A stretch of 64,000 bases of DNA from Alphaproteobacteria bacterium (GTDB taxonomy: Bacteria > Pseudomonadota > Alphaproteobacteria > CAAGCB01 > CAG-977): NCBI GenBank assembly GCA_045587165.1, contig JAZNBT010000020.1, positions 20,603 through 84,602 of the forward strand, given 5' to 3'. The notes under the pieces were generated by a model. It had not been told where the DNA came from, ran no database searches, and saw only the letters and a program-made list of their open reading frames with translations. Positions 1-64,000 of this stretch are shown here, one piece after another. How positions within the stretch are numbered: the stretch's first letter is position 1; every line of letters begins with the position of its first letter. Position numbers and translations under genes: made by a program.

Positions 1-1529
1 ATCGTTGCCGTCATCAATCCCCAAAACGGCATCGGAGGAAAAATATAAACGGCATGAGGCAGGCCTGCTGTCGCTTCCGCGAACTTGTTGATCAGTGAAA
101 TACCGGCGGAAGCTGAAATCAAGAAGGGGCCTTCCCATCCGAACGGCATCATGATCGTTCCGGCGGTTAAGGAGGGCATAATCCAAATTCCCGTTATGGA
201 AGAACAAAGCAAATTGCCGATCAAAGAATAAACGGGCAGGCGTTTAAAATGAAAAATTGTAAAAGGAGCCGTCGCGAACGATGCGATGATTGTTGTTAAG
301 GCAATAGCTGTCAGGCAGGAAATAAAATAGAAAAAAAGCCCTTCTCTTTTTGCCAGCAGGCGAGTGTATTTTGCAATACCGGCCTCATAAGAACAGATCA
401 GAGCGATGACTGCGGCAAAAGAAAGTTGAAAACCGGCAGAAAAAAGTGATTCCGGAAAAAACAGCAAAATAAAAAAAGCCGACCAAGATAAAGAAACGAT
501 TGATAACGCGCGGCGGTTGAACAAAATCGCCGTTAAAGCAAAGGCCAGCATAATAAAAGCACGTTGAGCAGGATAAGACGCTCCCGAAATATGCAAATAG
601 GCAAAACAGGTGATCAGCGAAATAACTGCTGCTATTTTCTTTGTATTCCAATACAAAGCGACAGCGGGAATTAAGGCTAACGCCGTTCTGGTAATTGCAA
701 AAACAAGTCCCGCCAACAGAGACATATGCAAGCCGGATACCGACAAGATATGGGCAATGCCTGCGTTTCGATAATGTTCAATGATGTTGAGGGGAATATT
801 CTTGGTATTACCGGTAATTAAGGCCTTTGCTATACCGGCGGTATCGGTCGGCATAACACGATCTATTTTTTGATTGATCAAGCGTCGAACGGCAATCCCG
901 TTCGAGCGTTTCAGAATTTGTAAATCTCCTTGAGCGAATCCGATAGCTCCGATTTGTTGAAAATACAGTAAACGGCTGAAATCAAATCCGGTCGGCGAGT
1001 TCGCCGAATATGGAGGAAAAAGGAAAGCGTCTGTTCTTACGGTATCGTTTATTTGCGGTCTTTTTTGCTCGGTTGACAGGTTCAACCATATTTTCGCAGG
1101 AGATTGCCAGTCAGTAAGAGAATCAATATGAACGTTTGTCAAAATCAGTCGGCTGCGTCCGTCGGGATAGTCCTGAATATCTTGAACAATTCCTGTTACG
1201 GGTAAAATACCCGTTCGTATTTTGATTCGTGGCTGATTTAAGGAAAAAGTGCGCAGTTGGGCAAAAAAAACACCTGAAAAAAATAACGCGATAAATCCGG
1301 CAACAAATAACTTGACCGCGTTTTTGCGACAATCCCAAACAAAAAAGCAGGAGCAAATAAAAAAACAGAATGTTGTCGTTATCAACGGTTCCGTCGGCAG
1401 GGAAAAATAAAAACCTATCCCCGTCGCGAACATAACGGGCAGCCATAAAGCTATGCGGTCTTTTTCCGCAAGGAAAAAACCATTCAGCCAATATCTGAAA
1501 CGATGGCAATAATCAATTAATATCAGCAT
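1..1529 (-). CDS. comEC: DNA internalisation competence protein ComEC/Rec2, 3'-truncated by the window edge (N-terminal ~509 aa present)
   Basis: Manual translation of the minus strand from ATG at 1529 gives one uninterrupted frame running off position 1: MLILIDYCHRFRYWLNGFFLAEKDRIALWLPVMFATGIGFYF...AHILSVSGLHMSLLAGLVF...NLLCSSITGIWIMP, a multi-TM protein with the ComEC-type SGLH motif. The frame is absent from the ORF track because it has no in-window stop. Listed ORFs 385..651 and 1123..1509 are off-frame shadows. Confidence 0.75.
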   Translation of the reverse strand, partial: MLILIDYCHRFRYWLNGFFLAEKDRIALWLPVMFATGIGFYFSLPTEPLITTTFCFFICSCFFVWDCRKNAVKLFVAGFIALFFSGVFFAQLRTFSLNQPRIKIRTGILPVTGIVQDIQDYPDGRSRLILTNVHIDSLTDWQSPAKIWLNLSTEQKRPQINDTVRTDAFLFPPYSANSPTGFDFSRLLYFQQIGAIGFAQGDLQILKRSNGIAVRRLINQKIDRVMPTDTAGIAKALITGNTKNIPLNIIEHYRNAGIAHILSVSGLHMSLLAGLVFAITRTALALIPAVALYWNTKKIAAVISLITCFAYLHISGASYPAQRAFIMLAFALTAILFNRRALSIVSLSWSAFFILLFFPESLFSAGFQLSFAAVIALICSYEAGIAKYTRLLAKREGLFFYFISCLTAIALTTIIASFATAPFTIFHFKRLPVYSLIGNLLCSSITGIWIMPSLTAGTIMMPFGWEGPFLISASAGISLINKFAEATAGLPHAVYIFPPMPFWGLMTAT

Positions 1530-1566
1530 CAAATAATCGGAGTATCATAATGGTTGGTCGGTATTT

Positions 1567-3606
1567 TTAAACCGCGTTGAGCAAATAAGACAAGCGAGCG
1601 TTTTCCAGAAAATCCGGTGAGTACAGCAAGGCGATTTCTTCTTCTTGTGAGAAGTCTGTTTTTATTCCGTAATTGATAAAATTTTCCAGTTTAATGCGTC
1701 CTTGCATCAAGACGTTTTCGTTCGAAGCAGGAGGCGGACCGTTTACCGGCAACATCAAAATATGCAAAGCGTTTAGTTCGGAATCTCGAATAATATCAAT
1801 AACGCCTTGGTCATATATATCGTATCGTTTCAGTTTGGTAAGATTATGATGCGCTTTTTGCAAAACGGACGGGGGATTTAATTCTTCCGGAATGATAAAG
1901 TAGTTATGTTTCTTGGCTTTTAAACCGATTTTCTCACGAGAAGAAAGTACAGATAACGGGATCGAAAAAATTAATCCGATTGTAACGGGAAAAATCCACC
2001 AAAACAGTACGTTGATATAGTTCCAAACGACAAAGCTTGTAATTAAACCTAAAAGGGTATGCCCGAAATGAACCTTTATAGCTGTTTTCCAAGGTGTTCC
2101 CGTTTCATCGCGATTTTGAGGATTCCATCCGACGACCGAACCGAATAAAATGTCAAAAACGAATTTACTTTGGAACATCATCATTATGGGGGCGGTCAGA
2201 ACACTGAATAAAATTTCTGTCAAAACGCTTTTTACGGCGTTGAAAATACCTCCGATATTTTTCGGAATATTATGAGTAATATAGCTGATCAATCCTAAAA
2301 ATTTTGGGAAAAGAAGCATAAACACGGATAATAAAAACAATTCGATTGTTCCGGCTTTATTAAAAACGGGCCATGTCGGAAATAATGAATAACCGGCAGG
2401 GAAATAGCTCGGCGGAATTAAGGCCTTGCCTAACGCTGCCGCAAGGCCTACCAATAAAAAGCACAACCATAACGGTGAAGAAACGTAAGACATAATCCCG
2501 ATTAAAAAATGTATTCGGCTGATAGGATTTAAATTATGGGACAACAATACCTTAATATGCTGCAGATTGCCTTGACACCATCGTCTGTCCCGAATGGCAA
2601 AATCAATCATGCTGGGAGGACATTCTTCATAGCTGCCGCTTAATTCCGGTAACAGCCATGTTCGCCAACCGCCGCGACAGATTAGAGATGCCTCGACAAA
2701 ATCGTGGCTGAGAATATGGCCGCCAAAAGGAGCTTTGCCCGTTAAAACAGGCAGTTTGCAACAATCCATGAATGCTTTAACGCGAATAATCGCATTGTGT
2801 CCCCAATAATTGCTTTCACCGTCTTGCCAATAGGCCGATCCCGTTGCAATGACGCCGCCGTATACTTTTCCGGCGAATTGTTGGATTCGAGCAAATAAAG
2901 AATTTCTGTTGATGCACAGCGGCGGAGCCTGAATAATGCCGGTGTCTGTGTTAATTTGCATAAGTTGCGCCATTTTCAGCATTGTTTGACCGGATAACAA
3001 GCTGTCGGCATCCAAAATAATCATAAAATCGTACGAACTTCCCCATTTGTTACAGAAATCTTCGATATTTCCGCTTTTGCGGGCGGTATTTTGTACGCGT
3101 CGACGATAATATAAACGAATATTTTGCGGCAAACGGCGCTGTGTTTCCAACCAGATTTTTTCTTCTTTTACCCAAATTTTAGGGTTTGTCGTATCGCTGA
3201 GAACAAATATGTCAAAATGTTCGCTTTGTTCGGTTTGTTCCAATTCTTGAACCATAGCTAGTAGATTCGCATAAACTTTAACGGGGTCTTCGTTGTAAAT
3301 AGGCATTAATACAGCCGTTTTGCCGGCAAGAAGGATGTCATCATTCGCCCATTTTAACCCGATTATTTTTTTGCGACGCATTTGCTCAAAAAAGCCGAAT
3401 AAACTTGACAAAAAGAACAAAGAAATCCAACCGAAAGTAAGGCTGAATAAAGAAATCATCAATGCTTTTGTATAAACATAAGAATCGTTCGGAATGACCG
3501 TAATCCATTTTAATGTGGCGAGCAATGTGCTGAAAGCGGATAATCCGAAAACCGTGCATCGTCGACGAAAAATTTGTCGTTTTGTAACGGGAACAAATTC
3601 TTTCAT
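1567..3606 (-). CDS. opgH: Osmoregulated periplasmic glucan glucosyltransferase H (GT2, MdoH/OpgH)
   Basis: 679 aa multi-TM protein with GT2 DxD (MIILDADSLL) and QxxRW-like (RDRRWCQGNLQH) motifs. Same operon as the opgG-like gene. Confidence 0.88.
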   Translation of the reverse strand: MKEFVPVTKRQIFRRRCTVFGLSAFSTLLATLKWITVIPNDSYVYTKALMISLFSLTFGWISLFFLSSLFGFFEQMRRKKIIGLKWANDDILLAGKTAVLMPIYNEDPVKVYANLLAMVQELEQTEQSEHFDIFVLSDTTNPKIWVKEEKIWLETQRRLPQNIRLYYRRRVQNTARKSGNIEDFCNKWGSSYDFMIILDADSLLSGQTMLKMAQLMQINTDTGIIQAPPLCINRNSLFARIQQFAGKVYGGVIATGSAYWQDGESNYWGHNAIIRVKAFMDCCKLPVLTGKAPFGGHILSHDFVEASLICRGGWRTWLLPELSGSYEECPPSMIDFAIRDRRWCQGNLQHIKVLLSHNLNPISRIHFLIGIMSYVSSPLWLCFLLVGLAAALGKALIPPSYFPAGYSLFPTWPVFNKAGTIELFLLSVFMLLFPKFLGLISYITHNIPKNIGGIFNAVKSVLTEILFSVLTAPIMMMFQSKFVFDILFGSVVGWNPQNRDETGTPWKTAIKVHFGHTLLGLITSFVVWNYINVLFWWIFPVTIGLIFSIPLSVLSSREKIGLKAKKHNYFIIPEELNPPSVLQKAHHNLTKLKRYDIYDQGVIDIIRDSELNALHILMLPVNGPPPASNENVLMQGRIKLENFINYGIKTDFSQEEEIALLYSPDFLENARLSYLLNAV

Positions 3607-3607
3607 T

Positions 3608-4051
3608 TCATTTTCCTTTCTTTAAGCAGGAAAAAAAACTATCAAGCCAATGAGCCTCATCAATTATTTGCGGTTTCATGGGGCTAAATCGGTATTCGGG
3701 AGCGTTGATGATCGGGAGGCTTTGCATCTCCAGTGTCAATTTTGGCGGAAGTTTTCTTTGTATAAGGTTTTTAACGGTACAGGTTTCTGCTCCGTTCAAA
3801 AAAGAGAAAAGCAATTTAAAGTAAGCAACGGTTTGTTTTTTCTCAAAAGGAAGGTTATTAAAAATCGTTAATGCGTTATCAAATAAAATTTCATCGGCAT
3901 TGCAGATTAATTCTTCCGCCGTTTCCGTTTGTACGTTCGCTACTTGTAAAAAAAATGAAACGTCATCGTCCGTTAATGACTCCGGATACCCGAGCATTTG
4001 CAAATAAGCACGTGTTACGTCACGTAGACTTTGGATTTTTATGGCAGCCAT
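3608..4051 (-). CDS. Hypothetical soluble protein translationally coupled between opgG and opgH
   Basis: 147 aa ORF. Its start overlaps the opgG stop by 13 nt and its TGA is 1 nt from the opgH ATG. No TM segment and no recognisable motif. Confidence 0.45.
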   Translation of the reverse strand: MAAIKIQSLRDVTRAYLQMLGYPESLTDDDVSFFLQVANVQTETAEELICNADEILFDNALTIFNNLPFEKKQTVAYFKLLFSFLNGAETCTVKNLIQRKLPPKLTLEMQSLPIINAPEYRFSPMKPQIIDEAHWLDSFFSCLKKGK

Positions 4052-5625
4052 TGGTAGCTCCAGATTTCGGAAATATGACGGCCCTTTTTGACAACAGAGG
4101 CTCTTAATTCCGAAATTTTGCCGTTGGGTTTGAAGTCAATGTATGCTGTCAGACCGCCTGTTGCCGGATTATATACAAGCTGTTTTTGAAAAATATTGCC
4201 TTCGCTGGCGGAAGTCTCTAAAATGGCGATTCCTTTTTCAACCTCGTCTTGCATATTCAGAATGTCAAAATCAATAACGAATTTACGTATGTCCGTTTTT
4301 TGTCCGCCCGAAATGCCGCCGATACCTGTTCTGGTCGCGGTGATAGACCCTTGTTTTTTTTCTACGGGCAATTCGGAAAACCAATACAAATTATATGTAT
4401 AACTTAATTCTTGGCCTGCAGTAATTTTTTTATCAGGAATCCAATAAGCGACAATATTGTCGTGAATTTCCTTGTCCGAAGGGATTTCAACAAGTTCTAC
4501 GACACCTTTACCCCATTCGCCGACAGGTTCAACCCAGACGCTCGGACGTTGTTCGTAACGGGCTTCAAAATCCAAATAGTTGGAGATTTCCCGATCCCTT
4601 TGCAACAGTCCGAATCCTTTGGGATTTTTATCCGCAAAATCACTGATACGCAAATGACGCGCATTGTCTAAAGGACGCCACAGCCATTCATCGTTTGCAT
4701 TTAAAATCAGTAGACCGTCGCTATCATGGACTTCGGGGCGGAAATCATCAATTTTATTTTTTGTGTTTTCACCAAATAAGTACATAGATGTTAACGGGGC
4801 TATTCCGAGTTTGCTGATTTCTTTTCTGGCAAACAAACGAACTTCAACCTGTATGACTGTTTCCGTACCCGGTGTAACAATGAATTTATAAGCCCCTGTT
4901 ATGCTAGGGCTGTCTAATAAGGCATAAATGACAGCGAAATTATTATGCCATCTGGGGCGTTGAAGCCAAAATTCCTTGAAAACAGGAAATTCTTCTCCTG
5001 TTTGAATGGCCGTATTTATGGCCAATCCTCGAGCGGATATGCCGTATTTATGTCCTTTGCCGAGAGCGCGAAAATAGCTAGCTCCGAGGAAAGAAACCAA
5101 TTCGTCGAAATAATCATTCGTATTTAAAGGATAGTGCAATCTAAAGCCGGCGTAACCGATGTTTGTCAAATGTTCCGAATTAAATCGGTTGTGGCCGAAA
5201 TTAAAAAAATCAGGCGAATAGGCTAGCGGATAAAATTTATCATGAAAGTTATCATTAATAATTTCATTAATTTTAACGGAATTTTGAAATAAGCCGCCAA
5301 TGTGAAAAAATTGGACTTCAAAAGGTTTGTTTGTTCCGAACCAAGGGCCTTTTTCCCGTTTAAATCGTATTGAGCGATATTTATCGTAATCTATATTTTG
5401 CAACTCTGGCGGCAGTTTTTGTTCTGAAGGTGCAAAAGGAAGTTCGGATAAGGTCCTGGCTTTGGAAATTACTTTTTCAAAACAGAATGAATTTTCAGAT
5501 TGATCTATAGCGGTTAGAGATCTTTCTATTTTATAGTTTTTGTAAAAATCGGGTCCCTTTACGACGATATACAAGATCAATACCGTCAAAAAAACATTCG
5601 CTATGTATCTTATCCGTTTTTTCAT
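4039..5625 (-). CDS. opgG: Periplasmic glucan biosynthesis protein, MdoG/OpgG (OpgD) family
   Basis: 528 aa with an N-terminal signal/anchor (MKKRIRYIANVFLTVLILYIVV). Family-typical size and position immediately upstream of opgH. Confidence 0.8.
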   Translation of the reverse strand: MKKRIRYIANVFLTVLILYIVVKGPDFYKNYKIERSLTAIDQSENSFCFEKVISKARTLSELPFAPSEQKLPPELQNIDYDKYRSIRFKREKGPWFGTNKPFEVQFFHIGGLFQNSVKINEIINDNFHDKFYPLAYSPDFFNFGHNRFNSEHLTNIGYAGFRLHYPLNTNDYFDELVSFLGASYFRALGKGHKYGISARGLAINTAIQTGEEFPVFKEFWLQRPRWHNNFAVIYALLDSPSITGAYKFIVTPGTETVIQVEVRLFARKEISKLGIAPLTSMYLFGENTKNKIDDFRPEVHDSDGLLILNANDEWLWRPLDNARHLRISDFADKNPKGFGLLQRDREISNYLDFEARYEQRPSVWVEPVGEWGKGVVELVEIPSDKEIHDNIVAYWIPDKKITAGQELSYTYNLYWFSELPVEKKQGSITATRTGIGGISGGQKTDIRKFVIDFDILNMQDEVEKGIAILETSASEGNIFQKQLVYNPATGGLTAYIDFKPNGKISELRASVVKKGRHISEIWSYQWLP

Positions 5626-5821
5626 TTGTTTTCTCGAAATATCGATGCTTTTTTATGCGGTAGAAGCATACCATGGTTGAGGATTTTAATAATAGTCAGT
5701 TATCCTTCCGGATCGCATTTTATAGTGTCTTTTTTGGATTTAAATTAGGCAAAATAATATGATGAAGTCAATCTTTTTCGGATCTGTTACGATTTTTACG
5801 ACAATTGTGTCAGTCGTTCTT

Positions 5822-5853
5822 AAATAAAATAAAGGGGGAAAACATTTCCCCCT
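5822..5853 (-). terminator. Intrinsic terminator downstream of the P-type ATPase gene
   Basis: Hairpin gggggaaa-acat-ttccccc (5834-5852) followed, in minus-strand sense, by a U-rich tract. Confidence 0.55.
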
Positions 5854-5867
5854 TTTTCTCTAAGATT

Positions 5868-8525
5868 TTATTTCTTTTCTTTTAGTTTTTGACGAATTGT
5901 CAAAACGGCTTTGAAAAGCTCCGATGCAACAATAACGGTTGCGGAAAGTCCGATAATTTTCAACCACATTTCCGCGGGCAGAGGAACCGTTCCGAAAATA
6001 TAACCGCCGTACTGGCTGATGACATACTGCAACAGGAATGTCGCGACAAAAGCGATCAGCATCAGTTTGTTGTCAAAGAAATGCTTTAATATGCTGGCAT
6101 GAGTCAATTCTCTGCAGGCAAAAGCGTTCATCAGCTGGAACATGACAAACAGCGTAAACAATATTGTGCGTTGTTGACCTTCCGTGCCGCCCAAAATGTT
6201 TTGAGTGGTTTGCAACATGAAAACAGCGGAAATGAACAAGCCGTTGAAAATGATTCTGGCCAACATTTCTTTGGTGACGATACTTGCGTCACGCGGTGTC
6301 GGTTTGTTGTCCATCAATGTACTGCGGATCGGTTCCAGACTGAGTGTTAAAGCGGGAGGACCGTCCATGATCAGGTTCACCCACAACAGCTGTAACGCAG
6401 TAAACGGCGTCGGGAAACCGGCCAAGAGAGAGACTAAAACAACAATAACGGAAGATAGATTGACCGTCAGCTGGAATAAAATGAAACGTTGGAAGTTTTC
6501 ATAAATTCCGCGTCCCCATTGAATGGCTTTGACAATCGTTGAGAATGAATCGTCCAGTAAAACGACATCGCTGGCTTCTTTGGAAACTTCCGTTCCGGAA
6601 ATGCCCATCGCCAGTCCGATGTCGGCGTTTTTAATCGCAGGCGCATCGTTAATCCCGTCGCCGGTAACGGCGACAACGCACTTCATCGCTTTTAACGCTT
6701 TGACGACGCGCATTTTAATGACGGGCGTGCTACGGGCGATAACGCGGATCTTGGGAAGAAGATCGGACAATTCTTTTTCGTCAAGGGCGTCAATGTCTTT
6801 GGCTTCCAGAGCGATATGATTGTCATCCAGCAAAGACAAATCATTGGCGATCGCTTTGGCGGTAATGATATTGTCTCCGGTCAGCATCTTGATATCGATG
6901 CCTGCTTTGCGGCAATTGCGTACGGCATCATAAACTTCTTTACGCAACGGATCGGCAATCGCGGTAAAACCGTCAAATGTCAGACCGCTTTCAACGGTTT
7001 TGCGCTGTGTTTCGAAATCGGGGCATGTGTCCATATTTTTATGGGCAAAGCCGATGACGCGGCAAGCTTTTTCCTGAAAAGCGATGATCTGTTCTTCGTA
7101 TTTTTTCCGTTCCTCGGGATCTAAAGAACACATGGACAGAATTTTTTCAGGACTTCCTTTCGTATAAACGGTGTAACCGTTTTCACTGCGGACGACTGTC
7201 GTCATATTCTTCGTTTCCGAAGAAAACGGATAGACATGTGCGATTCCGAACGACTTGCGGGTCTGTTGATAATCTTTTCCGGCTTTGTCCACGGCAACCA
7301 AAAGAGCACATTCCGTCGGATTGCCGATAAACGTATAGGCATTGTTTTCAATGCCGATATCCGCCGTGGAATTTAAACAGAAGTTTTCCAGTAAAGCCGT
7401 ATCCGTTACTTCGTTAGGTTGTTTTAAAACGCCGTGTTCGCAAACCTGTTGGACGGTCATCCTGTTTTCGGTCAATGTTCCCGTTTTATCCGAACAAATG
7501 ACGTTAATGCAGCCGATCGTTTCGCAGGCGATCATTTTTTTGACCAAAGCGTTTTCCTTGGACATTTTAATAATATTGATTGCCAGACAGATCGCGACGG
7601 TTGTCGGCAATCCTTCGGGGACGGCGGCGACAATCAGAACAATACTGGTGATGAAAGCTTCCGAAATATTATGCAGGTTTGCCGTTCCGTTCGAAATGAA
7701 CAAGCCCAGTTGGATCAAAAAGGCTAATGAGGCCATGGATATGCCCCAAATGGCAATAATGCTTCCTAAATGAGCCAGCTTTTCCTGCAGCGGCGTCATG
7801 CTTTTTTCCGTAGAGGACAATTCTTTGGCAATTTGGCCGAATTCCGTTTCGTTGCCGACCGCCGTCACGATCATCGTTCCGGATCCGGCCGTGACAAACG
7901 TTCCGGAATAAAGCATGTTGGTTCTGTCCGCCAAGGGTGTCTTCAGGTCGGGAAAAACGGCTTCGGCGTCTTTTTTAACGGCTTCGCTTTCGCCTGTTAA
8001 GGAAGCTTCTTCCACACGCAGATCGGTACTTTCCAACAAACGACCGTCTGCGGGTATCTTGGCCCCCGTTTCCAGACAGACGATATCGCCGACGACAATG
8101 TCTTTTTGATTGATCAGGCGAACTTTTCCGTTTCTGAGAACTTTGGCGGAAATGTCGTCTTTCATTTTATTGAGGGCTTCAAACGCTTTGGCGCTTTTCC
8201 CTTCCATAATCAGAGAAATGGCGACGGAAAGAGAAATAGCGACAAGAATTCCCACACATTCTATGTATTCCGTTTCATCGCCGTTTAAACCGCGGGCATA
8301 ATTAACGCCGAATGCGATAATCGCGGCGATGACCAACATCAGAACCATCGGTTCGGTTAAATTGTTCCAAATCTTTTTCATCAAAGATTCTTGCGGCGGA
8401 CGGGATAATTGGTTCGTACCGAAACGAACGGCGTTGTCAACCGCCTGTTCTTCGGACAGTCCTTTTTGTTCCGAAACGCCCAGCTCATCGAGTACTTGCT
8501 GTTTGGTCTTTGTAAAAGCGTCCAT
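5868..8525 (-). CDS. P-type cation-transporting ATPase, type II (Ca2+/Mn2+-type, PMR1/SERCA-like)
   Basis: 885 aa with DKTGTLT phosphorylation motif, TGDN, GDGINDAPA hinge and a PEGLP TM4 motif. PEGLP indicates Ca/Mn-type rather than heavy-metal CPC or MgtA PEMLP. Confidence 0.88.
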   Translation of the reverse strand: MDAFTKTKQQVLDELGVSEQKGLSEEQAVDNAVRFGTNQLSRPPQESLMKKIWNNLTEPMVLMLVIAAIIAFGVNYARGLNGDETEYIECVGILVAISLSVAISLIMEGKSAKAFEALNKMKDDISAKVLRNGKVRLINQKDIVVGDIVCLETGAKIPADGRLLESTDLRVEEASLTGESEAVKKDAEAVFPDLKTPLADRTNMLYSGTFVTAGSGTMIVTAVGNETEFGQIAKELSSTEKSMTPLQEKLAHLGSIIAIWGISMASLAFLIQLGLFISNGTANLHNISEAFITSIVLIVAAVPEGLPTTVAICLAINIIKMSKENALVKKMIACETIGCINVICSDKTGTLTENRMTVQQVCEHGVLKQPNEVTDTALLENFCLNSTADIGIENNAYTFIGNPTECALLVAVDKAGKDYQQTRKSFGIAHVYPFSSETKNMTTVVRSENGYTVYTKGSPEKILSMCSLDPEERKKYEEQIIAFQEKACRVIGFAHKNMDTCPDFETQRKTVESGLTFDGFTAIADPLRKEVYDAVRNCRKAGIDIKMLTGDNIITAKAIANDLSLLDDNHIALEAKDIDALDEKELSDLLPKIRVIARSTPVIKMRVVKALKAMKCVVAVTGDGINDAPAIKNADIGLAMGISGTEVSKEASDVVLLDDSFSTIVKAIQWGRGIYENFQRFILFQLTVNLSSVIVVLVSLLAGFPTPFTALQLLWVNLIMDGPPALTLSLEPIRSTLMDNKPTPRDASIVTKEMLARIIFNGLFISAVFMLQTTQNILGGTEGQQRTILFTLFVMFQLMNAFACRELTHASILKHFFDNKLMLIAFVATFLLQYVISQYGGYIFGTVPLPAEMWLKIIGLSATVIVASELFKAVLTIRQKLKEKK

Positions 8526-8544
8526 AAAGTTACCTCTTTAACAT

Positions 8545-8680
8545 TTAAAAAAGACTCGTGTACGAACTGAAAAAAGTTCAGCCTGTACATGAGTCTTGTT
8601 CTTTAAGACAAGCCAGACCGACATTGCAGTCACGATGTTGACTTGCCACACACGAAACCGTGTGCAAACTACTCCCTCAT
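8545..8680 (-). ncRNA. Putative yybP-ykoY-type (Mn2+) riboswitch with terminator/attenuator hairpin in the ATPase leader
   Basis: Minus-strand leader contains GAGGGAGUAG and CAAGUCAACAU, which resemble the hallmark conserved blocks of the yybP-ykoY motif. It also has several stem-loops (cacacg/cgtgtg, cttgt/acaag). The last is a long hairpin (gactcatgtacag...tacacgagtc) followed by UUUUUU immediately before the RBS AAAGAGG and the ATG at 8525. A candidate TTGACT-18-TATTAT promoter lies at about 8686-8720. Confidence 0.5.
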
Positions 8681-8778
8681 AGGGCGTATAAATAATAAGG
8701 TAAGAAAACAAGGCAAGTCAAATAAAAAGAATATAAAGGATTTTTAGGAATTTTTTGGAAATTTTGTCTAAAATTTAA

Positions 8779-8813
8779 TTGACTCTCAAGCGGATTTTTT
8801 GCTATCTTGTAAG
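8779..8813 (+). promoter_or_regulatory. Candidate sigma70 promoter for the 836-aa orphan gene
   Basis: TTGACT - 18 nt - TATCTT upstream of RBS AAAGGA and the ATG at 8843. Confidence 0.3.
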
Positions 8814-8842
8814 GAAAATAATGATAAAAGGATGTTGTTTCC

Positions 8843-19614: not shown

Positions 19615-21108
19615 ATGTCTGATTCGTATTCTTTGGCAGATAAAATTATCCGAAAAACGGATGAATTAAAATCCAAACGAGTTAATTTTGAAAGGCTGTG
19701 GCAGGAAATATCGGAGCTGGTTCTGCCTCGAAAAGCGGATTTTACGGTCAGGCAGAAAGTCGGTGCCGTTCGTACAAGAAAATTATTTGAAACGACGGCC
19801 GTTAATGCCGCCGAAATTTTAGCGGCGGGATTGCACGGTCTGATGACAAATTCAGCCGGAAAATGGTTTTCCCTGTCCGTTCCGAAATATAAAGACATGC
19901 CTGAAATTTCTGATTGGCTTGTTCAAGCGGAACAAATTATTGCGGATGAAATCATACGACCGAGCGCCGGTTTTGCAACGAATATTCATGAAGTATATTT
20001 GGATTTGGCCGTTTTGGGGACAGCCGGATTGTATGTCGGTTGGAATGAAGAAAAGCAGGGATTGTTTTTTCAGTCGCGTTTTTTGGGAGAGTTGTTCTTG
20101 GAAGAAAATGCGGTTGGACAAATCGATCAGGTCTACCGTGTTTTTAAAATGTCTTTGGATAAAATCGTTCGGACATGGGGAGAAGATGTTTTGCCCGAAA
20201 AAATAAGGGCCGTTTTCAAAACCGGAAATCAAACGGAACGGGAATATGAAATCATTCACGCCGTTTTCCCGAATGTTTTATATGAAAACGGCAGTGTTTT
20301 TCAAAAACCGATCAGTTCGGTATATGTTTTAAAAGAAGAAAAAACATTGCTGTTTTCCGGCGGTTTTGAGGAAATGCCTTTGTTTGTCGCGCGTTGGAGT
20401 AAAGCGTGTACCGAAATATACGGCCGTTCTCCAGCCGCGGCCGTGCTGCCGGATATAAAAATGATTCAGGAAATGATGAAAGAAACGATTATTGCCGCTC
20501 AGTTGGCCAATCGTCCGCCGCTTTTGGTCAGAGATGACGATCAGTTCTCTCCGGCGGCAACGGTGCCGGGCGGTATTATCCGTTATACCGGTGAAGCGCC
20601 GAAAGCTTTTATCGGCGGGGCTAATTCAAGCATCGGCTTGGAAATCATGAATGAAATCAGAAACAGAATCAAAACGGCGTTTTACAATGACCGATTGATC
20701 GGTGTCGATAATGTGCGGATGACTGCGACCGAAGTTTTGCAAAGAACGGAAGAAAAAATGCGTTTGTTGGGACCTGTGTTCGGTCGTTTGCAGACAGGGC
20801 TGTTGGGACCGATGATGAATCGGATTTTTGGATTGTTGGTACGGCACGGCAGAATGTCTTTACCGTCCGGAATTTCTTTTTCCGATGTCAGAATCGAATA
20901 TGTGTCCCCGTTGTCTTTGGCGCAAAGGCATTTGCAAGCCAGAGCCGTTATGCAGACGTTGGAATTGGCGGAGGAATTTTTAAAAATTCAGCCTGAAGCC
21001 GCAAATGTGTTCAATGTTCCGGAAGCGATCAGAAAAATCGGCGAAATGTACGGTGTCAGCGCTGCTTTGTTTAATGTCGGGGGTGAAGAAAAAATAAATG
21101 ACGGATGA
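19615..21108 (+). CDS. Phage portal / head-to-tail connector protein, podovirus (T7 gp8-like) type
   Basis: 497 aa. Size and position upstream of the scaffold and capsid genes, with acidic helical content typical of portals. Confidence 0.6.
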   Translation: MSDSYSLADKIIRKTDELKSKRVNFERLWQEISELVLPRKADFTVRQKVGAVRTRKLFETTAVNAAEILAAGLHGLMTNSAGKWFSLSVPKYKDMPEISDWLVQAEQIIADEIIRPSAGFATNIHEVYLDLAVLGTAGLYVGWNEEKQGLFFQSRFLGELFLEENAVGQIDQVYRVFKMSLDKIVRTWGEDVLPEKIRAVFKTGNQTEREYEIIHAVFPNVLYENGSVFQKPISSVYVLKEEKTLLFSGGFEEMPLFVARWSKACTEIYGRSPAAAVLPDIKMIQEMMKETIIAAQLANRPPLLVRDDDQFSPAATVPGGIIRYTGEAPKAFIGGANSSIGLEIMNEIRNRIKTAFYNDRLIGVDNVRMTATEVLQRTEEKMRLLGPVFGRLQTGLLGPMMNRIFGLLVRHGRMSLPSGISFSDVRIEYVSPLSLAQRHLQARAVMQTLELAEEFLKIQPEAANVFNVPEAIRKIGEMYGVSAALFNVGGEEKINDG

Positions 21109-21391
21109 GGTTAAAAAAAGAAAAATCGGCAAGGCGCTGAGTTTGGTTCAAGCTTATAAAGCTGTTTTTTTATCTGAAAACGGGCAGATCGTTTTACGGG
21201 ATTTGGCCGATAAATGTCATATGCTGTCTCCGGTAACGGATGTGTCGAATCCGAACGGGTTTTCCGCCGCAAGTGCTTTTTACGACGGGAAACGGGCAGC
21301 TTTTCTGGACATTGTGAAAATGTCCGCTTGCGATGAGCAAAAGCTTGTCGCGTTATTGCAAGAAACTGAAAGGAATAAAAATGAATTATGA
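21098..21391 (+). CDS. Phage-module hypothetical protein
   Basis: 97 aa. The start overlaps the portal stop (ATGA coupling). Confidence 0.45.
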   Translation: MTDEVKKRKIGKALSLVQAYKAVFLSENGQIVLRDLADKCHMLSPVTDVSNPNGFSAASAFYDGKRAAFLDIVKMSACDEQKLVALLQETERNKNEL

Positions 21392-21947
21392 TTTGTCCAT
21401 GCCGCGGGAAGACTTTTCCGGCGATATGATTAAAGAAGTTATTGATGAGGACGCTTTTGAAGAGTTTAAAAGTTTGTCCGAAGAGTTGCGGTTGTCCGAA
21501 AAACAGTCGCAGGGAATTTGGGATTGGATCGTTGAAGGTGCTTTGCGGTTCGTAGACGATCTGAATGTAAAATCACGGGAATATTGTGCTGAAACCGAAA
21601 GTCGGTTGCGCAATGTTTACGGACGGGATTTTGAAGCAAAACAAAAAGCCGCGCAAAATCTGATTCGAAAATACGGCGGAGAAGAATTGGCGGATTTTTT
21701 GAAAGACAGCGGTATCGGAAATTGTCGTGAAATCGTTACTTTCCTGATTAAGCTGGCCGATGCGGCCGGCGAAGATCGCGGATTGGTCGGAGAAAAGTCG
21801 TCCGTTTTATCTTCCGAAGAAAAAATCAAAGCGGAAATCGCCAGATTGATGGCTGTGCCGGCCTATATGCAGGCCGGACACCCCGAACATGAAACAACGG
21901 TTCAGCAGGTGTATCGTCTCAGAAAACGATTGTTCGGTGAAGAATGA
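21381..21947 (+). CDS. Putative capsid scaffolding protein (gp9-like)
   Basis: Acidic helical protein between the portal and capsid genes. The M at 21381 with RBS GAAAGGA is preferred over the listed 21333 start. Confidence 0.45.
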   Translation: MNYDLSMPREDFSGDMIKEVIDEDAFEEFKSLSEELRLSEKQSQGIWDWIVEGALRFVDDLNVKSREYCAETESRLRNVYGRDFEAKQKAAQNLIRKYGGEELADFLKDSGIGNCREIVTFLIKLADAAGEDRGLVGEKSSVLSSEEKIKAEIARLMAVPAYMQAGHPEHETTVQQVYRLRKRLFGEE

Positions 21948-21972
21948 TCGTCTTTTGAAAACGAAACAAAGC

Positions 21973-21998
21973 GCTCCGTTCCGAACGGGGCTTTTTTT
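21973..21998 (+). terminator. Intrinsic terminator after the scaffold gene
   Basis: Stem gctccgt / acggggc followed by TTTTTTT. Confidence 0.5.
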
Positions 21999-22025
21999 AT
22001 ATTCAAAAAATGAAAGAGGAAAATT

Positions 22026-22925
22026 ATGAGCACACAAATCACAACTTCGTTTGTTAATCAATACAGTTCCAATATTCAGGCGTTGGTTCAGCAGAAAGGA
22101 TCCAAATTGCGCGATTTGGTCGGTTTTGAATCCGTGCGGGGAAAAGGAATGTTCATCGATCAGATCGGTCAGGTCGCCGCCGTTAAAAAAACAACGCGTC
22201 ATGCCGACACGCCGCAGACAGACACGCCTCATAAACGTCGTAATTTAAAATTGGATACGTATCATTGGGCCGATTTGATCGATAATGACGATAAAGTCAG
22301 AATGTTGATCGATCCCGCCAGCGATTATGCCAATGCCGCCGCTTGGGCGATGGGGCGCGCGATTGATGAAGCGATCGTTACGGCGGCTTTGGGGACGGCA
22401 TATACCGGTGAAACAGGTTCTATTCCCGTTGATTTGCCGTCGACACAAGTCGTTGATGCCGATTGTACGTCAAAATTTACATTTGATAAGTTGCGCGAAG
22501 TCAAGCGTATGTTCGATAAATGTGACGCCCCCAGCGAAGGACGCGTGATTGTTTTGTCCGCTCAGCAGCTGGACGACTTATTAAGTGAAACAAAGGTGAC
22601 GTCGGCCGATTATGCTTCTGCCAAGGCGTTGGTTCGCGGGGAGCTGGATACGTTTATGGGATTTAAGTTCGTTCAGTTGAATGCGAAAAACAGTTCCGGC
22701 GGTTTGATTTTGTCCGACGTAACGTCAACGGGCGATGCCGTGATCGGACGATCCTGTTTCGCTTTTCAGTCCGACGGTCTTAAGCTGGGGATCGGCCAGG
22801 ATATCGTTGGAAAAATTACGGAACGCGACGATAAATGTTTTGCAACGCAGGTCTATTACGAAATGTCGATCGGCGCCGTACGTATGCAGGAAGAACTGGT
22901 CGTTAAAATCAACTGTAAAGAGTAA
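22026..22925 (+). CDS. Major capsid protein (T7 gp10-like)
   Basis: 299 aa. RBS AAAGAGGAAAA. Position between the scaffold and tail-tubular genes, followed by a strong terminator as in T7 (T-phi analogue). Confidence 0.6.
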   Translation: MSTQITTSFVNQYSSNIQALVQQKGSKLRDLVGFESVRGKGMFIDQIGQVAAVKKTTRHADTPQTDTPHKRRNLKLDTYHWADLIDNDDKVRMLIDPASDYANAAAWAMGRAIDEAIVTAALGTAYTGETGSIPVDLPSTQVVDADCTSKFTFDKLREVKRMFDKCDAPSEGRVIVLSAQQLDDLLSETKVTSADYASAKALVRGELDTFMGFKFVQLNAKNSSGGLILSDVTSTGDAVIGRSCFAFQSDGLKLGIGQDIVGKITERDDKCFATQVYYEMSIGAVRMQEELVVKINCKE

Positions 22926-22938
22926 ATATTCTTTGAAG

Positions 22939-22968
22939 GCGGCAGGACACGTTTCTGCCGCTTTTTTT
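22939..22968 (+). terminator. Strong intrinsic terminator after the capsid gene
   Basis: 7-bp GC-rich stem gcggcag / ctgccgc with a 9-nt loop, followed by TTTTTTT. Confidence 0.65.
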
Positions 22969-22988
22969 ATTCCGTAAAGGAGGAAAAT

Positions 22989-23546
22989 ATGACTTCCATT
23001 GTTGCCGTTTGTAACAGGGCTTTATCTAAAATAGGTGACGAATTGATCATTACGTCCGTGGACGATGATACAAAACCCGCCCGGTATTGCAAAGCGCTGT
23101 ATGAAGATACGCGCGATTTTGTTTTAAGGTCTTATCCGTGGCGGTTTGCCTTGAAACGTTATGTTCTGGCGCCGTTAAAAGAAAAGCCGCTGTTCGGGTA
23201 CGATTATCAGTTTGTTGTACCGTCCGATTGTTTGCGTGTTTGGAAAACAAGTAATCAACAACGTTATCAGGTCGAAGGCAGGCATATTTTGGCGGACCGA
23301 AATTCTTTTTCTTTTATCGGTATTTCCAGAATAGAAGACGCCACTTTGTTTGATCCGATGTTCGTCGAGGCGCTTGCGCTGCGTTTGGCTGCGGAATTGG
23401 CCGTTCCTTTGACCGCGTCGGTTTCTTTAAAAGAAAATCTGGTGAAAGAATATCAGCAGTTTGTTCAACAGGCAAAAACAGCCTCCGCCATGGAAGGCGT
23501 TCAAGATGTTTATGTGCCGCAAGGATGGCTGGAGGCCAGAGTGTAA
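22989..23546 (+). CDS. Tail tubular protein A (T7 gp11-like)
   Basis: 185 aa. The N-terminal pattern VCNRALSKIGDELIITSVDDD...YPWRFALKRYVLAPL parallels T7 gp11 ([20 protein letters not shown]...RGWTFNIEEGITLLP). Confidence 0.6.
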   Translation: MTSIVAVCNRALSKIGDELIITSVDDDTKPARYCKALYEDTRDFVLRSYPWRFALKRYVLAPLKEKPLFGYDYQFVVPSDCLRVWKTSNQQRYQVEGRHILADRNSFSFIGISRIEDATLFDPMFVEALALRLAAELAVPLTASVSLKENLVKEYQQFVQQAKTASAMEGVQDVYVPQGWLEARV

Positions 23547-25549
23547 TGTCTTATGCCACTGCTTTGGTCAGATTTAATATCGGTGAAATTTCAGAGTTGA
23601 TGAGCGGACGTGTCGATACAGAAGAATATAAAGGCGCTTGTAAAATTTTGAAAAACTTTATTCCGTCCGTTCAAGGGCCCGTTTTCAGGCGCGGCGGTAC
23701 GCGCTTCGTCGCACAAACAAAATATCACGATAAGAAATCCAGACTTTTTTCTTTTCAATTTTCGGCGGAGCAATCTTACCTGTTGGAATTCGGAGATAAA
23801 TACGTACGCGTTTTTTATCATCGTAATCCGATCATTGATGAAAATGAAGCTCCTGTGGAAATAGCCATGCCGTATACGCACAACGATCTGGATAAGCTGT
23901 ATTTTTCACAATCGGGCGATGTTGTTTATATTGCTCATCCGGATTTTCCGTTAAGAACGGTTACGCGTTATTCTCAGACTGACTGGCGAACGCAAGAAGT
24001 GCAAATGACGGACGGTCCTTATCTGCCCGTTCATACCGGAGATATTTCTTTAACGCCTTCCGCAACGACGGGAAGTATTACCATTACGGCTTCAGATGAT
24101 GTTTTTGTTGCGTCCGATGTCGGTCGTCATGTCCGGATTATGCAACCAAACAATCCGAACGTTCAATGTGGAGCGGCTAAAATTACGGGTTTTAAAGATG
24201 CGCGTAATGTCAGTGCGACGGTATTTGGTGATTTTCCTTTTTTAAACACGACGGCGTCCAAATCATGGAGATTGGGTGTTTTCTCAAAAACAACAGGGTA
24301 TCCGGCCGTTGTTTCGTTTTTTGAACAAAGGCTTGTTTTGGGAAAAGGAAACGGCGTTTACGGATCGAAGATCGGACAATACGAAATTTTTTCGCCGACA
24401 TCGGCAAATGCGGCCGTAACATCGGAGTACGGTTACGGTTATGAGTTGTCTTCGGATCAGATAAATGATGTATGCTGGTTGTCTTCCGGTCGAGTATTGG
24501 CAATCGGAACGGTAGGAGCGGATTTCACTTTGGAAACCGTCGGTGGCGAGGGATCAATACCCATGAGCGTTAAAGTTCAACGCCACTCGACCTTCGGAAG
24601 CGAAACCGTCGCACCGGTGAAAGTCGGCGGCACGACGCTGTTCGTTCAGCATTATGGCAGAAAACTTCGCGCCTTTATGTATGACAGCAATTCCGACGGC
24701 TATGTCGCCAGAGATTTAACAACGTTGGCTTCTCATATAACATATGGCGGTATTAAAGAAATGGCTTTGCAGCAGGAACCCGTGCCGGTCATTTGGTGCG
24801 CGTTGAAAAACGGTTCTTTAGCCGGATTGACATACGAGGAGGCGGAATCCGTCGAGGCGTGGCATTCTCACGAACTGTCGGGAGCGTTCGTAGAGAGCAT
24901 TGTAACGCTGCCTTCGGAAAACGGCGGGAATGACGAATTGTTTTTGCTGGTTCGTCGGAATATTAACGGCGAAATAAAGCGTTATATCGAAGTTATGGAA
25001 ACAGGTATCGAGGAAAACGCCGAAGATTCGCAGGAATGTTTCTTTGTGGACAGCGGATTGTCATATCACGGAAAAAAAGTTTCTCGGGTTGCGGGGTTGG
25101 ATCATTTGGAAGGGGAAACGGTCGTCGTCTTGGCCGACGGGGCCGTTCAAACGGAAAAAATCGTTCAAAACGGTATCATCGATTTGGATACGCCCGCCTG
25201 TGTCGTACATGCGGGGTTGCCCTTTACTTCCGTTTTACAGACGATGCCGCTGGCCGGCGTCGGACACGACGGAATGTCCGAAGGATCGTCCAAACGTATC
25301 TCCGGTTTGTTGGTTCGTCTTTATAAAACGTTGGGGCTTTCCATCGGATCGTCGGAACACGTCGAAAAACAAAGTTTTCGAAATTTTTACGATCCGATGA
25401 ATTCACCTCCCGCGTTGTTTTCGGGCGATAAAAAGGTTTCGTTCAGCGCCGGATGGGGGCGTCTTTCCGATATCAGAATTGAACAGGATCAACCGTTGCC
25501 GTTGACGATTCTGGGTGTTTTTCCGTTGATTTCAATAAACAGAATATAA
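23546..25549 (+). CDS. Tail tubular protein B (T7 gp12-like) nozzle protein
   Basis: About 667 aa from the TAATG-coupled start at 23546 (listed 23525). Size, position after the gp11-like gene and beta-rich composition. Confidence 0.5.
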   Translation: MSYATALVRFNIGEISELMSGRVDTEEYKGACKILKNFIPSVQGPVFRRGGTRFVAQTKYHDKKSRLFSFQFSAEQSYLLEFGDKYVRVFYHRNPIIDENEAPVEIAMPYTHNDLDKLYFSQSGDVVYIAHPDFPLRTVTRYSQTDWRTQEVQMTDGPYLPVHTGDISLTPSATTGSITITASDDVFVASDVGRHVRIMQPNNPNVQCGAAKITGFKDARNVSATVFGDFPFLNTTASKSWRLGVFSKTTGYPAVVSFFEQRLVLGKGNGVYGSKIGQYEIFSPTSANAAVTSEYGYGYELSSDQINDVCWLSSGRVLAIGTVGADFTLETVGGEGSIPMSVKVQRHSTFGSETVAPVKVGGTTLFVQHYGRKLRAFMYDSNSDGYVARDLTTLASHITYGGIKEMALQQEPVPVIWCALKNGSLAGLTYEEAESVEAWHSHELSGAFVESIVTLPSENGGNDELFLLVRRNINGEIKRYIEVMETGIEENAEDSQECFFVDSGLSYHGKKVSRVAGLDHLEGETVVVLADGAVQTEKIVQNGIIDLDTPACVVHAGLPFTSVLQTMPLAGVGHDGMSEGSSKRISGLLVRLYKTLGLSIGSSEHVEKQSFRNFYDPMNSPPALFSGDKKVSFSAGWGRLSDIRIEQDQPLPLTILGVFPLISINRI

Positions 25550-25561
25550 GGAGATTAGAGT

Positions 25562-25972
25562 ATGGCTAAAAGTATTTTTCCGGCATTTATGAACAGCGCA
25601 AAAAATACGCTTAACTTGTTAAAAGAATGGCAGGATTCCAAAGAGACCGAAAAGGATTACCGTCGGCAGGCCGATAATGTAATGCGTACAAATTACAACG
25701 AAACGCAAAAGTTAAAGCGGGAAAAAGATGAAGAGAGAGGTGAGGCGATCGCGAAAGCCGGCGCTTCGGGGGTTGATGTGGCATCGTTTAATGATGCGTT
25801 GTTATATGGCGATTTAAAATCACGTCAAAAAATTTATGATAAAAAACAACAGGCGGCGGATCAGGCATATTCTTTGCGACGTCAGGCAAAAAGCGAGCGC
25901 GATAACCGAAAAAATAAAGCTTTTTCTTATTCTGTCGGTTTGCTGACGGATTTTAAAGGGTTGAGCGATTAA
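25562..25972 (+). CDS. Small charged virion-associated protein (T7 gp13-like position and size)
   Basis: 136 aa, highly charged and helical, immediately after the gp12-like gene. Confidence 0.4.
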   Translation: MAKSIFPAFMNSAKNTLNLLKEWQDSKETEKDYRRQADNVMRTNYNETQKLKREKDEERGEAIAKAGASGVDVASFNDALLYGDLKSRQKIYDKKQQAADQAYSLRRQAKSERDNRKNKAFSYSVGLLTDFKGLSD

Positions 25973-25992
25973 TTCCCTGAAGGAGATCTGTT

Positions 25993-26157
25993 ATGGGAAA
26001 TGTCAAAGAAGGAGTTACCATTTCCGCCGGTTTGACGGCTCCGGCCTGGATGCCGATTTTTAATGAATGGGTCGGCTGTTTAATCGGTATCGCCACGTTA
26101 ACGTATATTTGTGTAAAAATCTATGTACTGTTGTATCGTTCGGGAGCTTCCGAATGA
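25993..26157 (+). CDS. Putative holin (54 aa, single TM) not present in the ORF track
   Basis: MGNVKEGVTISAGLTAPAWMPIFNEWVGCLIGIATLTYICVKIYVLLYRSGASE with RBS GAAGGAGA. Its stop overlaps the endolysin ATG (ATGA at 26154). Confidence 0.5.
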   Translation: MGNVKEGVTISAGLTAPAWMPIFNEWVGCLIGIATLTYICVKIYVLLYRSGASE

Positions 26158-26612
26158 TTTCAAAAAAAGGCATTGATTTAATAAAAGCTTTCGAAGGCTT
26201 TGCTTCTTTGGAATATACGTGTGTCGCCGGCAAAAGGACAATCGGTTACGGCCATGTATTGGGACCCGATGAAAAATATGTTTGCGGTGTGTGCGAACGT
26301 GAAGCGGAAATTTTGCTGATGCGGGATTTGGATATGGCGGAGAAAGCGGTCGAGGATTTGGTTGAAGTACCTTTATCGGATTACCAGAAAGATGCCTTGG
26401 TCAGTTTTGTTTTTAACATCGGAATCAGGGCGTTTGAAAAATCCACTTTGTTAAAAAAACTCAATGAAGGCGGTTATGATCAGGTACCTAAACAGTTACA
26501 GCGTTGGATCTATGTCAACGGTCGCCCTTGCGACGGATTGATGCGTCGCAGGAAAGCGGAAGCCGGACTGTTTGTAAAATCGACGGGACGGAAAGGTCCC
26601 GTTTTTTCATGA
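26154..26612 (+). CDS. Endolysin, GH24 phage lysozyme (T4 lysozyme family)
   Basis: LIKAFEG catalytic Glu region and TIGYGH motif. The true start is the internal ATG at 26154 rather than the listed 26067. Confidence 0.85.
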   Translation: MISKKGIDLIKAFEGFASLEYTCVAGKRTIGYGHVLGPDEKYVCGVCEREAEILLMRDLDMAEKAVEDLVEVPLSDYQKDALVSFVFNIGIRAFEKSTLLKKLNEGGYDQVPKQLQRWIYVNGRPCDGLMRRRKAEAGLFVKSTGRKGPVFS

Positions 26613-26625
26613 AAGGAAAAAAATA

Positions 26626-26841
26626 ATGATTTGGGAAAATATTGTTTTATTTTTTGAACAGACCGTTTTTTGGTTTGGAACGATTGTCGGAGCCGCTTCG
26701 ATTATTGTGAAAGCAACGCCGTCACAGAAGGATGATGCTTTTTTGGCAAAAATAATCAAAGTGTTGGAGCTTGTTTCCATCGTGAATGCAAAGATTCAGG
26801 AAAACAAGGCAACGCCGCAAAAAGAACAAAATAATGACTGA
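26626..26841 (+). CDS. Small membrane protein of the lysis cassette (second holin or antiholin candidate)
   Basis: 71 aa with an N-terminal TM segment (FWFGTIVGAASIIV) and a charged tail. Confidence 0.4.
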   Translation: MIWENIVLFFEQTVFWFGTIVGAASIIVKATPSQKDDAFLAKIIKVLELVSIVNAKIQENKATPQKEQNND

Positions 26842-27040
26842 AACAACGGGTTTTGTTTGTATCGCAATAACATTGCCGATTTTATTGTTGTCGTTCTTTA
26901 CATATAAATTCGGCAGAACACGGGAAAGAATAGAATATGAACAGAAAAAATCAAAAATGTTGGCGCATATTCGTTATTTACGTTATCGGTTGGATGATGT
27001 TGATGTCATTAAACGCCTGCACGACAGGTTTAAACGGTGA
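26834..27040 (+). CDS. Putative i-spanin (Rz-like)
   Basis: N-terminal TM segment (FVCIAITLPILLLSFF) followed by a charged coiled-coil. The o-spanin ORF overlaps its 3' end in another frame. Confidence 0.45.
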   Translation: MTETTGFVCIAITLPILLLSFFTYKFGRTRERIEYEQKKSKMLAHIRYLRYRLDDVDVIKRLHDRFKR

Positions 27041-27146
27041 TTTTTGCGATATTTATTTGCCGGTGTTTCCCGATTATGAAAAAGATACGCCGGAAACAAT
27101 CCGGCAGATTGATAAAAACAATATTGTTTATCAGGAATGTTTATAG
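26937..27146 (+). CDS. Putative o-spanin (Rz1-like outer-membrane lipoprotein)
   Basis: Lipoprotein signal with lipobox (MMLMSLNAC) and a short mature peptide with Cys and Pro residues. Overlaps the i-spanin gene out of frame. Confidence 0.45.
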   Translation: MNRKNQKCWRIFVIYVIGWMMLMSLNACTTGLNGDFCDIYLPVFPDYEKDTPETIRQIDKNNIVYQECL

Positions 27147-27149
27147 AGA

Positions 27150-27178
27150 AACAGCCCGTTTAACGGGCTGTTTTTTTA
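27150..27178. terminator. Bidirectional intrinsic terminator between the lysis cassette and the convergent Sel1 gene
   Basis: Hairpin acagcccgtt-taa-cgggctgt with flanking A-run and T-run. Confidence 0.7.
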
Positions 27179-27940
27179 TCAATAAAAGCTCCGTTCTTCT
27201 TTTTTCCCTTCGGTATTTTCCTGCATTTCGGATCTGTCACGACGGCGTCTGGGTCTTTCTTCTTCGAAGCCCGCATCTTTTCCCTTTTCTTTAGTCCCCT
27301 TTTTATTCTTTGCCTGTTGCTCGCGTATCAAAGCTTCAATCAGAGGATTGTCAATGGTCGTTTTTTCTTCCCCTTGGACTTCGTATTGAGAAATGTTCAC
27401 TCCGAATTTTTGATATTCCTCTGCAATTGACGCTTCCATTCTGTCTAAATCCGCTTGCTGGCGTTGGTTAAACAGTTCGATTAATTGCAAAGTGCTTTGA
27501 ATCATCGGGTTGGCTTGAGAGATTTCATCAATGGTCATGCGTGCTTCTAACTTGTTTCGAAACGGTATGGCATCAGGATTACTCAACAAAACGGCAGTCT
27601 GATACCATTTGTATGCAAAAATGTTGCTTTGACTGACACCGTTGCCATGTTCATATAATTTCCCCAATTCCAACTGAGACGGAGTATGATTTCTCATCGA
27701 CGCAGAAGTAAAACAGTCCGCCGCCGCCGTATATGCATCGTCATTTGCGTCACTCAACAATAACATGCCGCGTTCATATAAAGCCTCCGGATCCGTCATT
27801 TTGGCACATACGGCGCTGGCGTTAAGATATTTTGCCAACATTTTTTCCTGTCCGCCTTCCGAAGTCTGAAAGGCTGTTTGCGCACAAACGCTGCCCGTCG
27901 CTATAAAAAAGAACAAAAAAGTAAGAAATGCCTTGATCAT
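27179..27940 (-). CDS. Secreted Sel1-repeat protein with a highly charged C-terminal tail
   Basis: Signal peptide MIKAFLTFLFFFIATGSVCAQ. Sel1/TPR-like repeats (GKLYEHGNGVSQSNIFAYKWY). The C-terminus is KKGTKEKGKD...RRRRDRSE. Confidence 0.7.
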   Translation of the reverse strand: MIKAFLTFLFFFIATGSVCAQTAFQTSEGGQEKMLAKYLNASAVCAKMTDPEALYERGMLLLSDANDDAYTAAADCFTSASMRNHTPSQLELGKLYEHGNGVSQSNIFAYKWYQTAVLLSNPDAIPFRNKLEARMTIDEISQANPMIQSTLQLIELFNQRQQADLDRMEASIAEEYQKFGVNISQYEVQGEEKTTIDNPLIEALIREQQAKNKKGTKEKGKDAGFEEERPRRRRDRSEMQENTEGKKEERSFY

Positions 27941-28025
27941 GGGATCATATCCTTAAATAATAACTTTACATCAATAACGATACGATTGTCATCTTTTTCC
28001 AAATTTTAAGCTAAATGGGCGAAAA

Positions 28026-30065
28026 ATGAAACGGCTTTTATCTATTTTTTCTTTTTTTCTTTTTTTTGCCGCTTTTCATGGGCAGGCGCAAAGCTCTGTT
28101 CCGGCAGAATTGTTGGCTCAGCAAGAAATTGTCGCGCCGGGACAATCGTTTTATGTGGCATTAAAGCTGACCGTGCCGCGCGGCGGACATGTTTATTGGA
28201 AAAATCCGGGTGATGCCGGAGAAGCGATTGATCTAAAATTGACGATGCCGTCAGGTTTTAAAGAAGTCGGGCGGTTTTGGCCGACTCCGGAAAAATTTAC
28301 GGTAGGTACATTTACCGAATACGGTTATCGTTCTCAAGCATATTTATTGGTGAAAATTCAAGCTCCCGAAACGTTGCCTGTCGGGGAAGTTTTCGAAATA
28401 TCCGGTCAAGCCGTTTGGTTGGCTTGTCATAAAGAATGCATGCCTATGGCTCAGGACGTCGCTGTTTTAATCGTCGCCGGATTAAAAAACGGGGAAGAAA
28501 AAAATCAAGAAGTCGAACATGTGATTTCAGCTCTGCCGAATAAAGAGGAAAATGCCGTTTTCTTTGAAACGACGGATGCCTTAATTTTGTCGGTTCCGGC
28601 AAATGATCGGGCTCAAGATGCGTATTTTTTTTCGGCGGATCAAAAAGTGATAACGTATTCCTCACGGCAAAATATGAAAACGGTTGACGGTAAAATGTAT
28701 TTGTTTATGAAAAAAGCATCTGCCGACACTTTTAGATCTTCCGATGTTTTAAACGGAACGCTTGTTTTTTATAATGTTCGTGGCGAACAGATCGGCGCAA
28801 TGGATGTCGCGGCCGTAAAAACGGAAGAAAGTTTGCCGGTTTTTAAGGAACCTTTTTCAGTTTTTGATTTTATAACGGCGATGCTGTTCGCTTTTTCAGG
28901 CGGTGTTTTATTGAATTTGATGCCGTGCGTTTTTCCCGTTTTATCTTTAAAGGCGTTTCGGTTGTTAAATTCGGGGCAGGAGATTTCTTCTGCCGCCAGA
29001 CGACGGTCGGGGGCATATTATGCGGCAGGCGTATTGGTGTCTTTTATGGTCATCGGTTTGGTCTTAATTGCTTTGCGTGCGGCGGGTTCGCAAATGGGAT
29101 GGGGGTTTCAGCTGCAATATCCCCCGTTTGTGCTGGGCTTGTGCTTGTTTATTTTTTTCTTGGGTCTTGTTTTTTCCGATATCGTCAGTGTGGGTGAAAA
29201 GTTGTCGGCGGTTGGTTTGAATGTCGGCCGTAATTGGGGTGATTTCGGTACGGGCGTTTTGGCTGTCGTCGTCGCGACACCGTGCGCGGCGCCTTTTATG
29301 GGGACGGCTTTGGGGTACGGATTGATAAATCCGGCTCCCGTGACGATTTGCGTTTTTTTGGCGATGGGGGCGGGGTTGTCGTTTCCTTTTCTGTTGTTGG
29401 ATTTTTGTCCGGCATTGGGGCGTTTTTTACCCAAAGCGGGTGCTTGGACGGTATTGCTTCGGCAATTTTTAGCGTTTCCTTTATATGCCGCTTCCGCTTG
29501 GTTGCTATGGGTGCTGGCTGCGCAAGAAGGGTCTCAGGCATTGGCCGCGGGATTGGGATGTCTTGTCGCGATCGCTTTTTCCGGTTGGTTGTCGGGTATG
29601 GCATCACGGCAGGAAAATTTAAAAAAAGTTTCTTTTGCCGTAACTTTTACGACTTTGATTTTGATAGGAGTTTGTTTTCATTCCCTTTCCCCTGTCCGTT
29701 TAAATGATCAGGCTCAAACGGAAATAAAGTGGCGACCATATGACACGGCGGAAATTCAGGAATACAGAAAAGCGGGCGCGCCTGTTTTCCTGAAATTTTC
29801 GGCGAAATGGTGCTTGACGTGTTTGGTTAATGAAAAAACAGCATTTTCTTCGCGAAAACTGGCAGAAACGTTTCGTCAAAAAGGGATTGTTGCTTTTCTG
29901 GCAGATTGGACAAATCGAAGCGATGAAATTACGGCGGCACTGGAAAGTTTCGGTCGGGGCGGCATACCGTTATATGTTTATTACCCTCCTCATGCCAAAG
30001 AACCGATTATTCTGCCGCAGCTGATTACGGAAAAAGCGGTTCTTTCTTTGACGGACGATTTGTAG
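28026..30065 (+). CDS. dsbD: Thiol:disulfide interchange protein DsbD (alpha-beta-gamma architecture)
   Basis: Signal peptide. The periplasmic N-domain has Cys residues (LACHKECMP). The polytopic core has PC motifs (LMPCVFPV, ATPCAAPF). The C-terminal thioredoxin domain has WCLTC. Confidence 0.8.
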   Translation: MKRLLSIFSFFLFFAAFHGQAQSSVPAELLAQQEIVAPGQSFYVALKLTVPRGGHVYWKNPGDAGEAIDLKLTMPSGFKEVGRFWPTPEKFTVGTFTEYGYRSQAYLLVKIQAPETLPVGEVFEISGQAVWLACHKECMPMAQDVAVLIVAGLKNGEEKNQEVEHVISALPNKEENAVFFETTDALILSVPANDRAQDAYFFSADQKVITYSSRQNMKTVDGKMYLFMKKASADTFRSSDVLNGTLVFYNVRGEQIGAMDVAAVKTEESLPVFKEPFSVFDFITAMLFAFSGGVLLNLMPCVFPVLSLKAFRLLNSGQEISSAARRRSGAYYAAGVLVSFMVIGLVLIALRAAGSQMGWGFQLQYPPFVLGLCLFIFFLGLVFSDIVSVGEKLSAVGLNVGRNWGDFGTGVLAVVVATPCAAPFMGTALGYGLINPAPVTICVFLAMGAGLSFPFLLLDFCPALGRFLPKAGAWTVLLRQFLAFPLYAASAWLLWVLAAQEGSQALAAGLGCLVAIAFSGWLSGMASRQENLKKVSFAVTFTTLILIGVCFHSLSPVRLNDQAQTEIKWRPYDTAEIQEYRKAGAPVFLKFSAKWCLTCLVNEKTAFSSRKLAETFRQKGIVAFLADWTNRSDEITAALESFGRGGIPLYVYYPPHAKEPIILPQLITEKAVLSLTDDL

Positions 30066-31529
30066 TTATTTGGGCGCACGGCCTTTTGTCGCGACGATTT
30101 TGATTGTGTGCGTGAAAACATTTTTGTCCTTGACGTCGGCTTGCGGGACGAATTGAATAACGGCTGTTCCTTCTTTCCGAACGGAAAAACGTCGGCTTAA
30201 CCAACTTTCTTCACGGGCGGTTTGCGCCGACAGCGGAGTTAAAACAAAAGAGCCGTTGCTTGACAGAATACCTGCCGAATCACGGACATTCAGTTGATAG
30301 TCAGTGTTTTGTATATACATATGTCCGCCTTTGCGTGTTGTTTTTGTTTCATGCAAAGGAGTGTAAACCGTCAGCGTCAGTATATCTCCGACCATAACGG
30401 GAACGGCGCTGTTTTCATGGCTTAATGTCAAATGGATAAAACGGGGGTCCGACGGTCTGAAATACAAAGCGGCGATGGCCTGTTCTTCTTGAGGAACGGG
30501 AGCCGGCGGATTTTTTCCCGTCAGGGCCGGATTTTTTTTACCCGCAGTTTTAATATCGATCCAAGCGGGCATGAACGGGTAAAAGGTTTTGTATCTGTTA
30601 TCAAAGGCGTCTTTTTGAATAAATTGCATAAAAGACGTTTCTTCAATCATTTGTTTCGGCGGCAACGGCATTTCCTGCCGTATGTCGAACAAAGTCGTTT
30701 CTTGCGGATCCATTGCCGGTTTCAGCCAAAACGGTCTGAATTTTTCCAGATAAGCCTTTTGCAACGGAGACAGTTGTTTTTCCGATTCTGTTAAAAGCTG
30801 TTTGATCCGTGCGAATTTTTTCTTTTCTTTTTTCTGATCCGTTTTTTTTATGCTTAAATCGGCTAGCAGCCAAGCTTGAAGAAAATCATCCCGATCGGCG
30901 TAAAAACGCCCTAAATTATAACAAGCGTTGATGTTTTTTTTCAGAACGGCCTTTTTTAGAAGTTCTTCAGCTTTTTTTTCATCTTTTTTCACTCCGATTC
31001 CGAATCTGTAATACAAACCGAGCGTATTCATCGCTTTGGAATCTTCTTTGTCGGCCGCTTTTTGAAAATAAAAAGCCGCCGTTTTGAAATTTATGTCTGT
31101 TCCTTGTCCTTCCTGATGCAGCAAACCTAATCGAAAAGCTGCCGCCGTGTCGCCGCGTTCGGCATTCCCGCGTAAAGAATGAACATACATTGCACCGGAA
31201 AACCCGCGAATTTCTGCATGCAATCGATCAATCATCCCCAGATTGTCAAGTTGAGATAAGTCTCCTTTATAAAGACCGTTTAAGAAAGGCTGATAGGAAA
31301 TATTTTTTTTGTCTTCTTTTTTTTGCATCAAAGAGCAAATCCGGACGGCATAGGCCGCGGCCTGTTGCGTTTTTTCGTATTTTTTTAAAATGCGTAACGC
31401 TTCGTCGCAGTTGCCTGCGTTAAAAGCTTCTATGCCGACATCAAAAGAATCCCGCTCAATGGTTTGGGCGGCGGCGTCAATGTAGAAAAAAGGCAGGACG
31501 GCCAAAGAAAACAAAACCGATAATTTCAT
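30066..31529 (-). CDS. Secreted Sel1-repeat protein with a ~200-aa C-terminal domain of unknown function
   Basis: Signal peptide MKLSVLFSLAVLPFFYIDAAAQT and multiple Sel1 repeats (AAFRLGLLHQEGQG..., NTLGLYYRFGIGV...). The C-terminal region has no recognisable motif. Confidence 0.68.
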   Translation of the reverse strand: MKLSVLFSLAVLPFFYIDAAAQTIERDSFDVGIEAFNAGNCDEALRILKKYEKTQQAAAYAVRICSLMQKKEDKKNISYQPFLNGLYKGDLSQLDNLGMIDRLHAEIRGFSGAMYVHSLRGNAERGDTAAAFRLGLLHQEGQGTDINFKTAAFYFQKAADKEDSKAMNTLGLYYRFGIGVKKDEKKAEELLKKAVLKKNINACYNLGRFYADRDDFLQAWLLADLSIKKTDQKKEKKKFARIKQLLTESEKQLSPLQKAYLEKFRPFWLKPAMDPQETTLFDIRQEMPLPPKQMIEETSFMQFIQKDAFDNRYKTFYPFMPAWIDIKTAGKKNPALTGKNPPAPVPQEEQAIAALYFRPSDPRFIHLTLSHENSAVPVMVGDILTLTVYTPLHETKTTRKGGHMYIQNTDYQLNVRDSAGILSSNGSFVLTPLSAQTAREESWLSRRFSVRKEGTAVIQFVPQADVKDKNVFTHTIKIVATKGRAPK

Positions 31530-32248
31530 GGTTTCGCTTTTTCAATGAAATCCGGCGCCAGATTTTGAAAGATATTTTCAAATTTTTTTTGTTTTTGAAT
31601 GCTTTCCTGCCAATGTGCCGCCGTCCACTCGTCCGGTTTGATCGATCCCGCCCCGTTTTTATAAATAACGGTTAAGGCTATTTTGGCGTCGATATTCCCT
31701 AGCAATGCGGCTTGTTTATAAAATTTAACGGCTTTTTCTATGTCTTTTTCCACATTTTCACCGTTTTCATACCATCGCGCCAGCATGATTAAAGCTTCCG
31801 GATCGCCGTTTTTTGCGGCTTTTTCGGCGTATTCGATTCCCTTTTCGATATCTTGTACGACATTTTCCCCGTAAATGTATAACAATGCCAACGTCATTTG
31901 AGCCGGCGCATAATCCGCCTGCGCCGCTTTTTCATAATAATCCAAAGCTTTAGGAATATTTACGGGCATCCCTTTTCCCGCGAAATTCATCGCCCCCAAA
32001 GCAAAGGAGGCCTCAGGAATATTCATTACGTCCGCTTGTGCGAAATAAGTTGTCGCCTGTTGATAATCCTCCTGTTCATAAAAGATTAAAGCTTGTTCCA
32101 AAGGATTACGGGACAGATCGGCAGGCTGTCTGTTTAAAAACAAAATCAGTGTAATTAAAAGCGTCGCTCCGATAATTCCCAGAGCTTTATAAAGAGAAAT
32201 CCGTTCTTTTTTCTGCATGTTTATATTCCTTGTTTTGCGGACTTTCAT
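31526..32248 (-). CDS. Membrane-anchored Sel1-repeat protein
   Basis: N-terminal TM anchor (ALGIIGATLLITLILFL). Sel1 repeats (ALGAMNFAGKGMPVN..., LALLYIYGENVVQD..., LARWYENGENVEKD...). Confidence 0.68.
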   Translation of the reverse strand: MKVRKTRNINMQKKERISLYKALGIIGATLLITLILFLNRQPADLSRNPLEQALIFYEQEDYQQATTYFAQADVMNIPEASFALGAMNFAGKGMPVNIPKALDYYEKAAQADYAPAQMTLALLYIYGENVVQDIEKGIEYAEKAAKNGDPEALIMLARWYENGENVEKDIEKAVKFYKQAALLGNIDAKIALTVIYKNGAGSIKPDEWTAAHWQESIQKQKKFENIFQNLAPDFIEKAKP

Positions 32249-32352
32249 CTGTTTGCGCCAGTATAAACGGTTAAACGTTTTTTAAAAGTAAAAAGATTGA
32301 AAAAAACACTGTTTTCTGTTAATCCTGAACATTGTTTTATGAGGAGCGTTTC

Positions 32353-33744
32353 ATGTCTTTTCTTCATCGCGAACAAATACGGTCATTTCATTTTACCCGT
32401 TATTTTTTCAACGAAGAAACAAAAACGGCGCATTTGTATTATTCGTTTAACGATGAGGCCCTGTCATTTGAAGAAACAATATGTTTCCGTCAAGCGCCGA
32501 TGTTGAATGACGAAAAACGTCGCCGTGCTTTTGATGCATGTTTGCGTTTATTGCATTTGGCGGCGGGAATCAGTTATTACAAGTTGTTTGTTCCCGATGA
32601 AATCAAAATCGATTCAACCGAATTAACCAGAGAAGAGGCCGATTTTTTCAATTTGTTTTATACCGACGGATTGGGGGAATTTTCCTATAGGAACAATGTT
32701 TCTTTGAATATCCGTTTCCCTTTTTCTTTGACGGCCGTTCGAAAGCCGACGAATATTAATTTGAAAAAACAAATCGTTGTTCCCGTAGGCGGCGGCAAGG
32801 ATTCGATTGTTTCCATTGAAACTTTAAAATCCGCCGGATATTCTCCCGTGTTGTTTTCGGTGGGGCAACCTCGTCCGATTAAAGAAACGATTGAAATATC
32901 GGGGCTTCCTTCAATTTTGGTGACGCGCCGGATATCGCCCGATCTGATTGCATTGAACGAACAGGCCGCATTTTTCGGGGCTTTGAACGGTCATGTTCCC
33001 GTTACGGGCATTATCGCGTTTATTTTAATGGCCGCCGCCGTTTTGTATGATTTTTCAGATGTCGCTCTGTCAAATGAGCGTTCCGCCAATATCGGCAATA
33101 CGGAAAAAGACGGCAGGATCGTCAATCATCAATGGAGTAAATCGCTGGAATTTGAAAAAGCGTTCCATGATCTGACGGTTTCCGTGTTGCCGGATTTTCA
33201 TTATTTTTCCTTGCTGCGTCCTTTGTCTGAATTGGCAATAGCGTCTTTGTTCGCCAAAACACAAAAATACGACCGGATTTTCACCAGTTGCAACAAAGCG
33301 TTCAAACTGGACGAACGTAAACGTTTTGACCGTTGGTGCGCCGACTGCGATAAATGCCGCTTTGTTTTTTTGGCTTTGGCGCCTTTTATGGAAAGGGAAA
33401 ATCTGATACGTCTTTTCGGACATAATTTGTTGGACGATCTTTCTCAGACGGCGGGCTTTGAAGAATTGTTGGGACTTTCGGCGTTTAAACCGTTCGAATG
33501 TGTCGGTGAAATTGAAGAGTCGGTATTGGCTTTTCTGATGTTGGCCGATCACCCTGTCTGGCAAAAAGATGCCGTTATTAACGCTTTGACGGACAGAGTG
33601 CGCCGGAATTGGCAGGCTCGGCAAAAAAGTTTATTTGAAAAAATATTTACGTTGACGGATAATCATTTGATACCGCAGGAGTACGCAGATGTTATTGGAA
33701 TCTTTAAGAAACAGGCCGGTTACGGTGTGGGGAAACGGGATTGA
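32353..33744 (+). CDS. PP-loop (adenine-nucleotide alpha-hydrolase-like) protein with a C-terminal Cys cluster; candidate ATP-dependent MurL-like epimerase
   Basis: GGGKDS motif (VVPVGGGKDSIVS) resembling the SGGxDS PP-loop, and CADCDKC downstream. Its 3' end overlaps the start of the orphan MurD-like ligase by 56 nt. The listed start is 32332; an alternative M lies at 32353. Confidence 0.55.
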   Translation: MSFLHREQIRSFHFTRYFFNEETKTAHLYYSFNDEALSFEETICFRQAPMLNDEKRRRAFDACLRLLHLAAGISYYKLFVPDEIKIDSTELTREEADFFNLFYTDGLGEFSYRNNVSLNIRFPFSLTAVRKPTNINLKKQIVVPVGGGKDSIVSIETLKSAGYSPVLFSVGQPRPIKETIEISGLPSILVTRRISPDLIALNEQAAFFGALNGHVPVTGIIAFILMAAAVLYDFSDVALSNERSANIGNTEKDGRIVNHQWSKSLEFEKAFHDLTVSVLPDFHYFSLLRPLSELAIASLFAKTQKYDRIFTSCNKAFKLDERKRFDRWCADCDKCRFVFLALAPFMERENLIRLFGHNLLDDLSQTAGFEELLGLSAFKPFECVGEIEESVLAFLMLADHPVWQKDAVINALTDRVRRNWQARQKSLFEKIFTLTDNHLIPQEYADVIGIFKKQAGYGVGKRD

Positions 33745-34966
33745 GGGCCGCGCCGCATCCATTTTTTTAGAAAAACGCAACTGTACCGTAAACGTTGTGG
33801 AAGATCCGGAAACGATACCGTTTTCGGGGGTTATCGTCAAATCGCCCGGAATCAGCATGTATCGGCATGAAATTAAAATGGCGCAACAATACGGGGCGTA
33901 CTTTACTTCCGGAACCAATTTGTTTATGGAAGCCGCTTTTTTACAGCCCGAATATCGACCGCTTTTGATCGGCGTTACGGGAACAAAAGGAAAATCGACG
34001 ACGTCTTCTTTGATCGCGCATTTGTTGCGAGCCCAAGGAAACAGGGTTGCTTTATGCGGTAATATCGGCGATCCCGCAATCGCTTATGCGGATGACTTGG
34101 GAAATTATGATATTGTCGTTGTGGAAATGTCCAGTTATCAATGTGCCGATTTACAATATTCTTTCGATATTTCCGTTATATTAAACCTTTATCCCGAACA
34201 CATTGACTGGCATAAAACACACGAACTGTATTTTCGCGATAAATTGAATATTCTGAAACATCAAACGCCCGAACAGACGACGATATTGAACGCTCAGGAC
34301 GCTTTGACGGTTACGCATGTTAAAAATCCGAGGAATCCTGTTTATTTTGATGCGTTGAATACCGTTCATGATATGGGGGATTACTTCTATAAAGGGGGGA
34401 AAAAACTGTTTAGAACGGATGTCGTTCCTTTGCGCGGCGAACATAATCTGAAAAATGTCAGTGCGGCCTTGACGGTGGTTGATCAGGTCAGCGGATCTTT
34501 TGATGGTTGTGAGGAAGCTTTGAAAACGTTTGAAGCGTTGCCTCACAGATTGCAGACAGTCGCCTTTAAAAACGGAGTGACATATATTGATGACAGTATT
34601 TCGACAACACCGGAAACGGCTATAGCGGCTTTAAAGTCTTTCGGTTATTCCAATATTGTTTTAATCGCCGGCGGCTTTGACAGAGAACAGGATTATTCGG
34701 CTTTGGCTTCTTTTGTCGCCCATGGAGGCGCTTCGGCTGTCGTCACATTGCCGCAGACGGGACGTCGGTTGGCTGAAGCTATAGAAGAGGAAGGCGGTAA
34801 AGCCGTTACGGCAAAAAATATGAAAGACGCTGTTCAAAAGGCGTCTTCTTTAGCCCGTTTCGGTGATATTGTGTTGCTTTCGCCGGCCGCCCCCAGTTAT
34901 GGAGAATATAAGAACTTTCAGGAACGCGGCTTGGATTTTTTGAAGTGTGTTGACGAGTTGGAATAA
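33689..34966 (+). CDS. Orphan MurD-like Mur ligase (UDP-MurNAc-L-Ala:glutamate ligase family; candidate MurD2)
   Basis: N-terminal Rossmann-like domain (VTVWGNGIEGRAASIFL) and Mur-ligase P-loop GVTGTKGKSTT. Not embedded in a dcw cluster. Coupled to the PP-loop gene. Confidence 0.72.
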   Translation: MLLESLRNRPVTVWGNGIEGRAASIFLEKRNCTVNVVEDPETIPFSGVIVKSPGISMYRHEIKMAQQYGAYFTSGTNLFMEAAFLQPEYRPLLIGVTGTKGKSTTSSLIAHLLRAQGNRVALCGNIGDPAIAYADDLGNYDIVVVEMSSYQCADLQYSFDISVILNLYPEHIDWHKTHELYFRDKLNILKHQTPEQTTILNAQDALTVTHVKNPRNPVYFDALNTVHDMGDYFYKGGKKLFRTDVVPLRGEHNLKNVSAALTVVDQVSGSFDGCEEALKTFEALPHRLQTVAFKNGVTYIDDSISTTPETAIAALKSFGYSNIVLIAGGFDREQDYSALASFVAHGGASAVVTLPQTGRRLAEAIEEEGGKAVTAKNMKDAVQKASSLARFGDIVLLSPAAPSYGEYKNFQERGLDFLKCVDELE

Positions 34967-35554
34967 TCAGCGTCTGGATTTTAAAGCTGTTTGAATTGTT
35001 CCGTCGTCCAGATAGTCCAATTCGCCGCCGACGGGGATGCCCTGCGCCAGAGAAGAAATTTTAACGGGCAAGTCTCTGAAGCGTTCGGTAATGTAATGGC
35101 CGGTCGTTTGTCCGTCTACTGTGGCGGGCAGGGCAAGAATTAGTTCTGAAACTCCGGTTTGTCGCAGACGCCGTTCCAAAACGGGCAGGTGTAATTCGTC
35201 AGGTCCCGTCCCTTCGATGGCGGATAAAAGTCCGTTTAAAACATGATAACGTCCTTTAAATGCGGCGCTGCGTTCAATCGCCCATAAGTCTGCAATGTCT
35301 TGAACGATGCAAATGACATTTTCATCTCTTCGTTCGTCTCTGCAAATGCTGCAGGGGGATTGAGAATCCAAATTGCCGCAAATCGGGCAGACCTGTATGT
35401 GATCAATGACGTTCTGAAGTGCATTAACCAAAGGAATTAATTGTGTCTCCTTTTTTTTGATCAGATGCAGAATAACGCGTCTTGCCGATCGTCTGCCGAA
35501 ACCGGGCAATCGTGAAAAAAGACGGATCAGAATATCAATTTCCGTTTCCTGCAC
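34967..35554 (-). CDS. recR: Recombination protein RecR
   Basis: Zn finger CPICGNLDSQSPCSICRD and a Toprim domain. Classic dnaX-ybaB-recR order. Confidence 0.9.
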   Translation of the reverse strand: MQETEIDILIRLFSRLPGFGRRSARRVILHLIKKKETQLIPLVNALQNVIDHIQVCPICGNLDSQSPCSICRDERRDENVICIVQDIADLWAIERSAAFKGRYHVLNGLLSAIEGTGPDELHLPVLERRLRQTGVSELILALPATVDGQTTGHYITERFRDLPVKISSLAQGIPVGGELDYLDDGTIQTALKSRR

Positions 35555-35568
35555 AAACCGTTCTCCGG

Positions 35569-35877
35569 TCAGAAAGGCAGTTTCATTCCGGGAGGCAGAA
35601 TCCCGCTTAATCCTTGATTCATTTCGGAAACGACCTTTTGTTGCGCATCGTTAAACGCGGCGACCAACAAATCTTCCAGAACGGCGGCGTCTTCGGCAAC
35701 GATCAGCGACGGGTCGATTTTGACGCGGCGAACTTCGTTTTTTCCCGTCATGACGACTTCCACCAATCCGCCGCCGGCGGATCCGGTAATTTCCGTTTGT
35801 GCCAACTTTTCCTGTTCGGCCATTAATTTGGCTTGCATTTGTTGAGCTTGTTTCATTATTTCATTAAAGTCGGTCAT
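35569..35877 (-). CDS. ybaB: Nucleoid-associated protein YbaB/EbfC
   Basis: 102 aa with the conserved MMKQAQQMQ start and size typical of the family. Located between dnaX and recR. Confidence 0.85.
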   Translation of the reverse strand: MTDFNEIMKQAQQMQAKLMAEQEKLAQTEITGSAGGGLVEVVMTGKNEVRRVKIDPSLIVAEDAAVLEDLLVAAFNDAQQKVVSEMNQGLSGILPPGMKLPF

Positions 35878-37607
35878 TCGTCGTATCCTTCATTTGATTG
35901 TGCGGCATGTTCCAAAAAACGATCGGTTTCATAACTGTATTCTTCTGATTCGTTTTCTTCTTTTTGCGGACGGATCATATCTATTCGAGGGCCGGGAAAA
36001 GCCTTCAAAACAGCAGTTACAAGAGGGTGCTGCGGCATTGTTTTTTTTAGATTTTCAGCGTTTGTGCGAGCTTGCTGGATCAAGGTTTGTCCGCCTTGGC
36101 GGCTGACAACGGTGACAATCCATTGTTTCCCCGTCCATTCACGCAGTTTTTCAACCATTTCGCCGGCCAGATTGTTCGGAGCCTTGTCCATGGGGAAAAA
36201 TTCAATTTTTCCTTGTTCAAAAGAAACAAGACTGACATACGTTTCAACATTATAGGCAAACATCATTTCGTTTTGCTTATAAGCATAAGCGACAATATCC
36301 GCCAAAGAATGAAACATAACCGTTTCCTTCGGCTGAGGGCGGATTACGGGGGCGGTGTTTCCTGAAATGCGTATGCCGCTCCATCCGCTTTGAGCGGATT
36401 CTGCCGGAACAGAAGCCGATATGGACGGCGATTTCATCGGTGCGGACATATGGCCGGTTAACTCTTTGATCATATCGCCGGGGGTCGGCAGTTCCGCTGC
36501 ATACGCCAGACGGATCAACGTCATTTCGGCGGCTTTTTTTTCAGACGGAGCTTTTAACGTCTCGTCAACGCCCTTTAATAACATCTGCCATGTTCTGGTT
36601 AAAACGGACATGGACAATTGTTGCGCCATTTCCGAACAACGCTGCCTTTCCGTCGTTGCCATTGATCCGTCATCCGCCAGTTCCGGTGCAATTTTTACTC
36701 TGGTCAGCCAATGCGTCAATTCCAACAAATCCTGTAAAACGATAACGGGATCCGCACCGGCCGCATACTGCCGTTCAAAAGAATCCAAAGCCTCTTTGAT
36801 CGCCCCTGTCATGATCTGTTCGTACAGATCGACAATGGCTGCCCGATCGGCCAATCCGATCATCGCACGAACAAATTCCGCCGTTACGTTTCCGCCGCCG
36901 TGGGCAATCGCCTGATCCAACAAGGACAGTCCGTCGCGTACCGATCCGTCCGCGGCGCGCGCGATCAGCTTTAAGGCTTCTTCTTCGGCGGTGACGTTTT
37001 CTTTTTCGACAATATTTTTAAAATGCGCGGTCAATAATTCCGGTTCGACACGGCGCAGATCGAAACGCTGACAGCGCGACAAAACCGTTGTCGGCACTTT
37101 ACGGATTTCCGTCGTGGCAAAAATAAACTTGACACGTTCGGGCGGTTCTTCCAACGTTTTTAACAAAGCATTGAACGCCGCGGTCGATAACATATGAACT
37201 TCGTCAATAATATAAATTTTAAATCTGGCCGAAGTCGGATTATAACGTGTTGTTTCTATGATTTCCCGCACGTTTGCGACGCCCGTATTGCTGGCGGCAT
37301 CGATTTCAACGACGTCGACGTGGCGGTCTTCCGCAATGGCGCGGCAATGTTCGCATACGCCGCACGGTTGCGTTGTCATATTCCCTTTTCCGTCCGGTCC
37401 GATGCAGTTTAAGGCACGTGCGATAATGCGGGCGGATGTTGTTTTACCGATGCCGCGAATGCCGGTTAAAATATAAGCTTGAGCGATTCTGTTGGTTTCG
37501 ATGGCGTTTTTTAAAGTTCGCACCAAAGCTTCCTGTCCGACCAGATCGGCGAAAGTCGTCGGACGATATTTGCGGGCTAAAACGCGGTATTCTGCTTTAT
37601 CTGTCAT
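35874..37607 (-). CDS. dnaX: DNA polymerase III subunits gamma/tau
   Basis: Walker A GIRGIGKTTSARIIARAL, Zn motif CGVCEHC and a DEVH-type box (IDEVHML). Confidence 0.9.
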   Translation of the reverse strand: MTDKAEYRVLARKYRPTTFADLVGQEALVRTLKNAIETNRIAQAYILTGIRGIGKTTSARIIARALNCIGPDGKGNMTTQPCGVCEHCRAIAEDRHVDVVEIDAASNTGVANVREIIETTRYNPTSARFKIYIIDEVHMLSTAAFNALLKTLEEPPERVKFIFATTEIRKVPTTVLSRCQRFDLRRVEPELLTAHFKNIVEKENVTAEEEALKLIARAADGSVRDGLSLLDQAIAHGGGNVTAEFVRAMIGLADRAAIVDLYEQIMTGAIKEALDSFERQYAAGADPVIVLQDLLELTHWLTRVKIAPELADDGSMATTERQRCSEMAQQLSMSVLTRTWQMLLKGVDETLKAPSEKKAAEMTLIRLAYAAELPTPGDMIKELTGHMSAPMKSPSISASVPAESAQSGWSGIRISGNTAPVIRPQPKETVMFHSLADIVAYAYKQNEMMFAYNVETYVSLVSFEQGKIEFFPMDKAPNNLAGEMVEKLREWTGKQWIVTVVSRQGGQTLIQQARTNAENLKKTMPQHPLVTAVLKAFPGPRIDMIRPQKEENESEEYSYETDRFLEHAAQSNEGYDE

Positions 37608-37624
37608 GATTTTACGGGTGGCAT

Positions 37625-37725
37625 AAGATTTAAGCGGAAACCGGACAGCGACCCGTTTTAAAACCGTTACGGCTGCTTTCTTCCGAATCTGACCGGGTTG
37701 GCGGCCAAAACGTCCGCGGCCGATT
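37625..37725 (-). ncRNA. ffs: Signal recognition particle RNA (4.5S, ffs)
   Basis: The minus strand reads ...CCGGUCAGAUUCGGAAGAAAGCAGCCGUAACGG..., matching the conserved SRP domain IV (E. coli ...CAGGUCAGGUCCGGAAGGAAGCAGCCAAGGCAG...). Flanking complementary arms are present, and the position upstream of dnaX is conserved. Ends are approximate. Confidence 0.65.
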
Positions 37726-37898
37726 TCCTTTTCCTATTTAGGGATATTTTTGTTTTAAGTGCAAGCAGAACTTTTTTTATTTTTCAAACAGACGGTCAAA
37801 CCCCTTATTTAGAGCCGTTTTTCGATCAAAGCTTGACAAAGGGAGGTTTTCCGTTTTTTCTGTACCTTGCTTTTGTTTGTTCCAAGGAGTGTTCTTTT

Positions 37899-38840
37899 AT
37901 GGTTAAAGCTATTGTTTTTCCCGGCCAAGGATCTCAATCCGTCGGTATGGGAAAGGATTTGGCGGATGCCTTTACGGTCGCTAAAGAAGTTTTTTTGGAA
38001 GTTGATGACGCTTTATCCGAAAATCTTAGCAAGAAAATGTTTGAAGGTCCGGCGGAAGATCTGCTTTTGACCGAAAATGCCCAGCCTGCATTAATGGCCG
38101 TCAGCATGGCCGTTGTGCGTGTTTTACAACAGGAAGGCAAAGTTTCTCTTGCGGAAACGTTTAAATATGCCGCCGGTCATTCTTTGGGCGAATATTCCGC
38201 ATTGTGTGCCGCGGGGGCGTTTGATATTACGACGGCGGCTCGTTTGCTGCGTACGCGCGGCAAAGCGATGCAGCAGGCCGTGCCTGTAGGAAAAGGCGGT
38301 ATGGCCGCTTTGATCGGCGCGGATTTGGAGCAGGCGAAAGAAATTGCGTCTGAAGCGGCAAAAGGAGAGGTTTGCGTCGCTGCGAACGATAACGCTCCGG
38401 GACAGGTCGTCCTTAGCGGAACGACGGCGGCGATTGACCGCGCTGTCGAAATTGCCGCCGGAAAGGGTATTAAGCGAGCGGTAAAATTGGCCGTCAGCGC
38501 TCCTTTCCACAGTCCGATGATGCAGCCTGCGGCCGATGTCATGGCCGAAGCTTTGGCTGATGTGGAAATTAAACCGTTGCGTTTTCCGGTGATTGCGAAC
38601 GTAACGGCGCGTCCGGTAACGGATCCCGAAGAAATCGCCAAGCTGTTGGTCGCGCAGGTGACCGGATCGGTGCGGTGGCGTGAAAGCATGCTGTTTGCGC
38701 GGGAAAACGGTGTCGATACGTTGATTGAAGCCGGTTCGGGCAAAGTGCTGATGGGAATGGCAAAACGTATTCATCCGGAATTGAAAGGGAATGCCTTGAA
38801 TACACCGCAGGATATTGAAGAGTTTTTGAAAACGCTTTAG
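37899..38840 (+). CDS. fabD: Malonyl-CoA:ACP transacylase
   Basis: GHSLGEYSA active-site motif. RBS AAGGAG before the ATG at 37899. The listed 37698 start is an upstream extension. Confidence 0.9.
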   Translation: MVKAIVFPGQGSQSVGMGKDLADAFTVAKEVFLEVDDALSENLSKKMFEGPAEDLLLTENAQPALMAVSMAVVRVLQQEGKVSLAETFKYAAGHSLGEYSALCAAGAFDITTAARLLRTRGKAMQQAVPVGKGGMAALIGADLEQAKEIASEAAKGEVCVAANDNAPGQVVLSGTTAAIDRAVEIAAGKGIKRAVKLAVSAPFHSPMMQPAADVMAEALADVEIKPLRFPVIANVTARPVTDPEEIAKLLVAQVTGSVRWRESMLFARENGVDTLIEAGSGKVLMGMAKRIHPELKGNALNTPQDIEEFLKTL

Positions 38841-38875
38841 CATTGAACGTCAACTTTGAAAAGTTAGGATAAAAA

Positions 38876-39610
38876 ATGGATTTTACAGGAAAATGCGCTC
38901 TGGTTACCGGAGCAACCGGCGGGATCGGCCGCGTTATCGTTAAAAAATTACACGATGCGGGGGCTACGGTTATTATTACGGATATGCGTCAGGAAGCTCT
39001 TGACGAATTTGCCGCCGAATTAAAAGAACGAGTTTTTGCTTTTGCCTGCAATCTGGGTGATCCGGCCGATATTGACGCGCTGGTTTCCAAAGCGGAAAAA
39101 GCGGCCGGTGCGATTGACATTTTGGTCAACAACGCCGGATTGACCAAGGACAATCTGTTCATGCGTATGAAGGACGAAGATTGGAATTTGGTCTTAAATG
39201 TGAACCTGACTGCCGGTTTTCGTCTGGCACGCGCTGCGATCCGCGGAATGATGAAACGTCGTTACGGGCGTATCATTTCGATGGCTTCTGTTGTCGGTGT
39301 GACGGGAAATCCCGGTCAGGCGAATTATTCCGCATCCAAAGCGGGCATGATCGGAATGACGAAATGTCTGGCGGCGGAGATTGCTTCCCGCGGAATTACG
39401 GCGAACTGTGTGGCTCCGGGCTTTATTAAGACCGCGATGACCGATGCATTGCCGGAAGAAGCTAAGGAAAAGCTGGCGCGCAGTATCCCGATGGCTCGTT
39501 TGGGGTTGCCGGAAGACGTTGCCAACGCCGTTGTTTTTCTGGCCAGTGACGAGGCGTCTTACATTACCGGTCAGACGATTCACGTTAACGGCGGAATGGC
39601 AATGATTTAA
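38876..39610 (+). CDS. fabG: 3-oxoacyl-ACP reductase
   Basis: SDR motifs TGATGGIGR and YSASKAG. Confidence 0.9.
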   Translation: MDFTGKCALVTGATGGIGRVIVKKLHDAGATVIITDMRQEALDEFAAELKERVFAFACNLGDPADIDALVSKAEKAAGAIDILVNNAGLTKDNLFMRMKDEDWNLVLNVNLTAGFRLARAAIRGMMKRRYGRIISMASVVGVTGNPGQANYSASKAGMIGMTKCLAAEIASRGITANCVAPGFIKTAMTDALPEEAKEKLARSIPMARLGLPEDVANAVVFLASDEASYITGQTIHVNGGMAMI

Positions 39611-39758
39611 GGCTTTTTCCGTTTTAGGAAAGGCGGTCTTTTGATCAATGCCGTATTTTTGACTGGTAAAGGTCAAAAAAGTATGTTAAAAAGTGTTGCT
39701 TTCGTGAGTGTCTTTGTCTTTCAGGCAGGGACACCGTGTTTAACAAGAGGAATGTAAA

Positions 39759-39992
39759 ATGAGTGATATTGCCGAACGCGTAAAGAAAATTGTCGTAGAA
39801 CATCTGGGTGTCGATCCTGCAAAAGTGACCGATTCTTCCAGCTTTATCGACGACTTGAACGCAGATAGTTTGGATACCGTCGAATTGGTTATGGCGTTTG
39901 AAGAAGAATTTTCTGTTGAAATTCCCGATGACGCTGCCGAAAAAATCCTGACCGTTCAGGACGCTATCGACTACATCAGCAAGAACGCTTAA
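39759..39992 (+). CDS. acpP: Acyl carrier protein
   Basis: 77 aa with the phosphopantetheine site [19 protein letters not shown]. Confidence 0.95.
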
Positions 39993-40096
39993 TAACGTTG
40001 AAATATCCGTGCCGATTTATTCCGTTAATTCGGAAGGTCGGCACGTCTTGCATAAAAATCCGTTAATTTTTTAGTTTTTATTTTTCAGGGGTTCAT

Positions 40097-41356
40097 ATGA
40101 GAAGAGTCGTCGTAACGGGAATGGGTATATTGTCGCCGATGGGGCGCGGTGTCGAAACAACTTGGCAAGGGTTGATTCAGGGAAAATCCGCAATTTCTCC
40201 CGTAACCAGATACGACGTTTCCGAATCTCCTGCTAAAATCGCGGGGCAAATTCCATTCGGAACGGGTGAAGGACAGTTTGATCCGGATTCCGTCATGCCC
40301 GCAAAAGAACAGCGCCGCGTTGATCCGTTTATCTTGTATGGCGTTTGTGCCGGAATGGACGCAATGGCTGATTCCGGTTGGGTTCCCGAAACAGAGGAAG
40401 ACCATTTCCGTTCCGGTATTATGATCGGTTCGGGGATCGGCGGTTTGGGAGCTATTTCCGACAGCGCCGTTACGTTAAAAGAACAGGGGCCGCGTCGGAT
40501 CAGTCCGTTCTTTATTCCGTCATGTTTAATTAATTTGATTTCGGGGCATTTGTCGATCAAATACGGTTTGTACGGACCTAATCATGCCTGTGTTACGGCA
40601 TGTGCGACGGGGACTCACGCAATCGGTGACGCAGCCCGTTTGATCATGTGGGGCGATGCCGACGTTATGGTTGCCGGCGGTGCCGAAGCGGCCGTTCATC
40701 CGTTGGCAATGGCAGGCTTTGCTCAAGCCAAGGCATTGTCTACCCGTTATAATGATACGCCTGAAAAAGCATCCCGTCCGTGGGATAAAGGTCATGACGG
40801 TTTTGTTATGGGTGAAGGTGCCGGCGTTGTTGTTTTGGAAGAATACGAACACGCCAAAAAACGCGGCGCAAAGATTTACGGCGAAATCGTCGGTTACGGT
40901 CTGTCCGGTGACGGATATCATATAACGGCTCCGGCCGCGGACAGCCGCGGATCGAAACACGCCATGCGCATGGCGTTGAAAAACGGTGGCGTAAATGTCG
41001 AAGAAATCGGTTATATCAACGCGCACGGTACGTCTACGCCTGCCGGCGATATTTTGGAAGTCAATGCCGTAAAAGACGTTTTCGGTTCTCATGCCTCAAA
41101 AGTTTCCATGTCTTCTACAAAATCCAGTATCGGCCATTTGTTGGGAGCTGCCGGTGCGGTTGAGGCGATTTTTTGTCTGAAAGCGTTGCAGGAAGGAATC
41201 CTGCCGCCGACATTGAATTTGGAAGATCCGATCGAAGGCGCCGAAGATATGGATTTGGTTGCTTTGAAGGCCAAAGAACGCAAATTAACGGCTGTCATGT
41301 CCAATTCGTTTGGTTTCGGCGGTACGAACGCTTCCGTTATTTTCAAAGCCGTTTAG
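40097..41356 (+). CDS. fabF: 3-oxoacyl-ACP synthase II
   Basis: 419 aa KAS II with an active-site Cys region (ACATG-type) and C-terminal HxxxH/GxGG motifs (NSFGFGGTNASVIF). Confidence 0.9.
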   Translation: MRRVVVTGMGILSPMGRGVETTWQGLIQGKSAISPVTRYDVSESPAKIAGQIPFGTGEGQFDPDSVMPAKEQRRVDPFILYGVCAGMDAMADSGWVPETEEDHFRSGIMIGSGIGGLGAISDSAVTLKEQGPRRISPFFIPSCLINLISGHLSIKYGLYGPNHACVTACATGTHAIGDAARLIMWGDADVMVAGGAEAAVHPLAMAGFAQAKALSTRYNDTPEKASRPWDKGHDGFVMGEGAGVVVLEEYEHAKKRGAKIYGEIVGYGLSGDGYHITAPAADSRGSKHAMRMALKNGGVNVEEIGYINAHGTSTPAGDILEVNAVKDVFGSHASKVSMSSTKSSIGHLLGAAGAVEAIFCLKALQEGILPPTLNLEDPIEGAEDMDLVALKAKERKLTAVMSNSFGFGGTNASVIFKAV

Positions 41357-41366
41357 GATATTTTGA

Positions 41367-42698
41367 ATGACTGCCGGCGGCCGGTTGTTTATCAAATTGT
41401 TTGTGTTGGTTGTCATTTGTCTTTCCGGTGGCAGCGTTTTCAGCTTTTATTCATTGTTGCATGAACAAAACGGTGTTGCCGGATCGACGATTGTTTTGGT
41501 TGAAAAAGGCGAGAATCTTAATCAAATCGCGCGTCGTTTAAAAAAAGACAATTTGCTGAACAGCATTGCCGTTTTTAAAGTCGCCGCACGTCTTTCCGGA
41601 AAGTCCACTCAGTTAAAGGCAGGGGAATATCGTATTCCCGCTCGTGCTAGCGCTAAAGAAATATTGGATATTTTAGTTTCCGGACAGACGGCTGTGCGCC
41701 GCGTGACGATACCGGAAGGAAAAACCAGTCGTCAGATTTTCGATCTGTTGATGCAAACTCCGGGGTTGTTCGGCGATTTGCCGGAACCGCCGCCTAACGG
41801 GGCATTACTGCCGGAAACATATGTTTTCAGTTACGGTCTGCCTCGTAAGGTGATACTGGAACGTATGTTGAGCGGCATGAATAAAACGATTGAAGAACTA
41901 TGGCCGACACGCGCTCAAAATTTACCGTATACAACAAAAGAAGAAGCGTTGGTCCTTGCTTCGATCGTCGAAAAGGAAACGTCCGTTCCCGCCGAACGTC
42001 CGCGTATTGCCGGCGTGTTTGTCAACCGTTTGCGTAAAGGGATGCGTTTGCAAACAGATCCGACGGTTATTTACGCCGTGACCGACGGAACGATGGAGTT
42101 GAATCGTCGCTTAACGCATGATGACTTAAAAAAGGATCATCCGTTTAATACGTACCGAAATAAAGGTCTTCCCCCCGCGCCGATTTGCAATCCCGGTCGT
42201 GAATCAATTCAAGCCGTTTTGAATCCTCAGGAAACGAACGAACTTTATTTTGTTGCCGACGGGACGGGCGGACATGTTTTTTCTCAGACGTTTGATGGTC
42301 ACAGACGTAACATCGCCAATTGGAAAAGAAACCGTCGCGAAAAGTTGGCGGCAGCCAGAAGAGCGAAAGCCGCGGCCAGAAGAAGAGCGAAAGCCGCAGC
42401 TGCCAAAAAAGTCAAAAAAACACCTGTGAATAAAACGTCTGTACCAGTTAATGCTCCGGTTGTTACGACAGAAGTCGCCGAAACGGTTCAATCCGAACCG
42501 ACTGTTGCGACGGTTCAATCCGATACGGTTTCTATTGTTGAGGAAACGCCCGTTTCCAAAAACGAGGAAATTTTGAATCAGCAGGATTTATCTTTGGATA
42601 TTGTCGAGGATTCGTTGATCAACGGTGATCAGGGGGCCGAGGTTCCCGTCGATCCCGCCGTTGCGGAGCAAACGGCTCCTTTGGTCGGACAAGAATAG
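41367..42698 (+). CDS. mltG: Endolytic murein transglycosylase MltG/YceG with a ~110-aa low-complexity C-terminal extension
   Basis: N-terminal TM anchor and YceG core (FVADGTGGHVFSQTFDGH), followed by an AARRAKAAARRRAKAAAAKK...PVVTTEVAETVQSEP tail. The tail is encoded partly by a 21-nt tandem repeat at about 42340-42400. Confidence 0.82.
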   Translation: MTAGGRLFIKLFVLVVICLSGGSVFSFYSLLHEQNGVAGSTIVLVEKGENLNQIARRLKKDNLLNSIAVFKVAARLSGKSTQLKAGEYRIPARASAKEILDILVSGQTAVRRVTIPEGKTSRQIFDLLMQTPGLFGDLPEPPPNGALLPETYVFSYGLPRKVILERMLSGMNKTIEELWPTRAQNLPYTTKEEALVLASIVEKETSVPAERPRIAGVFVNRLRKGMRLQTDPTVIYAVTDGTMELNRRLTHDDLKKDHPFNTYRNKGLPPAPICNPGRESIQAVLNPQETNELYFVADGTGGHVFSQTFDGHRRNIANWKRNRREKLAAARRAKAAARRRAKAAAAKKVKKTPVNKTSVPVNAPVVTTEVAETVQSEPTVATVQSDTVSIVEETPVSKNEEILNQQDLSLDIVEDSLINGDQGAEVPVDPAVAEQTAPLVGQE

Positions 42699-43442
42699 AT
42701 GAAATCGGCATTTCTTTTTGTTTTTCTGTTTTGTTCTCAGGCTTTCGCTTCTTTTGATGACGGGCAGAAAGCTTTTGTTCAAGGAAATTACGGTAAAGCT
42801 TTCGAATATTGGCGACAGGCTGCGGATGACGGCGATTTGACCGCTCAACGCAACATTGCTCACTTGTATCGTTGGGGAAAAGGCGTGCCGCAGGATTTAA
42901 TGCAGGCCGCTTTTTGGTATTATACGGCGGCAAAAGGCGGATCGGATACGGCACAGTATAATTTAGGGGTGATGTATTTACGCGGAGAGGGCTTGCCCCG
43001 AAACGAAGAGGAAGGCATTATCTGGTTGGAGCGCGCGGCAGAGCAAAACAATGCAAAGGCAAAGAAAAAACTGGCGCATTTGAAGGTGGAAATCGAACAC
43101 GAATTGCCGTCGGAAGACGAGATTTTGACACCGGTGAAACCGAAAACGGCCAAAGTATCGGAAAAAGCCCCCGTAAACATGGTGACGGTCAGTAAAAAAG
43201 AACCGCCTTTGTACGCTCATCTGGCTTCCTATTATACACAGGAAACTTTGGAAAAAGGATGGCGGGAATTAAAACAGACTTTTCCCGAACTGGCGCGTTT
43301 GAAAACGCTTGAAACGCAAGTGACATTGCCGGAAAAAGGAAAATATATCCGTTTGTATATTAAAGGGAATGCCGCCGACATACGCAATGTATGCGGCCGG
43401 TTAAACGAAAAAAAACAATATTGCCTGATCAGCTATCCGTAG
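42699..43442 (+). CDS. Secreted Sel1-repeat protein with a C-terminal SPOR-like domain
   Basis: Signal peptide, Sel1 repeats (IAHLYRWGKGVPQD, LGVMYLRGEGLPRN), a linker, then YAHLASYYTQETLEKGWRELKQ...KYIRLYIKGNAADIRNVCGRL with a SPOR-like pattern. Confidence 0.68.
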   Translation: MKSAFLFVFLFCSQAFASFDDGQKAFVQGNYGKAFEYWRQAADDGDLTAQRNIAHLYRWGKGVPQDLMQAAFWYYTAAKGGSDTAQYNLGVMYLRGEGLPRNEEEGIIWLERAAEQNNAKAKKKLAHLKVEIEHELPSEDEILTPVKPKTAKVSEKAPVNMVTVSKKEPPLYAHLASYYTQETLEKGWRELKQTFPELARLKTLETQVTLPEKGKYIRLYIKGNAADIRNVCGRLNEKKQYCLISYP

Positions 43443-44499
43443 GTTGTTGCGGCGCGATTTGGTTTATTTTATAGGATTTTTTTCCGGCTTTTTTATTGGA
43501 CCAGATCAGCTTTGCATATGTCCGCATATCAATGACCTTGTCCGTTTCATCCAGAATTTCCTGTCCCAAGATCGTTTCCAGAACGTCTTCCATCGTGACG
43601 ATGCCGAGCCATGTTCCTAATTCATCGTAAACAACACCGATATGGTTATGCGTACGCAACATTTCCGTAAAGACAAAATCGACACTGGATGCAGAGGCGA
43701 TTTCCAAAATCGGACGAATGGAATCATTAATGGATAAAGTCGGGTCTTTACCCAACATATCGGATTTATGAACGTAACCGATAAAAATTTCTTCGTCTTC
43801 GTTTTTCATGACGGGATAGCGCGAAAAGGTGTGCTGGGTCGCCGTTTCGATAAATTCACCGATGGAAATGCCGGCCAAGACGCTGGCGCAGACATTGCGG
43901 GGCGTCAGCAAATCTTTGACCTTAATGTCTTCCAGATTCAGGGTGTTGCAAATCATGTTATATTCGTCGTCGTCCAAGAAATTTTCCGTGCGTCCCATTT
44001 TTGTTAACGCTTTGATTTCTTCACGAATGTCTGTTTTGATGCCGTTTTTCGGAGTGATTAATTTTGTCAGCAGTTCAAACAGTTTTAAGAACGGTTTTAG
44101 AACGAACAACATAATGCCTAAGATAAAACATAAAAATCCGATTAAACTTTGCCAATAAGTCGCGCCGATCGTTTTAGGAATGATTTCGCTGCACGTTAAA
44201 ATCAAAACCGTCATAATAGCCGAAGCCATGGCGACGTATTCGGATCCGAATACGACTTGCACCTGCGCCCCGATACACGACGCGCCGGCCGTATTCGCAA
44301 TCGTGTTCAGCATTAAAATGGCGGCCAGCGGACGGTCGATATGTGCTTTTAAGTAGGATATTTTTTTATAAAGATTCGGTTTTTCTTCTTCCAATCGGGC
44401 GATATAACTGGGGGTGATGGATAATAAAGAGGCTTCCATCATGGAACATAAAAAAGAAATGCCGACCGTTAAAACGACCAGAATAATTAAAAGAGTCAT
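43429..44499 (-). CDS. HlyC/CorC (CNNM) family transporter-associated protein (DUF21 plus CBS pair plus CorC_HlyC)
   Basis: From ATG 44499 (RBS GAGGAT): MTLLIILVVLTVGISF... with TM DUF21, a CBS pair and a C-terminal transporter-associated domain. The listed 44817 start is a spurious upstream extension overlapping the permease gene. Confidence 0.78.
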   Translation of the reverse strand: MTLLIILVVLTVGISFLCSMMEASLLSITPSYIARLEEEKPNLYKKISYLKAHIDRPLAAILMLNTIANTAGASCIGAQVQVVFGSEYVAMASAIMTVLILTCSEIIPKTIGATYWQSLIGFLCFILGIMLFVLKPFLKLFELLTKLITPKNGIKTDIREEIKALTKMGRTENFLDDDEYNMICNTLNLEDIKVKDLLTPRNVCASVLAGISIGEFIETATQHTFSRYPVMKNEDEEIFIGYVHKSDMLGKDPTLSINDSIRPILEIASASSVDFVFTEMLRTHNHIGVVYDELGTWLGIVTMEDVLETILGQEILDETDKVIDMRTYAKLIWSNKKAGKKSYKINQIAPQQPTDS

Positions 44500-44609
44500 A
44501 TAATCCTCTGCCAAAAAACACAATGAAATAAGGCTAGCACTAAAGCATAAGCGGGTAAAGCGAAAACGGCGGAAAATTTTTCCGCCGTTTTGAAGTTTTT
44601 TCAATTTTT

Positions 44610-46067
44610 TTAAACTGTTAAAATTCCGCGCCAGAACAATAAGACGGCGATCAGCGAAATTAAAACCATCAAACCTGCAAGCCAAGTTTCTCGTGTGGTG
44701 AACATTTTTTCCTCCGGATTGTTTTCTTTGCGTGACCAGATAAAAACGGGAATTCCGATTGTCAGAAATAAAACGGCCATTAACAAATATTCCAGTCCGG
44801 CGGCATAAATCAGCCATAAAGCGTAGATCGATCCCAAAATGGAGCAGATCAATGCGCCGGATCTCGGAACGGCAGCCGTCGTCGGATATTCTCCGTCTTC
44901 ACAGATTTTCCACAGGTACGCCATACTTGATAAATAAGCCGGCAAAACCATGACACCCGTAATGGACAGCATGGTGTTCCATGCGTTGTTTGAAAAATAA
45001 ACCATTAAAATAGCCAACTGCATCAACAAACTGGTGACCCACAAAGATACGGACGGAGATTTATGTTCGTTTTCCGCCGCGAAAACCTTTGGGAAAGTAC
45101 CGTTTTGCGCCGCGGCAAACGGAATTTCCGCCGTAATCATCGTCCAGGCCAACCAACTGGCCAAAACGGCGATCAGCAACCCGATATTCATTAACCAGCT
45201 GCCCCATTTGCCGACAACGACTTCCAATACGCCGGCTGTCGACGGATTGGGTACTGCCGCCAATTCGGCCTGGCTCATAAAGCCGTAAGGCAGGACGGAT
45301 AACAGGACGTAAATTGTCAAACAGCCCAAAAAACCGATAAAAGTGGCTTTTCCTACTTCAGATTTGTTTTCGGCGCGGTCCGATAAAACGACGGCGCCTT
45401 CAATCCCGATGAAAGCCCATAACGTGACTAGCATGGTGCTTTTAACCTGTTCGGGGAGGGATCCCAATGCCGCATGACCGTGAGAAACGAGATTGCCCCA
45501 GAAATCGTCTTCGAATTGATGGATTTTAAATGCGAAAATCATAATCAAAATGAAGATGAACAAAGGCAAAATTTTAAATACGGTCGCGATTGTGTTGATA
45601 AAGCTGGCTTGTTGAACGCCGCGCAGTACGACGAAATTAAAAAACCAGATTAAAACCGATCCGCCGATAATGGAATAAAGATTGTTGCCGCCTGCGAAAT
45701 ACGGCGGAAAAAAATAATTTAAGGCGTCCATCGTGATGACGGCATAACCGACATTCCCGAAAATCTGACAAAGCCAATATCCCCAACCGATCGTAAATCC
45801 CATAAACGGTCCGAAACCTTCGCGGGCATACATGTAAATACCGGCGGTCAAATCGGGTTTGGCGTCCGATAAAATACGAAAGGAATTGGCCAGAAAATAC
45901 ATTCCGATACCGGTTATAACCCAAGCGATCAATACTGCCCCGACCGATGCGCCGGCTGCCATGTTTTGCGGCAGACTGTAGATGCCGCCGCCGATCATTG
46001 AACTGATGACGACACTGGCCAGTGCAATCAGTCCCAGTTTCTTGTTTGTGTTTTGTTGCTGTGCCAT
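44610..46067 (-). CDS. APC-family amino acid/polyamine antiporter (arginine:agmatine antiporter candidate, AaxC/AdiC-like)
   Basis: 485 aa, 12-13 TM, APC permease signature. Immediately downstream of the pyruvoyl-dependent arginine decarboxylase gene. Confidence 0.72.
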   Translation of the reverse strand: MAQQQNTNKKLGLIALASVVISSMIGGGIYSLPQNMAAGASVGAVLIAWVITGIGMYFLANSFRILSDAKPDLTAGIYMYAREGFGPFMGFTIGWGYWLCQIFGNVGYAVITMDALNYFFPPYFAGGNNLYSIIGGSVLIWFFNFVVLRGVQQASFINTIATVFKILPLFIFILIMIFAFKIHQFEDDFWGNLVSHGHAALGSLPEQVKSTMLVTLWAFIGIEGAVVLSDRAENKSEVGKATFIGFLGCLTIYVLLSVLPYGFMSQAELAAVPNPSTAGVLEVVVGKWGSWLMNIGLLIAVLASWLAWTMITAEIPFAAAQNGTFPKVFAAENEHKSPSVSLWVTSLLMQLAILMVYFSNNAWNTMLSITGVMVLPAYLSSMAYLWKICEDGEYPTTAAVPRSGALICSILGSIYALWLIYAAGLEYLLMAVLFLTIGIPVFIWSRKENNPEEKMFTTRETWLAGLMVLISLIAVLLFWRGILTV

Positions 46068-46128
46068 TTTAATGTCCTTTTAAACAAAAAAGCGGCATCG
46101 CTTTTATAAACGATACCGCTTTTGAAAA

Positions 46129-46710
46129 TTACAATTTAACGGGATCCGTTGTTTCAAAATTCAAGAAACCCAACGCCGTTAAACAATAACCGAAGCGTTG
46201 TGTAATGTTGATGTAATTGTGGAACAACTGGAATTCGCTGTGTTTTTCGACGCCGCGTATTTCCAATTCATGGTTTAAAGATTTGTTCAACCACATTTCC
46301 GCATGACCGCGGGCGATGTCATCATCTATATACGTCGGGAAATATTCGACGTATTCGGCAGCCCAACCGCCGATCAAATTATCGTCTTTGTCTTTTCCCC
46401 AACAAATGCCGACGCCGGTTGCAATTGCACGATGTTCGCTGCTGTCGGCACCGTTTCCGGCCATGATGACTTCCAAAACGGCACCGTGTTTGAAGTATTT
46501 CGTCACTTTGTCTACGGGGACGATGTTGTTGTACAATTCCGGCGGTAAGACGGAAGTATACGGGACAACGTTAAAATCCTGAATTTTCGCCTGAGATAAA
46601 GCCGAATCGTAACAAAACGTTTCAAAAGGCTGCGGCGGAATACCGTCGTCGGACTGACCTGCGCCGCCGGTGTGAAAAGCTAAAGTCGGATAGCGTGTTC
46701 CTAATAACAT
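46129..46710 (-). CDS. pdaD: Pyruvoyl-dependent arginine decarboxylase (PdaD/AaxB family)
   Basis: 193 aa. [14 protein letters not shown]...[26 protein letters not shown] aligns with the PdaD pattern [38 protein letters not shown], including a Thr-Ser cleavage dyad in the same place. Confidence 0.72.
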
Positions 46711-46919
46711 ATTTTTTTCTCCTGAATATTAATATAAAAAGAAGACATTCTTCCTTTTTCTCGAAAATAGTAGAAAAAAAACGTATTTGTTCCTAGATAG
46801 ACTTGTTCTTATAAATAATAATGTATCTATACGTTTTTATATATGCTGCTTGTTGTGTTTTTATTTTTATTTTTTTGTTTTATGTTTTTATTTATTTTAT
46901 TGAGTTTTGTGAGGATAAA

Positions 46920-48212
46920 ATGAAAAATATGAAATATAAACGAATGAAAGGCGTTCAAACTCTTTCATTTACATGTGCCGCCGTTTTGTTTTCTTTACCC
47001 GCTTCGGCTCAGCAGGTGCAAGAAGTTGAAATAATCGAACAGCTGGATGTTTTAACGATACAGTCGCAAATGAACAATAACGGCAAACTGTCGACTCGTT
47101 TAAAGAGCGCCGCGGATCGGTTGAATAATCACGTTGAAGGATTTGAAAAAGATTATAACGATTTTAAATCCATGCTGTCGAATGATTTCGGTCTGCAGTA
47201 TTCGATCGATGTTTCTTTTATGGGGCAAAAAGGCGTACCTTCCGGCGGTAAAACGGCAACGCAGAGTATTTATGCGCCGACGGTATCATGGCAGATGTTT
47301 AATGACGAAACATTCGGATCGGGAACGATCAACATGTCCTATACCGCAGTTCGTTATTGGGGAAACAAGGCGTCGAACATCGGTGATGATCTTTACTTGG
47401 CGAATGCGATCAACGATTATTCGACACCGTCAAACGCGATTGATCAGTTAAGCTATACGCACGCTTTGTTTAATAATAAGTTCTCCGTCACTCTCGGTCA
47501 GTATTCCATCGCCGATTTCGACGGGATGCAGTATGCTTCAAATCAGCAAACGGGATTTATTAACTACGCTCTGTCCCAAAACGGCAGTGAAACGTATCCG
47601 ATCGCCGGATTGGGGGCGTACATTCAGTTTAATCCGAATGACGAATGGTCTTTTACCGGCGGTTTTCAAAACGCTCGTAATGTAACGGGAGAAACATTGT
47701 CCGGCAAAGGATGGGGCGATCATCGATTTACGACATTCGGTTCGATTTCTTATACGCCGACGATCAACGGGCAAACGGGGCAATATTCTTTGTTGGTTTA
47801 TAATCAGCCGAACGTCGAAACGCAGCCGCAAAATACGACGGGTTGGTCCGTTAACATGTCGCAGAATTTAACGGAAAAATGGGGCGTCTTTGTACGCGCC
47901 AATGCCGCGACCGGCGATTCGATGCCGATAACGCAATCTTATGCCGTCGGCGGCGTTTTAAACGATCCGTTGGATCGTAATTCGTTGGATCAGATCGGGT
48001 TTGCCGTTGCTTATAACAAAGTCAGCAAAGACTACTTTGATTCTTCCGAACCTATGCGGCAATATGAAACCGTTGTCGAAACGTATTGGAATATCGGTAT
48101 TACGCAATTCTTTACGATTACGCCGGATATTCAGTTATATGTTCACCCCGCATCAAAACGAGACAGGGATTTCGGAACGGTATTCAGTTTACGCGGTACG
48201 TTTTTGTTGTAA
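46920..48212 (+). CDS. Outer-membrane porin candidate (AaxA-like), divergent from pdaD
   Basis: Signal peptide MKNMKYKRMKGVQTLSFTCAAVLFSLPASAQQ. Beta-strand-rich, with alternating aromatic/hydrophilic composition. RBS GAGGA before the ATG at 46920. The listed 46821 start lies in an AT-rich promoter region. Confidence 0.55.
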   Translation: MKNMKYKRMKGVQTLSFTCAAVLFSLPASAQQVQEVEIIEQLDVLTIQSQMNNNGKLSTRLKSAADRLNNHVEGFEKDYNDFKSMLSNDFGLQYSIDVSFMGQKGVPSGGKTATQSIYAPTVSWQMFNDETFGSGTINMSYTAVRYWGNKASNIGDDLYLANAINDYSTPSNAIDQLSYTHALFNNKFSVTLGQYSIADFDGMQYASNQQTGFINYALSQNGSETYPIAGLGAYIQFNPNDEWSFTGGFQNARNVTGETLSGKGWGDHRFTTFGSISYTPTINGQTGQYSLLVYNQPNVETQPQNTTGWSVNMSQNLTEKWGVFVRANAATGDSMPITQSYAVGGVLNDPLDRNSLDQIGFAVAYNKVSKDYFDSSEPMRQYETVVETYWNIGITQFFTITPDIQLYVHPASKRDRDFGTVFSLRGTFLL

Positions 48213-48737
48213 AATTTCCGAAGAACCTGATTTAATCAGGTTCTTTTTTTTATCTTTTTTCATTCGCCATAGTGTAAACGCGTAAAGGGAAATGTTTGTC
48301 ATATCTTCGATAACCCCTCCGACGGAGCCTCCGGCGATATCGTGAACAAGCCATAAAAAACAGCAAAAGAGAAAGCATATTCTTAATTTTGTCCCGCCGG
48401 AATAGGCGGCGAAGAATGTTGCTATGACGACGGCAGCGACGGGCAACAGGCTGTATACGTTTTTATAGCTGTAATATCCTGAAATTAAAGCAATTGCCGC
48501 AAACGGATAAGCAATAATAGCTCCTTTAAAGTAAATATTCAGATACATACGCAATCCGACGATCACTTTAGACAGGCATGCGCTGAAATTTCCCAATAAG
48601 AAATGATGAATACCGAATAAAAGGGCGGATACGGCGAACAACAGAAACAACTTTTTATCGTTTTTTTGCAAAGCTCCCGCCAAAGACAGGGTATAAGCCA
48701 CATATCCCAGAATTTGAGGGAAAGATAAAAAATCCAT
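48189..48737 (-). CDS. Inner-membrane protein (YgjV-like), last gene of the his-like/UbiA block
   Basis: 182 aa, 5-6 TM segments, no motif. Confidence 0.45.
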   Translation of the reverse strand: MDFLSFPQILGYVAYTLSLAGALQKNDKKLFLLFAVSALLFGIHHFLLGNFSACLSKVIVGLRMYLNIYFKGAIIAYPFAAIALISGYYSYKNVYSLLPVAAVVIATFFAAYSGGTKLRICFLFCCFLWLVHDIAGGSVGGVIEDMTNISLYAFTLWRMKKDKKKNLIKSGSSEILQQKRTA

Positions 48738-48747
48738 TTTTTAGCTT

Positions 48748-49509
48748 TCAGATTAATCGGACGTCGATATCTCGCCGATGCAGGGCCTGTTTCAAATCCG
48801 GAACGGGCAATGTTCCGTAGTGGAAAATTGAAGCGGCCAGTGCGGCGTCGGCATGCCCTTTTGTAAACACGTCGACGAAATGTTCGGGATCCGGACCGGC
48901 TCCGCCCGAAGCGATGACCGGCAAATTGGTGTTTTGAGAAACCAAAGCGGTTAATTCCAAATCGAAACCTTTTTGCGTGCCGTCGGCGTCCATGGACGTT
49001 AACAGGATTTCTCCCGCTCCCAAAGTTTCTATTTCTTTAACCCAATCAAGGACTTTTTTATCTGTTTTTTTCTGTCCCGCATTTGTGACAACGTAAAAAT
49101 CGTTGTCAAAACGTTTCGCGTCGACTGCGATAACGACACATTGAGATCCGAATTGTCCGGCTGCTTGCTTGATCAGTTGCGGATTCATGACGGCCGCGGT
49201 GTTTAATGAAACTTTGTCCGCGCCGGCCAATAACAAAACGCGGATGTCTTCAATCGTTTTAATGCCTCCCCCTACGGTAAAAGGAATAAAGACTTCTTTT
49301 GCGACGCGTTCCACCACGTCCAGCATGGTTTTTCGCCCGTCGTTTGTCGCCGTAATATCCAAAAACACCAGTTCGTCCGCTCCTTCTTGCGAATATTTTC
49401 TCGCCAAAGAAACCGGATCGCCGGCATATTTTAAATTTTCAAAGTTTATTCCTTTAACGGTTTGGCCGTCTTTGACGTCCAGACAAGGGATAATACGTTT
49501 TGTCAGCAT
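48748..49509 (-). CDS. hisF: Imidazole glycerol phosphate synthase cyclase subunit HisF (or HisF-like paralogue)
   Basis: (beta/alpha)8 HisF signature MLTKRIIPCLDVKDG...GADKVSLNTAAV...GAGEILLTSMDADGT. Confidence 0.88.
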   Translation of the reverse strand: MLTKRIIPCLDVKDGQTVKGINFENLKYAGDPVSLARKYSQEGADELVFLDITATNDGRKTMLDVVERVAKEVFIPFTVGGGIKTIEDIRVLLLAGADKVSLNTAAVMNPQLIKQAAGQFGSQCVVIAVDAKRFDNDFYVVTNAGQKKTDKKVLDWVKEIETLGAGEILLTSMDADGTQKGFDLELTALVSQNTNLPVIASGGAGPDPEHFVDVFTKGHADAALAASIFHYGTLPVPDLKQALHRRDIDVRLI

Positions 49510-49519
49510 GGCGGTCTCC

Positions 49520-50104
49520 TTATCCTTCTATCCAACGGCGAATTGTTTCATGCCCCGTTTGTCCGCTTTTTTCAGGATGAAATTGTGTCGCGGTGATGTT
49601 TTCGATCTGAACGGCGGCCGTGAAGGGAATATGATATTCGGCGGTTGCCGAAACAACGGCCGGATCGTCACAGACAACGTGATAAGAATTGACGAAGTAA
49701 TAAAAATCTTCGTTTAAAAAAGTGTTGGCTTTTGTCGTGTTGATTTTATTCCAGCCGATTTGCGGAATTTTTCCTTGTGTGAAACGGATGTTTTTTCCTC
49801 TTAATATTCCCAGTCCGTTTACGCCCGGCGCTTCTTCCGAAGAGTCGAATAAAACCTGCAAGCCGACGCATATGCCCAAGAAAGGAACACCGCTTGAAAT
49901 CGTACGGCGCAAAGGTTCGGCCAGACCTTTAAATTTTAATGCTTCCATGACTTGTCCGAAATGACCTTGTCCGGGAAAGATCAATCTGTCGGCGTTGATA
50001 ATATCTTCGGCTTTGTCCGTGACGCGATACGGCAAACCGAATGAATCCAACATATTAACAACGCTTTTTAAATTGCCGCCGCCGTAATCCAGAATTGTCA
50101 GCAT
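49520..50104 (-). CDS. hisH: Imidazole glycerol phosphate synthase glutaminase subunit HisH (or HisH-like paralogue)
   Basis: Class I GATase with GICVGLQVLF (catalytic Cys) and a C-terminal HPE motif. Directly upstream of hisF, with no hisA between them. Confidence 0.85.
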   Translation of the reverse strand: MLTILDYGGGNLKSVVNMLDSFGLPYRVTDKAEDIINADRLIFPGQGHFGQVMEALKFKGLAEPLRRTISSGVPFLGICVGLQVLFDSSEEAPGVNGLGILRGKNIRFTQGKIPQIGWNKINTTKANTFLNEDFYYFVNSYHVVCDDPAVVSATAEYHIPFTAAVQIENITATQFHPEKSGQTGHETIRRWIEG

Positions 50105-50113
50105 GTTTCCTCC

Positions 50114-51010
50114 TTAAAAAACAGCCCGGCCATACATTAAAAACGCCATGTACAGTCCGTAAAACATAACCAAAAGCATTAAAATTTTGTCGGATGTCAA
50201 CACATCGACGGGATCTGCGTAAGTCTTTGTTTCAATGAGCAAACTGTAGCGCATGCAGATCAATAAAACCAACGGTACGGTCCAAATTCTGGCGTTTGAC
50301 GGATCGGGCATGACGGGAATGGGCGAAATGGCCCACAAAGCATAAAAAGCGATCGTCAGCGTTAAACACATATACATGTTTTTATCCAGAAATTCCGGTG
50401 TGTAGCTTTTCAGTACTCCGTTGATTTCCCGCTTGTCTTCCATTCTTTTCAAAAGTTCGTTGCGCCGTTTTCCCAATCCCAGATAAGCCGACATCGTCGT
50501 AACGGTCAAATACAGCCAAACGGAAACGGCTTCGTTAATTAAAAACGCACCGTAAAAGATTCTGATCAGAAAACCCGATACCAAAACGGCGATGTCGAGT
50601 AACGGAATGTGTTTTGCTTTAACGGAATAAAATACGTTAATCAAAAGGTATAACAACAGCAGTCCGGCCGGTTCAAAACTGTTTGACGCGATCGCATTTG
50701 TTCCGGCGGCCGTTAAAATTAAGCAACACAATATAATTTTTGCCGCCTTGGGCGTTACCGATCCGGCGGCCAAAGGTCTGCTTCTTTTTATTTCGTGCGC
50801 TTTATCCGTTTCAATATCGCGTAAATCATTAAATATATAAACAGCCGAGGCCGTAAAACTAAAAGCGACCCAACCGATTAAAGTTTTAAAAAAGTTGTTC
50901 GGATCCAACAGGTTGCCGCTGAAAATCAGCGGGGCAAAGACCAATACGTTTTTCAGCCAGTGTTTGGGCCGGCATAAACGTATCAGAGCGACAAGATTTG
51001 AAAAGGGCAT
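50114..51010 (-). CDS. UbiA-family prenyl-phosphate phosphoribosyltransferase-like protein (DPPR-synthase-like)
   Basis: 298 aa polytopic protein. The N-terminal RPKHWLKNVLVF resembles the DPPR-synthase RPRQWVKN motif. Asp-rich FNDLRDIETDKAH motif present. Confidence 0.65.
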   Translation of the reverse strand: MPFSNLVALIRLCRPKHWLKNVLVFAPLIFSGNLLDPNNFFKTLIGWVAFSFTASAVYIFNDLRDIETDKAHEIKRSRPLAAGSVTPKAAKIILCCLILTAAGTNAIASNSFEPAGLLLLYLLINVFYSVKAKHIPLLDIAVLVSGFLIRIFYGAFLINEAVSVWLYLTVTTMSAYLGLGKRRNELLKRMEDKREINGVLKSYTPEFLDKNMYMCLTLTIAFYALWAISPIPVMPDPSNARIWTVPLVLLICMRYSLLIETKTYADPVDVLTSDKILMLLVMFYGLYMAFLMYGRAVF

Positions 51011-51129
51011 TTATATCCTCCGCGGTTGACACAACATAACATTGTTTTTTTGAAAATGGAAGGGGCGCTTGTTCCGGCTTCTTGCGCTTTTAACAACAAA
51101 AAAGGATGCCTTTCGACATCCTTTTGATA

Positions 51130-51205
<76 letters not shown>

Positions 51206-51271
51206 GTAAACGTAAGAAAGTTATAGCCCCTTAATTTTTATTTTGCAATAAATTTTTAGAGCAAAAAACGA

Positions 51272-52399
51272 TTAATCCTTTTTTCCGATAATTAACAGAG
51301 GAACACACATTTCTTTTGCCGTCATGCCGGAATGATTTCCTTTAAAAAGGATAGGCGTTCTTTGTTGACTGAAATAGCGTAATGCTCTGGTACCGTAAGC
51401 GATCGCGACGAAATCGCCTAAAAAATCGGGAACCGTTCCGTGCATTTTGCCGTTACCCAAAATGCCGCTGTTTAAAAATTCGTCTTTGGTAAACAGACGA
51501 AAATCTTCGGAAAACAGGCGGTTGAAGTAATCCCGAAATGCCGTCAGGCAGTCTTTTTGAACAAAAAAAGTTATAAATCGGCTTTCCAGCGCCGGCGGTC
51601 GAATCAACATTTTGCAAAAATCCGGATAATCGTTTAAAGCGATTTCTTCAACATCGATTTGTCCGTGATCGGCCGTGATGATTAATAAGGAATCCTTCAG
51701 CCGATCCGATAAATTTTTTAAATTCGCGTCCAAATCCAGCAGAATGGCTTTGATTTCCGGAGCGTTCGTTCCGAGCTTATGAAGGCTGGCGTCGGGTTCT
51801 TTCCAATAAGCGGCAAACAGTTTCGGTTTGTCGTTTTGCTCGGATAAAAGCTGTATTCTTTGACATAATTGAGCGAATGTTTCCCTTTTGTCTTTTTCGA
51901 GATTCGGGAAAACTTTATGAAATTCGATATGCGGATTAACAGCGGTTATCTTTTCATAAATCGTTTCATATTTCAGAATGTCCGTCGCCGGCGGCGGGGT
52001 CTTTAATTTTTCGCCGCTGTAACAGTCGGTATTCGGAAACGTTTCGATGATTCTGTCGTACTGTTTATAATAACACGACCATCCCAGCCATCCGCTTTCA
52101 AGCGGCGTCATTCCAGAATGGCACGCCGTCGTCGCGGCCGTTGTCGTCGGCGGAAAAACGGAAAATATTTCGGCGGATATGTGTTGACGTATAAAACTTG
52201 ATTCCGGTAAATGCTTTTCGATTAAATCCGTTCCCATGCCGTCCAGAATCATGAAAATGACGTTTTTGTAATTTTTGTTCAGATGATCGTCCAACAGCTT
52301 TAAAGAAGGATGATATGTCTTTGCCCGATAATATTTAAGCAAAGAATTGCTGACCGAAACCAGACTGTTGTCATAATCGAAATCAAAAGTTTTTTTCAT
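51272..52399 (-). CDS. Alkaline-phosphatase-superfamily protein (type I phosphodiesterase / nucleotide pyrophosphatase-like)
   Basis: 375 aa with the metal-site motifs MILDGMG and ITADHGQ characteristic of the AP/ENPP core. Confidence 0.62.
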   Translation of the reverse strand: MKKTFDFDYDNSLVSVSNSLLKYYRAKTYHPSLKLLDDHLNKNYKNVIFMILDGMGTDLIEKHLPESSFIRQHISAEIFSVFPPTTTAATTACHSGMTPLESGWLGWSCYYKQYDRIIETFPNTDCYSGEKLKTPPPATDILKYETIYEKITAVNPHIEFHKVFPNLEKDKRETFAQLCQRIQLLSEQNDKPKLFAAYWKEPDASLHKLGTNAPEIKAILLDLDANLKNLSDRLKDSLLIITADHGQIDVEEIALNDYPDFCKMLIRPPALESRFITFFVQKDCLTAFRDYFNRLFSEDFRLFTKDEFLNSGILGNGKMHGTVPDFLGDFVAIAYGTRALRYFSQQRTPILFKGNHSGMTAKEMCVPLLIIGKKD

Positions 52400-52409
52400 G
52401 AGAGCTCCT

Positions 52410-53636
52410 TTACAACGGAGGAAGTTCTTCCCCGTTTTTCAAACGTTCCGCGTATTCGACGGTTGCCGCAAACAAAACGTCGCCGGATGAATTTAAGGCG
52501 GTTTCGACGGAATCCTGAATAACACCCAAAGTAAAACCGACGGCGACGATCTGCATGGCGATGTCGTTGCCTATTCCGAATAAAGAACAGGCAAGTGGAA
52601 TCAACAAAATGGATCCGCCCGCTACGCCGGATGCCCCGCATGCGCTTAAAGCCGCAAGAATGCTCATAATGACGGCGGTCGGTAAGGTGACTTCTATTCC
52701 CAACGTATGTGCGGCGGCCATTGCCATAACCGTGATTGTTACGGCCGCTCCGTCCATGTTAATGGTGGCGCCCAACGGAATGGAAACGGAATAAACGTCT
52801 TTATCCAATTTTAATTCTTCGCATAATTCCATATTGACGGGAATGTTCGCCGCGGAGCTTCTGGTAAAGAAAGCCGTAATTCCGCTTGATTTCAAACACT
52901 TGAAAACCAACGGATACGGATTCCGGCGCAAATGGAAAAACACAAGCAACGGATTGACGACCAGCGCAACCAAAATCATTGTACCGACCAATAATCCCAA
53001 TAATTGTCCGTAGGTGGTGAAAATGCTCAATCCGTTTTGAGAAACGGTCGAAAAAACAATGCCCATGATGCCGATCGGGGCGAAATTGATAATCCAGCGG
53101 ACAACGATCGTTAAGGCTTCGGACAATTCGGAAACGGTTTTTTTTGTTTCGTCACCGGCCACCTTTTTCAAAGCGATGCCGAAAAGAACCGCCCAACACA
53201 GAATCCCGATATAATTTGCGGATAATAAAGCGTTTACGGGATTGTCGATCAGGCGTGACAATAGGGAAAGCGTAATTTCTTTTAATCCTCCGGGGGCGTT
53301 TTCTCGGGCCGCTTGAATGAACTGCATTTTGACGGGAAAGGCAAAACTGGTAATGACGGCGACAACGGCTGCGGAAAAAGTGCTGAAAAGATATAGAAAA
53401 ATAATTTTTCGCAGTTGTCCCGTATGATTCCCCTGCGCATTGACCAGAGCGCTCATAACCAACAGTAAAACAAGCACGGGCGCGACGGATTTCAATGCAT
53501 TGATAAAGAGTGATCCCGGTAAGGCGATAATGCCCGCTTCAGGCAGAAGAAGGCCGAACAAAGTCCCGATCAACAAACCGGTAATAATGCGTCCGACCAA
53601 CCCGATTTTACGGAAAAAAGCGATAGTTTCTTTCAT
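52410..53636 (-). CDS. Dicarboxylate/amino acid:cation symporter (DAACS; SstT/GltP-like)
   Basis: 408 aa polytopic protein with DAACS features, including a re-entrant-loop Ser/Thr-rich motif (AFFTRSSAANIP) and a conserved C-terminal region. Confidence 0.78.
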   Translation of the reverse strand: MKETIAFFRKIGLVGRIITGLLIGTLFGLLLPEAGIIALPGSLFINALKSVAPVLVLLLVMSALVNAQGNHTGQLRKIIFLYLFSTFSAAVVAVITSFAFPVKMQFIQAARENAPGGLKEITLSLLSRLIDNPVNALLSANYIGILCWAVLFGIALKKVAGDETKKTVSELSEALTIVVRWIINFAPIGIMGIVFSTVSQNGLSIFTTYGQLLGLLVGTMILVALVVNPLLVFFHLRRNPYPLVFKCLKSSGITAFFTRSSAANIPVNMELCEELKLDKDVYSVSIPLGATINMDGAAVTITVMAMAAAHTLGIEVTLPTAVIMSILAALSACGASGVAGGSILLIPLACSLFGIGNDIAMQIVAVGFTLGVIQDSVETALNSSGDVLFAATVEYAERLKNGEELPPL

Positions 53637-53784
53637 TATGAAACCTTTTTATTAAAACGTTTGTTTTTACTATATAAAAATCGCTTTGTTTTGCAAAAGA
53701 AAAGATCAAATTCACCGCTCTTTATTTAAAACTGTACAAATTTTTTTTTGCGGCCTATATTTCCCGAAACCTAAGGAGTAGAGC

Positions 53785-55143
53785 ATGCTTTTTAAAACAA
53801 AAGATATTGACATGATCAACGGGCCGTTGTTGTCGTCAATGCTTTTATTTGCATTGCCTGTTATGGCGTCCAGTATATTGCAGCTGTTTTTTAATGCGGC
53901 GGATGTCATTGTCGTCGGTCATTTCGGATCGACATATTCTTTGGCGGCGATCGGATCTACAACGACGTTGGTCAGTCTTTTAACCAATTTTTCAATCGGT
54001 TTGAGTATCGGGACGAATGTTTTGGCCTCTCGCTGTCTGGGAGCTAGAAATTTTAAAACGCTGCGTCGTGTCGTTCATACTTCGATTTCGTTGGGGACGG
54101 TGATCGGCATTCTGCTTTGTGCCGTCGGTCTGCTTTTTTCCGAACGGGTTTTAATTTTGATGCGAACGCCCGAAAGCGTTTTGCCGTTATCGGTCTTATA
54201 TACGCGTATTTACTTTATCGGTATGTTGCCGATGGCAATTTATAATTTCGGCGCAGCTATTTTATATGCAAACGGAGAAACTAAAAAACCTTTGTTGTTT
54301 TTGGTTGTTTCCGGCATAACAAATGTGCTTTTAAACCTGATTTTTGTGATTTTTTTTCATATGGATGTAGCAGGTTTGGCTTGGGCAAGCGTTATTGCAC
54401 AAACATTGACGATGGTTTTGGTTTTGGTTTCTTTAGCACGGCGGCGGGACTCTTCCAGAATTTATTTAGGCGGACTTCTGTTAAATCGGGAAATTTCTTG
54501 GAATATGCTGAAATTGGGAATTCCGGCCGGATGCCAATGCTTTGTTTTTTCATTGTCTAATATGGTCGTTCAATCGGCGGTGAATTCTTTCGGGCCGGCG
54601 TATATGGCCGGAACGGCGGCATCGCAAAACATTGACTGTTTTATTTGGGTCAGTATGAACGCTTTTCTGCCGACGACGACAACGTTCGTCAGCCGTAACG
54701 TCGGGGCTAAAAATTATTCAAGAATCCATCGTATTACGGGTTGCGCTTTAATGTGTGCCGGAATTACGGGGATTGTATTGGGGTGGTCGGCGGTCTTTTT
54801 CGGAAAAACGCTTTTGGGAATTTATACCGCCGATCCGGCTGCGATTACGGCGGGATTGATCCGGCTGCAGGTTGTCGGCGTTCCCTACGCTTTGTGCGGA
54901 TTTATGGATGCGATGGTCGGAGCTTTGCGCGGTATGGGATCATCTTTGTTGCCGGCTGTCGTTTCTTTGATCGGGGCATGCGGATTGAGGGTGGTTTGGA
55001 TCACGACGATTTTTCAAAAGCCGCAATACCATACGTTTGATTTTTTATTCTTATCGTATCCGATTTCATGGTTTGTCACGTTTGTTACGCTTTGTACGGC
55101 ATATTATTTTGTATACGGAAGGTGTTTGAAAAACAATTCCTGA
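53785..55143 (+). CDS. MATE-family efflux transporter
   Basis: 452 aa, 12 TM, duplicated MatE-like halves. Confidence 0.82.
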   Translation: MLFKTKDIDMINGPLLSSMLLFALPVMASSILQLFFNAADVIVVGHFGSTYSLAAIGSTTTLVSLLTNFSIGLSIGTNVLASRCLGARNFKTLRRVVHTSISLGTVIGILLCAVGLLFSERVLILMRTPESVLPLSVLYTRIYFIGMLPMAIYNFGAAILYANGETKKPLLFLVVSGITNVLLNLIFVIFFHMDVAGLAWASVIAQTLTMVLVLVSLARRRDSSRIYLGGLLLNREISWNMLKLGIPAGCQCFVFSLSNMVVQSAVNSFGPAYMAGTAASQNIDCFIWVSMNAFLPTTTTFVSRNVGAKNYSRIHRITGCALMCAGITGIVLGWSAVFFGKTLLGIYTADPAAITAGLIRLQVVGVPYALCGFMDAMVGALRGMGSSLLPAVVSLIGACGLRVVWITTIFQKPQYHTFDFLFLSYPISWFVTFVTLCTAYYFVYGRCLKNNS

Positions 55144-55195
55144 CAACAGTATCCGGCTGCGACAGTATCGAATTTCGTAGATTCTGTATAAAAAA

Positions 55196-55222
55196 TTAAC
55201 GGCGTGAAACACGCCGTTAAAA
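55196..55222 (-). terminator. Intrinsic terminator for the minus-strand histidine-phosphatase gene (in the convergent gap)
   Basis: Hairpin taacggcgtg-aaa-cacgccgtta, followed by a U-run in the minus sense (AATTTTTTAT). Confidence 0.55.
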
Positions 55223-55246
55223 ATGAAGATTCCTTGGAAAGCTACA

Positions 55247-55861
55247 TTAAACGAATTTGAAAGCTTTAACGTTCCATTCTTTTGCCGTCCAAGTGTCGTT
55301 TTCAAAAGTAAATACGCAAACGCCTCCGGTAGCGACTTTGATGTCGTGTTCGGCGCAGAAAGCGTCATAATCGACCGTGATGTGCGGAGCGAAACGGATA
55401 ACGCCGTTTGAAGATACCGCCAAAACGGTTTCTCCGTCTTGGATTGAAGCGGCAAAGTCTTTCCAAACGTTAGCCAACTTTTCGGGGTCGACTTTCCAAC
55501 CGTTCGGGACGATCGCTTTAGCGTTCCACAAATCAATGGCGTCCTGACCGATACGTGCGATGACTTCGTCTTCCGTTTTGTTTTCATCAGGGCCGTAATT
55601 GATTTCCGTAAAGTCGTTTAAAGGTTCGACTGTTCCGGCAAAGCCTAATTCTTCAGCGGCCAATTTTGCCGTTTCCATCGTGCGCTTTAACGGAGCTGCG
55701 TATATCTTTGTCGGAACGTAACCGTTCTTTTTTAAATACTTGCCAACGCCGCGGGCGCGTTCTTCCTCGACCAAAGGCAGATCTGTTTTGGCGCCGACGC
55801 GGGTCGGGGTCTCTCCGGGACGGAAAGTGTTGCCATGACGGGCGATAATCAATGTTTTCAT
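55247..55861 (-). CDS. Histidine-phosphatase (phosphoglycerate-mutase-like) family protein
   Basis: N-terminal RHG motif (LIIARHGNT) and a conserved downstream region (PLKRTMETA). Confidence 0.7.
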   Translation of the reverse strand: MKTLIIARHGNTFRPGETPTRVGAKTDLPLVEEERARGVGKYLKKNGYVPTKIYAAPLKRTMETAKLAAEELGFAGTVEPLNDFTEINYGPDENKTEDEVIARIGQDAIDLWNAKAIVPNGWKVDPEKLANVWKDFAASIQDGETVLAVSSNGVIRFAPHITVDYDAFCAEHDIKVATGGVCVFTFENDTWTAKEWNVKAFKFV

Positions 55862-55888
55862 TCGTTTTGCCTTATATAAAAATGAGCC

Positions 55889-56710
55889 TTAAACCAATTC
55901 ACCGTATTCGGCGATAATCGCTTCTACGCGGGCGACGTCTTCGGGAGAATCTACGCCGCTGGTTGTTTTGCGGCCGCCGTAATCGACTTCGACCATTTTG
56001 ATTTTGCGTCCGTTATACATGTAACGCATCTGTTCCAGTCCTTCAATCATGTCTGCTTCATAAGGAGAGACGGGCATTTCAAAATAAGACTTCAGAGCGT
56101 CGTAAGTATAAGCATATAAACCGACGTGACGGCGAACGGGGCTTTTTTCAAGCGTTTCGCGCGCTTTTTCGGATTTACGAACGGCCGGAATGACGTTCTT
56201 TGAAAATGCCAGAGCGTATCCATCTTTATTAACCAAAACGGTCGTACCGGAATAAGGTGTTGTTTTCTTTGCTTCGATCAGACGATCGTATTCGTTCCAA
56301 TCCAAATGAACGCAAGGCGTGAACACGTCAGCGGGAAATGCTTTCCAGGCATCAATCAGGTTTTGCAACAAATGCGGCGGACATAAAGGATTGTCGCCTT
56401 GCAAATTGATAACGAAGGCCGGCTGTTCGGCTTCTTTTTGTACGGCGTCCCAACAACGTTCCGTTCCGGAGCGGCAGGTGTCTGCGGTCATTACGGCAGG
56501 AATACCCTGTTCCGCGCAAAAATCCATGATTCGTTGGTCGTCCGTGGCAACTTTGTAAGCGGCATTGTCGTTGTGATCGCAAACATATTGAGCAATCATG
56601 GCAACGCGTTTGATCATTTCAATGCCGGCGATTTTAACCAAAGGTTTTCCGGGCAGACGCGAAGATTGATAACGAGCGGGAATGATAATTAAAATTTTAT
56701 CGTTTGTCAT
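55889..56710 (-). CDS. kdsB: 3-deoxy-manno-octulosonate cytidylyltransferase (CMP-Kdo synthetase)
   Basis: N-terminal IIIPARYQSSRLPGKPL nucleotidyltransferase motif and family-typical length. Confidence 0.85.
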   Translation of the reverse strand: MTNDKILIIIPARYQSSRLPGKPLVKIAGIEMIKRVAMIAQYVCDHNDNAAYKVATDDQRIMDFCAEQGIPAVMTADTCRSGTERCWDAVQKEAEQPAFVINLQGDNPLCPPHLLQNLIDAWKAFPADVFTPCVHLDWNEYDRLIEAKKTTPYSGTTVLVNKDGYALAFSKNVIPAVRKSEKARETLEKSPVRRHVGLYAYTYDALKSYFEMPVSPYEADMIEGLEQMRYMYNGRKIKMVEVDYGGRKTTSGVDSPEDVARVEAIIAEYGELV

Positions 56711-56790
56711 AAATGTCCTCCGTGACGATGTGTTTAATCGAAAGTTTAGTCCGCGTTGAAAAAGAAGTCAATTATCCCGATTTACAATGA

Positions 56791-58110
56791 TTATATTCTT
56801 TTTCCGAACAGGTCGTATTCGTCCGCATCAGTAATTTCGACGCTGACAAAATCGCCGACGGCTATCGGCTTTTGACAGGTAAAAAAGACTTTTCCGTCAA
56901 CATCGGGACCGTTGGAAAAGTCACGACCGAAAAACATGTCTTCTTCCGTATCGAAGCCTTCGCATAAAACGTCGCGTGTTTGTCCGATGCAATCCTGTTG
57001 ACAATTCAGGCTGATTTCGGCCTGCGCCGACATTAACGCGTCGAAACGTTCCTGTTTGACGGTGTCGTCGATTTGGTCGGTAAATTTAAATGCGGGCGTT
57101 CCTTCTTCGCGTGAATAAATAAAAGCTCCCAAGCGGTTGAACTTTGCTTTTTTGACAAAGTCGAGCAATTCGGCAAACTGTTCGTCCGTTTCACCCGGAA
57201 AGCCGATGATGACGGTCGTGCGGATGACAATGTTCGGAATTTCTCGCCGCAGTTTTTTAATGACCGATTGAATGTGCGCTTTATTTCCGTGACGGTTCAT
57301 GCGTTTCAATACGGCGTCGCTGATATGCTGAACGGGCATGTCGATATAAGGTAAAACGCGCGGATTATCGCGCATTTCCGCGATTAATTCGTCGGTAATT
57401 TTGTCCGGATAACAATAAAAAATTCTGATCCAGCGAAAATCGGTTTCTTCGCTTAAACGGTGCAACAACTCCGCTAAGGTGTTGTTGTTATACAGATCGA
57501 TTCCGTAGCGCGACGTATCTTCGGCTATCAGGTTTAATTCTTTTGCTCCGGCGTCTTCCAGATCTTGGGCTTCTTCAATAATGCTTTCAATGTCGCGGGA
57601 TCGATAACGGCCGCGGATTTTCGGAATGGCACAATAGGAACAGCGATTGTCGCAACCTTCGGATATACGCAGAAAAACGCCGGGATCGCTATCGGAAAGC
57701 ATGCGTTCGCCTTCGATCGGCGTTTGTTCGTAATCGTTAAACAGCTGATATTTCTCCGTTTCGAAAGATTTGTCGATGACATCGACAACCCGGTGTATGC
57801 CGCCCAATCCCGTGACGGCGTCGATTTCAGGCAACTCTTTTAACATCCTTTCTCGCCAACGTTCCGCCAGACAGCCGGTGACGATCAGCTTTTTCAGTTT
57901 TCCCGTTTTTTTTAATTTGGCGATTTCTTTGATCGTTTCGACAGATTCTTCTTTTGCGTCGCCGATGAAGCCGCAGGTATTGATTAAAATGACGTCGGCT
58001 TCACGGGCGTTTCCGGTGATTTCGTACCCCGCGTTGTCCAGATGGGCCAACATCATTTCCGTATCGATCGTGTTTTTTGAACACCCCAAAGAAATAAAAC
58101 CGATTTTCAT
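56791..58110 (-). CDS. rimO: Radical-SAM methylthiotransferase, RimO-like (MiaB family)
   Basis: N-terminal MTTase domain (MKIGFISLGCSKN...C...C), radical SAM CDNRCSYCAIP, C-terminal TRAM-like beta domain. About 440 aa from the M at 58110 (listed start 58137). Confidence 0.72.
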   Translation of the reverse strand: MKIGFISLGCSKNTIDTEMMLAHLDNAGYEITGNAREADVILINTCGFIGDAKEESVETIKEIAKLKKTGKLKKLIVTGCLAERWRERMLKELPEIDAVTGLGGIHRVVDVIDKSFETEKYQLFNDYEQTPIEGERMLSDSDPGVFLRISEGCDNRCSYCAIPKIRGRYRSRDIESIIEEAQDLEDAGAKELNLIAEDTSRYGIDLYNNNTLAELLHRLSEETDFRWIRIFYCYPDKITDELIAEMRDNPRVLPYIDMPVQHISDAVLKRMNRHGNKAHIQSVIKKLRREIPNIVIRTTVIIGFPGETDEQFAELLDFVKKAKFNRLGAFIYSREEGTPAFKFTDQIDDTVKQERFDALMSAQAEISLNCQQDCIGQTRDVLCEGFDTEEDMFFGRDFSNGPDVDGKVFFTCQKPIAVGDFVSVEITDADEYDLFGKRI

Positions 58111-58184
58111 AAAAACCTGCCGTTTAAGATTGATCACGCCGGTATAATGGAGCCCGCGGGACGGGAAGTCAAACCGTTAAACGT

Positions 58185-58601
58185 TCAATTCTGTTTTTTT
58201 TCTGATTTTACAAGATCTTTTAACGTGAATTCCTGCATTTGTTTTTTTATTTTTTTGTTTAAGGACGTCCATGTCTTGCATGCGGAACAGTCTTCCGATT
58301 TTTTGCAAAATGTTTTATCCAGAACACATTCAACGACGGAAACGGATCCTTCCATCGCTTCGATGATTTCCAATAATGTTATTTCCTTCGGCGGTTTGGC
58401 CAGTTGTAATCCGCCTTTTACGCCGCGCAAAGATGTAATCAGACCGGCATTGTTTAAATTTAAAATCAGGCGGCTGATGTACTTTTCGGAAATTTGTTGG
58501 GATTGTGCGATGTCTTTCATTTGTCTGGGGGCGTTTTTGGCGTATAACGCCAAATCCAGTAAAATGCGTAATCCGTAGCGTCCTTTTGTGGATATTTTCA
58601 T
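58185..58601 (-). CDS. Rrf2-family transcriptional regulator with a 3-Cys cluster (IscR/CymR-like)
   Basis: wHTH (TSLRGVKGGLQLAKPP) and C-terminal Cys residues (CKKSEDCSACKTW). Divergent from cysK. Confidence 0.78.
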   Translation of the reverse strand: MKISTKGRYGLRILLDLALYAKNAPRQMKDIAQSQQISEKYISRLILNLNNAGLITSLRGVKGGLQLAKPPKEITLLEIIEAMEGSVSVVECVLDKTFCKKSEDCSACKTWTSLNKKIKKQMQEFTLKDLVKSEKKQN

Positions 58602-58725
58602 GAGAGTCCTTTCTTTTGAATTGCTTATATCACGGTTTTGTTAAAAAATAAACACTACTTATCCGGTTGATTTTTGAGCGAAAGAAGCTCTAATATAATT
58701 AAGAAAATTATTTTAACGGGGAATT

Positions 58726-59658
58726 GTGATGTCAAAAATTTATAAAACGGTTTCGGATTTGATCGGTCGGACGCCTTTGATGGAGCTTTCTAACTATGAA
58801 AAATCCGAAAATCTCGACGCGGTTATATTGGCAAAGCTGGAAATGTTCAATCCGGCGGGTTCCGTAAAGGACAGAGTTGCCAAGGCCATGATTGACGATG
58901 CCGAACAAAAAGGATTGTTAAAATCGGGATCCGTTATTGTCGAGCCGACCAGCGGAAATACGGGAATAGGCTTGGCTTGTGTCGGTTTGTCCCGCGGATA
59001 TAAGGTTATTTTGACGATGCCCGATACAATGAGCGTTGAACGACGTAATTTGTTAAAAGCCTACGGAGCGGAAATTGTTTTAACCGAAGGGGCCAAGGGG
59101 ATGGTCGGCGCTGTGGAAAAAGCGGGGGAAATTGCAGCCGAAACTCCTGACAGCTTTATTCCGGGGCAGTTTTCGAATCCGGCCAATCCGGCAGTGCACG
59201 AGACAACGACGGGACCCGAAATTTGGCAGGATACGGACGGTCGTGTCGATATTTTTGTCGCCGGCGTCGGAACCGGCGGTACGCTGACGGGTATAGGTCG
59301 GTATTTGAAATCCAAAAATCCGGACATTAAAGTCATTGCCGTTGAACCGGATGATTCTCCGTTATTATCCGAAGGTAAGGCCGGACCTCATCCTTTGCAG
59401 GGAATCGGAGCAAACTTTGTTCCGGAAACACTGGATCGACAAATTTATGATGAGGTTGTTCGTGTGACAGGGGAACAGGCGTTTGAAACGGGAAAAACGT
59501 TAGCCCGTAAAGAAGGAATTTTGGCGGGGGTTTCGTCCGCAGCCGCCCTTTATGCCGCGACGCTGATGGCCAAACGGCCGGAAAACAAGGGAAAAACGAT
59601 CGTTGTTTTGCTGCCGGATACGGGGGAAAGGTACTTGTCTACGCCGATGTTTTTTTAA
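58726..59658 (+). CDS. cysK: Cysteine synthase A (O-acetylserine sulfhydrylase)
   Basis: PLP lysine motif PAGSVKDR and the glycine-rich loop GTGGT. Confidence 0.9.
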   Translation: MMSKIYKTVSDLIGRTPLMELSNYEKSENLDAVILAKLEMFNPAGSVKDRVAKAMIDDAEQKGLLKSGSVIVEPTSGNTGIGLACVGLSRGYKVILTMPDTMSVERRNLLKAYGAEIVLTEGAKGMVGAVEKAGEIAAETPDSFIPGQFSNPANPAVHETTTGPEIWQDTDGRVDIFVAGVGTGGTLTGIGRYLKSKNPDIKVIAVEPDDSPLLSEGKAGPHPLQGIGANFVPETLDRQIYDEVVRVTGEQAFETGKTLARKEGILAGVSSAAALYAATLMAKRPENKGKTIVVLLPDTGERYLSTPMFF

Positions 59659-60683
59659 AAGGCGGACTTTTCAAGCGTGACTGTTGTATCCAGTCGTAAC
59701 ATCAGATCCGTTATTTTTCGCAGGAAGGTACCGTTTAAGACGCGTATCGGAACTTCTTTACCCGCTTTGCTTTGGAAACCGATTTTGTCGGGTGTTCTAA
59801 TAAAAGCGGCAAGAGTTTGTGCAATATCGGCGTTTCTTTGTCTGTGCGCGTTTGAAAAAGACAAATAAGAAATGACATCCTGAATTTTTCGATTGCTCAG
59901 TTCTGCCGGACTGGGCGCATTCGGCTGTCGCAGATAAAGAGTGTCAATGTATCGTTTGTAGCCTGCAATCAATCCGGATTCCGTATATGAAAACGATAAG
60001 GATGTAATGGAAGAATCTTTTAAAAATTTTTTTAAATCGGCGATGGGAGAGCCTTTATGCACCAGATGTTTAAATGCCAGAACCAACTGTCCCTGTTGGG
60101 CGTTGGATATGTTGTTAAATGATACCGAAAAATTCCAGCGTCCCAAGCATTTATCGGTTATATCCGCCGACAGTGTCATCTTTTTCGCGGCCGGATAATA
60201 AGCGTATTCACCGTTAATGTCGGCGGAAATGTGATTACAGCCCGCCAACATGACGGCATACAGCGGATGATTTAAAATATCAGCTCCCGGATTGAACAAA
60301 GCTAATGTTTCAATGACGTTTTCATCTGATTTTTTTAAAATACGGGCAATATCAACCAAATGAAAAGAAACATTTTCCGTACTGAAAGACAGTTCGGTGG
60401 TGATATGATTGTTTTCTTTATATTTATGAATGATAAATTCATCTGTTTTGTTGGTTAGATCCGGTAGAGCATATAGCCGAACCGAAACATTTTTCAAAAT
60501 GGCGAGATCCGAAACGGACAAAGATAAATTTTGATAAGATATGCTGTTGTTTAAACGGTTCCGTGTCATAAAATAATGAATGTTTTTCTTTTCTTCGTCT
60601 TTTTGCAAAAAGACCATAAAGACACCGCAAGCCGTAAACAACAGGAATAAAATTATCACGGCGACCCACATGCTTTTTGTCAT
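59655..60683 (-). CDS. Hypothetical membrane-anchored periplasmic protein
   Basis: 342 aa. N-terminal TM anchor (MWVAVIILFLLFTACGVFMVFL). No motif. Overlaps cysK and the upstream 570-aa gene by 4 nt each. Confidence 0.5.
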   Translation of the reverse strand: MTKSMWVAVIILFLLFTACGVFMVFLQKDEEKKNIHYFMTRNRLNNSISYQNLSLSVSDLAILKNVSVRLYALPDLTNKTDEFIIHKYKENNHITTELSFSTENVSFHLVDIARILKKSDENVIETLALFNPGADILNHPLYAVMLAGCNHISADINGEYAYYPAAKKMTLSADITDKCLGRWNFSVSFNNISNAQQGQLVLAFKHLVHKGSPIADLKKFLKDSSITSLSFSYTESGLIAGYKRYIDTLYLRQPNAPSPAELSNRKIQDVISYLSFSNAHRQRNADIAQTLAAFIRTPDKIGFQSKAGKEVPIRVLNGTFLRKITDLMLRLDTTVTLEKSAF

Positions 60684-62392
60684 TGGCCGTTCTCCTGTTT
60701 ATAGGGGGCATGATACGGTCTCCAATTGGGCTTTTCATGCCGACGTCTGATCAATCCTTCCAAATCCGCCACTTCACCGCAGACTTCCTGTTCGCATGCC
60801 GCTGCCGAAGATAATTCCAATACACCGGAGCCGAATAAATTCGTTTTCTTATTTTGTTTTTTTTCTTCGGGGGTCATTAGACGCAAGTTTCCGCTGACGA
60901 TATGCCATCCCGGTCTGTTTAACAGTCCGCTGGTCTGCGTGATTAAAAATTCATCCGGCCAATTAACCCAAGCTTTGTCTATTCCCAGAGAAGAAATGTT
61001 GACCAACATATTTACTCGAACCGGTTTTTGCGTAATGGCCGTTGCCGTCAACATTGCGGGCAGGTTTTCAATTCTGTCCACACCGATCATATAAGCCAAC
61101 CGTCCCAGATAATCTGATTTTGTCAACTCGTTATAATCCGCCATCATCAATTGATGTTCGCGCAAATCTTCCGTACGACGGGCGTTTTCCCTTAATCGAG
61201 CCAGATTTTGCGTTTTATCCGAAACGATTTTCCATTTTTTCCCCGGTTTTCTTTCTAAAACGGCGGCATAAATTAATTTCGATTCCGTATCGGAGGCCTC
61301 TTTTGAATTTTTTTTATCTGTTTCGGGCATATCCATGCCGGCGATCCCCTGCGGGACGGTGGTGGCGAAGAATTTCATTTGCGTTGCCCCTTGGCAGAAA
61401 ATATCTGCAAAGCTTTCCGCCGTTCGCAAAATATTATCCGTAACAGTGTTTTCTAAAAATAATTCTTCATTTTCCGTTACGGCGGCGATGATAAACGGCG
61501 AGCATCCCGACCAAGGAGAATAAAAACCGGTTTTTTTGTTGCGAGTGCTTTTTAAATAACCCAAATAATGAATTTTCAATTCAAGATCCGAATCAATCAG
61601 ATAACTTAGATTTTGTTCGTTTTTTCCAGCTCCGTACCGGTTTAATAAAACAACATTCAAATTTTTCCGGCCGGTAAAGCGCCCTTCCGTAAAATAACCG
61701 TCCAAGGTGGTTTCCAGATTTCCTTTTTCATTAAAGACGGATACTTCCGCTCTGCCGTAAATCAGGTTTTCCGAACATGAGTTCCGGCCGACACTGATAA
61801 ACCAATCTTTGATTTTTTTTGCCGGTTTGTCGGTCGTATACAGAATGGAGCAGCGCTTGTCTTTAGAGGATATTTTGTATTCCAAAGCCGTTTGCGGATC
61901 TATGTGTGCGACAATTTTTTGTTTTCCGGCCGGCGGAGCCCATTCTTTGACAGGGAACTCGTCTTTTGTGCGTACCGTGTTGACGGCTGCGGCTTGTAAT
62001 TGGCGTATTTTTACTTTTAAAGTACCTTTTTCCGTTTTCCATTTATCTGTTGCCGATGCCGACCCTTGATAAACCAGAGTGTTGGCGCTGTAACCGTCAA
62101 TGACGGCCTGCAATGCGGAAGGACATTCATTGTTTAATACGGGTTCCACCTTTGCCATTAAGGCGTTCAACGCCGTTTCTTCAAAAACGGTTTCGTCTTG
62201 TGCGAAAATTTTTAAGCTTAGAATGTCTTCGCACCATTTCCCTTCGGATGCTTCGGCAAAAACTTCCACTCCGGCTTTGGCGGAATAGGCAATTCTTTTC
62301 ATTTCATGGCTTGTCTGAATGTCAAGCGTCTGCGCACCCGCCGAGGCTGTCAGGAAAAAAAATAAAGTTGTTGTTTTGAAAAAACTGTTCAT
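60680..62392 (-). CDS. Hypothetical secreted protein (570 aa)
   Basis: Signal peptide MNSFFKTTTLFFFLTASAGAQT. No recognisable domain. Operon partner of the downstream 342-aa gene. Confidence 0.5.
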   Translation of the reverse strand: MNSFFKTTTLFFFLTASAGAQTLDIQTSHEMKRIAYSAKAGVEVFAEASEGKWCEDILSLKIFAQDETVFEETALNALMAKVEPVLNNECPSALQAVIDGYSANTLVYQGSASATDKWKTEKGTLKVKIRQLQAAAVNTVRTKDEFPVKEWAPPAGKQKIVAHIDPQTALEYKISSKDKRCSILYTTDKPAKKIKDWFISVGRNSCSENLIYGRAEVSVFNEKGNLETTLDGYFTEGRFTGRKNLNVVLLNRYGAGKNEQNLSYLIDSDLELKIHYLGYLKSTRNKKTGFYSPWSGCSPFIIAAVTENEELFLENTVTDNILRTAESFADIFCQGATQMKFFATTVPQGIAGMDMPETDKKNSKEASDTESKLIYAAVLERKPGKKWKIVSDKTQNLARLRENARRTEDLREHQLMMADYNELTKSDYLGRLAYMIGVDRIENLPAMLTATAITQKPVRVNMLVNISSLGIDKAWVNWPDEFLITQTSGLLNRPGWHIVSGNLRLMTPEEKKQNKKTNLFGSGVLELSSAAACEQEVCGEVADLEGLIRRRHEKPNWRPYHAPYKQENGQ

Positions 62393-62452
62393 ATCGGTAA
62401 CTATAAAATATAATTTTAAAAAAGAGTAGTCTTAAAACAAAAGGAATAAAAT

Positions 62453-63454
62453 TTGATCGTTCCCGATAAAAAAACAGAAGCTTATTTAAACAAGCCGATT
62501 TCTCCTAAAAGGCTTTTGCAGCTTTGTCAGGCAGGCGTCCTGTCTTCTTCAAACTTTTTGCGCGCGGCGGCATTGTGCCGTTCGGATAAAAAGTGGGGAA
62601 AATTCATTTTATTGATTCTGCGCTTTTTGACTGGATTAAGCTTTTTAAGTGCGATTTTTTTGATGGCCGTCTCGAAATGGCACTTTTTTTATCAGACGGG
62701 CGGATTTATTTTCTTGGTTGTTTTATTTGTTTTGTGCGCGTGGATTCGCAATCAATTCCGTGTTGCCGATTATGCGGGCGTCGGTTTAATCGGTTTGATG
62801 ATCTTTTTGCCGGATATCGTTTTCAGAACAAGCTCGTTCCTGTATCAAGAGCTTTTTCTGTGGTTTGCGTTGTCCGTCGTTTGGGCCGTTTCGTCCCGAC
62901 GTGTCGGCGTATGGGGGGCGGCATTTGTTATTTTAAATGCGGCAATCGGTCTGTACGGTGTTCAATTCGCTTTGCCGTCGTTTATTATCAGCGCAACGCT
63001 TTTTTTTGTTTTAGCAGCGATTTTTAACTTGTTGTGTTTCGGCGTTTGCGTTTTTTTGTCCGATCGTTTTTTTCTGAAAAAACAATCCTGTTTCAGATTT
63101 TTTCCTTTAACCGGCATGATGTTGTTTTTGGTCGCCGCGGCCGGTGTTCGGTGTTTTGAAGATACCCCCTTTAATTCGGGGGATGTCGCGTTTATCTTGT
63201 GTGCCGTTTGTTCGGTCTTTTGTCTTTATTGGTATGTTATCCGCGTGTCTGACCGGACGGGACGCCGATTGGCAATTCTTTTTTCCTTTTTTTGGTCTTG
63301 TCTGTTGCTTTATCGTTGCCTATATGCATTTGATTTTTCATCGGATTTTCGGCAGGCTCTGTTTTGTACCGTCGTTTCTGCATTGATCGGTGTGGCATTA
63401 ATAAGCGAATATTTGTCGGTTGTTCGGATAAAAGGGGGAAAAGATGCCGTCTGA
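62453..63454 (+). CDS. Hypothetical polytopic membrane protein
   Basis: 333 aa, 8 or more TM segments. Divergent from the 570-aa gene. Confidence 0.5.
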   Translation: MIVPDKKTEAYLNKPISPKRLLQLCQAGVLSSSNFLRAAALCRSDKKWGKFILLILRFLTGLSFLSAIFLMAVSKWHFFYQTGGFIFLVVLFVLCAWIRNQFRVADYAGVGLIGLMIFLPDIVFRTSSFLYQELFLWFALSVVWAVSSRRVGVWGAAFVILNAAIGLYGVQFALPSFIISATLFFVLAAIFNLLCFGVCVFLSDRFFLKKQSCFRFFPLTGMMLFLVAAAGVRCFEDTPFNSGDVAFILCAVCSVFCLYWYVIRVSDRTGRRLAILFSFFWSCLLLYRCLYAFDFSSDFRQALFCTVVSALIGVALISEYLSVVRIKGGKDAV

Positions 63455-64000
63455 ATTTTCACTGCGTCAGGTTTTGGCATGTCTGAATATTTCGGTGTTT
63501 GATCCGTTGGTTGAACCTGCGTTGAAAAGAGCTTGTCAAATTGAAGAGGAACGCAAGCTCGTTGTCAAAAGAAATCCCTTTTACGGCGTTTTTTCATTGA
63601 TTGTCTTGCAATCGGCGGCGTTGCTTTGTTTTTTCGGTTTGCGGCCGTATGCTGTTTCCGCCGGTGTGTCTTTGATCCTTTTGGGAAGCTTGTCTTTCGG
63701 AAAAACATTGACGGCCGCATGGCGATTTTTCTTTAAGATATATTTTTTTGCGGGGCTCTTTTTGTTGGCGGAAACGCTGTTTTATATTTCTCCTTTGATC
63801 GTACAGGGAATGGTTTTACTTTTTTTATTATGCAAAGCTCTTTCCGTAAACGGTCGGGAATCAAGAGTCCTGTCGGCATTTTGGTTTTTTATTTCTGTCC
63901 TTGCACCGTTTTTGTCAGGGCAGACCGTTTCTTTGTTTTTAGCGATCGGGTTCTTTTCTTTGATCGGGTCGGCCGGTTTGCTTTTTCCTTTAAAGAATTT
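63445..64000 (+). CDS. Hypothetical polytopic membrane protein, 3'-truncated by the window edge
   Basis: Strong RBS AAGGGGGAA before the ATG at 63445. The frame stays open to position 64000 and is TM-rich. Overlaps the upstream gene by 10 nt. Not in the ORF track because it has no in-window stop. Confidence 0.5.

Follow-up and report, generated by a model that had tools for sequence, protein, structure and literature searches.

The window analysed here, a 64,000-nt stretch of DNA from an uncultured gut alphaproteobacterium, carries on its minus strand (5868-8525) a gene for an 885-residue P2-type (PMCA/SPCA/LMCA1-like) Ca2+/Mn2+ P-type ATPase, assigned on the basis of TIGR01517 and Pfam. The protein scores 689.8 bits against TIGR01517 (PMCA-type Ca ATPase), whose cutoff is 507, contains the Pfam domains E1-E2_ATPase and Cation_ATPase_N/C, and includes the PEGLP motif in the form AAVPEGLPTTV, which bears out the description of this gene as a PEGLP-type Ca/Mn ATPase in the first-pass annotation. 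Among proteins of solved structure, it is most similar to Listeria LMCA1 (475 bits) and, with an almost equal score, to the human Ca2+/Mn2+ pump SPCA1 (456 bits). An exact-sequence lookup of the ATPase returned no record. The ATPase region has a G+C content of 0.47 and the window one of about 0.44, a difference that is uninformative on horizontal transfer. The upstream neighbour (8843-11353, plus strand) is divergent.

The leader of the ATPase gene occupies positions 8686-8547 of the minus strand and reads ...UAUGAGGGAGUAGUUUGCACACGGUUUCGUGUGUGGCAAGUCAACAUCGUGACUGCAAUGUCGGUCUGGCUUGUCUUAAAGAACAAGACUCAUGUACAGGCUGAACUUUUUUCAGUUCGUACACGAGUCUUUUUUAAAUGUUAAAGAGGUAACUUUAUG. It is preceded by a promoter-like site (8692-8721, minus strand) with a -35 element TTGACT at 8721-8716, an 18-nt spacer and a -10 element TATTAT at 8697-8692. 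By consensus scan this sigma-70-like promoter agrees with 10 of the 12 consensus positions, and the region is conserved in two close relatives (L001 and L004). Transcription likely starts near 8687-8685, a few bases upstream of the aptamer described below. At the other end of the leader, the putative ribosome-binding site GAGG (8533-8536, minus strand, within AAAGAGG) lies 7 nt before the ATG at 8525. Overall, the leader folds with a z-score of -4.39, and none of 200 shuffled sequences folded as well.

Three stem-loops can be recognized on the minus strand: P2 (8665-8648), P3 (8647-8607) and a predicted intrinsic terminator (8601-8547). The terminator consists of a 5' arm at 8601-8577 and a 3' arm at 8571-8547, with 22 predicted pairs and a folding energy of -23.2 kcal/mol, and its U6 tract (8552-8547) ends 8 nt upstream of the ribosome-binding site. 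The first-pass annotation had described three stem-loops, the last being a long GC hairpin followed by U6 before the ribosome-binding site; the count, the length and the U tract hold, but the hairpin is not GC-rich, with a G+C content of about 35-40%. The two blocks that it had regarded as hallmarks of the yybP-ykoY aptamer can be read directly from the sequence, GAGGGAGUAG at 8678-8669 and CAAGUCAACAU at 8645-8635, both on the minus strand. A three-codon open reading frame (AUG-AGG-GAG-UAG) was also considered as a possible leader peptide and was rejected, since relatives have GUG, UUG or no start codon at this place and the bases concerned belong to P1 and L1.

The aptamer domain, of the P4-less three-way-junction yybP-ykoY type, was delimited by a covariance model and by covariation to 8581-8686 (minus strand). 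Its elements follow the order P1.1, L1, P1.2 and a three-way junction with P2 and a P3.1-L3-P3.2 arm, with UUAAA at the place of P4. L1 is formed by GGAGUA opposite N-AGA, and L3 by GUCA-ACAUNN opposite CUGG. The 5' strand of P1.1 (UAUGAG, 8676-8681) pairs with 8593-8588, as found by RNAalifold on a MAFFT alignment, and the 3' strand (CUCAUG, 8588-8593) is the switching sequence, common to the aptamer and to the 5' arm of the terminator. The 5' strand of P1.2 (GUUU, 8666-8669) pairs with GAAC at 8601-8598, a helix that appears once P1 is enforced in folding. Between the two segments of P1 lies L1, with its 5' side GGAGUA at 8670-8675, which matches UGGGGAGUAG of the RF00080 consensus. Its 3' side (8594-8597) comprises a variable base, here A, followed by AGA at 8596-8594, so that the strand reads A-AGA-C at 8597-8593.

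The minimum free energy fold contains the P2 hairpin (GCACACG-GUUU-CGUGUGU, 8648-8665). In the P3 arm (8607-8647), P3.1 is built from GGCAAGUCA at 8647-8639 and UGGCUUGUC at 8615-8607, and L3 together with the P3.2 hairpin extends over about 8632-8616. The 5' side of L3 is ACAUCG (8633-8638), where the family consensus is ACAUAC. The sequence GUCAACA does not vary and corresponds exactly to the GUCAACAUACU block that the RF00080 consensus shares with E. coli mntP; GUCAACAU at 8642-8635 is likewise invariant and recurs unchanged in both. In solved structures of Mn2+ riboswitches, the adenine of the L3 C-A pair of residues contacts Mn2+ through its N7. Based on the residues reported in PMC6649816, C8637-A8636 would be the equivalents of L. 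lactis C40-A41 and S. pneumoniae C49-A50, and G8675-G8674-A8673 would correspond by position to the L. lactis metal-site residues G8-G9-A10. The junction strand UUAAA (8602-8606) stands alone between P3 and P1.2, where canonical members have P4.

To place this element in a family, 80 species-level genomes with relatives of the ATPase were fetched. The closest relatives of the protein (81-93% identity) come from uncultured gut Alphaproteobacteria, and the next tier (58-65%) mostly from Clostridia, together with Lentisphaerae/Victivallales, Synergistaceae, Spirochaetia and others. The aptamer core is found at 70-88% nucleotide identity upstream of most ATPase orthologs, including those of Clostridia, Lentisphaerae/Victivallales, Synergistaceae and other groups, and nucleotide conservation across phyla is restricted to the aptamer. 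In a MAFFT alignment of 37 sequences the unpaired blocks are invariant, while the stems are variable and compensating; RNAalifold on a MAFFT alignment, independent of the model-based alignment described below, yields the same helices (P1, P2, P3.1 and P3.2).

From the 37-sequence family alignment, which holds no canonical sequences, we built a covariance model (R1) that replaced a simple delimitation of copies by regular expression, which had missed variants. R1 matches the 64-kb window once, at 8581-8686 (minus strand; 93.7 bits, E = 2.6e-23); since the seed of 37 includes the sequence from the window, this score is partly by construction, and its informative part is that there is no second site. 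With the same model, 63 copies score at least 74 bits, and 62 of them lie directly upstream of an ATPase gene, namely the one in the window and those of 61 of the 80 ATPase loci. A divergent subgroup comprises further copies at 26-39 bits. Within the alphaproteobacterial lineage, some close relatives have the element and others only a short unstructured leader. A search for canonical RF00080 elements in front of the 17 ATPase orthologs without the motif was negative; in those from Alphaproteobacteria, a short leader and a promoter-like site take the place of the element.

The conserved blocks are strictly maintained among the ATPase-associated copies. GGAGUA shows no variation across the 37 aligned sequences or the 66 copies that were parsed. 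All 66 also have AGA, with a preceding G (52 copies), A (10) or C (4). The junction reads CUUAAA in 54 of these copies, and the remaining forms fit U-N-A/G-A-A/U. In the R1-based alignment, pairing is maintained in 96.9% of the pair cells, and both partners have changed at 22 of 27 pairs; none of 500 shuffles reached the observed covariation values, and pairing in slid registers amounted to 25-46%. Each of the five helices (P1.1, P1.2, P2, P3.1 and P3.2) is paired in 93-98% of cases. P1.1 is 97.4% paired, with both sides changed at five of its six pairs. P1.2 (GUUD/UAAC), whose pairs were absent from the model that made the alignment, is 93.3% paired, and three of its four pairs show compensatory changes. 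Covariation in P2 is strong, with exchanges of GC for AU and of CG for UA and two pairs that have 27 double changes each, while P3.1 is 98.1% paired and P3.2, where all three pairs covary, 97.6%.

Despite this conservation, the Rfam model of the class does not detect the element. RF00080 (Rfam 15) gave no match in the window at its gathering score of 45 bits, and permissive searches (E<=10) of 421 nt and of 131 nt of the leader were also negative for this model, the sole matches of the permissive Rfam search being chance-level microRNA models on the terminator hairpin. The first-pass annotation had proposed that the absence of a significant RF00080 hit would speak against a yybP-ykoY riboswitch, and that is the outcome obtained, but a control with an accepted member shows that this reasoning is invalid here. 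In a permissive search, the E. coli mntP riboswitch scores 41.6 bits against RF00080 (E = 5.6e-10), below the gathering score. At the gathering score, RF00080 recovers none of 36 copies of the P4-less subtype, and permissively it recovers two of about 22 (L027, 19.2 bits, E = 0.0014; L139, 27.3 bits, E = 8.8e-4). In its printed form, RF00080 contains no P1 pairs, and it demands a P4 helix. The window sequence scores below these sister copies, and its known differences are the lack of P4 and the sequence GAGGGAG instead of GGGGGAG. The element thus lies outside RF00080 as Rfam 15 delimits it, with a cutoff that also excludes the accepted member mntP. Because this threshold leaves out even E. 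coli mntP and most related copies, the negative result for the window is uninformative; it reflects a limitation of the model and is no evidence against the class assignment.

Comparison with E. coli mntP links the family to the class in a more direct manner. R1 matches the mntP riboswitch (L081:5461-5555) at 24.1 bits with E = 0.0024 over 1.4 Mb, and in a second search with E = 1.6e-4, values that are rough owing to a shortened calibration of R1; RF00080 matches the same site (5462-5558). The printed RF00080 consensus reads UGGGGAGUAGCc (UGGGGAGUAG) ... GCGUCAACAUACU ... UGGCGC, with L1 and L3 in the same order as in the window and in E. coli mntP. In the window, a GGGGAGUAG-type 5' strand stands opposite (N)AGAC between P1.1 and P1.2, in register with the RF00080 consensus and with mntP. 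L3 is a conserved loop with C-A, whose role as a metal ligand would follow from the residues described in PMC6649816. Covarying helices, similarity to an accepted member and a location in the 5' leader of a metal-exporter gene are all found. At the position of the P4 helix of a four-way junction, the window has UUAAA only. P4 is typical of the class and not defining, since the literature accepts three-way-junction members, namely mgtA, which lacks P4, and alx, which lacks P2. These results uphold the earlier proposal of a yybP-ykoY-type aptamer, which now draws on a family covariance model, covariation, reciprocal matching with E. coli mntP and an architecture of the mgtA type.

Canonical members of the yybP-ykoY class with a four-way junction include L. 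lactis yoaB, the element of X. oryzae and E. coli mntP. The window shares with them the L1 block GGGAGUAG, the L3 block GUCAACAU(A/C)C opposite CUGGC, a GAGAC-type 3' side of L1 and the order P1-L1-P2-P3/L3. The associated genes are also of the same kinds, MntP and P-type ATPases, and covariance-model matches with E. coli mntP are mutual. Unlike the canonical members, the window element has no P4 and no RF00080 match, and unlike E. coli mntP, which acts on translation, its expression platform is a predicted terminator.

The closest described counterpart is the mgtA riboswitch of S. pneumoniae, a member of the yybP-ykoY family with a three-way junction in which P4 is "replaced by an invariant UNAAA" (Martin et al. 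2019, PMC6649816). Both elements have a three-way junction of P1 (with L1), P2 and P3 (with L3), UNAAA in place of P4 (UUAAA in the window), a conserved 5' side of L1, an AGA on its 3' side after a variable base, and an invariant C-A in L3. Both are followed directly by a terminator with a U-rich tail, target a PII-type Ca2+/Mn2+ ATPase and follow an ON logic, which in the window is predicted. With UNAAA for P4, then P1.2 and the 3' AGA of L1, and a predicted U-tract terminator after these, the element fits the P4-less subtype, a match based on the verbal description in PMC6649816. Two differences were noted: the host of the window is an uncultured gut alphaproteobacterium and not a Firmicute, and the base before AGA is A, in contrast to the G of Streptococcus and most relatives. 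Clostridia hold most copies of the P4-less subtype. In C. difficile, similarly, a Mn2+ riboswitch lies upstream of CD2503, which encodes a cation-translocating P-type ATPase (PMC11477304).

The E. coli alx riboswitch, another three-way-junction member with the conserved L1/L3 metal core (PMC13594968), raises the question of whether the window element might be gated by a second input such as alkaline pH, with Mn2+ alone not being the operative signal, given that alx couples pH to Mn2+ sensitivity (PMC13594968). The two junctions, however, are built differently. In alx, an L2 capping loop takes the place of P2 and P4 is retained, and the riboswitch is tuned by pH and controls translation. The window element has a P2 that is present and covarying, and P4 is the helix that is missing. 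Moreover, the pH effect maps to that L2 capping loop and to an alx-specific L3 (PMC13594968), whereas L3 in the window is of the common consensus ACAUNN. We regard gating by a second input as very improbable.

To examine the regulon of the subtype beyond ATPase loci, metagenome contigs were scanned with a DNA pattern specific to the P4-less subtype, with copies selected irrespective of the downstream gene, and at least 120 matches were obtained. The pattern fixes the core blocks, so that block invariance within this metagenome set is by construction. Among the matches listed, the first downstream gene encodes an MntP-like protein (Pfam Mntp) in 72 cases, an ATPase of the type found in the window in 17 and other proteins in 23, and in 8 the contig ends before a gene. 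MntP, a dedicated Mn2+ exporter, thus accounts for 72 of 112 assignable copies among the matches listed. The other genes, among the same matches, include those for cation-diffusion-facilitator (CDF) efflux proteins and the Na_Ca_ex family, one CitMHS and one ABC protein. One Clostridium genome (L027) holds two copies, one upstream of mntP and one upstream of the ATPase gene. ATPase- and MntP-associated copies do not differ in their L1, L3, AGA and UUAAA blocks, part of this identity being forced by the pattern, and no ATPase-specific signature that would hint at another ligand was found in L1 or L3.

This set of downstream genes is the known Mn2+-exporter regulon. Considering this MntP/ATPase regulon and the identical L1/L3 cores, Mn2+ is most likely the ligand of the window element. 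A different reading of the metal specificity in the alphaproteobacterial host is that the same fold serves before Ca-ATPases as a physiological sensor of Ca2+, or of both Ca2+ and Mn2+, that switches on a Ca2+ efflux pump. The regulated gene is indeed of the PMCA/LMCA1 type of Ca2+ pumps, and the subtype also precedes genes of the Na_Ca_ex family. In addition, the S. pneumoniae mgtA aptamer binds Ca2+ in vitro with an affinity about 50-fold above that for Mn2+, and some read-through with Ca2+ was observed (PMC6649816). In vivo, however, the mgtA riboswitch is a Mn2+-specific ON switch, and reporters in S. pneumoniae and B. subtilis responded specifically to Mn2+ and remained silent with Ca2+ up to 10 mM (PMC6649816). 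The composition of the regulon, dominated by MntP among the matches listed, also argues against a Ca2+ sensor, as does the sharing of one L1/L3 core, including the adenine whose N7 selects Mn2+, by ATPase- and MntP-associated copies. Furthermore, SPCA1, among the nearest solved relatives of the pump, also transports Mn2+. For these reasons we consider a Ca2+ or dual sensor at this locus unlikely. For the subtype in general, it is quite improbable that copies before Ca2+-ATPase and Na/Ca-exchanger genes act as Ca2+-responsive or dual Ca2+/Mn2+ switches in vivo; if they did, this would be the first physiological Ca2+ riboswitch. In any case, the question of Ca2+ versus Mn2+ that was posed by mgtA extends to a large and diverse set of pumps.

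With Mn2+ as the favoured ligand, the arrangement of the leader suggests how the switch would operate. The 5' arm of the terminator (8601-8577) includes the 3' strand of P1.2, the 3' AGA of L1 and the entire 3' strand of P1.1 (8601-8588), and because 8601-8588 is common to both structures, aptamer and terminator are mutually exclusive. When the full leader is folded, the structure of lowest energy is the terminator state (-53.9 kcal/mol), compared with -40.7 kcal/mol when P1 is enforced. As the terminator state is the minimum, the default would be OFF, and read-through would need the docking of L1 and L3 to be stabilized by metal. At high cytoplasmic Mn2+, L1 and L3 would dock around the metal, which would stabilize P1.1 and P1.2 and keep 8597-8588 within the aptamer. 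The terminator (8601-8547) would then be unable to nucleate, and RNA polymerase would read through, so that the pump is made (ON). At low Mn2+, the favoured terminator would form and transcription would end at the U6 tract, 8 nt upstream of the ribosome-binding site. The pump, once made, would export Mn2+ and probably Ca2+ as well. In this scheme we assume that an intrinsic terminator of such design is functional in the alphaproteobacterial host.

The overlap is conserved in the family. By an automatic search, a hairpin with a U-tract that overlaps the aptamer in the way of the window terminator is present in at least 43 of 63 members. In most other members this first hairpin is kept but lacks a U-tract, and a second terminator-like hairpin comes after it, an arrangement that looks like a relay design. 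The terminator-type ON platform put forward in the first-pass annotation is consistent with this, as the predicted terminator overlaps the 3' strand of P1 both in the window and in these relatives.

An attenuator of this kind could in principle operate without sensing a ligand, either constitutively or under the control of a protein or small RNA, or the hairpin could be a leftover terminator of neighbouring transcription. The lack of an RF00080 match would agree with a leader that senses no ligand, and the hairpin is near-palindromic and could terminate in both directions. A leftover terminator is nevertheless at odds with the divergent orientation of the upstream neighbour, which leaves no upstream transcript to be ended. 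More generally, an element without a ligand would not readily account for invariant unpaired blocks that match exactly the metal-binding loops of Mn2+ riboswitches of known structure, for the covariation of the helices and the reciprocal covariance-model match, or for the occurrence of the same RNA upstream of unrelated metal exporters. A leader without ligand sensing is very improbable. Judging from its sequence and that of its relatives, we are confident that the leader is very probably a Mn2+-responsive yybP-ykoY riboswitch of the P4-less three-way-junction subtype represented by S. pneumoniae mgtA, acting as a terminator-based ON switch.

The element is new, but its class is known and its subtype has already been described, and it leaves the understanding of the riboswitch mechanism unchanged. 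For the organism, the placement of the ATPase under a probable Mn2+ ON switch suggests that the pump is likely an exporter of Mn2+ (and Ca2+), which would protect this uncultured gut alphaproteobacterium from Mn toxicity. For the family, our findings indicate that RF00080 is nearly blind to the P4-less subtype, which is nevertheless abundant in metagenomes of gut and anaerobic origin. Since all 36 copies were missed by RF00080 at its gathering score and at least 120 pattern matches were obtained from metagenomes, Mn riboswitches are probably under-annotated in the genomes of gut bacteria and anaerobes, and a model in which P4 is optional, such as R1, would recover the missed copies.

In approximately one-third of the members of the riboswitch family, the first hairpin that overlaps helix P1 is not followed by a U-tract. 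Within the 0-100 nt downstream of the aptamer, these same members (including loci L040, L041, L025, L029, L031, L033, L039 and L042, among others) carry a second hairpin that does possess a U-tract and whose 5' arm looks complementary to the 3' arm of the first hairpin. This arrangement suggests a three-hairpin relay platform rather than direct overlap with the terminator. A further pairing is available in the window, where the invariant guanines of the conserved internal loop L1 at 8674-8677 can base-pair (CCCU/AGGG) with C residues at 8682-8684. These residues immediately precede P1, and the family consensus here is CCC followed by RUGAGGG. The minimum free energy fold of the full leader predicts this hairpin together with the terminator, and it may represent an additional OFF-state element that sequesters L1.

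The leader of E. coli K-12 mntP (L081:5462-5558), a textbook Mn2+ riboswitch, scored 41.6 bits with the Rfam 15 model RF00080, below its gathering score of 45, and is consequently missed by annotation at the gathering threshold. With R1, our family-derived covariance model, scores of 26-39 bits were obtained for a divergent subgroup of copies that precede ATPase orthologs (L048:2844-2939, L073:701-798, L074:1269-1369, L077:2783-2876 and L058:2737-2815). L1 and L3 are intact in these copies, P1 is AAAAG/CUUUU, P2 is nearly missing, and a short junction insert is present (GACCUGAAA...).

Clostridiales-1 RNA (RF01699), an orphan Rfam motif, was identified at L121:2508-2681 (+; 133 bits) and L093:161-260 (-; 49.3 bits). 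At both loci it directly follows the P4-less Mn riboswitch in the same orientation, and in L093 the order is riboswitch, motif and ATPase start. The motif may belong to an extended leader or expression platform, or it may be an sRNA under Mn control.

Within the window, the riboswitch promoter is adjoined by a divergently transcribed ORF of 836 aa (8843-11353, +), for which searches of Pfam and NCBIfam gave no match. Downstream of the ATPase lies a gene for an MdoG periplasmic glucan biosynthesis protein (4039-5625, -; Pfam E = 1e-187), a neighbor that is consistent with a Gram-negative, proteobacterial host. Rfam also identified a bacterial small SRP RNA (37633-37728, -; 57.1 bits) and a tRNA (51133-51205, -; 70.6 bits).

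No riboswitch was found upstream of the ATPase match in the alphaproteobacterial relatives L007-L009, L011, L012, L014-L016, L023 and L026, whose ATPases are 64-83% identical. Most of these loci have either a promoter-like CCTTGAC... site with a short leader or a co-directional gene upstream. Among them, L012 (CAVCSV010000025.1) is labelled Limosilactobacillus gorillae; its ATPase is 76% identical to the alphaproteobacterial one and its upstream region is almost identical to those of L011 and L026. The contig is probably mis-binned. The existence of relatives lacking the element indicates that the riboswitch was gained or lost inside the alphaproteobacterial clade.

Follow-up and report, generated by a model that had tools for sequence, protein, structure and literature searches.

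A MurL/MurD2-type gene pair, probably for an alternative D-glutamate branch of peptidoglycan synthesis, in an uncultured gut-type alphaproteobacterium

An overlapping gene pair and its conserved order

The window, by which we mean the whole 64-kb stretch of DNA analysed, contains two overlapping genes on the forward (+) strand. The upstream gene, ORF-A (murL), runs from an ATG at 32353 to 33744 and encodes a protein of 463 amino acids, rather than the 464 given in an earlier note on this DNA. Its longest reading frame begins at a TTG at position 32332, and a public database holds a 463-residue protein (P0001) that is 100% identical to ORF-A. The downstream gene, ORF-B (murD2), occupies 33689–34966 on the same strand and encodes 425 amino acids. 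Direct reading of the sequence places a Shine–Dalgarno element before each gene on the + strand: GAGGAG (32341–32346), 6 nt upstream of the murL start codon, and AGGAG (33677–33681), inside the 3′ end of murL and 7 nt upstream of the murD2 start codon. The two genes share 56 nt (33689–33744, +). The earlier note had given the length of this overlap correctly but had described the pair as fused; the shared stretch is read in different frames, and these are therefore two separate genes. The same pair in one relative (L081) overlaps by 47 nt as placed by its gene caller. Scanning 31900–35700 for promoters and terminators returned counts close to those expected from shuffled sequence, and none of the + strand sites fell within the 104 nt that precede murL.

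None of the open reading frames of at least 150 amino acids that we scanned in the 64-kb window proved to be a dcw gene, a further Mur ligase, murI or a D-amino-acid aminotransferase, in agreement with the earlier suggestion that the ligase gene lies outside a dcw cluster. The order of the two genes is strongly conserved. In 78 of 80 related loci, which span several phyla and include Xanthomonas and Stenotrophomonas, the gene immediately downstream of murL, on the same strand, is MurD-like, and the two exceptions are contig ends. No neighbour other than the ligase is conserved when the surroundings of the pair are compared across the 80 loci, and a relaxed tblastn search of 10 kb on each side of the pair at all 80 loci detected no further Mur ligases; in none of these loci does the pair sit among murC/E/F genes.

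The closest known counterpart is the Xanthomonas oryzae pair, MurL (XOO_1319) and MurD2 (XOO_1320), for which orthologues from Micromonospora and Salinispora have also been validated (Feng et al. 2017, covered in the reviews PMC8788868 and PMC5808125). The Alphaproteobacteria on the published list of MurL/MurD2 hosts are Devosia, Pelagibacterium and Parvularcula. We confirmed at least 593 relatives in the GTDB species-representative collection, including gut Alphaproteobacteria, Solirubrobacterales, Sericytochromatia and a Peribacteria bin, and the MurL/MurD2 pathway thus appears to extend far beyond the genera on that list. Relatives are routinely misnamed: public records call the ligase a D-glutamate ligase and the epimerase 'hypothetical' or 'endonuclease domain-containing'.

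MurL family membership and the specificity residues of the ligase

ORF-A matches the NCBIfam MurL model NF041275 over its full length (profile positions 3–441 of 447) with an E-value of 2.7e-141. Its score of 471 bits is below the curated equivalog cutoff of 700 bits of this model, which is labelled Xanthomonadales-specific, so we count ORF-A as a member of the MurL family and not as a curated equivalog. This was its sole NCBIfam match at E ≤ 0.01, with no QueC family among the matches. The Pfam domains MurL_N and MurL_epimerase_C are precomputed on P0001, the protein identical to ORF-A; our own Pfam search of ORF-A gave no match, the searched copy evidently lacking the MurL_N and MurL_epimerase_C models. 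ORF-A is about 40% identical to the MurL proteins of Xanthomonas and Stenotrophomonas, and the actinobacterial homologues that we fetched, from Solirubrobacterales, have the same 40% identity to Xanthomonas MurL. Across 80 MurL homologues, 52 alignment columns are invariant, among them G146–D150, five cysteines and the motifs NGH, NHQxSK and KPFECVG, and ORF-A retains the residues conserved in the experimentally anchored clades (Xanthomonas and Stenotrophomonas). Chance resemblance can be ruled out because the homology E-values are 1e-141 and 1e-92.

ORF-B is a MurD-family ligase with a Rossmann N-domain and a GTKGKSTT motif, as originally described. It scores 309.7 bits against TIGR01087, the model of canonical MurD, well above the curated cutoff of 211.95, and it also matches Pfam Mur_ligase_M and Mur_ligase_C. 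Passing the cutoff for a canonical D-Glu-adding MurD means that sequence family alone cannot separate MurD from MurD2. The AlphaFold2 model of ORF-B (pLDDT 89.9) has the three-domain MurD fold, with GNGIEG (residues 15–20) predicted to begin the Rossmann-like N-domain. By Foldseek, the model matches MurD structures bound to the ligand UMA with TM scores of 0.82–0.85, N-domain included. The ATP-binding P-loop GTKGKSTT (G98–T105; 33980–34003, +) lines up with that of solved MurD structures, and in alignment A2 T97 and T99–T105 are invariant and G98 nearly so. Like canonical MurD, ORF-B keeps the three-domain Mur ligase fold, the P-loop and the equivalents of catalytic K115, N138, E157, H183 and K198.

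The residues at the five positions tied to glutamate stereospecificity, in contrast, differ from those of canonical MurD. E170 (34196–34198, +) corresponds to D182 of E. coli MurD and E197 of X. oryzae MurD2 in the alignment to 1e0d_A, and is Glu in 78 of 79 MurL-linked ligases. I304 (34598–34600, +) corresponds to E. coli K319; this position is Ile in all 79 linked ligases and Lys in the three solved MurDs that we aligned. R332 (34682–34684, +) corresponds to E. coli K348 and X. oryzae R358, and is Arg in 77 of 78. Finally, P402-S403-Y404 (34892–34900, +) occupies the place of E. coli A414-S415-L416 and X. oryzae P433/F435, with Pro at the first position in 76 of 77 linked ligases and Phe or Tyr at the third in all 77. 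At E. coli positions 182/319/348/414/416, ORF-B has the combination E/I/R/P/Y, as have about 77 of the 79 linked ligases, the Xanthomonas and Stenotrophomonas ones among them; canonical MurD has D, K, K, A and L. Published mutagenesis (PMC8788868) identifies positions 182 and 348 as determinants of L versus D preference: E197D alters the stereospecificity of X. oryzae MurD2, and the E197D/R358K double mutant turns it to D-Glu. In the same review, E. coli MurD K319T gains acceptance of L-Glu. Since D182, K319 and K348 are replaced by E170, I304 and R332, we do not file ORF-B as a D-Glu ligase despite its HMM score; its predicted substrate is L-Glu, and, again unlike canonical MurD, its gene is not part of a dcw cluster and always has murL as its partner.

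These results bear out the MurL/MurD2 assignment first proposed for this locus, through the full-length NCBIfam match, the Pfam domains, the gene order seen in Xanthomonas and Stenotrophomonas and the MurD2-type residues. The HMM and sequence comparison with the Xanthomonas pair that had been called for gave the NF041275 match at 2.7e-141 and identities of about 40% (MurL) and 35% (MurD2). The earlier note had also held that finding the ligase to be the sole murD of the genome would count against the assignment. We read that state the other way, as the one expected for this pathway, because XOO_1320 was itself annotated as MurD in an organism without a D-Glu supply.

A predicted PP-loop fold for MurL

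The reviews that we consulted describe MurL as being without recognizable domains, and our literature search for a paper on MurL structure or mechanism returned reviews only. No solved relative of MurL came out of a single-sequence PDB search, which gave β-glucuronidase noise matches only, and a MurL profile search of the PDB recovered only the PP-loop of TtuA, in which SGGKDS aligns to GGGKDS of MurL at a weak E-value of 0.018. In the AlphaFold2 model of ORF-A (pLDDT 91.9), the predicted core is a Rossmann-like α/β fold that superposes on PP-loop ATP pyrophosphatases of the QueC/Cap9/QatC type, in line with the PP-loop fold guessed in the earlier note. The GGGKDS and CxxCxxC motifs named there are both present. 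GGGKDS (G146–S151; 32788–32805, +) lies at the junction of strand 1, loop and helix 1 of this core (strand 141–144, loop, helix 149–160 in the model). It deviates from SGGxDS in having Gly for the first Ser; G146–D150 are invariant in the 80 homologues and S151 is present in 79 of them.

Further along lies a four-cysteine motif, C313...C329-x2-C332-x2-C335 (33289–33357, +), presumed to be a structural zinc site of the QueC/QatC type. All four cysteines are invariant in the 80 MurL sequences, and their spacing, C-x(n)-C-x2-C-x2-C, matches the pattern of the QatC zinc site, which is formed by C332/C352/C355/C358 and is conserved in QueC (PMC13376578). A structural zinc site of the QueC type, as opposed to a redox centre, is the most likely role of CxxCxxC together with C313. 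The invariant cysteines include a fifth, C383, which lies in a KPFECVGE motif (33487–33510, +); K379–G385 of this motif do not vary, and 78 of the 80 sequences have E386. We speculate that C383 is a catalytic residue, acting as an acid/base or forming a thioester.

In the model, MurL resembles QueC, QatC and Cap9 in having a Rossmann-like PP-loop core followed by the four-cysteine motif, and resembles QatC in its predicted architecture of a variable N-terminal region, a core and a helical C-terminal region. It differs from all three in sharing only about 13–15% identity with them, in carrying GGGKDS instead of SGGxDS and in having the additional invariant KPFECVGE motif. PP-loop enzymes act by AMPylation of a carboxyl or keto oxygen, giving off PPi and later AMP (PMC13376578). 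The biochemistry of MurD2 and MurL is published, including AMP formation and one-way conversion, with MurL assays reported only for the X. oryzae, Micromonospora and Salinispora enzymes, and the QueC-like core of the MurL model fits this ATP-to-AMP chemistry.

Going by the predicted fold, MurL would adenylate the α-carboxylate of the terminal Glu with release of PPi. Adenylation would acidify the Cα proton, allowing deprotonation and reprotonation on the opposite face, and hydrolysis of the activated species would then release AMP and render the reaction irreversible. The proposed chemistry would, as in QueC, QatC and Cap9, open with carboxylate AMPylation and close with AMP release; the proposed substrate, however, is UDP-muramyl dipeptide and not a deazaguanine, and the proposed outcome is epimerization followed by hydrolysis and not ligation to a nucleophile. 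It is possible, although we regard it as doubtful in its full form, that MurL is a QueC/QatC-type PP-loop enzyme repurposed as a one-way ATP-driven epimerase, in which C383, after adenylation of the Glu α-carboxylate, serves either in thioester acyl capture or as the stereo-inverting acid/base. If true, a PP-loop scaffold would be carrying out NRPS-like α-proton chemistry, for which that superfamily has no earlier assignment.

Proposed pathway, alternatives and implications

Taken as a whole, the pair is very probably a two-gene operon, with its genes probably coupled in translation, for a branch of peptidoglycan precursor synthesis that supplies D-glutamate by an alternative route. From orthology and the residue signature, MurD2 (ORF-B) would ligate L-Glu, not D-Glu, onto UDP-MurNAc-L-Ala with ATP, MurL would then use ATP to convert the L-Glu of this precursor to D-Glu, and MurE would act next. 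This is clearly the known MurD2/MurL system, here in an uncultured gut-type alphaproteobacterium whose lineage the published list does not include. As in Xanthomonas, it is a two-gene module in which a full-length MurL homologue precedes the ligase, it lies outside any dcw cluster, and ORF-B has identical E, R and P at the specificity positions, with Y where X. oryzae has F. Set against the Xanthomonas system, the window pair is marked by its 56-nt gene overlap; its host, an uncultured gut-type alphaproteobacterium, is different, identity is only about 40% (MurL) and 35% (MurD2), and the N-domain of ORF-B is shorter than that of X. oryzae MurD2 (E170 versus E197).

A relative of MurL/MurD2 could instead operate beside a canonical MurI/MurD route and yield something else, for instance a UDP-sugar peptide with a modification or a glutamylated molecule that is not part of peptidoglycan; this corresponds to the fallback reading of the earlier note. 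The N-terminal UDP-binding domain of ORF-B is indeed about 19 residues shorter than that of E. coli MurD (query residue 43 aligns to chain residue 62), and one linked ligase (L028) has other residues at the specificity positions, hinting that the scaffold can diverge. We nevertheless consider another product improbable, given that the two proteins keep all of the catalytic and specificity residues that they share with the Xanthomonas and Stenotrophomonas pairs, that the whole MurD fold is predicted, N-domain included, with its close match to UMA-bound MurD, and that the genes around the pair in the 64-kb window are housekeeping genes. That ORF-B is an ordinary D-Glu-adding MurD relocated from the dcw cluster, with an unrelated QueC-like enzyme, for example of deazapurine metabolism, upstream by chance, is highly improbable: MurL and no QueC family is what ORF-A matches, the pairing recurs across several phyla, at 78 of the 80 loci, and ORF-B has MurD2 residues in place of D182, K319 and K348. 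Scarcely credible is a role for ORF-A as a QatC/Cap9-like component of anti-phage defence, attaching a small molecule to a partner protein, as a PADLOC scan matched neither ORF-A nor ORF-B, no QatA/B/D or CD-NTase partners are present, the sole conserved neighbour is a Mur ligase, and ORF-A shares only about 15% identity with QatC but matches MurL along its full length at 1e-141.

The MurL/MurD2 reading bears on how the pathway is viewed. The published hosts are few, with Xanthomonadales pathogens at their centre, and the pathway has accordingly been promoted as a narrow-spectrum antibiotic target; with the window locus and its relatives, this module is also seen in uncultured Alphaproteobacteria associated with gut and rumen, and in several other phyla. 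Because the ligase and epimerase are mis-annotated, metabolic reconstructions of such metagenome-assembled genomes would wrongly report a missing source of D-Glu. For MurL itself, the predicted QueC-like PP-loop assignment gives a concrete framework in the PP-loop, the zinc motif and C383. The practical value of the finding lies in annotation and distribution, with the known biology of the pathway unchanged.

The overlapping murL–murD2 gene pair and its surroundings

The murL candidate, ORF-A, runs on the + strand from an ATG at 32353 to 33744 and encodes 463 aa, one fewer than the 464 of the earlier note; the longest ORF starts from a TTG at 32332. The ATG follows a Shine–Dalgarno GAGGAG (32341–32346, + strand), coincides with the Met at which homologues begin to align in our 31-sequence alignment, and gives the length of a 463-aa protein in NCBI data (P0001) that is 100% identical to ORF-A. 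ORF-B, the murD2 candidate (33689–34966, + strand), encodes 425 aa, as first read, with a Shine–Dalgarno AGGAG (33677–33681, + strand) 5′ of its ATG at 33689. The 56-nt overlap (33689–33744, + strand) also stood; because ORF-A and ORF-B lie in different reading frames, the pair represents two overlapping genes and not the fusion described in the earlier note. In the related contig L081, gene callers likewise call the pair as overlapping, by 47 nt. A sigma-70-like match (TTGAAA-17-GATAAT, 10/12, 33635–33663) lies inside the murL 3′ end just 5′ of the murD2 ribosome-binding site, perhaps by chance, given that regional promoter-like counts are only around 1.7 s.d. above shuffles.

The pair is bordered by a divergent Sel1-repeat gene (31526–32248, − strand) and by recR, convergent to ORF-B, whose ORF end at 34967 directly abuts the ORF-B stop codon. 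By comparison with Pfam calls in L081, Sel1-repeat proteins flank the locus, two upstream on the − strand (30066–32248) and one after mltG (42699–43442), an arrangement common, among the best 80 loci, only to the closest relatives (L001–L003 and L010). Further upstream, five consecutive + strand ORFs without NCBIfam matches (19615–25549) are followed by a lysozyme (26067–26612) that matches the gene-transfer-agent endolysin BgtA (E = 5.6e-43), with a Phage_lysozyme gene at the corresponding position in L081; 19615–26612 may be a gene-transfer-agent or prophage remnant. Downstream, a basic amino acid/polyamine antiporter (44610–46067, − strand; TIGR00905, 587 bits; arginine–ornithine antiporter model, 535 bits) and a divergent porin matching Chlamydia AaxA (46821–48212, + strand; NF051888, E = 1.7e-93, below cutoff) together resemble the chlamydial Aax arginine/agmatine system (44610–48212).

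Assignment to the MurL/MurD2 pathway

Sequence evidence points to ORF-A being MurL. Its single NCBIfam match is NF041275 ('MurL_Xanthmoales'; UDP-N-acetyl-alpha-D-muramoyl-L-alanyl-L-glutamate epimerase; E = 2.7e-141, profile positions 3–441 of 447); the 471 bits scored fall short of the 700-bit equivalog cutoff set for the model, which is labelled for Xanthomonadales. ORF-A had no matches in a local Pfam copy; precomputed Pfam annotation assigns PF26299 and PF26298 (MurL_N and MurL_epimerase_C) to P0001 and all listed homologues.

ORF-B, with Mur_ligase_M and Mur_ligase_C domains in Pfam, is a MurD-type Mur ligase. Its AlphaFold2 model (pLDDT 89.9) superposes over its whole length on ligand-bound MurD structures (TM-score 0.82–0.85), confirming the predicted Rossmann-like N-domain, P-loop middle domain and C-domain; the motifs read earlier from the sequence, GTKGKSTT (residues 98–105) and the Rossmann N-domain (GNGIEG, residues 15–20), were both found. 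The UDP-binding N-domain (33689–33830, residues 1–47) is around 19 residues shorter than in Escherichia coli MurD (its residue 43 lies opposite chain residue 62) and, judged by the specificity Glu (E170 versus E197), around 27 residues shorter than in Xanthomonas oryzae MurD2, with a small Rossmann-like domain still visible in the model.

On its own, the score against the TIGR01087 murD model (309.7 bits, cutoff 211.95, aligned only from profile position 65) would file ORF-B as a D-Glu ligase. Stereospecificity has been traced to particular residues: from the E. coli enzyme to X. oryzae MurD2 the changes are D182→E197, K348→R358, A414→P433 and L416→F435; an E197D/R358K double mutant of MurD2 switches completely to D-Glu, and E. 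coli MurD K319T accepts L-Glu (Ogasawara and Dairi, PMC8788868). In a residue-by-residue alignment to 1e0d_A, which carries crystal numbering, ORF-B E170, I304, R332, P402 and Y404 correspond to E. coli positions 182, 319, 348, 414 and 416, and all five are MurD2-like. Across ORF-B and the murL-adjacent ligases from 78 loci (n = 79), these positions carry E (78/79), I (79/79), R (77/78), P (76/77) and F or Y (77/77), and the general catalytic residues K115, N138, E157, H183 and K198 are invariant; Lys occupies position 319 in all three solved canonical MurDs aligned. One ligase, that of L028 (10552–11949, an uncultured proteobacterium bin), is an outlier: at positions 182, 321, 348 and 414 the usual E, T, R and P are replaced by C, S, V and A, and its substrate preference may differ.

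A MurD-like gene lies immediately 3′ of murL on the same strand in 78 of the 80 loci compared, the other two sitting on short contigs that run out just past murL. Beyond the closest relatives, murL and murD2 are the only window neighbours common to other loci, and none of the 80 has a second Mur ligase within 10 kb on either side; these three observations together indicate that the two genes form a self-contained module, as has been reported for XOO_1319/XOO_1320 of X. oryzae. By every computational criterion, ORF-A and ORF-B are assigned with high confidence to the MurL/MurD2 pathway, as the earlier note had proposed, the profile match, the linkage and the five ORF-B residues all agreeing.

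A side pathway operating beside a canonical MurI/MurD route is improbable. Among the window ORFs scanned (at least 150 aa, 64 kb) we found no murI, dcw genes or other Mur ligases, placing the ligase outside a dcw cluster, as first read; the window carries atpB/B′/a, tgt, recR–ybaB–dnaX, fabD–fabG–fabF, mltG, hisF/H, kdsB, rimO and cysK. That a canonical MurD was simply relocated beside an unrelated QueC-like enzyme is very unlikely, contradicted by both the residue signature of ORF-B and the cross-phylum linkage.

Predicted fold and proposed mechanism of MurL

Published biochemistry has MurL converting its substrate one way to the D-Glu form with use of one ATP and formation of AMP; its authors hypothesized adenylation of the alpha-carboxylate, and reviews describe an enzyme with 'no known domain' (PMC8788868, PMC5808125). 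The confident AlphaFold2 model of the window MurL (pLDDT 91.9, pTM 0.92) has QatC as its best Foldseek match (439 aligned columns, E = 2e-5), and, at the sequence level, its 'vpvGGGkDs' is paired with 'vavSGGKDS' of the TtuA PP-loop in a profile search against the PDB (E = 0.018). GGGKDS (residues 146–151) and the CxxCxxC cluster (C329-x2-C332-x2-C335) occur as the earlier note had them, and the model places GGGKDS between strand 141–144 and helix 149–160, the canonical PP-loop position, which supports the suggested PP-loop-like fold. In QatC the PP-loop spans residues 156–161, a zinc site formed by C332/C352/C355/C358 is conserved in QueC, and the family AMPylates a carboxyl or keto oxygen, releasing PPi and then AMP (PMC13376578). 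MurL C313/C329/C332/C335 show the same four-Cys pattern.

From the model, the structural searches and these QatC features, we read MurL as a probable PP-loop enzyme that would adenylate the terminal Glu carboxylate, and its CxxCxxC cluster as part of a putative QueC-type structural zinc site. Adenylation would be followed by C-alpha deprotonation and reprotonation, in which a fifth invariant Cys, Cys383, may take part, and lastly by hydrolysis. The likeness to QatC/Cap9 might instead suggest a defence system, a reading we consider extremely unlikely: PADLOC gave no matches, the partner genes are absent and the context is one of housekeeping genes. For MurL, the QueC/QatC-like PP-loop fold, although predicted, offers a mechanistic frame.

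Distribution and annotation of the family

More than 8,000 database clusters match ORF-A at E < 1e-5, and a scan of GTDB species representatives with the 31-sequence alignment confirmed at least 593 MurL relatives. The best 80 of these, on which all locus comparisons rest, comprise around 40 Xanthomonadales/Lysobacterales (including Xanthomonas hortorum, X. vasicola and Stenotrophomonas maltophilia), around 27 Alphaproteobacteria (gut, rumen and faecal metagenome-assembled genomes, Acetobacteraceae, Stellaceae and Emcibacter), three Solirubrobacterales and one bin each of Sericytochromatia, Peribacteria and 'Holdemanella'. The closest representative among the matches listed, a human-gut metagenome-assembled genome (L001), is 63% identical with the same synteny; the window MurL is 40% identical to Xanthomonas MurL, the same distance as between Xanthomonas and Solirubrobacterales. 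All 80 sequences share 52 invariant residues, including G146–D150, N212-G213-H214, N258-H259-Q260, S262-K263, C313, C329, C332, C335 and K379-P380-F381-E382-C383-V384-G385. The pairs on contigs binned as Holdemanella biformis (L004, a Firmicute, MurL 52% identical to that of the window), Candidatus Peribacteria (L074, CPR) and Sericytochromatia (L048) can be put down either to mis-binned contigs or to a module that has spread horizontally.

MurL is already covered by curated models in NCBIfam and Pfam, and the novelty here is modest: a host that is an uncultured gut-type alphaproteobacterium of a lineage outside the published genus list, the breadth of the family, the frequent misnaming of its members and the mechanistic frame given by the predicted fold. 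Public names are often wrong: for MurL relatives (P0011, P0122, P0069 and P0089) NCBI gives 'endonuclease domain-containing protein' or 'hypothetical' and one JGI record gives QueC, and MurD2 relatives (P0134, P0136 and P0161) are named 'UDP-N-acetylmuramoyl-L-alanine--D-glutamate ligase'. The MurL family is clearly much broader than the published genus list, and outside Xanthomonadales the pathway looks to be systematically mis-annotated.

Follow-up and report, generated by a model that had tools for sequence, protein, structure and literature searches.

An aaxABC-like locus of an uncultured gut-associated alphaproteobacterium as a likely arginine:agmatine exchange module

Could the arginine:agmatine exchange (AAX) system AaxABC, which to our knowledge has been studied only in Chlamydiaceae, also reside in a gut-associated alphaproteobacterium? 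The question is raised by three genes in a 64-kb stretch of alphaproteobacterial DNA, the whole of which was analysed and is here called the window. An initial annotation of this DNA had described the genes as a Chlamydia-type aaxABC-like module, and the ORF list places them where it had put them, adjacent to one another within 3.6 kb. The description held when the predicted proteins were compared with database proteins of the Chlamydia felis locus (AP006861), the chlamydial reference for all direct comparisons. Identity was 73% for AaxB (full length, 194 aa), 60% for AaxC (over 478 aa) and 38% for AaxA (over 344 aa, E 4e-80). Judged by sequence, each of the three Chlamydia AaxABC genes, those for the porin, the decarboxylase and the antiporter, has a clear relative here. 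The computed homology of three proteins to the characterised chlamydial set, together with the conservation of catalytic residues, the fold and the conserved gene linkage, makes it likely that the locus is an AAX module homologous to chlamydial AaxABC and resident in this uncultured bacterium. What is new is the host lineage, this gut alphaproteobacterium; the system itself, which consumes arginine and serves acid resistance, is of a known type.

The aaxB-like gene (46129..46710, minus strand) encodes a predicted pyruvoyl-dependent arginine decarboxylase proenzyme of 193 aa. PvlArgDC (PF01862) was the only Pfam family matched, at 89.3 bits against a cut-off of 22.7. The translation reads ...VVPY-T52-S53-VLPPE, and the motif YTSVLP is kept between this protein and C. 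felis AaxB (CF0286). In an alignment of 24 diverse AaxB homologues, Asn47, Ser53 and Glu119 were invariant, and D35 and G114/G115 almost invariant. A phmmer search of the PDB with the single AaxB sequence gave no match; the 24-sequence profile was required, and it matched Methanocaldococcus jannaschii PvlArgDC (1n2m) at E 6e-16, aligning N47, S53 and E119 with N47, S53 and E109 of the archaeal enzyme. Both residues of the T52-S53 dyad are conserved, as are N47 and the catalytic Glu, in agreement with the annotation of a PdaD-like enzyme with a Thr-Ser dyad in the conserved position. AaxB could also be modelled confidently onto the PvlArgDC fold: its AF2 model (pLDDT 96.7) had 2qqd and 1n2m as top PDB matches, with a Foldseek E of 1e-12 and a target TM of 0.76-0.85. 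The protein scored below the NCBIfam PvlArgDC equivalog cut-offs (35.2 against 207 bits for NF009064 and 30.5 against 106.95 for TIGR00286); the archaeal enzyme compared is only ~18% identical to the AaxB type. In a neighbour-joining (NJ) tree, AaxB fell inside an AaxB-type clade with 100% bootstrap, set against more distant PvlArgDC homologues.

Chlamydial AaxB self-cleaves at Ser53, and in C. trachomatis D a change of Gly115 to Arg blocks the cleavage (PMC2720952). The cleavage-critical glycine corresponds to a Gly at position 114 of the window protein, and Trp128 of chlamydial AaxB to a Tyr. Self-cleavage is predicted to fall between T52 and S53, yielding a beta chain (1-52) and an alpha chain (53-193).

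Downstream of the decarboxylase gene lies the aaxC-like gene (44610..46067, minus strand), which encodes a predicted inner-membrane basic amino acid/polyamine (arginine:agmatine) antiporter of 485 aa. The protein matched AA_permease_2 (PF13520) at 202.6 bits and the basic amino acid/polyamine antiporter model TIGR00905 at 587 bits over its full length, against a cut-off of 409. With the identity to C. felis AaxC, these matches bear out the annotated order of a decarboxylase gene followed by an APC antiporter gene. Chlamydial AaxC has been defined experimentally as an arginine:agmatine antiporter (PMC2720952).

The third gene is transcribed divergently. Its mechanical ORF spans 46821-48212(+), and a start at 46821 gives an implausible leader rich in Phe, Ile and Tyr. 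Translation probably begins at the ATG at 46920, which has GAGGA upstream and gives a typical signal peptide, MKNMKYKRMKGVQTLSFTCAAVLFSLPASA/QQ, ending in an AxA motif as read from the sequence. With this start, the aaxA-like gene (46920..48212, plus strand) encodes a 430-aa precursor of an OprB-family outer-membrane porin, which matched OprB (PF04966) at 93.5 bits against a cut-off of 22.9. The AF2 model, of moderate confidence (pLDDT 71), was a beta-barrel, with nothing but beta structure from residue 92 onwards, and its best match in the PDB was Pseudomonas putida OprB (4gey, E 1.4e-17). The OprB match, the signal peptide and the all-beta model fit the annotation of a divergent, beta-rich outer-membrane protein with a signal peptide. 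The annotated correspondence to AaxA stood only in part: the protein is homologous to AaxA, but the likeness is common to paralogues unlinked to aaxBC and is not specific. The N-terminal 90 residues of the window porin do not align with chlamydial AaxA. On the NCBIfam model 'porin AaxA' (NF051888), the window porin scored 314 bits (E 1.7e-93) and failed the 600-bit equivalog cut-off. C. felis AaxA scored 804 bits on this model, and the porins of two further aaxABC loci, L083 and L084, scored 471 and 495 bits, both below the cut-off. Orthology to AaxA is not established by sequence.

This lack of specificity bears on a different reading of the locus, namely that aaxBC is a decarboxylase-antiporter unit of two genes which happens to have a general-purpose OprB-like porin next to it, the ordinary major porin of these bacteria rather than a dedicated AaxA. 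Alphaproteobacterial porin paralogues unlinked to aaxBC scored 282-302 bits on the AaxA model, nearly equal to the window porin, and they matched C. felis AaxA equally well, the identity of the chlamydial protein being similar (32-39%) for alphaproteobacterial porins with and without the linkage. Of the 80 porin loci retrieved from related species, about 53 had no aaxBC within 6 kb, and in about half of these the porin precedes a Zn_protease / 7TM_transglut / ATP-grasp triad. The window porin gene is also oriented opposite to aaxBC and has a promoter-like site of its own and a terminator-like hairpin just 3' of its stop codon (48220..48246, plus strand; 12 pairs, then TTTTTTATCTT, from a scan). 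Since the unlinked paralogues resemble chlamydial AaxA almost as much, the role of the porin rests mainly on recurrent linkage, and this argues against a general porin. An NJ tree combined with tblastn placed the window porin in a clade of 18 members (17 related species and the window) with 95% bootstrap, all of which adjoin aaxBC. Outside this clade, at least four porin lineages also adjoin aaxBC, in gene orders that vary and include A-B-C and B-C-A, and so do the porins of Chlamydia and of the loci L083, L084 and L086. Moreover, the C. pneumoniae porin AaxA, an outer-membrane protein, stimulates the exchange system (PMC2720952). Collectively, these results suggest that a general-purpose porin is unlikely, though the near-equal scores of the unlinked paralogues mean that the protein could be one. 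The NCBI name 'carbohydrate porin' is probably misleading for the window's porin clade, since its genomic partner is an amino-acid decarboxylation system and not a set of sugar uptake genes.

The linkage extends to the module as a whole. Of the 80 species-level loci from relatives, 27 have porin, aaxB and aaxC side by side. Seventeen of these come from related gut or rumen alphaproteobacterial MAG species with the module in full conserved synteny among housekeeping genes. In the other 10 species aaxBC lies beside the porin in rearranged form, either divergent, A-B-C or B-C-A; the A-B-C order, as in Chlamydia, occurs in some relatives (L056, L079). Adjacency is also found in C. felis, and co-directional aaxABC in the loci L083, L084 and L086. 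Because adjacency recurs in so many loci, the three-gene association is more than chance.

It could also be argued that AaxB is a biosynthetic enzyme making agmatine for putrescine and other polyamines, as archaeal PvlArgDC does, and that the permease is a mere arginine importer. The enzymes that define the PvlArgDC family are archaeal and biosynthetic (PDB 1n2m, 2qqd), and a Cetobacterium AaxB-type enzyme that is 82% identical to window AaxB is encoded in a polyamine-biosynthesis setting, its gene being followed by those for an agmatine deiminase (PF04371) and a CN_hydrolase (PF00795) of the putrescine pathway. The enzyme alone therefore does not dictate a role in exchange. However, homologues of agmatine deiminase and N-carbamoylputrescine amidase (AguA/AguB) were found neither in the 64-kb window nor in any alphaproteobacterial locus, which argues against a biosynthetic role, with the proviso that 64 kb of the genome were covered and agmatine-using genes may lie elsewhere in it. 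The partner protein is, moreover, of the exchanger type and 60% identical to a characterised arginine:agmatine antiporter, and the decarboxylase-antiporter pair is kept in 27 species-level loci. We regard a biosynthetic role as quite improbable. Exchange of a different substrate pair, such as arginine/ornithine feeding the arginine deiminase pathway or histidine/histamine, is very improbable: AaxC scored 535 bits on the arginine-ornithine antiporter equivalog (ArcD, TIGR03810; cut-off 591, thus below but near it) and 473 bits on the histidine-histamine antiporter model NF040512, and in several gut phyla aaxC-type antiporters adjoin histidine decarboxylases of the pyruvoyl type (PMC8465708), but both scores are below the curated cut-offs and authentic C. 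felis AaxC behaves alike (507 and 437 bits), the neighbouring enzyme is of PvlArgDC type by its sole Pfam match, neither arcABC nor hdcA was found nearby, and the AaxB model matched histidine decarboxylase 1pya far more weakly (E 1.6e-3) than PvlArgDC (E 1e-12). Across TIGR00905, TIGR03810, NF040512 and the AdiC equivalog NF007929, the two antiporters gave an almost identical pattern (587/535/473/164 bits for window AaxC and 590/507/437/155 for C. felis AaxC), the AdiC score of the window protein being below the cut-off of 574.

The initial annotation had regarded such a system as unusual for an alphaproteobacterium and as suggesting lateral acquisition. Neither idea was upheld. The module is syntenic in the 17 related species and rearranged in 10 more, individual AaxB clusters are carried on hundreds of contigs, and the MAGs of the relatives carry gut, rumen and faecal labels. 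Nothing points to a recent transfer: the GC content of the module is 0.443 and that of the window 0.445, the flanks are housekeeping genes, and in congruent trees the AaxB and AaxC proteins of alphaproteobacteria group in a clade apart from the chlamydial one. A recent island-like acquisition was rejected on the grounds of GC, GC3 and the conserved housekeeping flanks. As a hint to a donor, a nesting of Chlamydia within alphaproteobacterial diversity was considered and rejected. The chlamydial group was separate in the trees of AaxB, AaxC and AaxA, which are distance-based NJ trees with sparse sampling (those of AaxC and AaxA only midpoint-rooted), and therefore no donor can be named. AaxABC is regarded as horizontally acquired in Chlamydiaceae and is decaying in C. 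trachomatis (PMC2720952). A literature search of incomplete coverage gave nothing relevant on aaxABC or PvlArgDC in gut Alphaproteobacteria.

The layout had been said to mirror aaxA-aaxB-aaxC of Chlamydiae. The three gene types are present, but they do not form one operon: aaxA is divergent from aaxBC and therefore cannot be co-transcribed with them, unlike in Chlamydia. The spacer between aaxB and aaxA (46711..46919) is very AT-rich, as annotated, with 209 bp at a GC of 0.211 (21%), and its end matches the porin start at 46920. Shine-Dalgarno sequences precede both start codons (AGGAGA for aaxB, GAGGA for aaxA). In a 12-species alignment, the only well-conserved block of this putative divergent control region was AGATAGACTTGTTCTTAT (46795..46812, plus strand), which overlaps a promoter-like site found by a scan (46794-46822, TAGATA-17-AATAAT). 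This block is probably the -35 region or an operator of the aaxA promoter, a function that we infer from its conservation and position.

A terminator-like stem-loop of 16 pairs followed by TTGTTT lies in the aaxB-aaxC spacer (46088..46123, minus strand; scan). An alignment of 12 species retains the hairpin: 92% of its cells are paired, compared to 34-70% in slid controls, and both sides were changed in 4 of 13 pairs; it is missing from one clade (L013/L016/L017). It probably acts as an attenuator or partial terminator, or else stabilises the aaxB message at its 3' end. A palindromic terminator-like hairpin beyond the aaxC stop (44563..44591; 13 pairs with A- and T-run flanks, from a scan) separates aaxC from a CNNM/CBS gene, lying between the aaxC stop (44610) and the CNNM start. 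The CNNM start is likely at ~44499, its listed ORF being over-extended. Divergent promoters within the AT-rich spacer would drive aaxA and aaxBC, and partial termination between aaxB and aaxC would keep transporter levels below those of the enzyme.

For an AAX module of this kind, we infer self-cleavage, substrate specificity, direction of exchange, physiological role and regulation as follows. The OprB-family porin would let L-arginine cross the outer membrane, and the AaxC-like APC antiporter would import it, swapping agmatine out. The AaxB-like proenzyme would cleave itself between Thr52 and Ser53, with Ser53 becoming the pyruvoyl cofactor, and the mature enzyme would decarboxylate arginine, using one cytoplasmic proton per turnover. 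Agmatine would then exit via AaxC and the porin. On balance, the cytoplasm would become more alkaline, and an inside-negative membrane potential would arise, since each Arg(+) that enters is matched by an Agm(2+) that leaves. This may help the cell to tolerate acid, and possibly to conserve energy, while it passes through the animal gut or resides there.

The locus reveals no new mechanism. Its value lies in intact three-gene versions in gut and rumen alphaproteobacteria and other lineages, which offer comparators for the role of the system outside an inclusion and material to trace the origin of the module. It also draws attention to uncultured, abundant bacteria of the gut that probably consume arginine and produce agmatine, a metabolite with effects on the host. 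More speculatively, and with considerable doubt on our part, gut Alphaproteobacteria and the L083/L086 lineages might belong to a wide, previously unremarked natural reservoir of complete aaxABC that uses electrogenic decarboxylation-antiport for pH homeostasis and energy conservation, and might be notable producers of agmatine in the gut.

How does the module compare with known systems? With carbohydrate-selective OprB of P. putida (4gey), the window porin has in common the Pfam OprB domain and the best structural match, at a structure-based identity of ~16%. The genomic partners of the window porin are amino-acid decarboxylation genes and not sugar uptake genes. M. jannaschii PdaD (MJ0316; PDB 1mt1, 1n13, 1n2m, 2qqc, 2qqd) has the fold of AaxB (target TM ~0.8), and its N47, S53, E109 and D35 are all conserved in the window protein. 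However, the two are only ~18-19% identical, the cleavage dyad is Thr-Ser in AaxB and Ser-Ser in the archaeal enzyme, and AaxB carries an insert of 7 residues (GIPPQPF region) and some 30 additional residues. PdaD serves biosynthesis and has no paired antiporter or porin. The AdiA/AdiC system (AR3) of Escherichia coli follows the same logic of arginine in, proton-consuming decarboxylation and agmatine out via an APC antiporter. In contrast, AdiA is a large PLP-dependent enzyme with no relation to PvlArgDC, AdiC is only distantly related to window AaxC (164 bits, cut-off 574) and no porin gene is dedicated to AR3. AaxABC of Chlamydiaceae (C. pneumoniae CPn1034/1032/1031) consists of the three protein types found in the window. 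The C. felis proteins are close in length (AaxB 195 aa against 193 here; AaxC 486 against 485), with the same Thr52-Ser53 dyad in AaxB and the same HMM score pattern in AaxC. Chlamydial aaxABC is one co-transcribed A-B-C operon, whereas aaxA in the window diverges from aaxBC, and the aaxB-aaxC gap is 61 nt here, with its conserved terminator-like hairpin, compared to 9 nt in C. felis. The hosts also differ, Chlamydia being an obligate intracellular pathogen and the bacterium studied here a gut alphaproteobacterium known from metagenome assemblies only.

All three genes proposed in the initial annotation were present in the ORF list. The aaxC-like gene (44610-46067, minus strand, 485 aa) encodes an APC-type permease with an AA_permease_2 domain (Pfam) that scored 587 bits against TIGR00905, the basic amino acid/polyamine antiporter model of NCBIfam (cut-off 409). 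The aaxB-like gene (46129-46710, minus strand) encodes a 193-aa protein of the PvlArgDC family (PF01862, 89.3 bits, cut-off 22.7). The aaxA-like gene on the plus strand encodes an OprB-type porin (PF04966, 93.5 bits), which matched NF051888 "porin AaxA", an equivalog model built on Chlamydia, at 314 bits (E 1.7e-93), under the 600-bit cut-off. The porin likely starts at the ATG at 46920 and extends to 48212, since GAGGA is found upstream of this ATG and a signal peptide of standard type ending LPASA/QQ can be read from the sequence; the mechanical ORF start is at 46821. With the 46920 start, the AT-rich region reported between the divergent aaxB and aaxA is upheld at 46711-46919 (209 bp, 21% GC).

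To characterise AaxB, 24 homologues down to 26% identity were aligned. P8, G18, A37, N47, S53, P56, G76 and E119 were invariant, and D35 and G114/G115 nearly so. The Thr52-Ser53 dyad was read from the translation, and its conserved position, as first proposed, was borne out: a single-sequence PDB search with the window AaxB returned no match, but the profile of the 24 homologues, which was required, hit 1n2m, the S53A proenzyme of M. jannaschii PvlArgDC, at E 6e-16, pairing T52-S53 with S52-A53, N47 with N47 and E119 with E109. In C. trachomatis D AaxB, a Gly115 to Arg change blocks cleavage (PMC2720952); the equivalent residue in the window AaxB is Gly, at position 114. The AlphaFold model (pLDDT 96.7) matched PvlArgDC structures with E about 1e-12 and target TM 0.76-0.85, and pyruvoyl histidine decarboxylase was a distant second. 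Residue conservation, profile and model gave no sign of a pseudogene. Together, these sequence and model data suggest that the window AaxB self-cleaves and is active. Four other PvlArgDC homologues of 286-479 aa (P0256, P0257, P0258 and P0263, of which P0257 and P0258 are N-terminally truncated) have long N-terminal extensions that are alike, followed by a complete decarboxylase domain with a YTSVL motif. In P0256 and P0263, which are complete, a hydrophobic segment opens the extension. These four appear to represent a fused architecture.

The porin was modelled with moderate confidence (pLDDT 71) as a barrel that is all-beta from residue 92 onwards, and P. putida OprB (4gey, E 1.4e-17) was the closest structure in the PDB. 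Against NF051888, C. felis AaxA scored 804 bits, the porins of two further aaxABC loci, L084 and L083, 495 and 471, the window porin 314 and porins located away from aaxBC 282-302. C. felis AaxA was 32-39% identical to alphaproteobacterial porins, aaxBC-linked and unlinked alike. AaxA likeness is a trait of an entire alphaproteobacterial porin family, so the evidence for a role of the porin in the module is genomic association. This association is strong. All 18 members of the window's porin clade (95% bootstrap) adjoin aaxBC as judged from the tree and tblastn; one of the related loci, L002, was "solo" in the porin tree only through masked bases, and tblastn shows its aaxBC. At least four further porin lineages are likewise linked to aaxBC, in differing arrangements. 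Downstream of AaxA/OprB-like porins away from aaxBC, 24-28 loci (among L018-L080) have three co-directional genes, encoding a PF05618 Zn_protease lipoprotein, a PF14402/PF14400 7TM-transglutaminase-like protein and a PF14397 ATP-grasp protein (for example L078:8280-8909, L049:7928-9490 and L068:9357-10352, with about 25 others). The porin family is thus associated with another conserved module besides aaxBC.

Porin relatives were found in 368 species by a porin-alignment scan of one genome per species, and the best 80 of these were essentially all uncultured Alphaproteobacteria MAGs from gut, rumen or faeces. In tblastn searches of the best 80 loci, L001-L017 shared the full block MltG-Sel1-CNNM-aaxC-aaxB<>aaxA-YgjV-HisF, except that CNNM was not seen in L001. 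In ten further loci (L037, L038, L042, L048, L056, L067, L070, L075, L076 and L079), aaxBC also adjoined the porin, with a divergent, A-B-C or B-C-A arrangement. Single AaxB clusters at 90% identity occurred on up to 639 contigs. Two contigs bear Gram-positive titles, L016 (CAVCSV010000008.1, "Limosilactobacillus gorillae") and L056 (CAYPVK010000010.1, "uncultured Lactobacillales"), although both encode an outer-membrane porin and show the alphaproteobacterial synteny; they were likely mis-binned. Gut bacteria already carry aaxB/aaxC-type names in the literature (PMC8465708); in a literature search of incomplete coverage, no paper describing the three-gene module from Alphaproteobacteria came up.

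The initial annotation had also raised lateral acquisition. A recent transfer is not supported: the GC content of the module (0.443) is that of the window (0.445), its GC3 is within the range of its neighbours, and the flanking genes are housekeeping genes (FabG, FabF, MltG, HisF, HisH and a UbiA-family gene). Congruent trees were obtained by neighbour-joining for AaxB, with distant homologues as outgroup, and for AaxC, with midpoint rooting. In each, the alphaproteobacterial sequences form one clade, and those of C. felis, L083 and L084 form a distinct chlamydial one (98% support for AaxC); Chlamydia was not nested inside the alphaproteobacterial clade, and L086 fell between the two. The GC match, the housekeeping flanks and the separate clades show that the module has long been resident in this lineage of Alphaproteobacteria. 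Co-directional aaxABC was also found in L083 and L086. The latter, a Logan contig (SRR17418339), is from a low-GC (37%) diderm organism, and its flanks encode an ankyrin-repeat protein, a Slam-like (SlipAM/TPR_Slam) protein and a heptosyltransferase. The L084 contig (Logan SRR25820369; AaxB P0407) has the C. felis gene order, aroC-aroB-aroDE-aaxABC-DAO-x-mdh, and its Aax proteins group with Chlamydia, whereas NCBI names its AaxB cluster "MAG: Victivallaceae bacterium"; its source is probably an organism resembling Chlamydiaceae, or else the bin was mislabelled.

An AaxB-type enzyme can instead serve biosynthesis, as indicated by a putrescine-pathway context in Cetobacterium. There, an AaxB-type PvlArgDC gene 82% identical to that of the window is followed by agmatine deiminase and CN_hydrolase genes, with no antiporter and no porin (L085, Cetobacterium sp. 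MAG JAVXPH010000005.1, 5001-7632 and 10051-10585). A few kb downstream are genes for a DDAH-like protein and a pyruvoyl histidine decarboxylase (PF02329), and the locus is a biosynthetic or biogenic-amine setting for this type of enzyme. In contrast, neither the window nor any alphaproteobacterial locus examined contains an AguA or AguB homologue, the window AaxB is partnered by an exchanger with 60% identity to AaxC, and the decarboxylase-antiporter pair is kept across 27 loci. Gene content therefore favours a predicted role in arginine:agmatine exchange over biosynthesis at the window locus. An ArcD-like or histamine-antiporter function for AaxC, which matches both models below threshold, is disfavoured because authentic C. 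felis AaxC is also sub-threshold on these two models, with practically the same score pattern (TIGR00905/ArcD/histamine antiporter/AdiC, 590/507/437/155 bits; window AaxC, 587/535/473/164) and because the enzyme adjoining AaxC is a PvlArgDC.

Several predicted regulatory elements accompany the exchange genes. The 61-nt aaxB-aaxC spacer contains a stem-loop (46088-46123, minus strand) with a GC-rich 13-16-bp stem followed by a U-run. It is kept in 12 species, with 92% of its cells paired compared to 34-70% in slid controls and 4/13 pairs changed on both sides, and is missing from the L013/L016/L017 clade, where aaxB and aaxC are 15 nt apart. This hairpin is probably a partial terminator or a processing/stability element that would set the enzyme:transporter ratio. 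The spacer alignment revealed a sole well-conserved block in the divergent aaxB<>aaxA spacer, AGATAGACTTGTTCTTAT (46795-46812), which overlaps a predicted promoter-like aaxA site. A hairpin scan placed terminator-like hairpins 3' of aaxC (44563-44591) and of aaxA (48220-48246). Directly 3' of aaxC, a CNNM/CBS-domain membrane protein is encoded at 43429-44499 (minus strand; the mechanical ORF is over-extended to 44817). By tblastn, its gene has the same place in L002-L017 and was not seen in more distant aaxBC loci. The protein matched the polyamine exporter PaeA model weakly (61 bits, cut-off 500), and a tie to the export of agmatine or polyamines would be tentative. The sole Rfam matches in the window at the gathering threshold were a bacterial small SRP RNA (37633-37728, minus strand) and one tRNA gene (51133-51205, minus strand).

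For Chlamydia, experiments showed that the system is stimulated by AaxA, a porin of the outer membrane, that AaxB becomes a pyruvoyl enzyme through self-cleavage at Ser53 and that AaxC is an arginine:agmatine antiporter (PMC2720952). BLASTP comparison of the window proteins with the Chlamydia felis Fe/C-56 locus (AP006861) gave matches for all three, with 141/194 identical residues for AaxB (73%, E 1e-111), 289/478 for AaxC (60%) and 132/344 across the barrel domain for AaxA (38%, E 4e-80), and the Chlamydia-type identification was right. The C. felis genes are co-directional and nearly abutting, whereas the window locus lacks this single-operon arrangement, with aaxA on the opposite strand, and its porin does not reach the curated AaxA equivalog cut-off. 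The features that define AaxABC membership for AaxB and AaxC are present. Collectively, the sequence comparisons indicate that the window locus is homologous to chlamydial AaxABC and would work like it.
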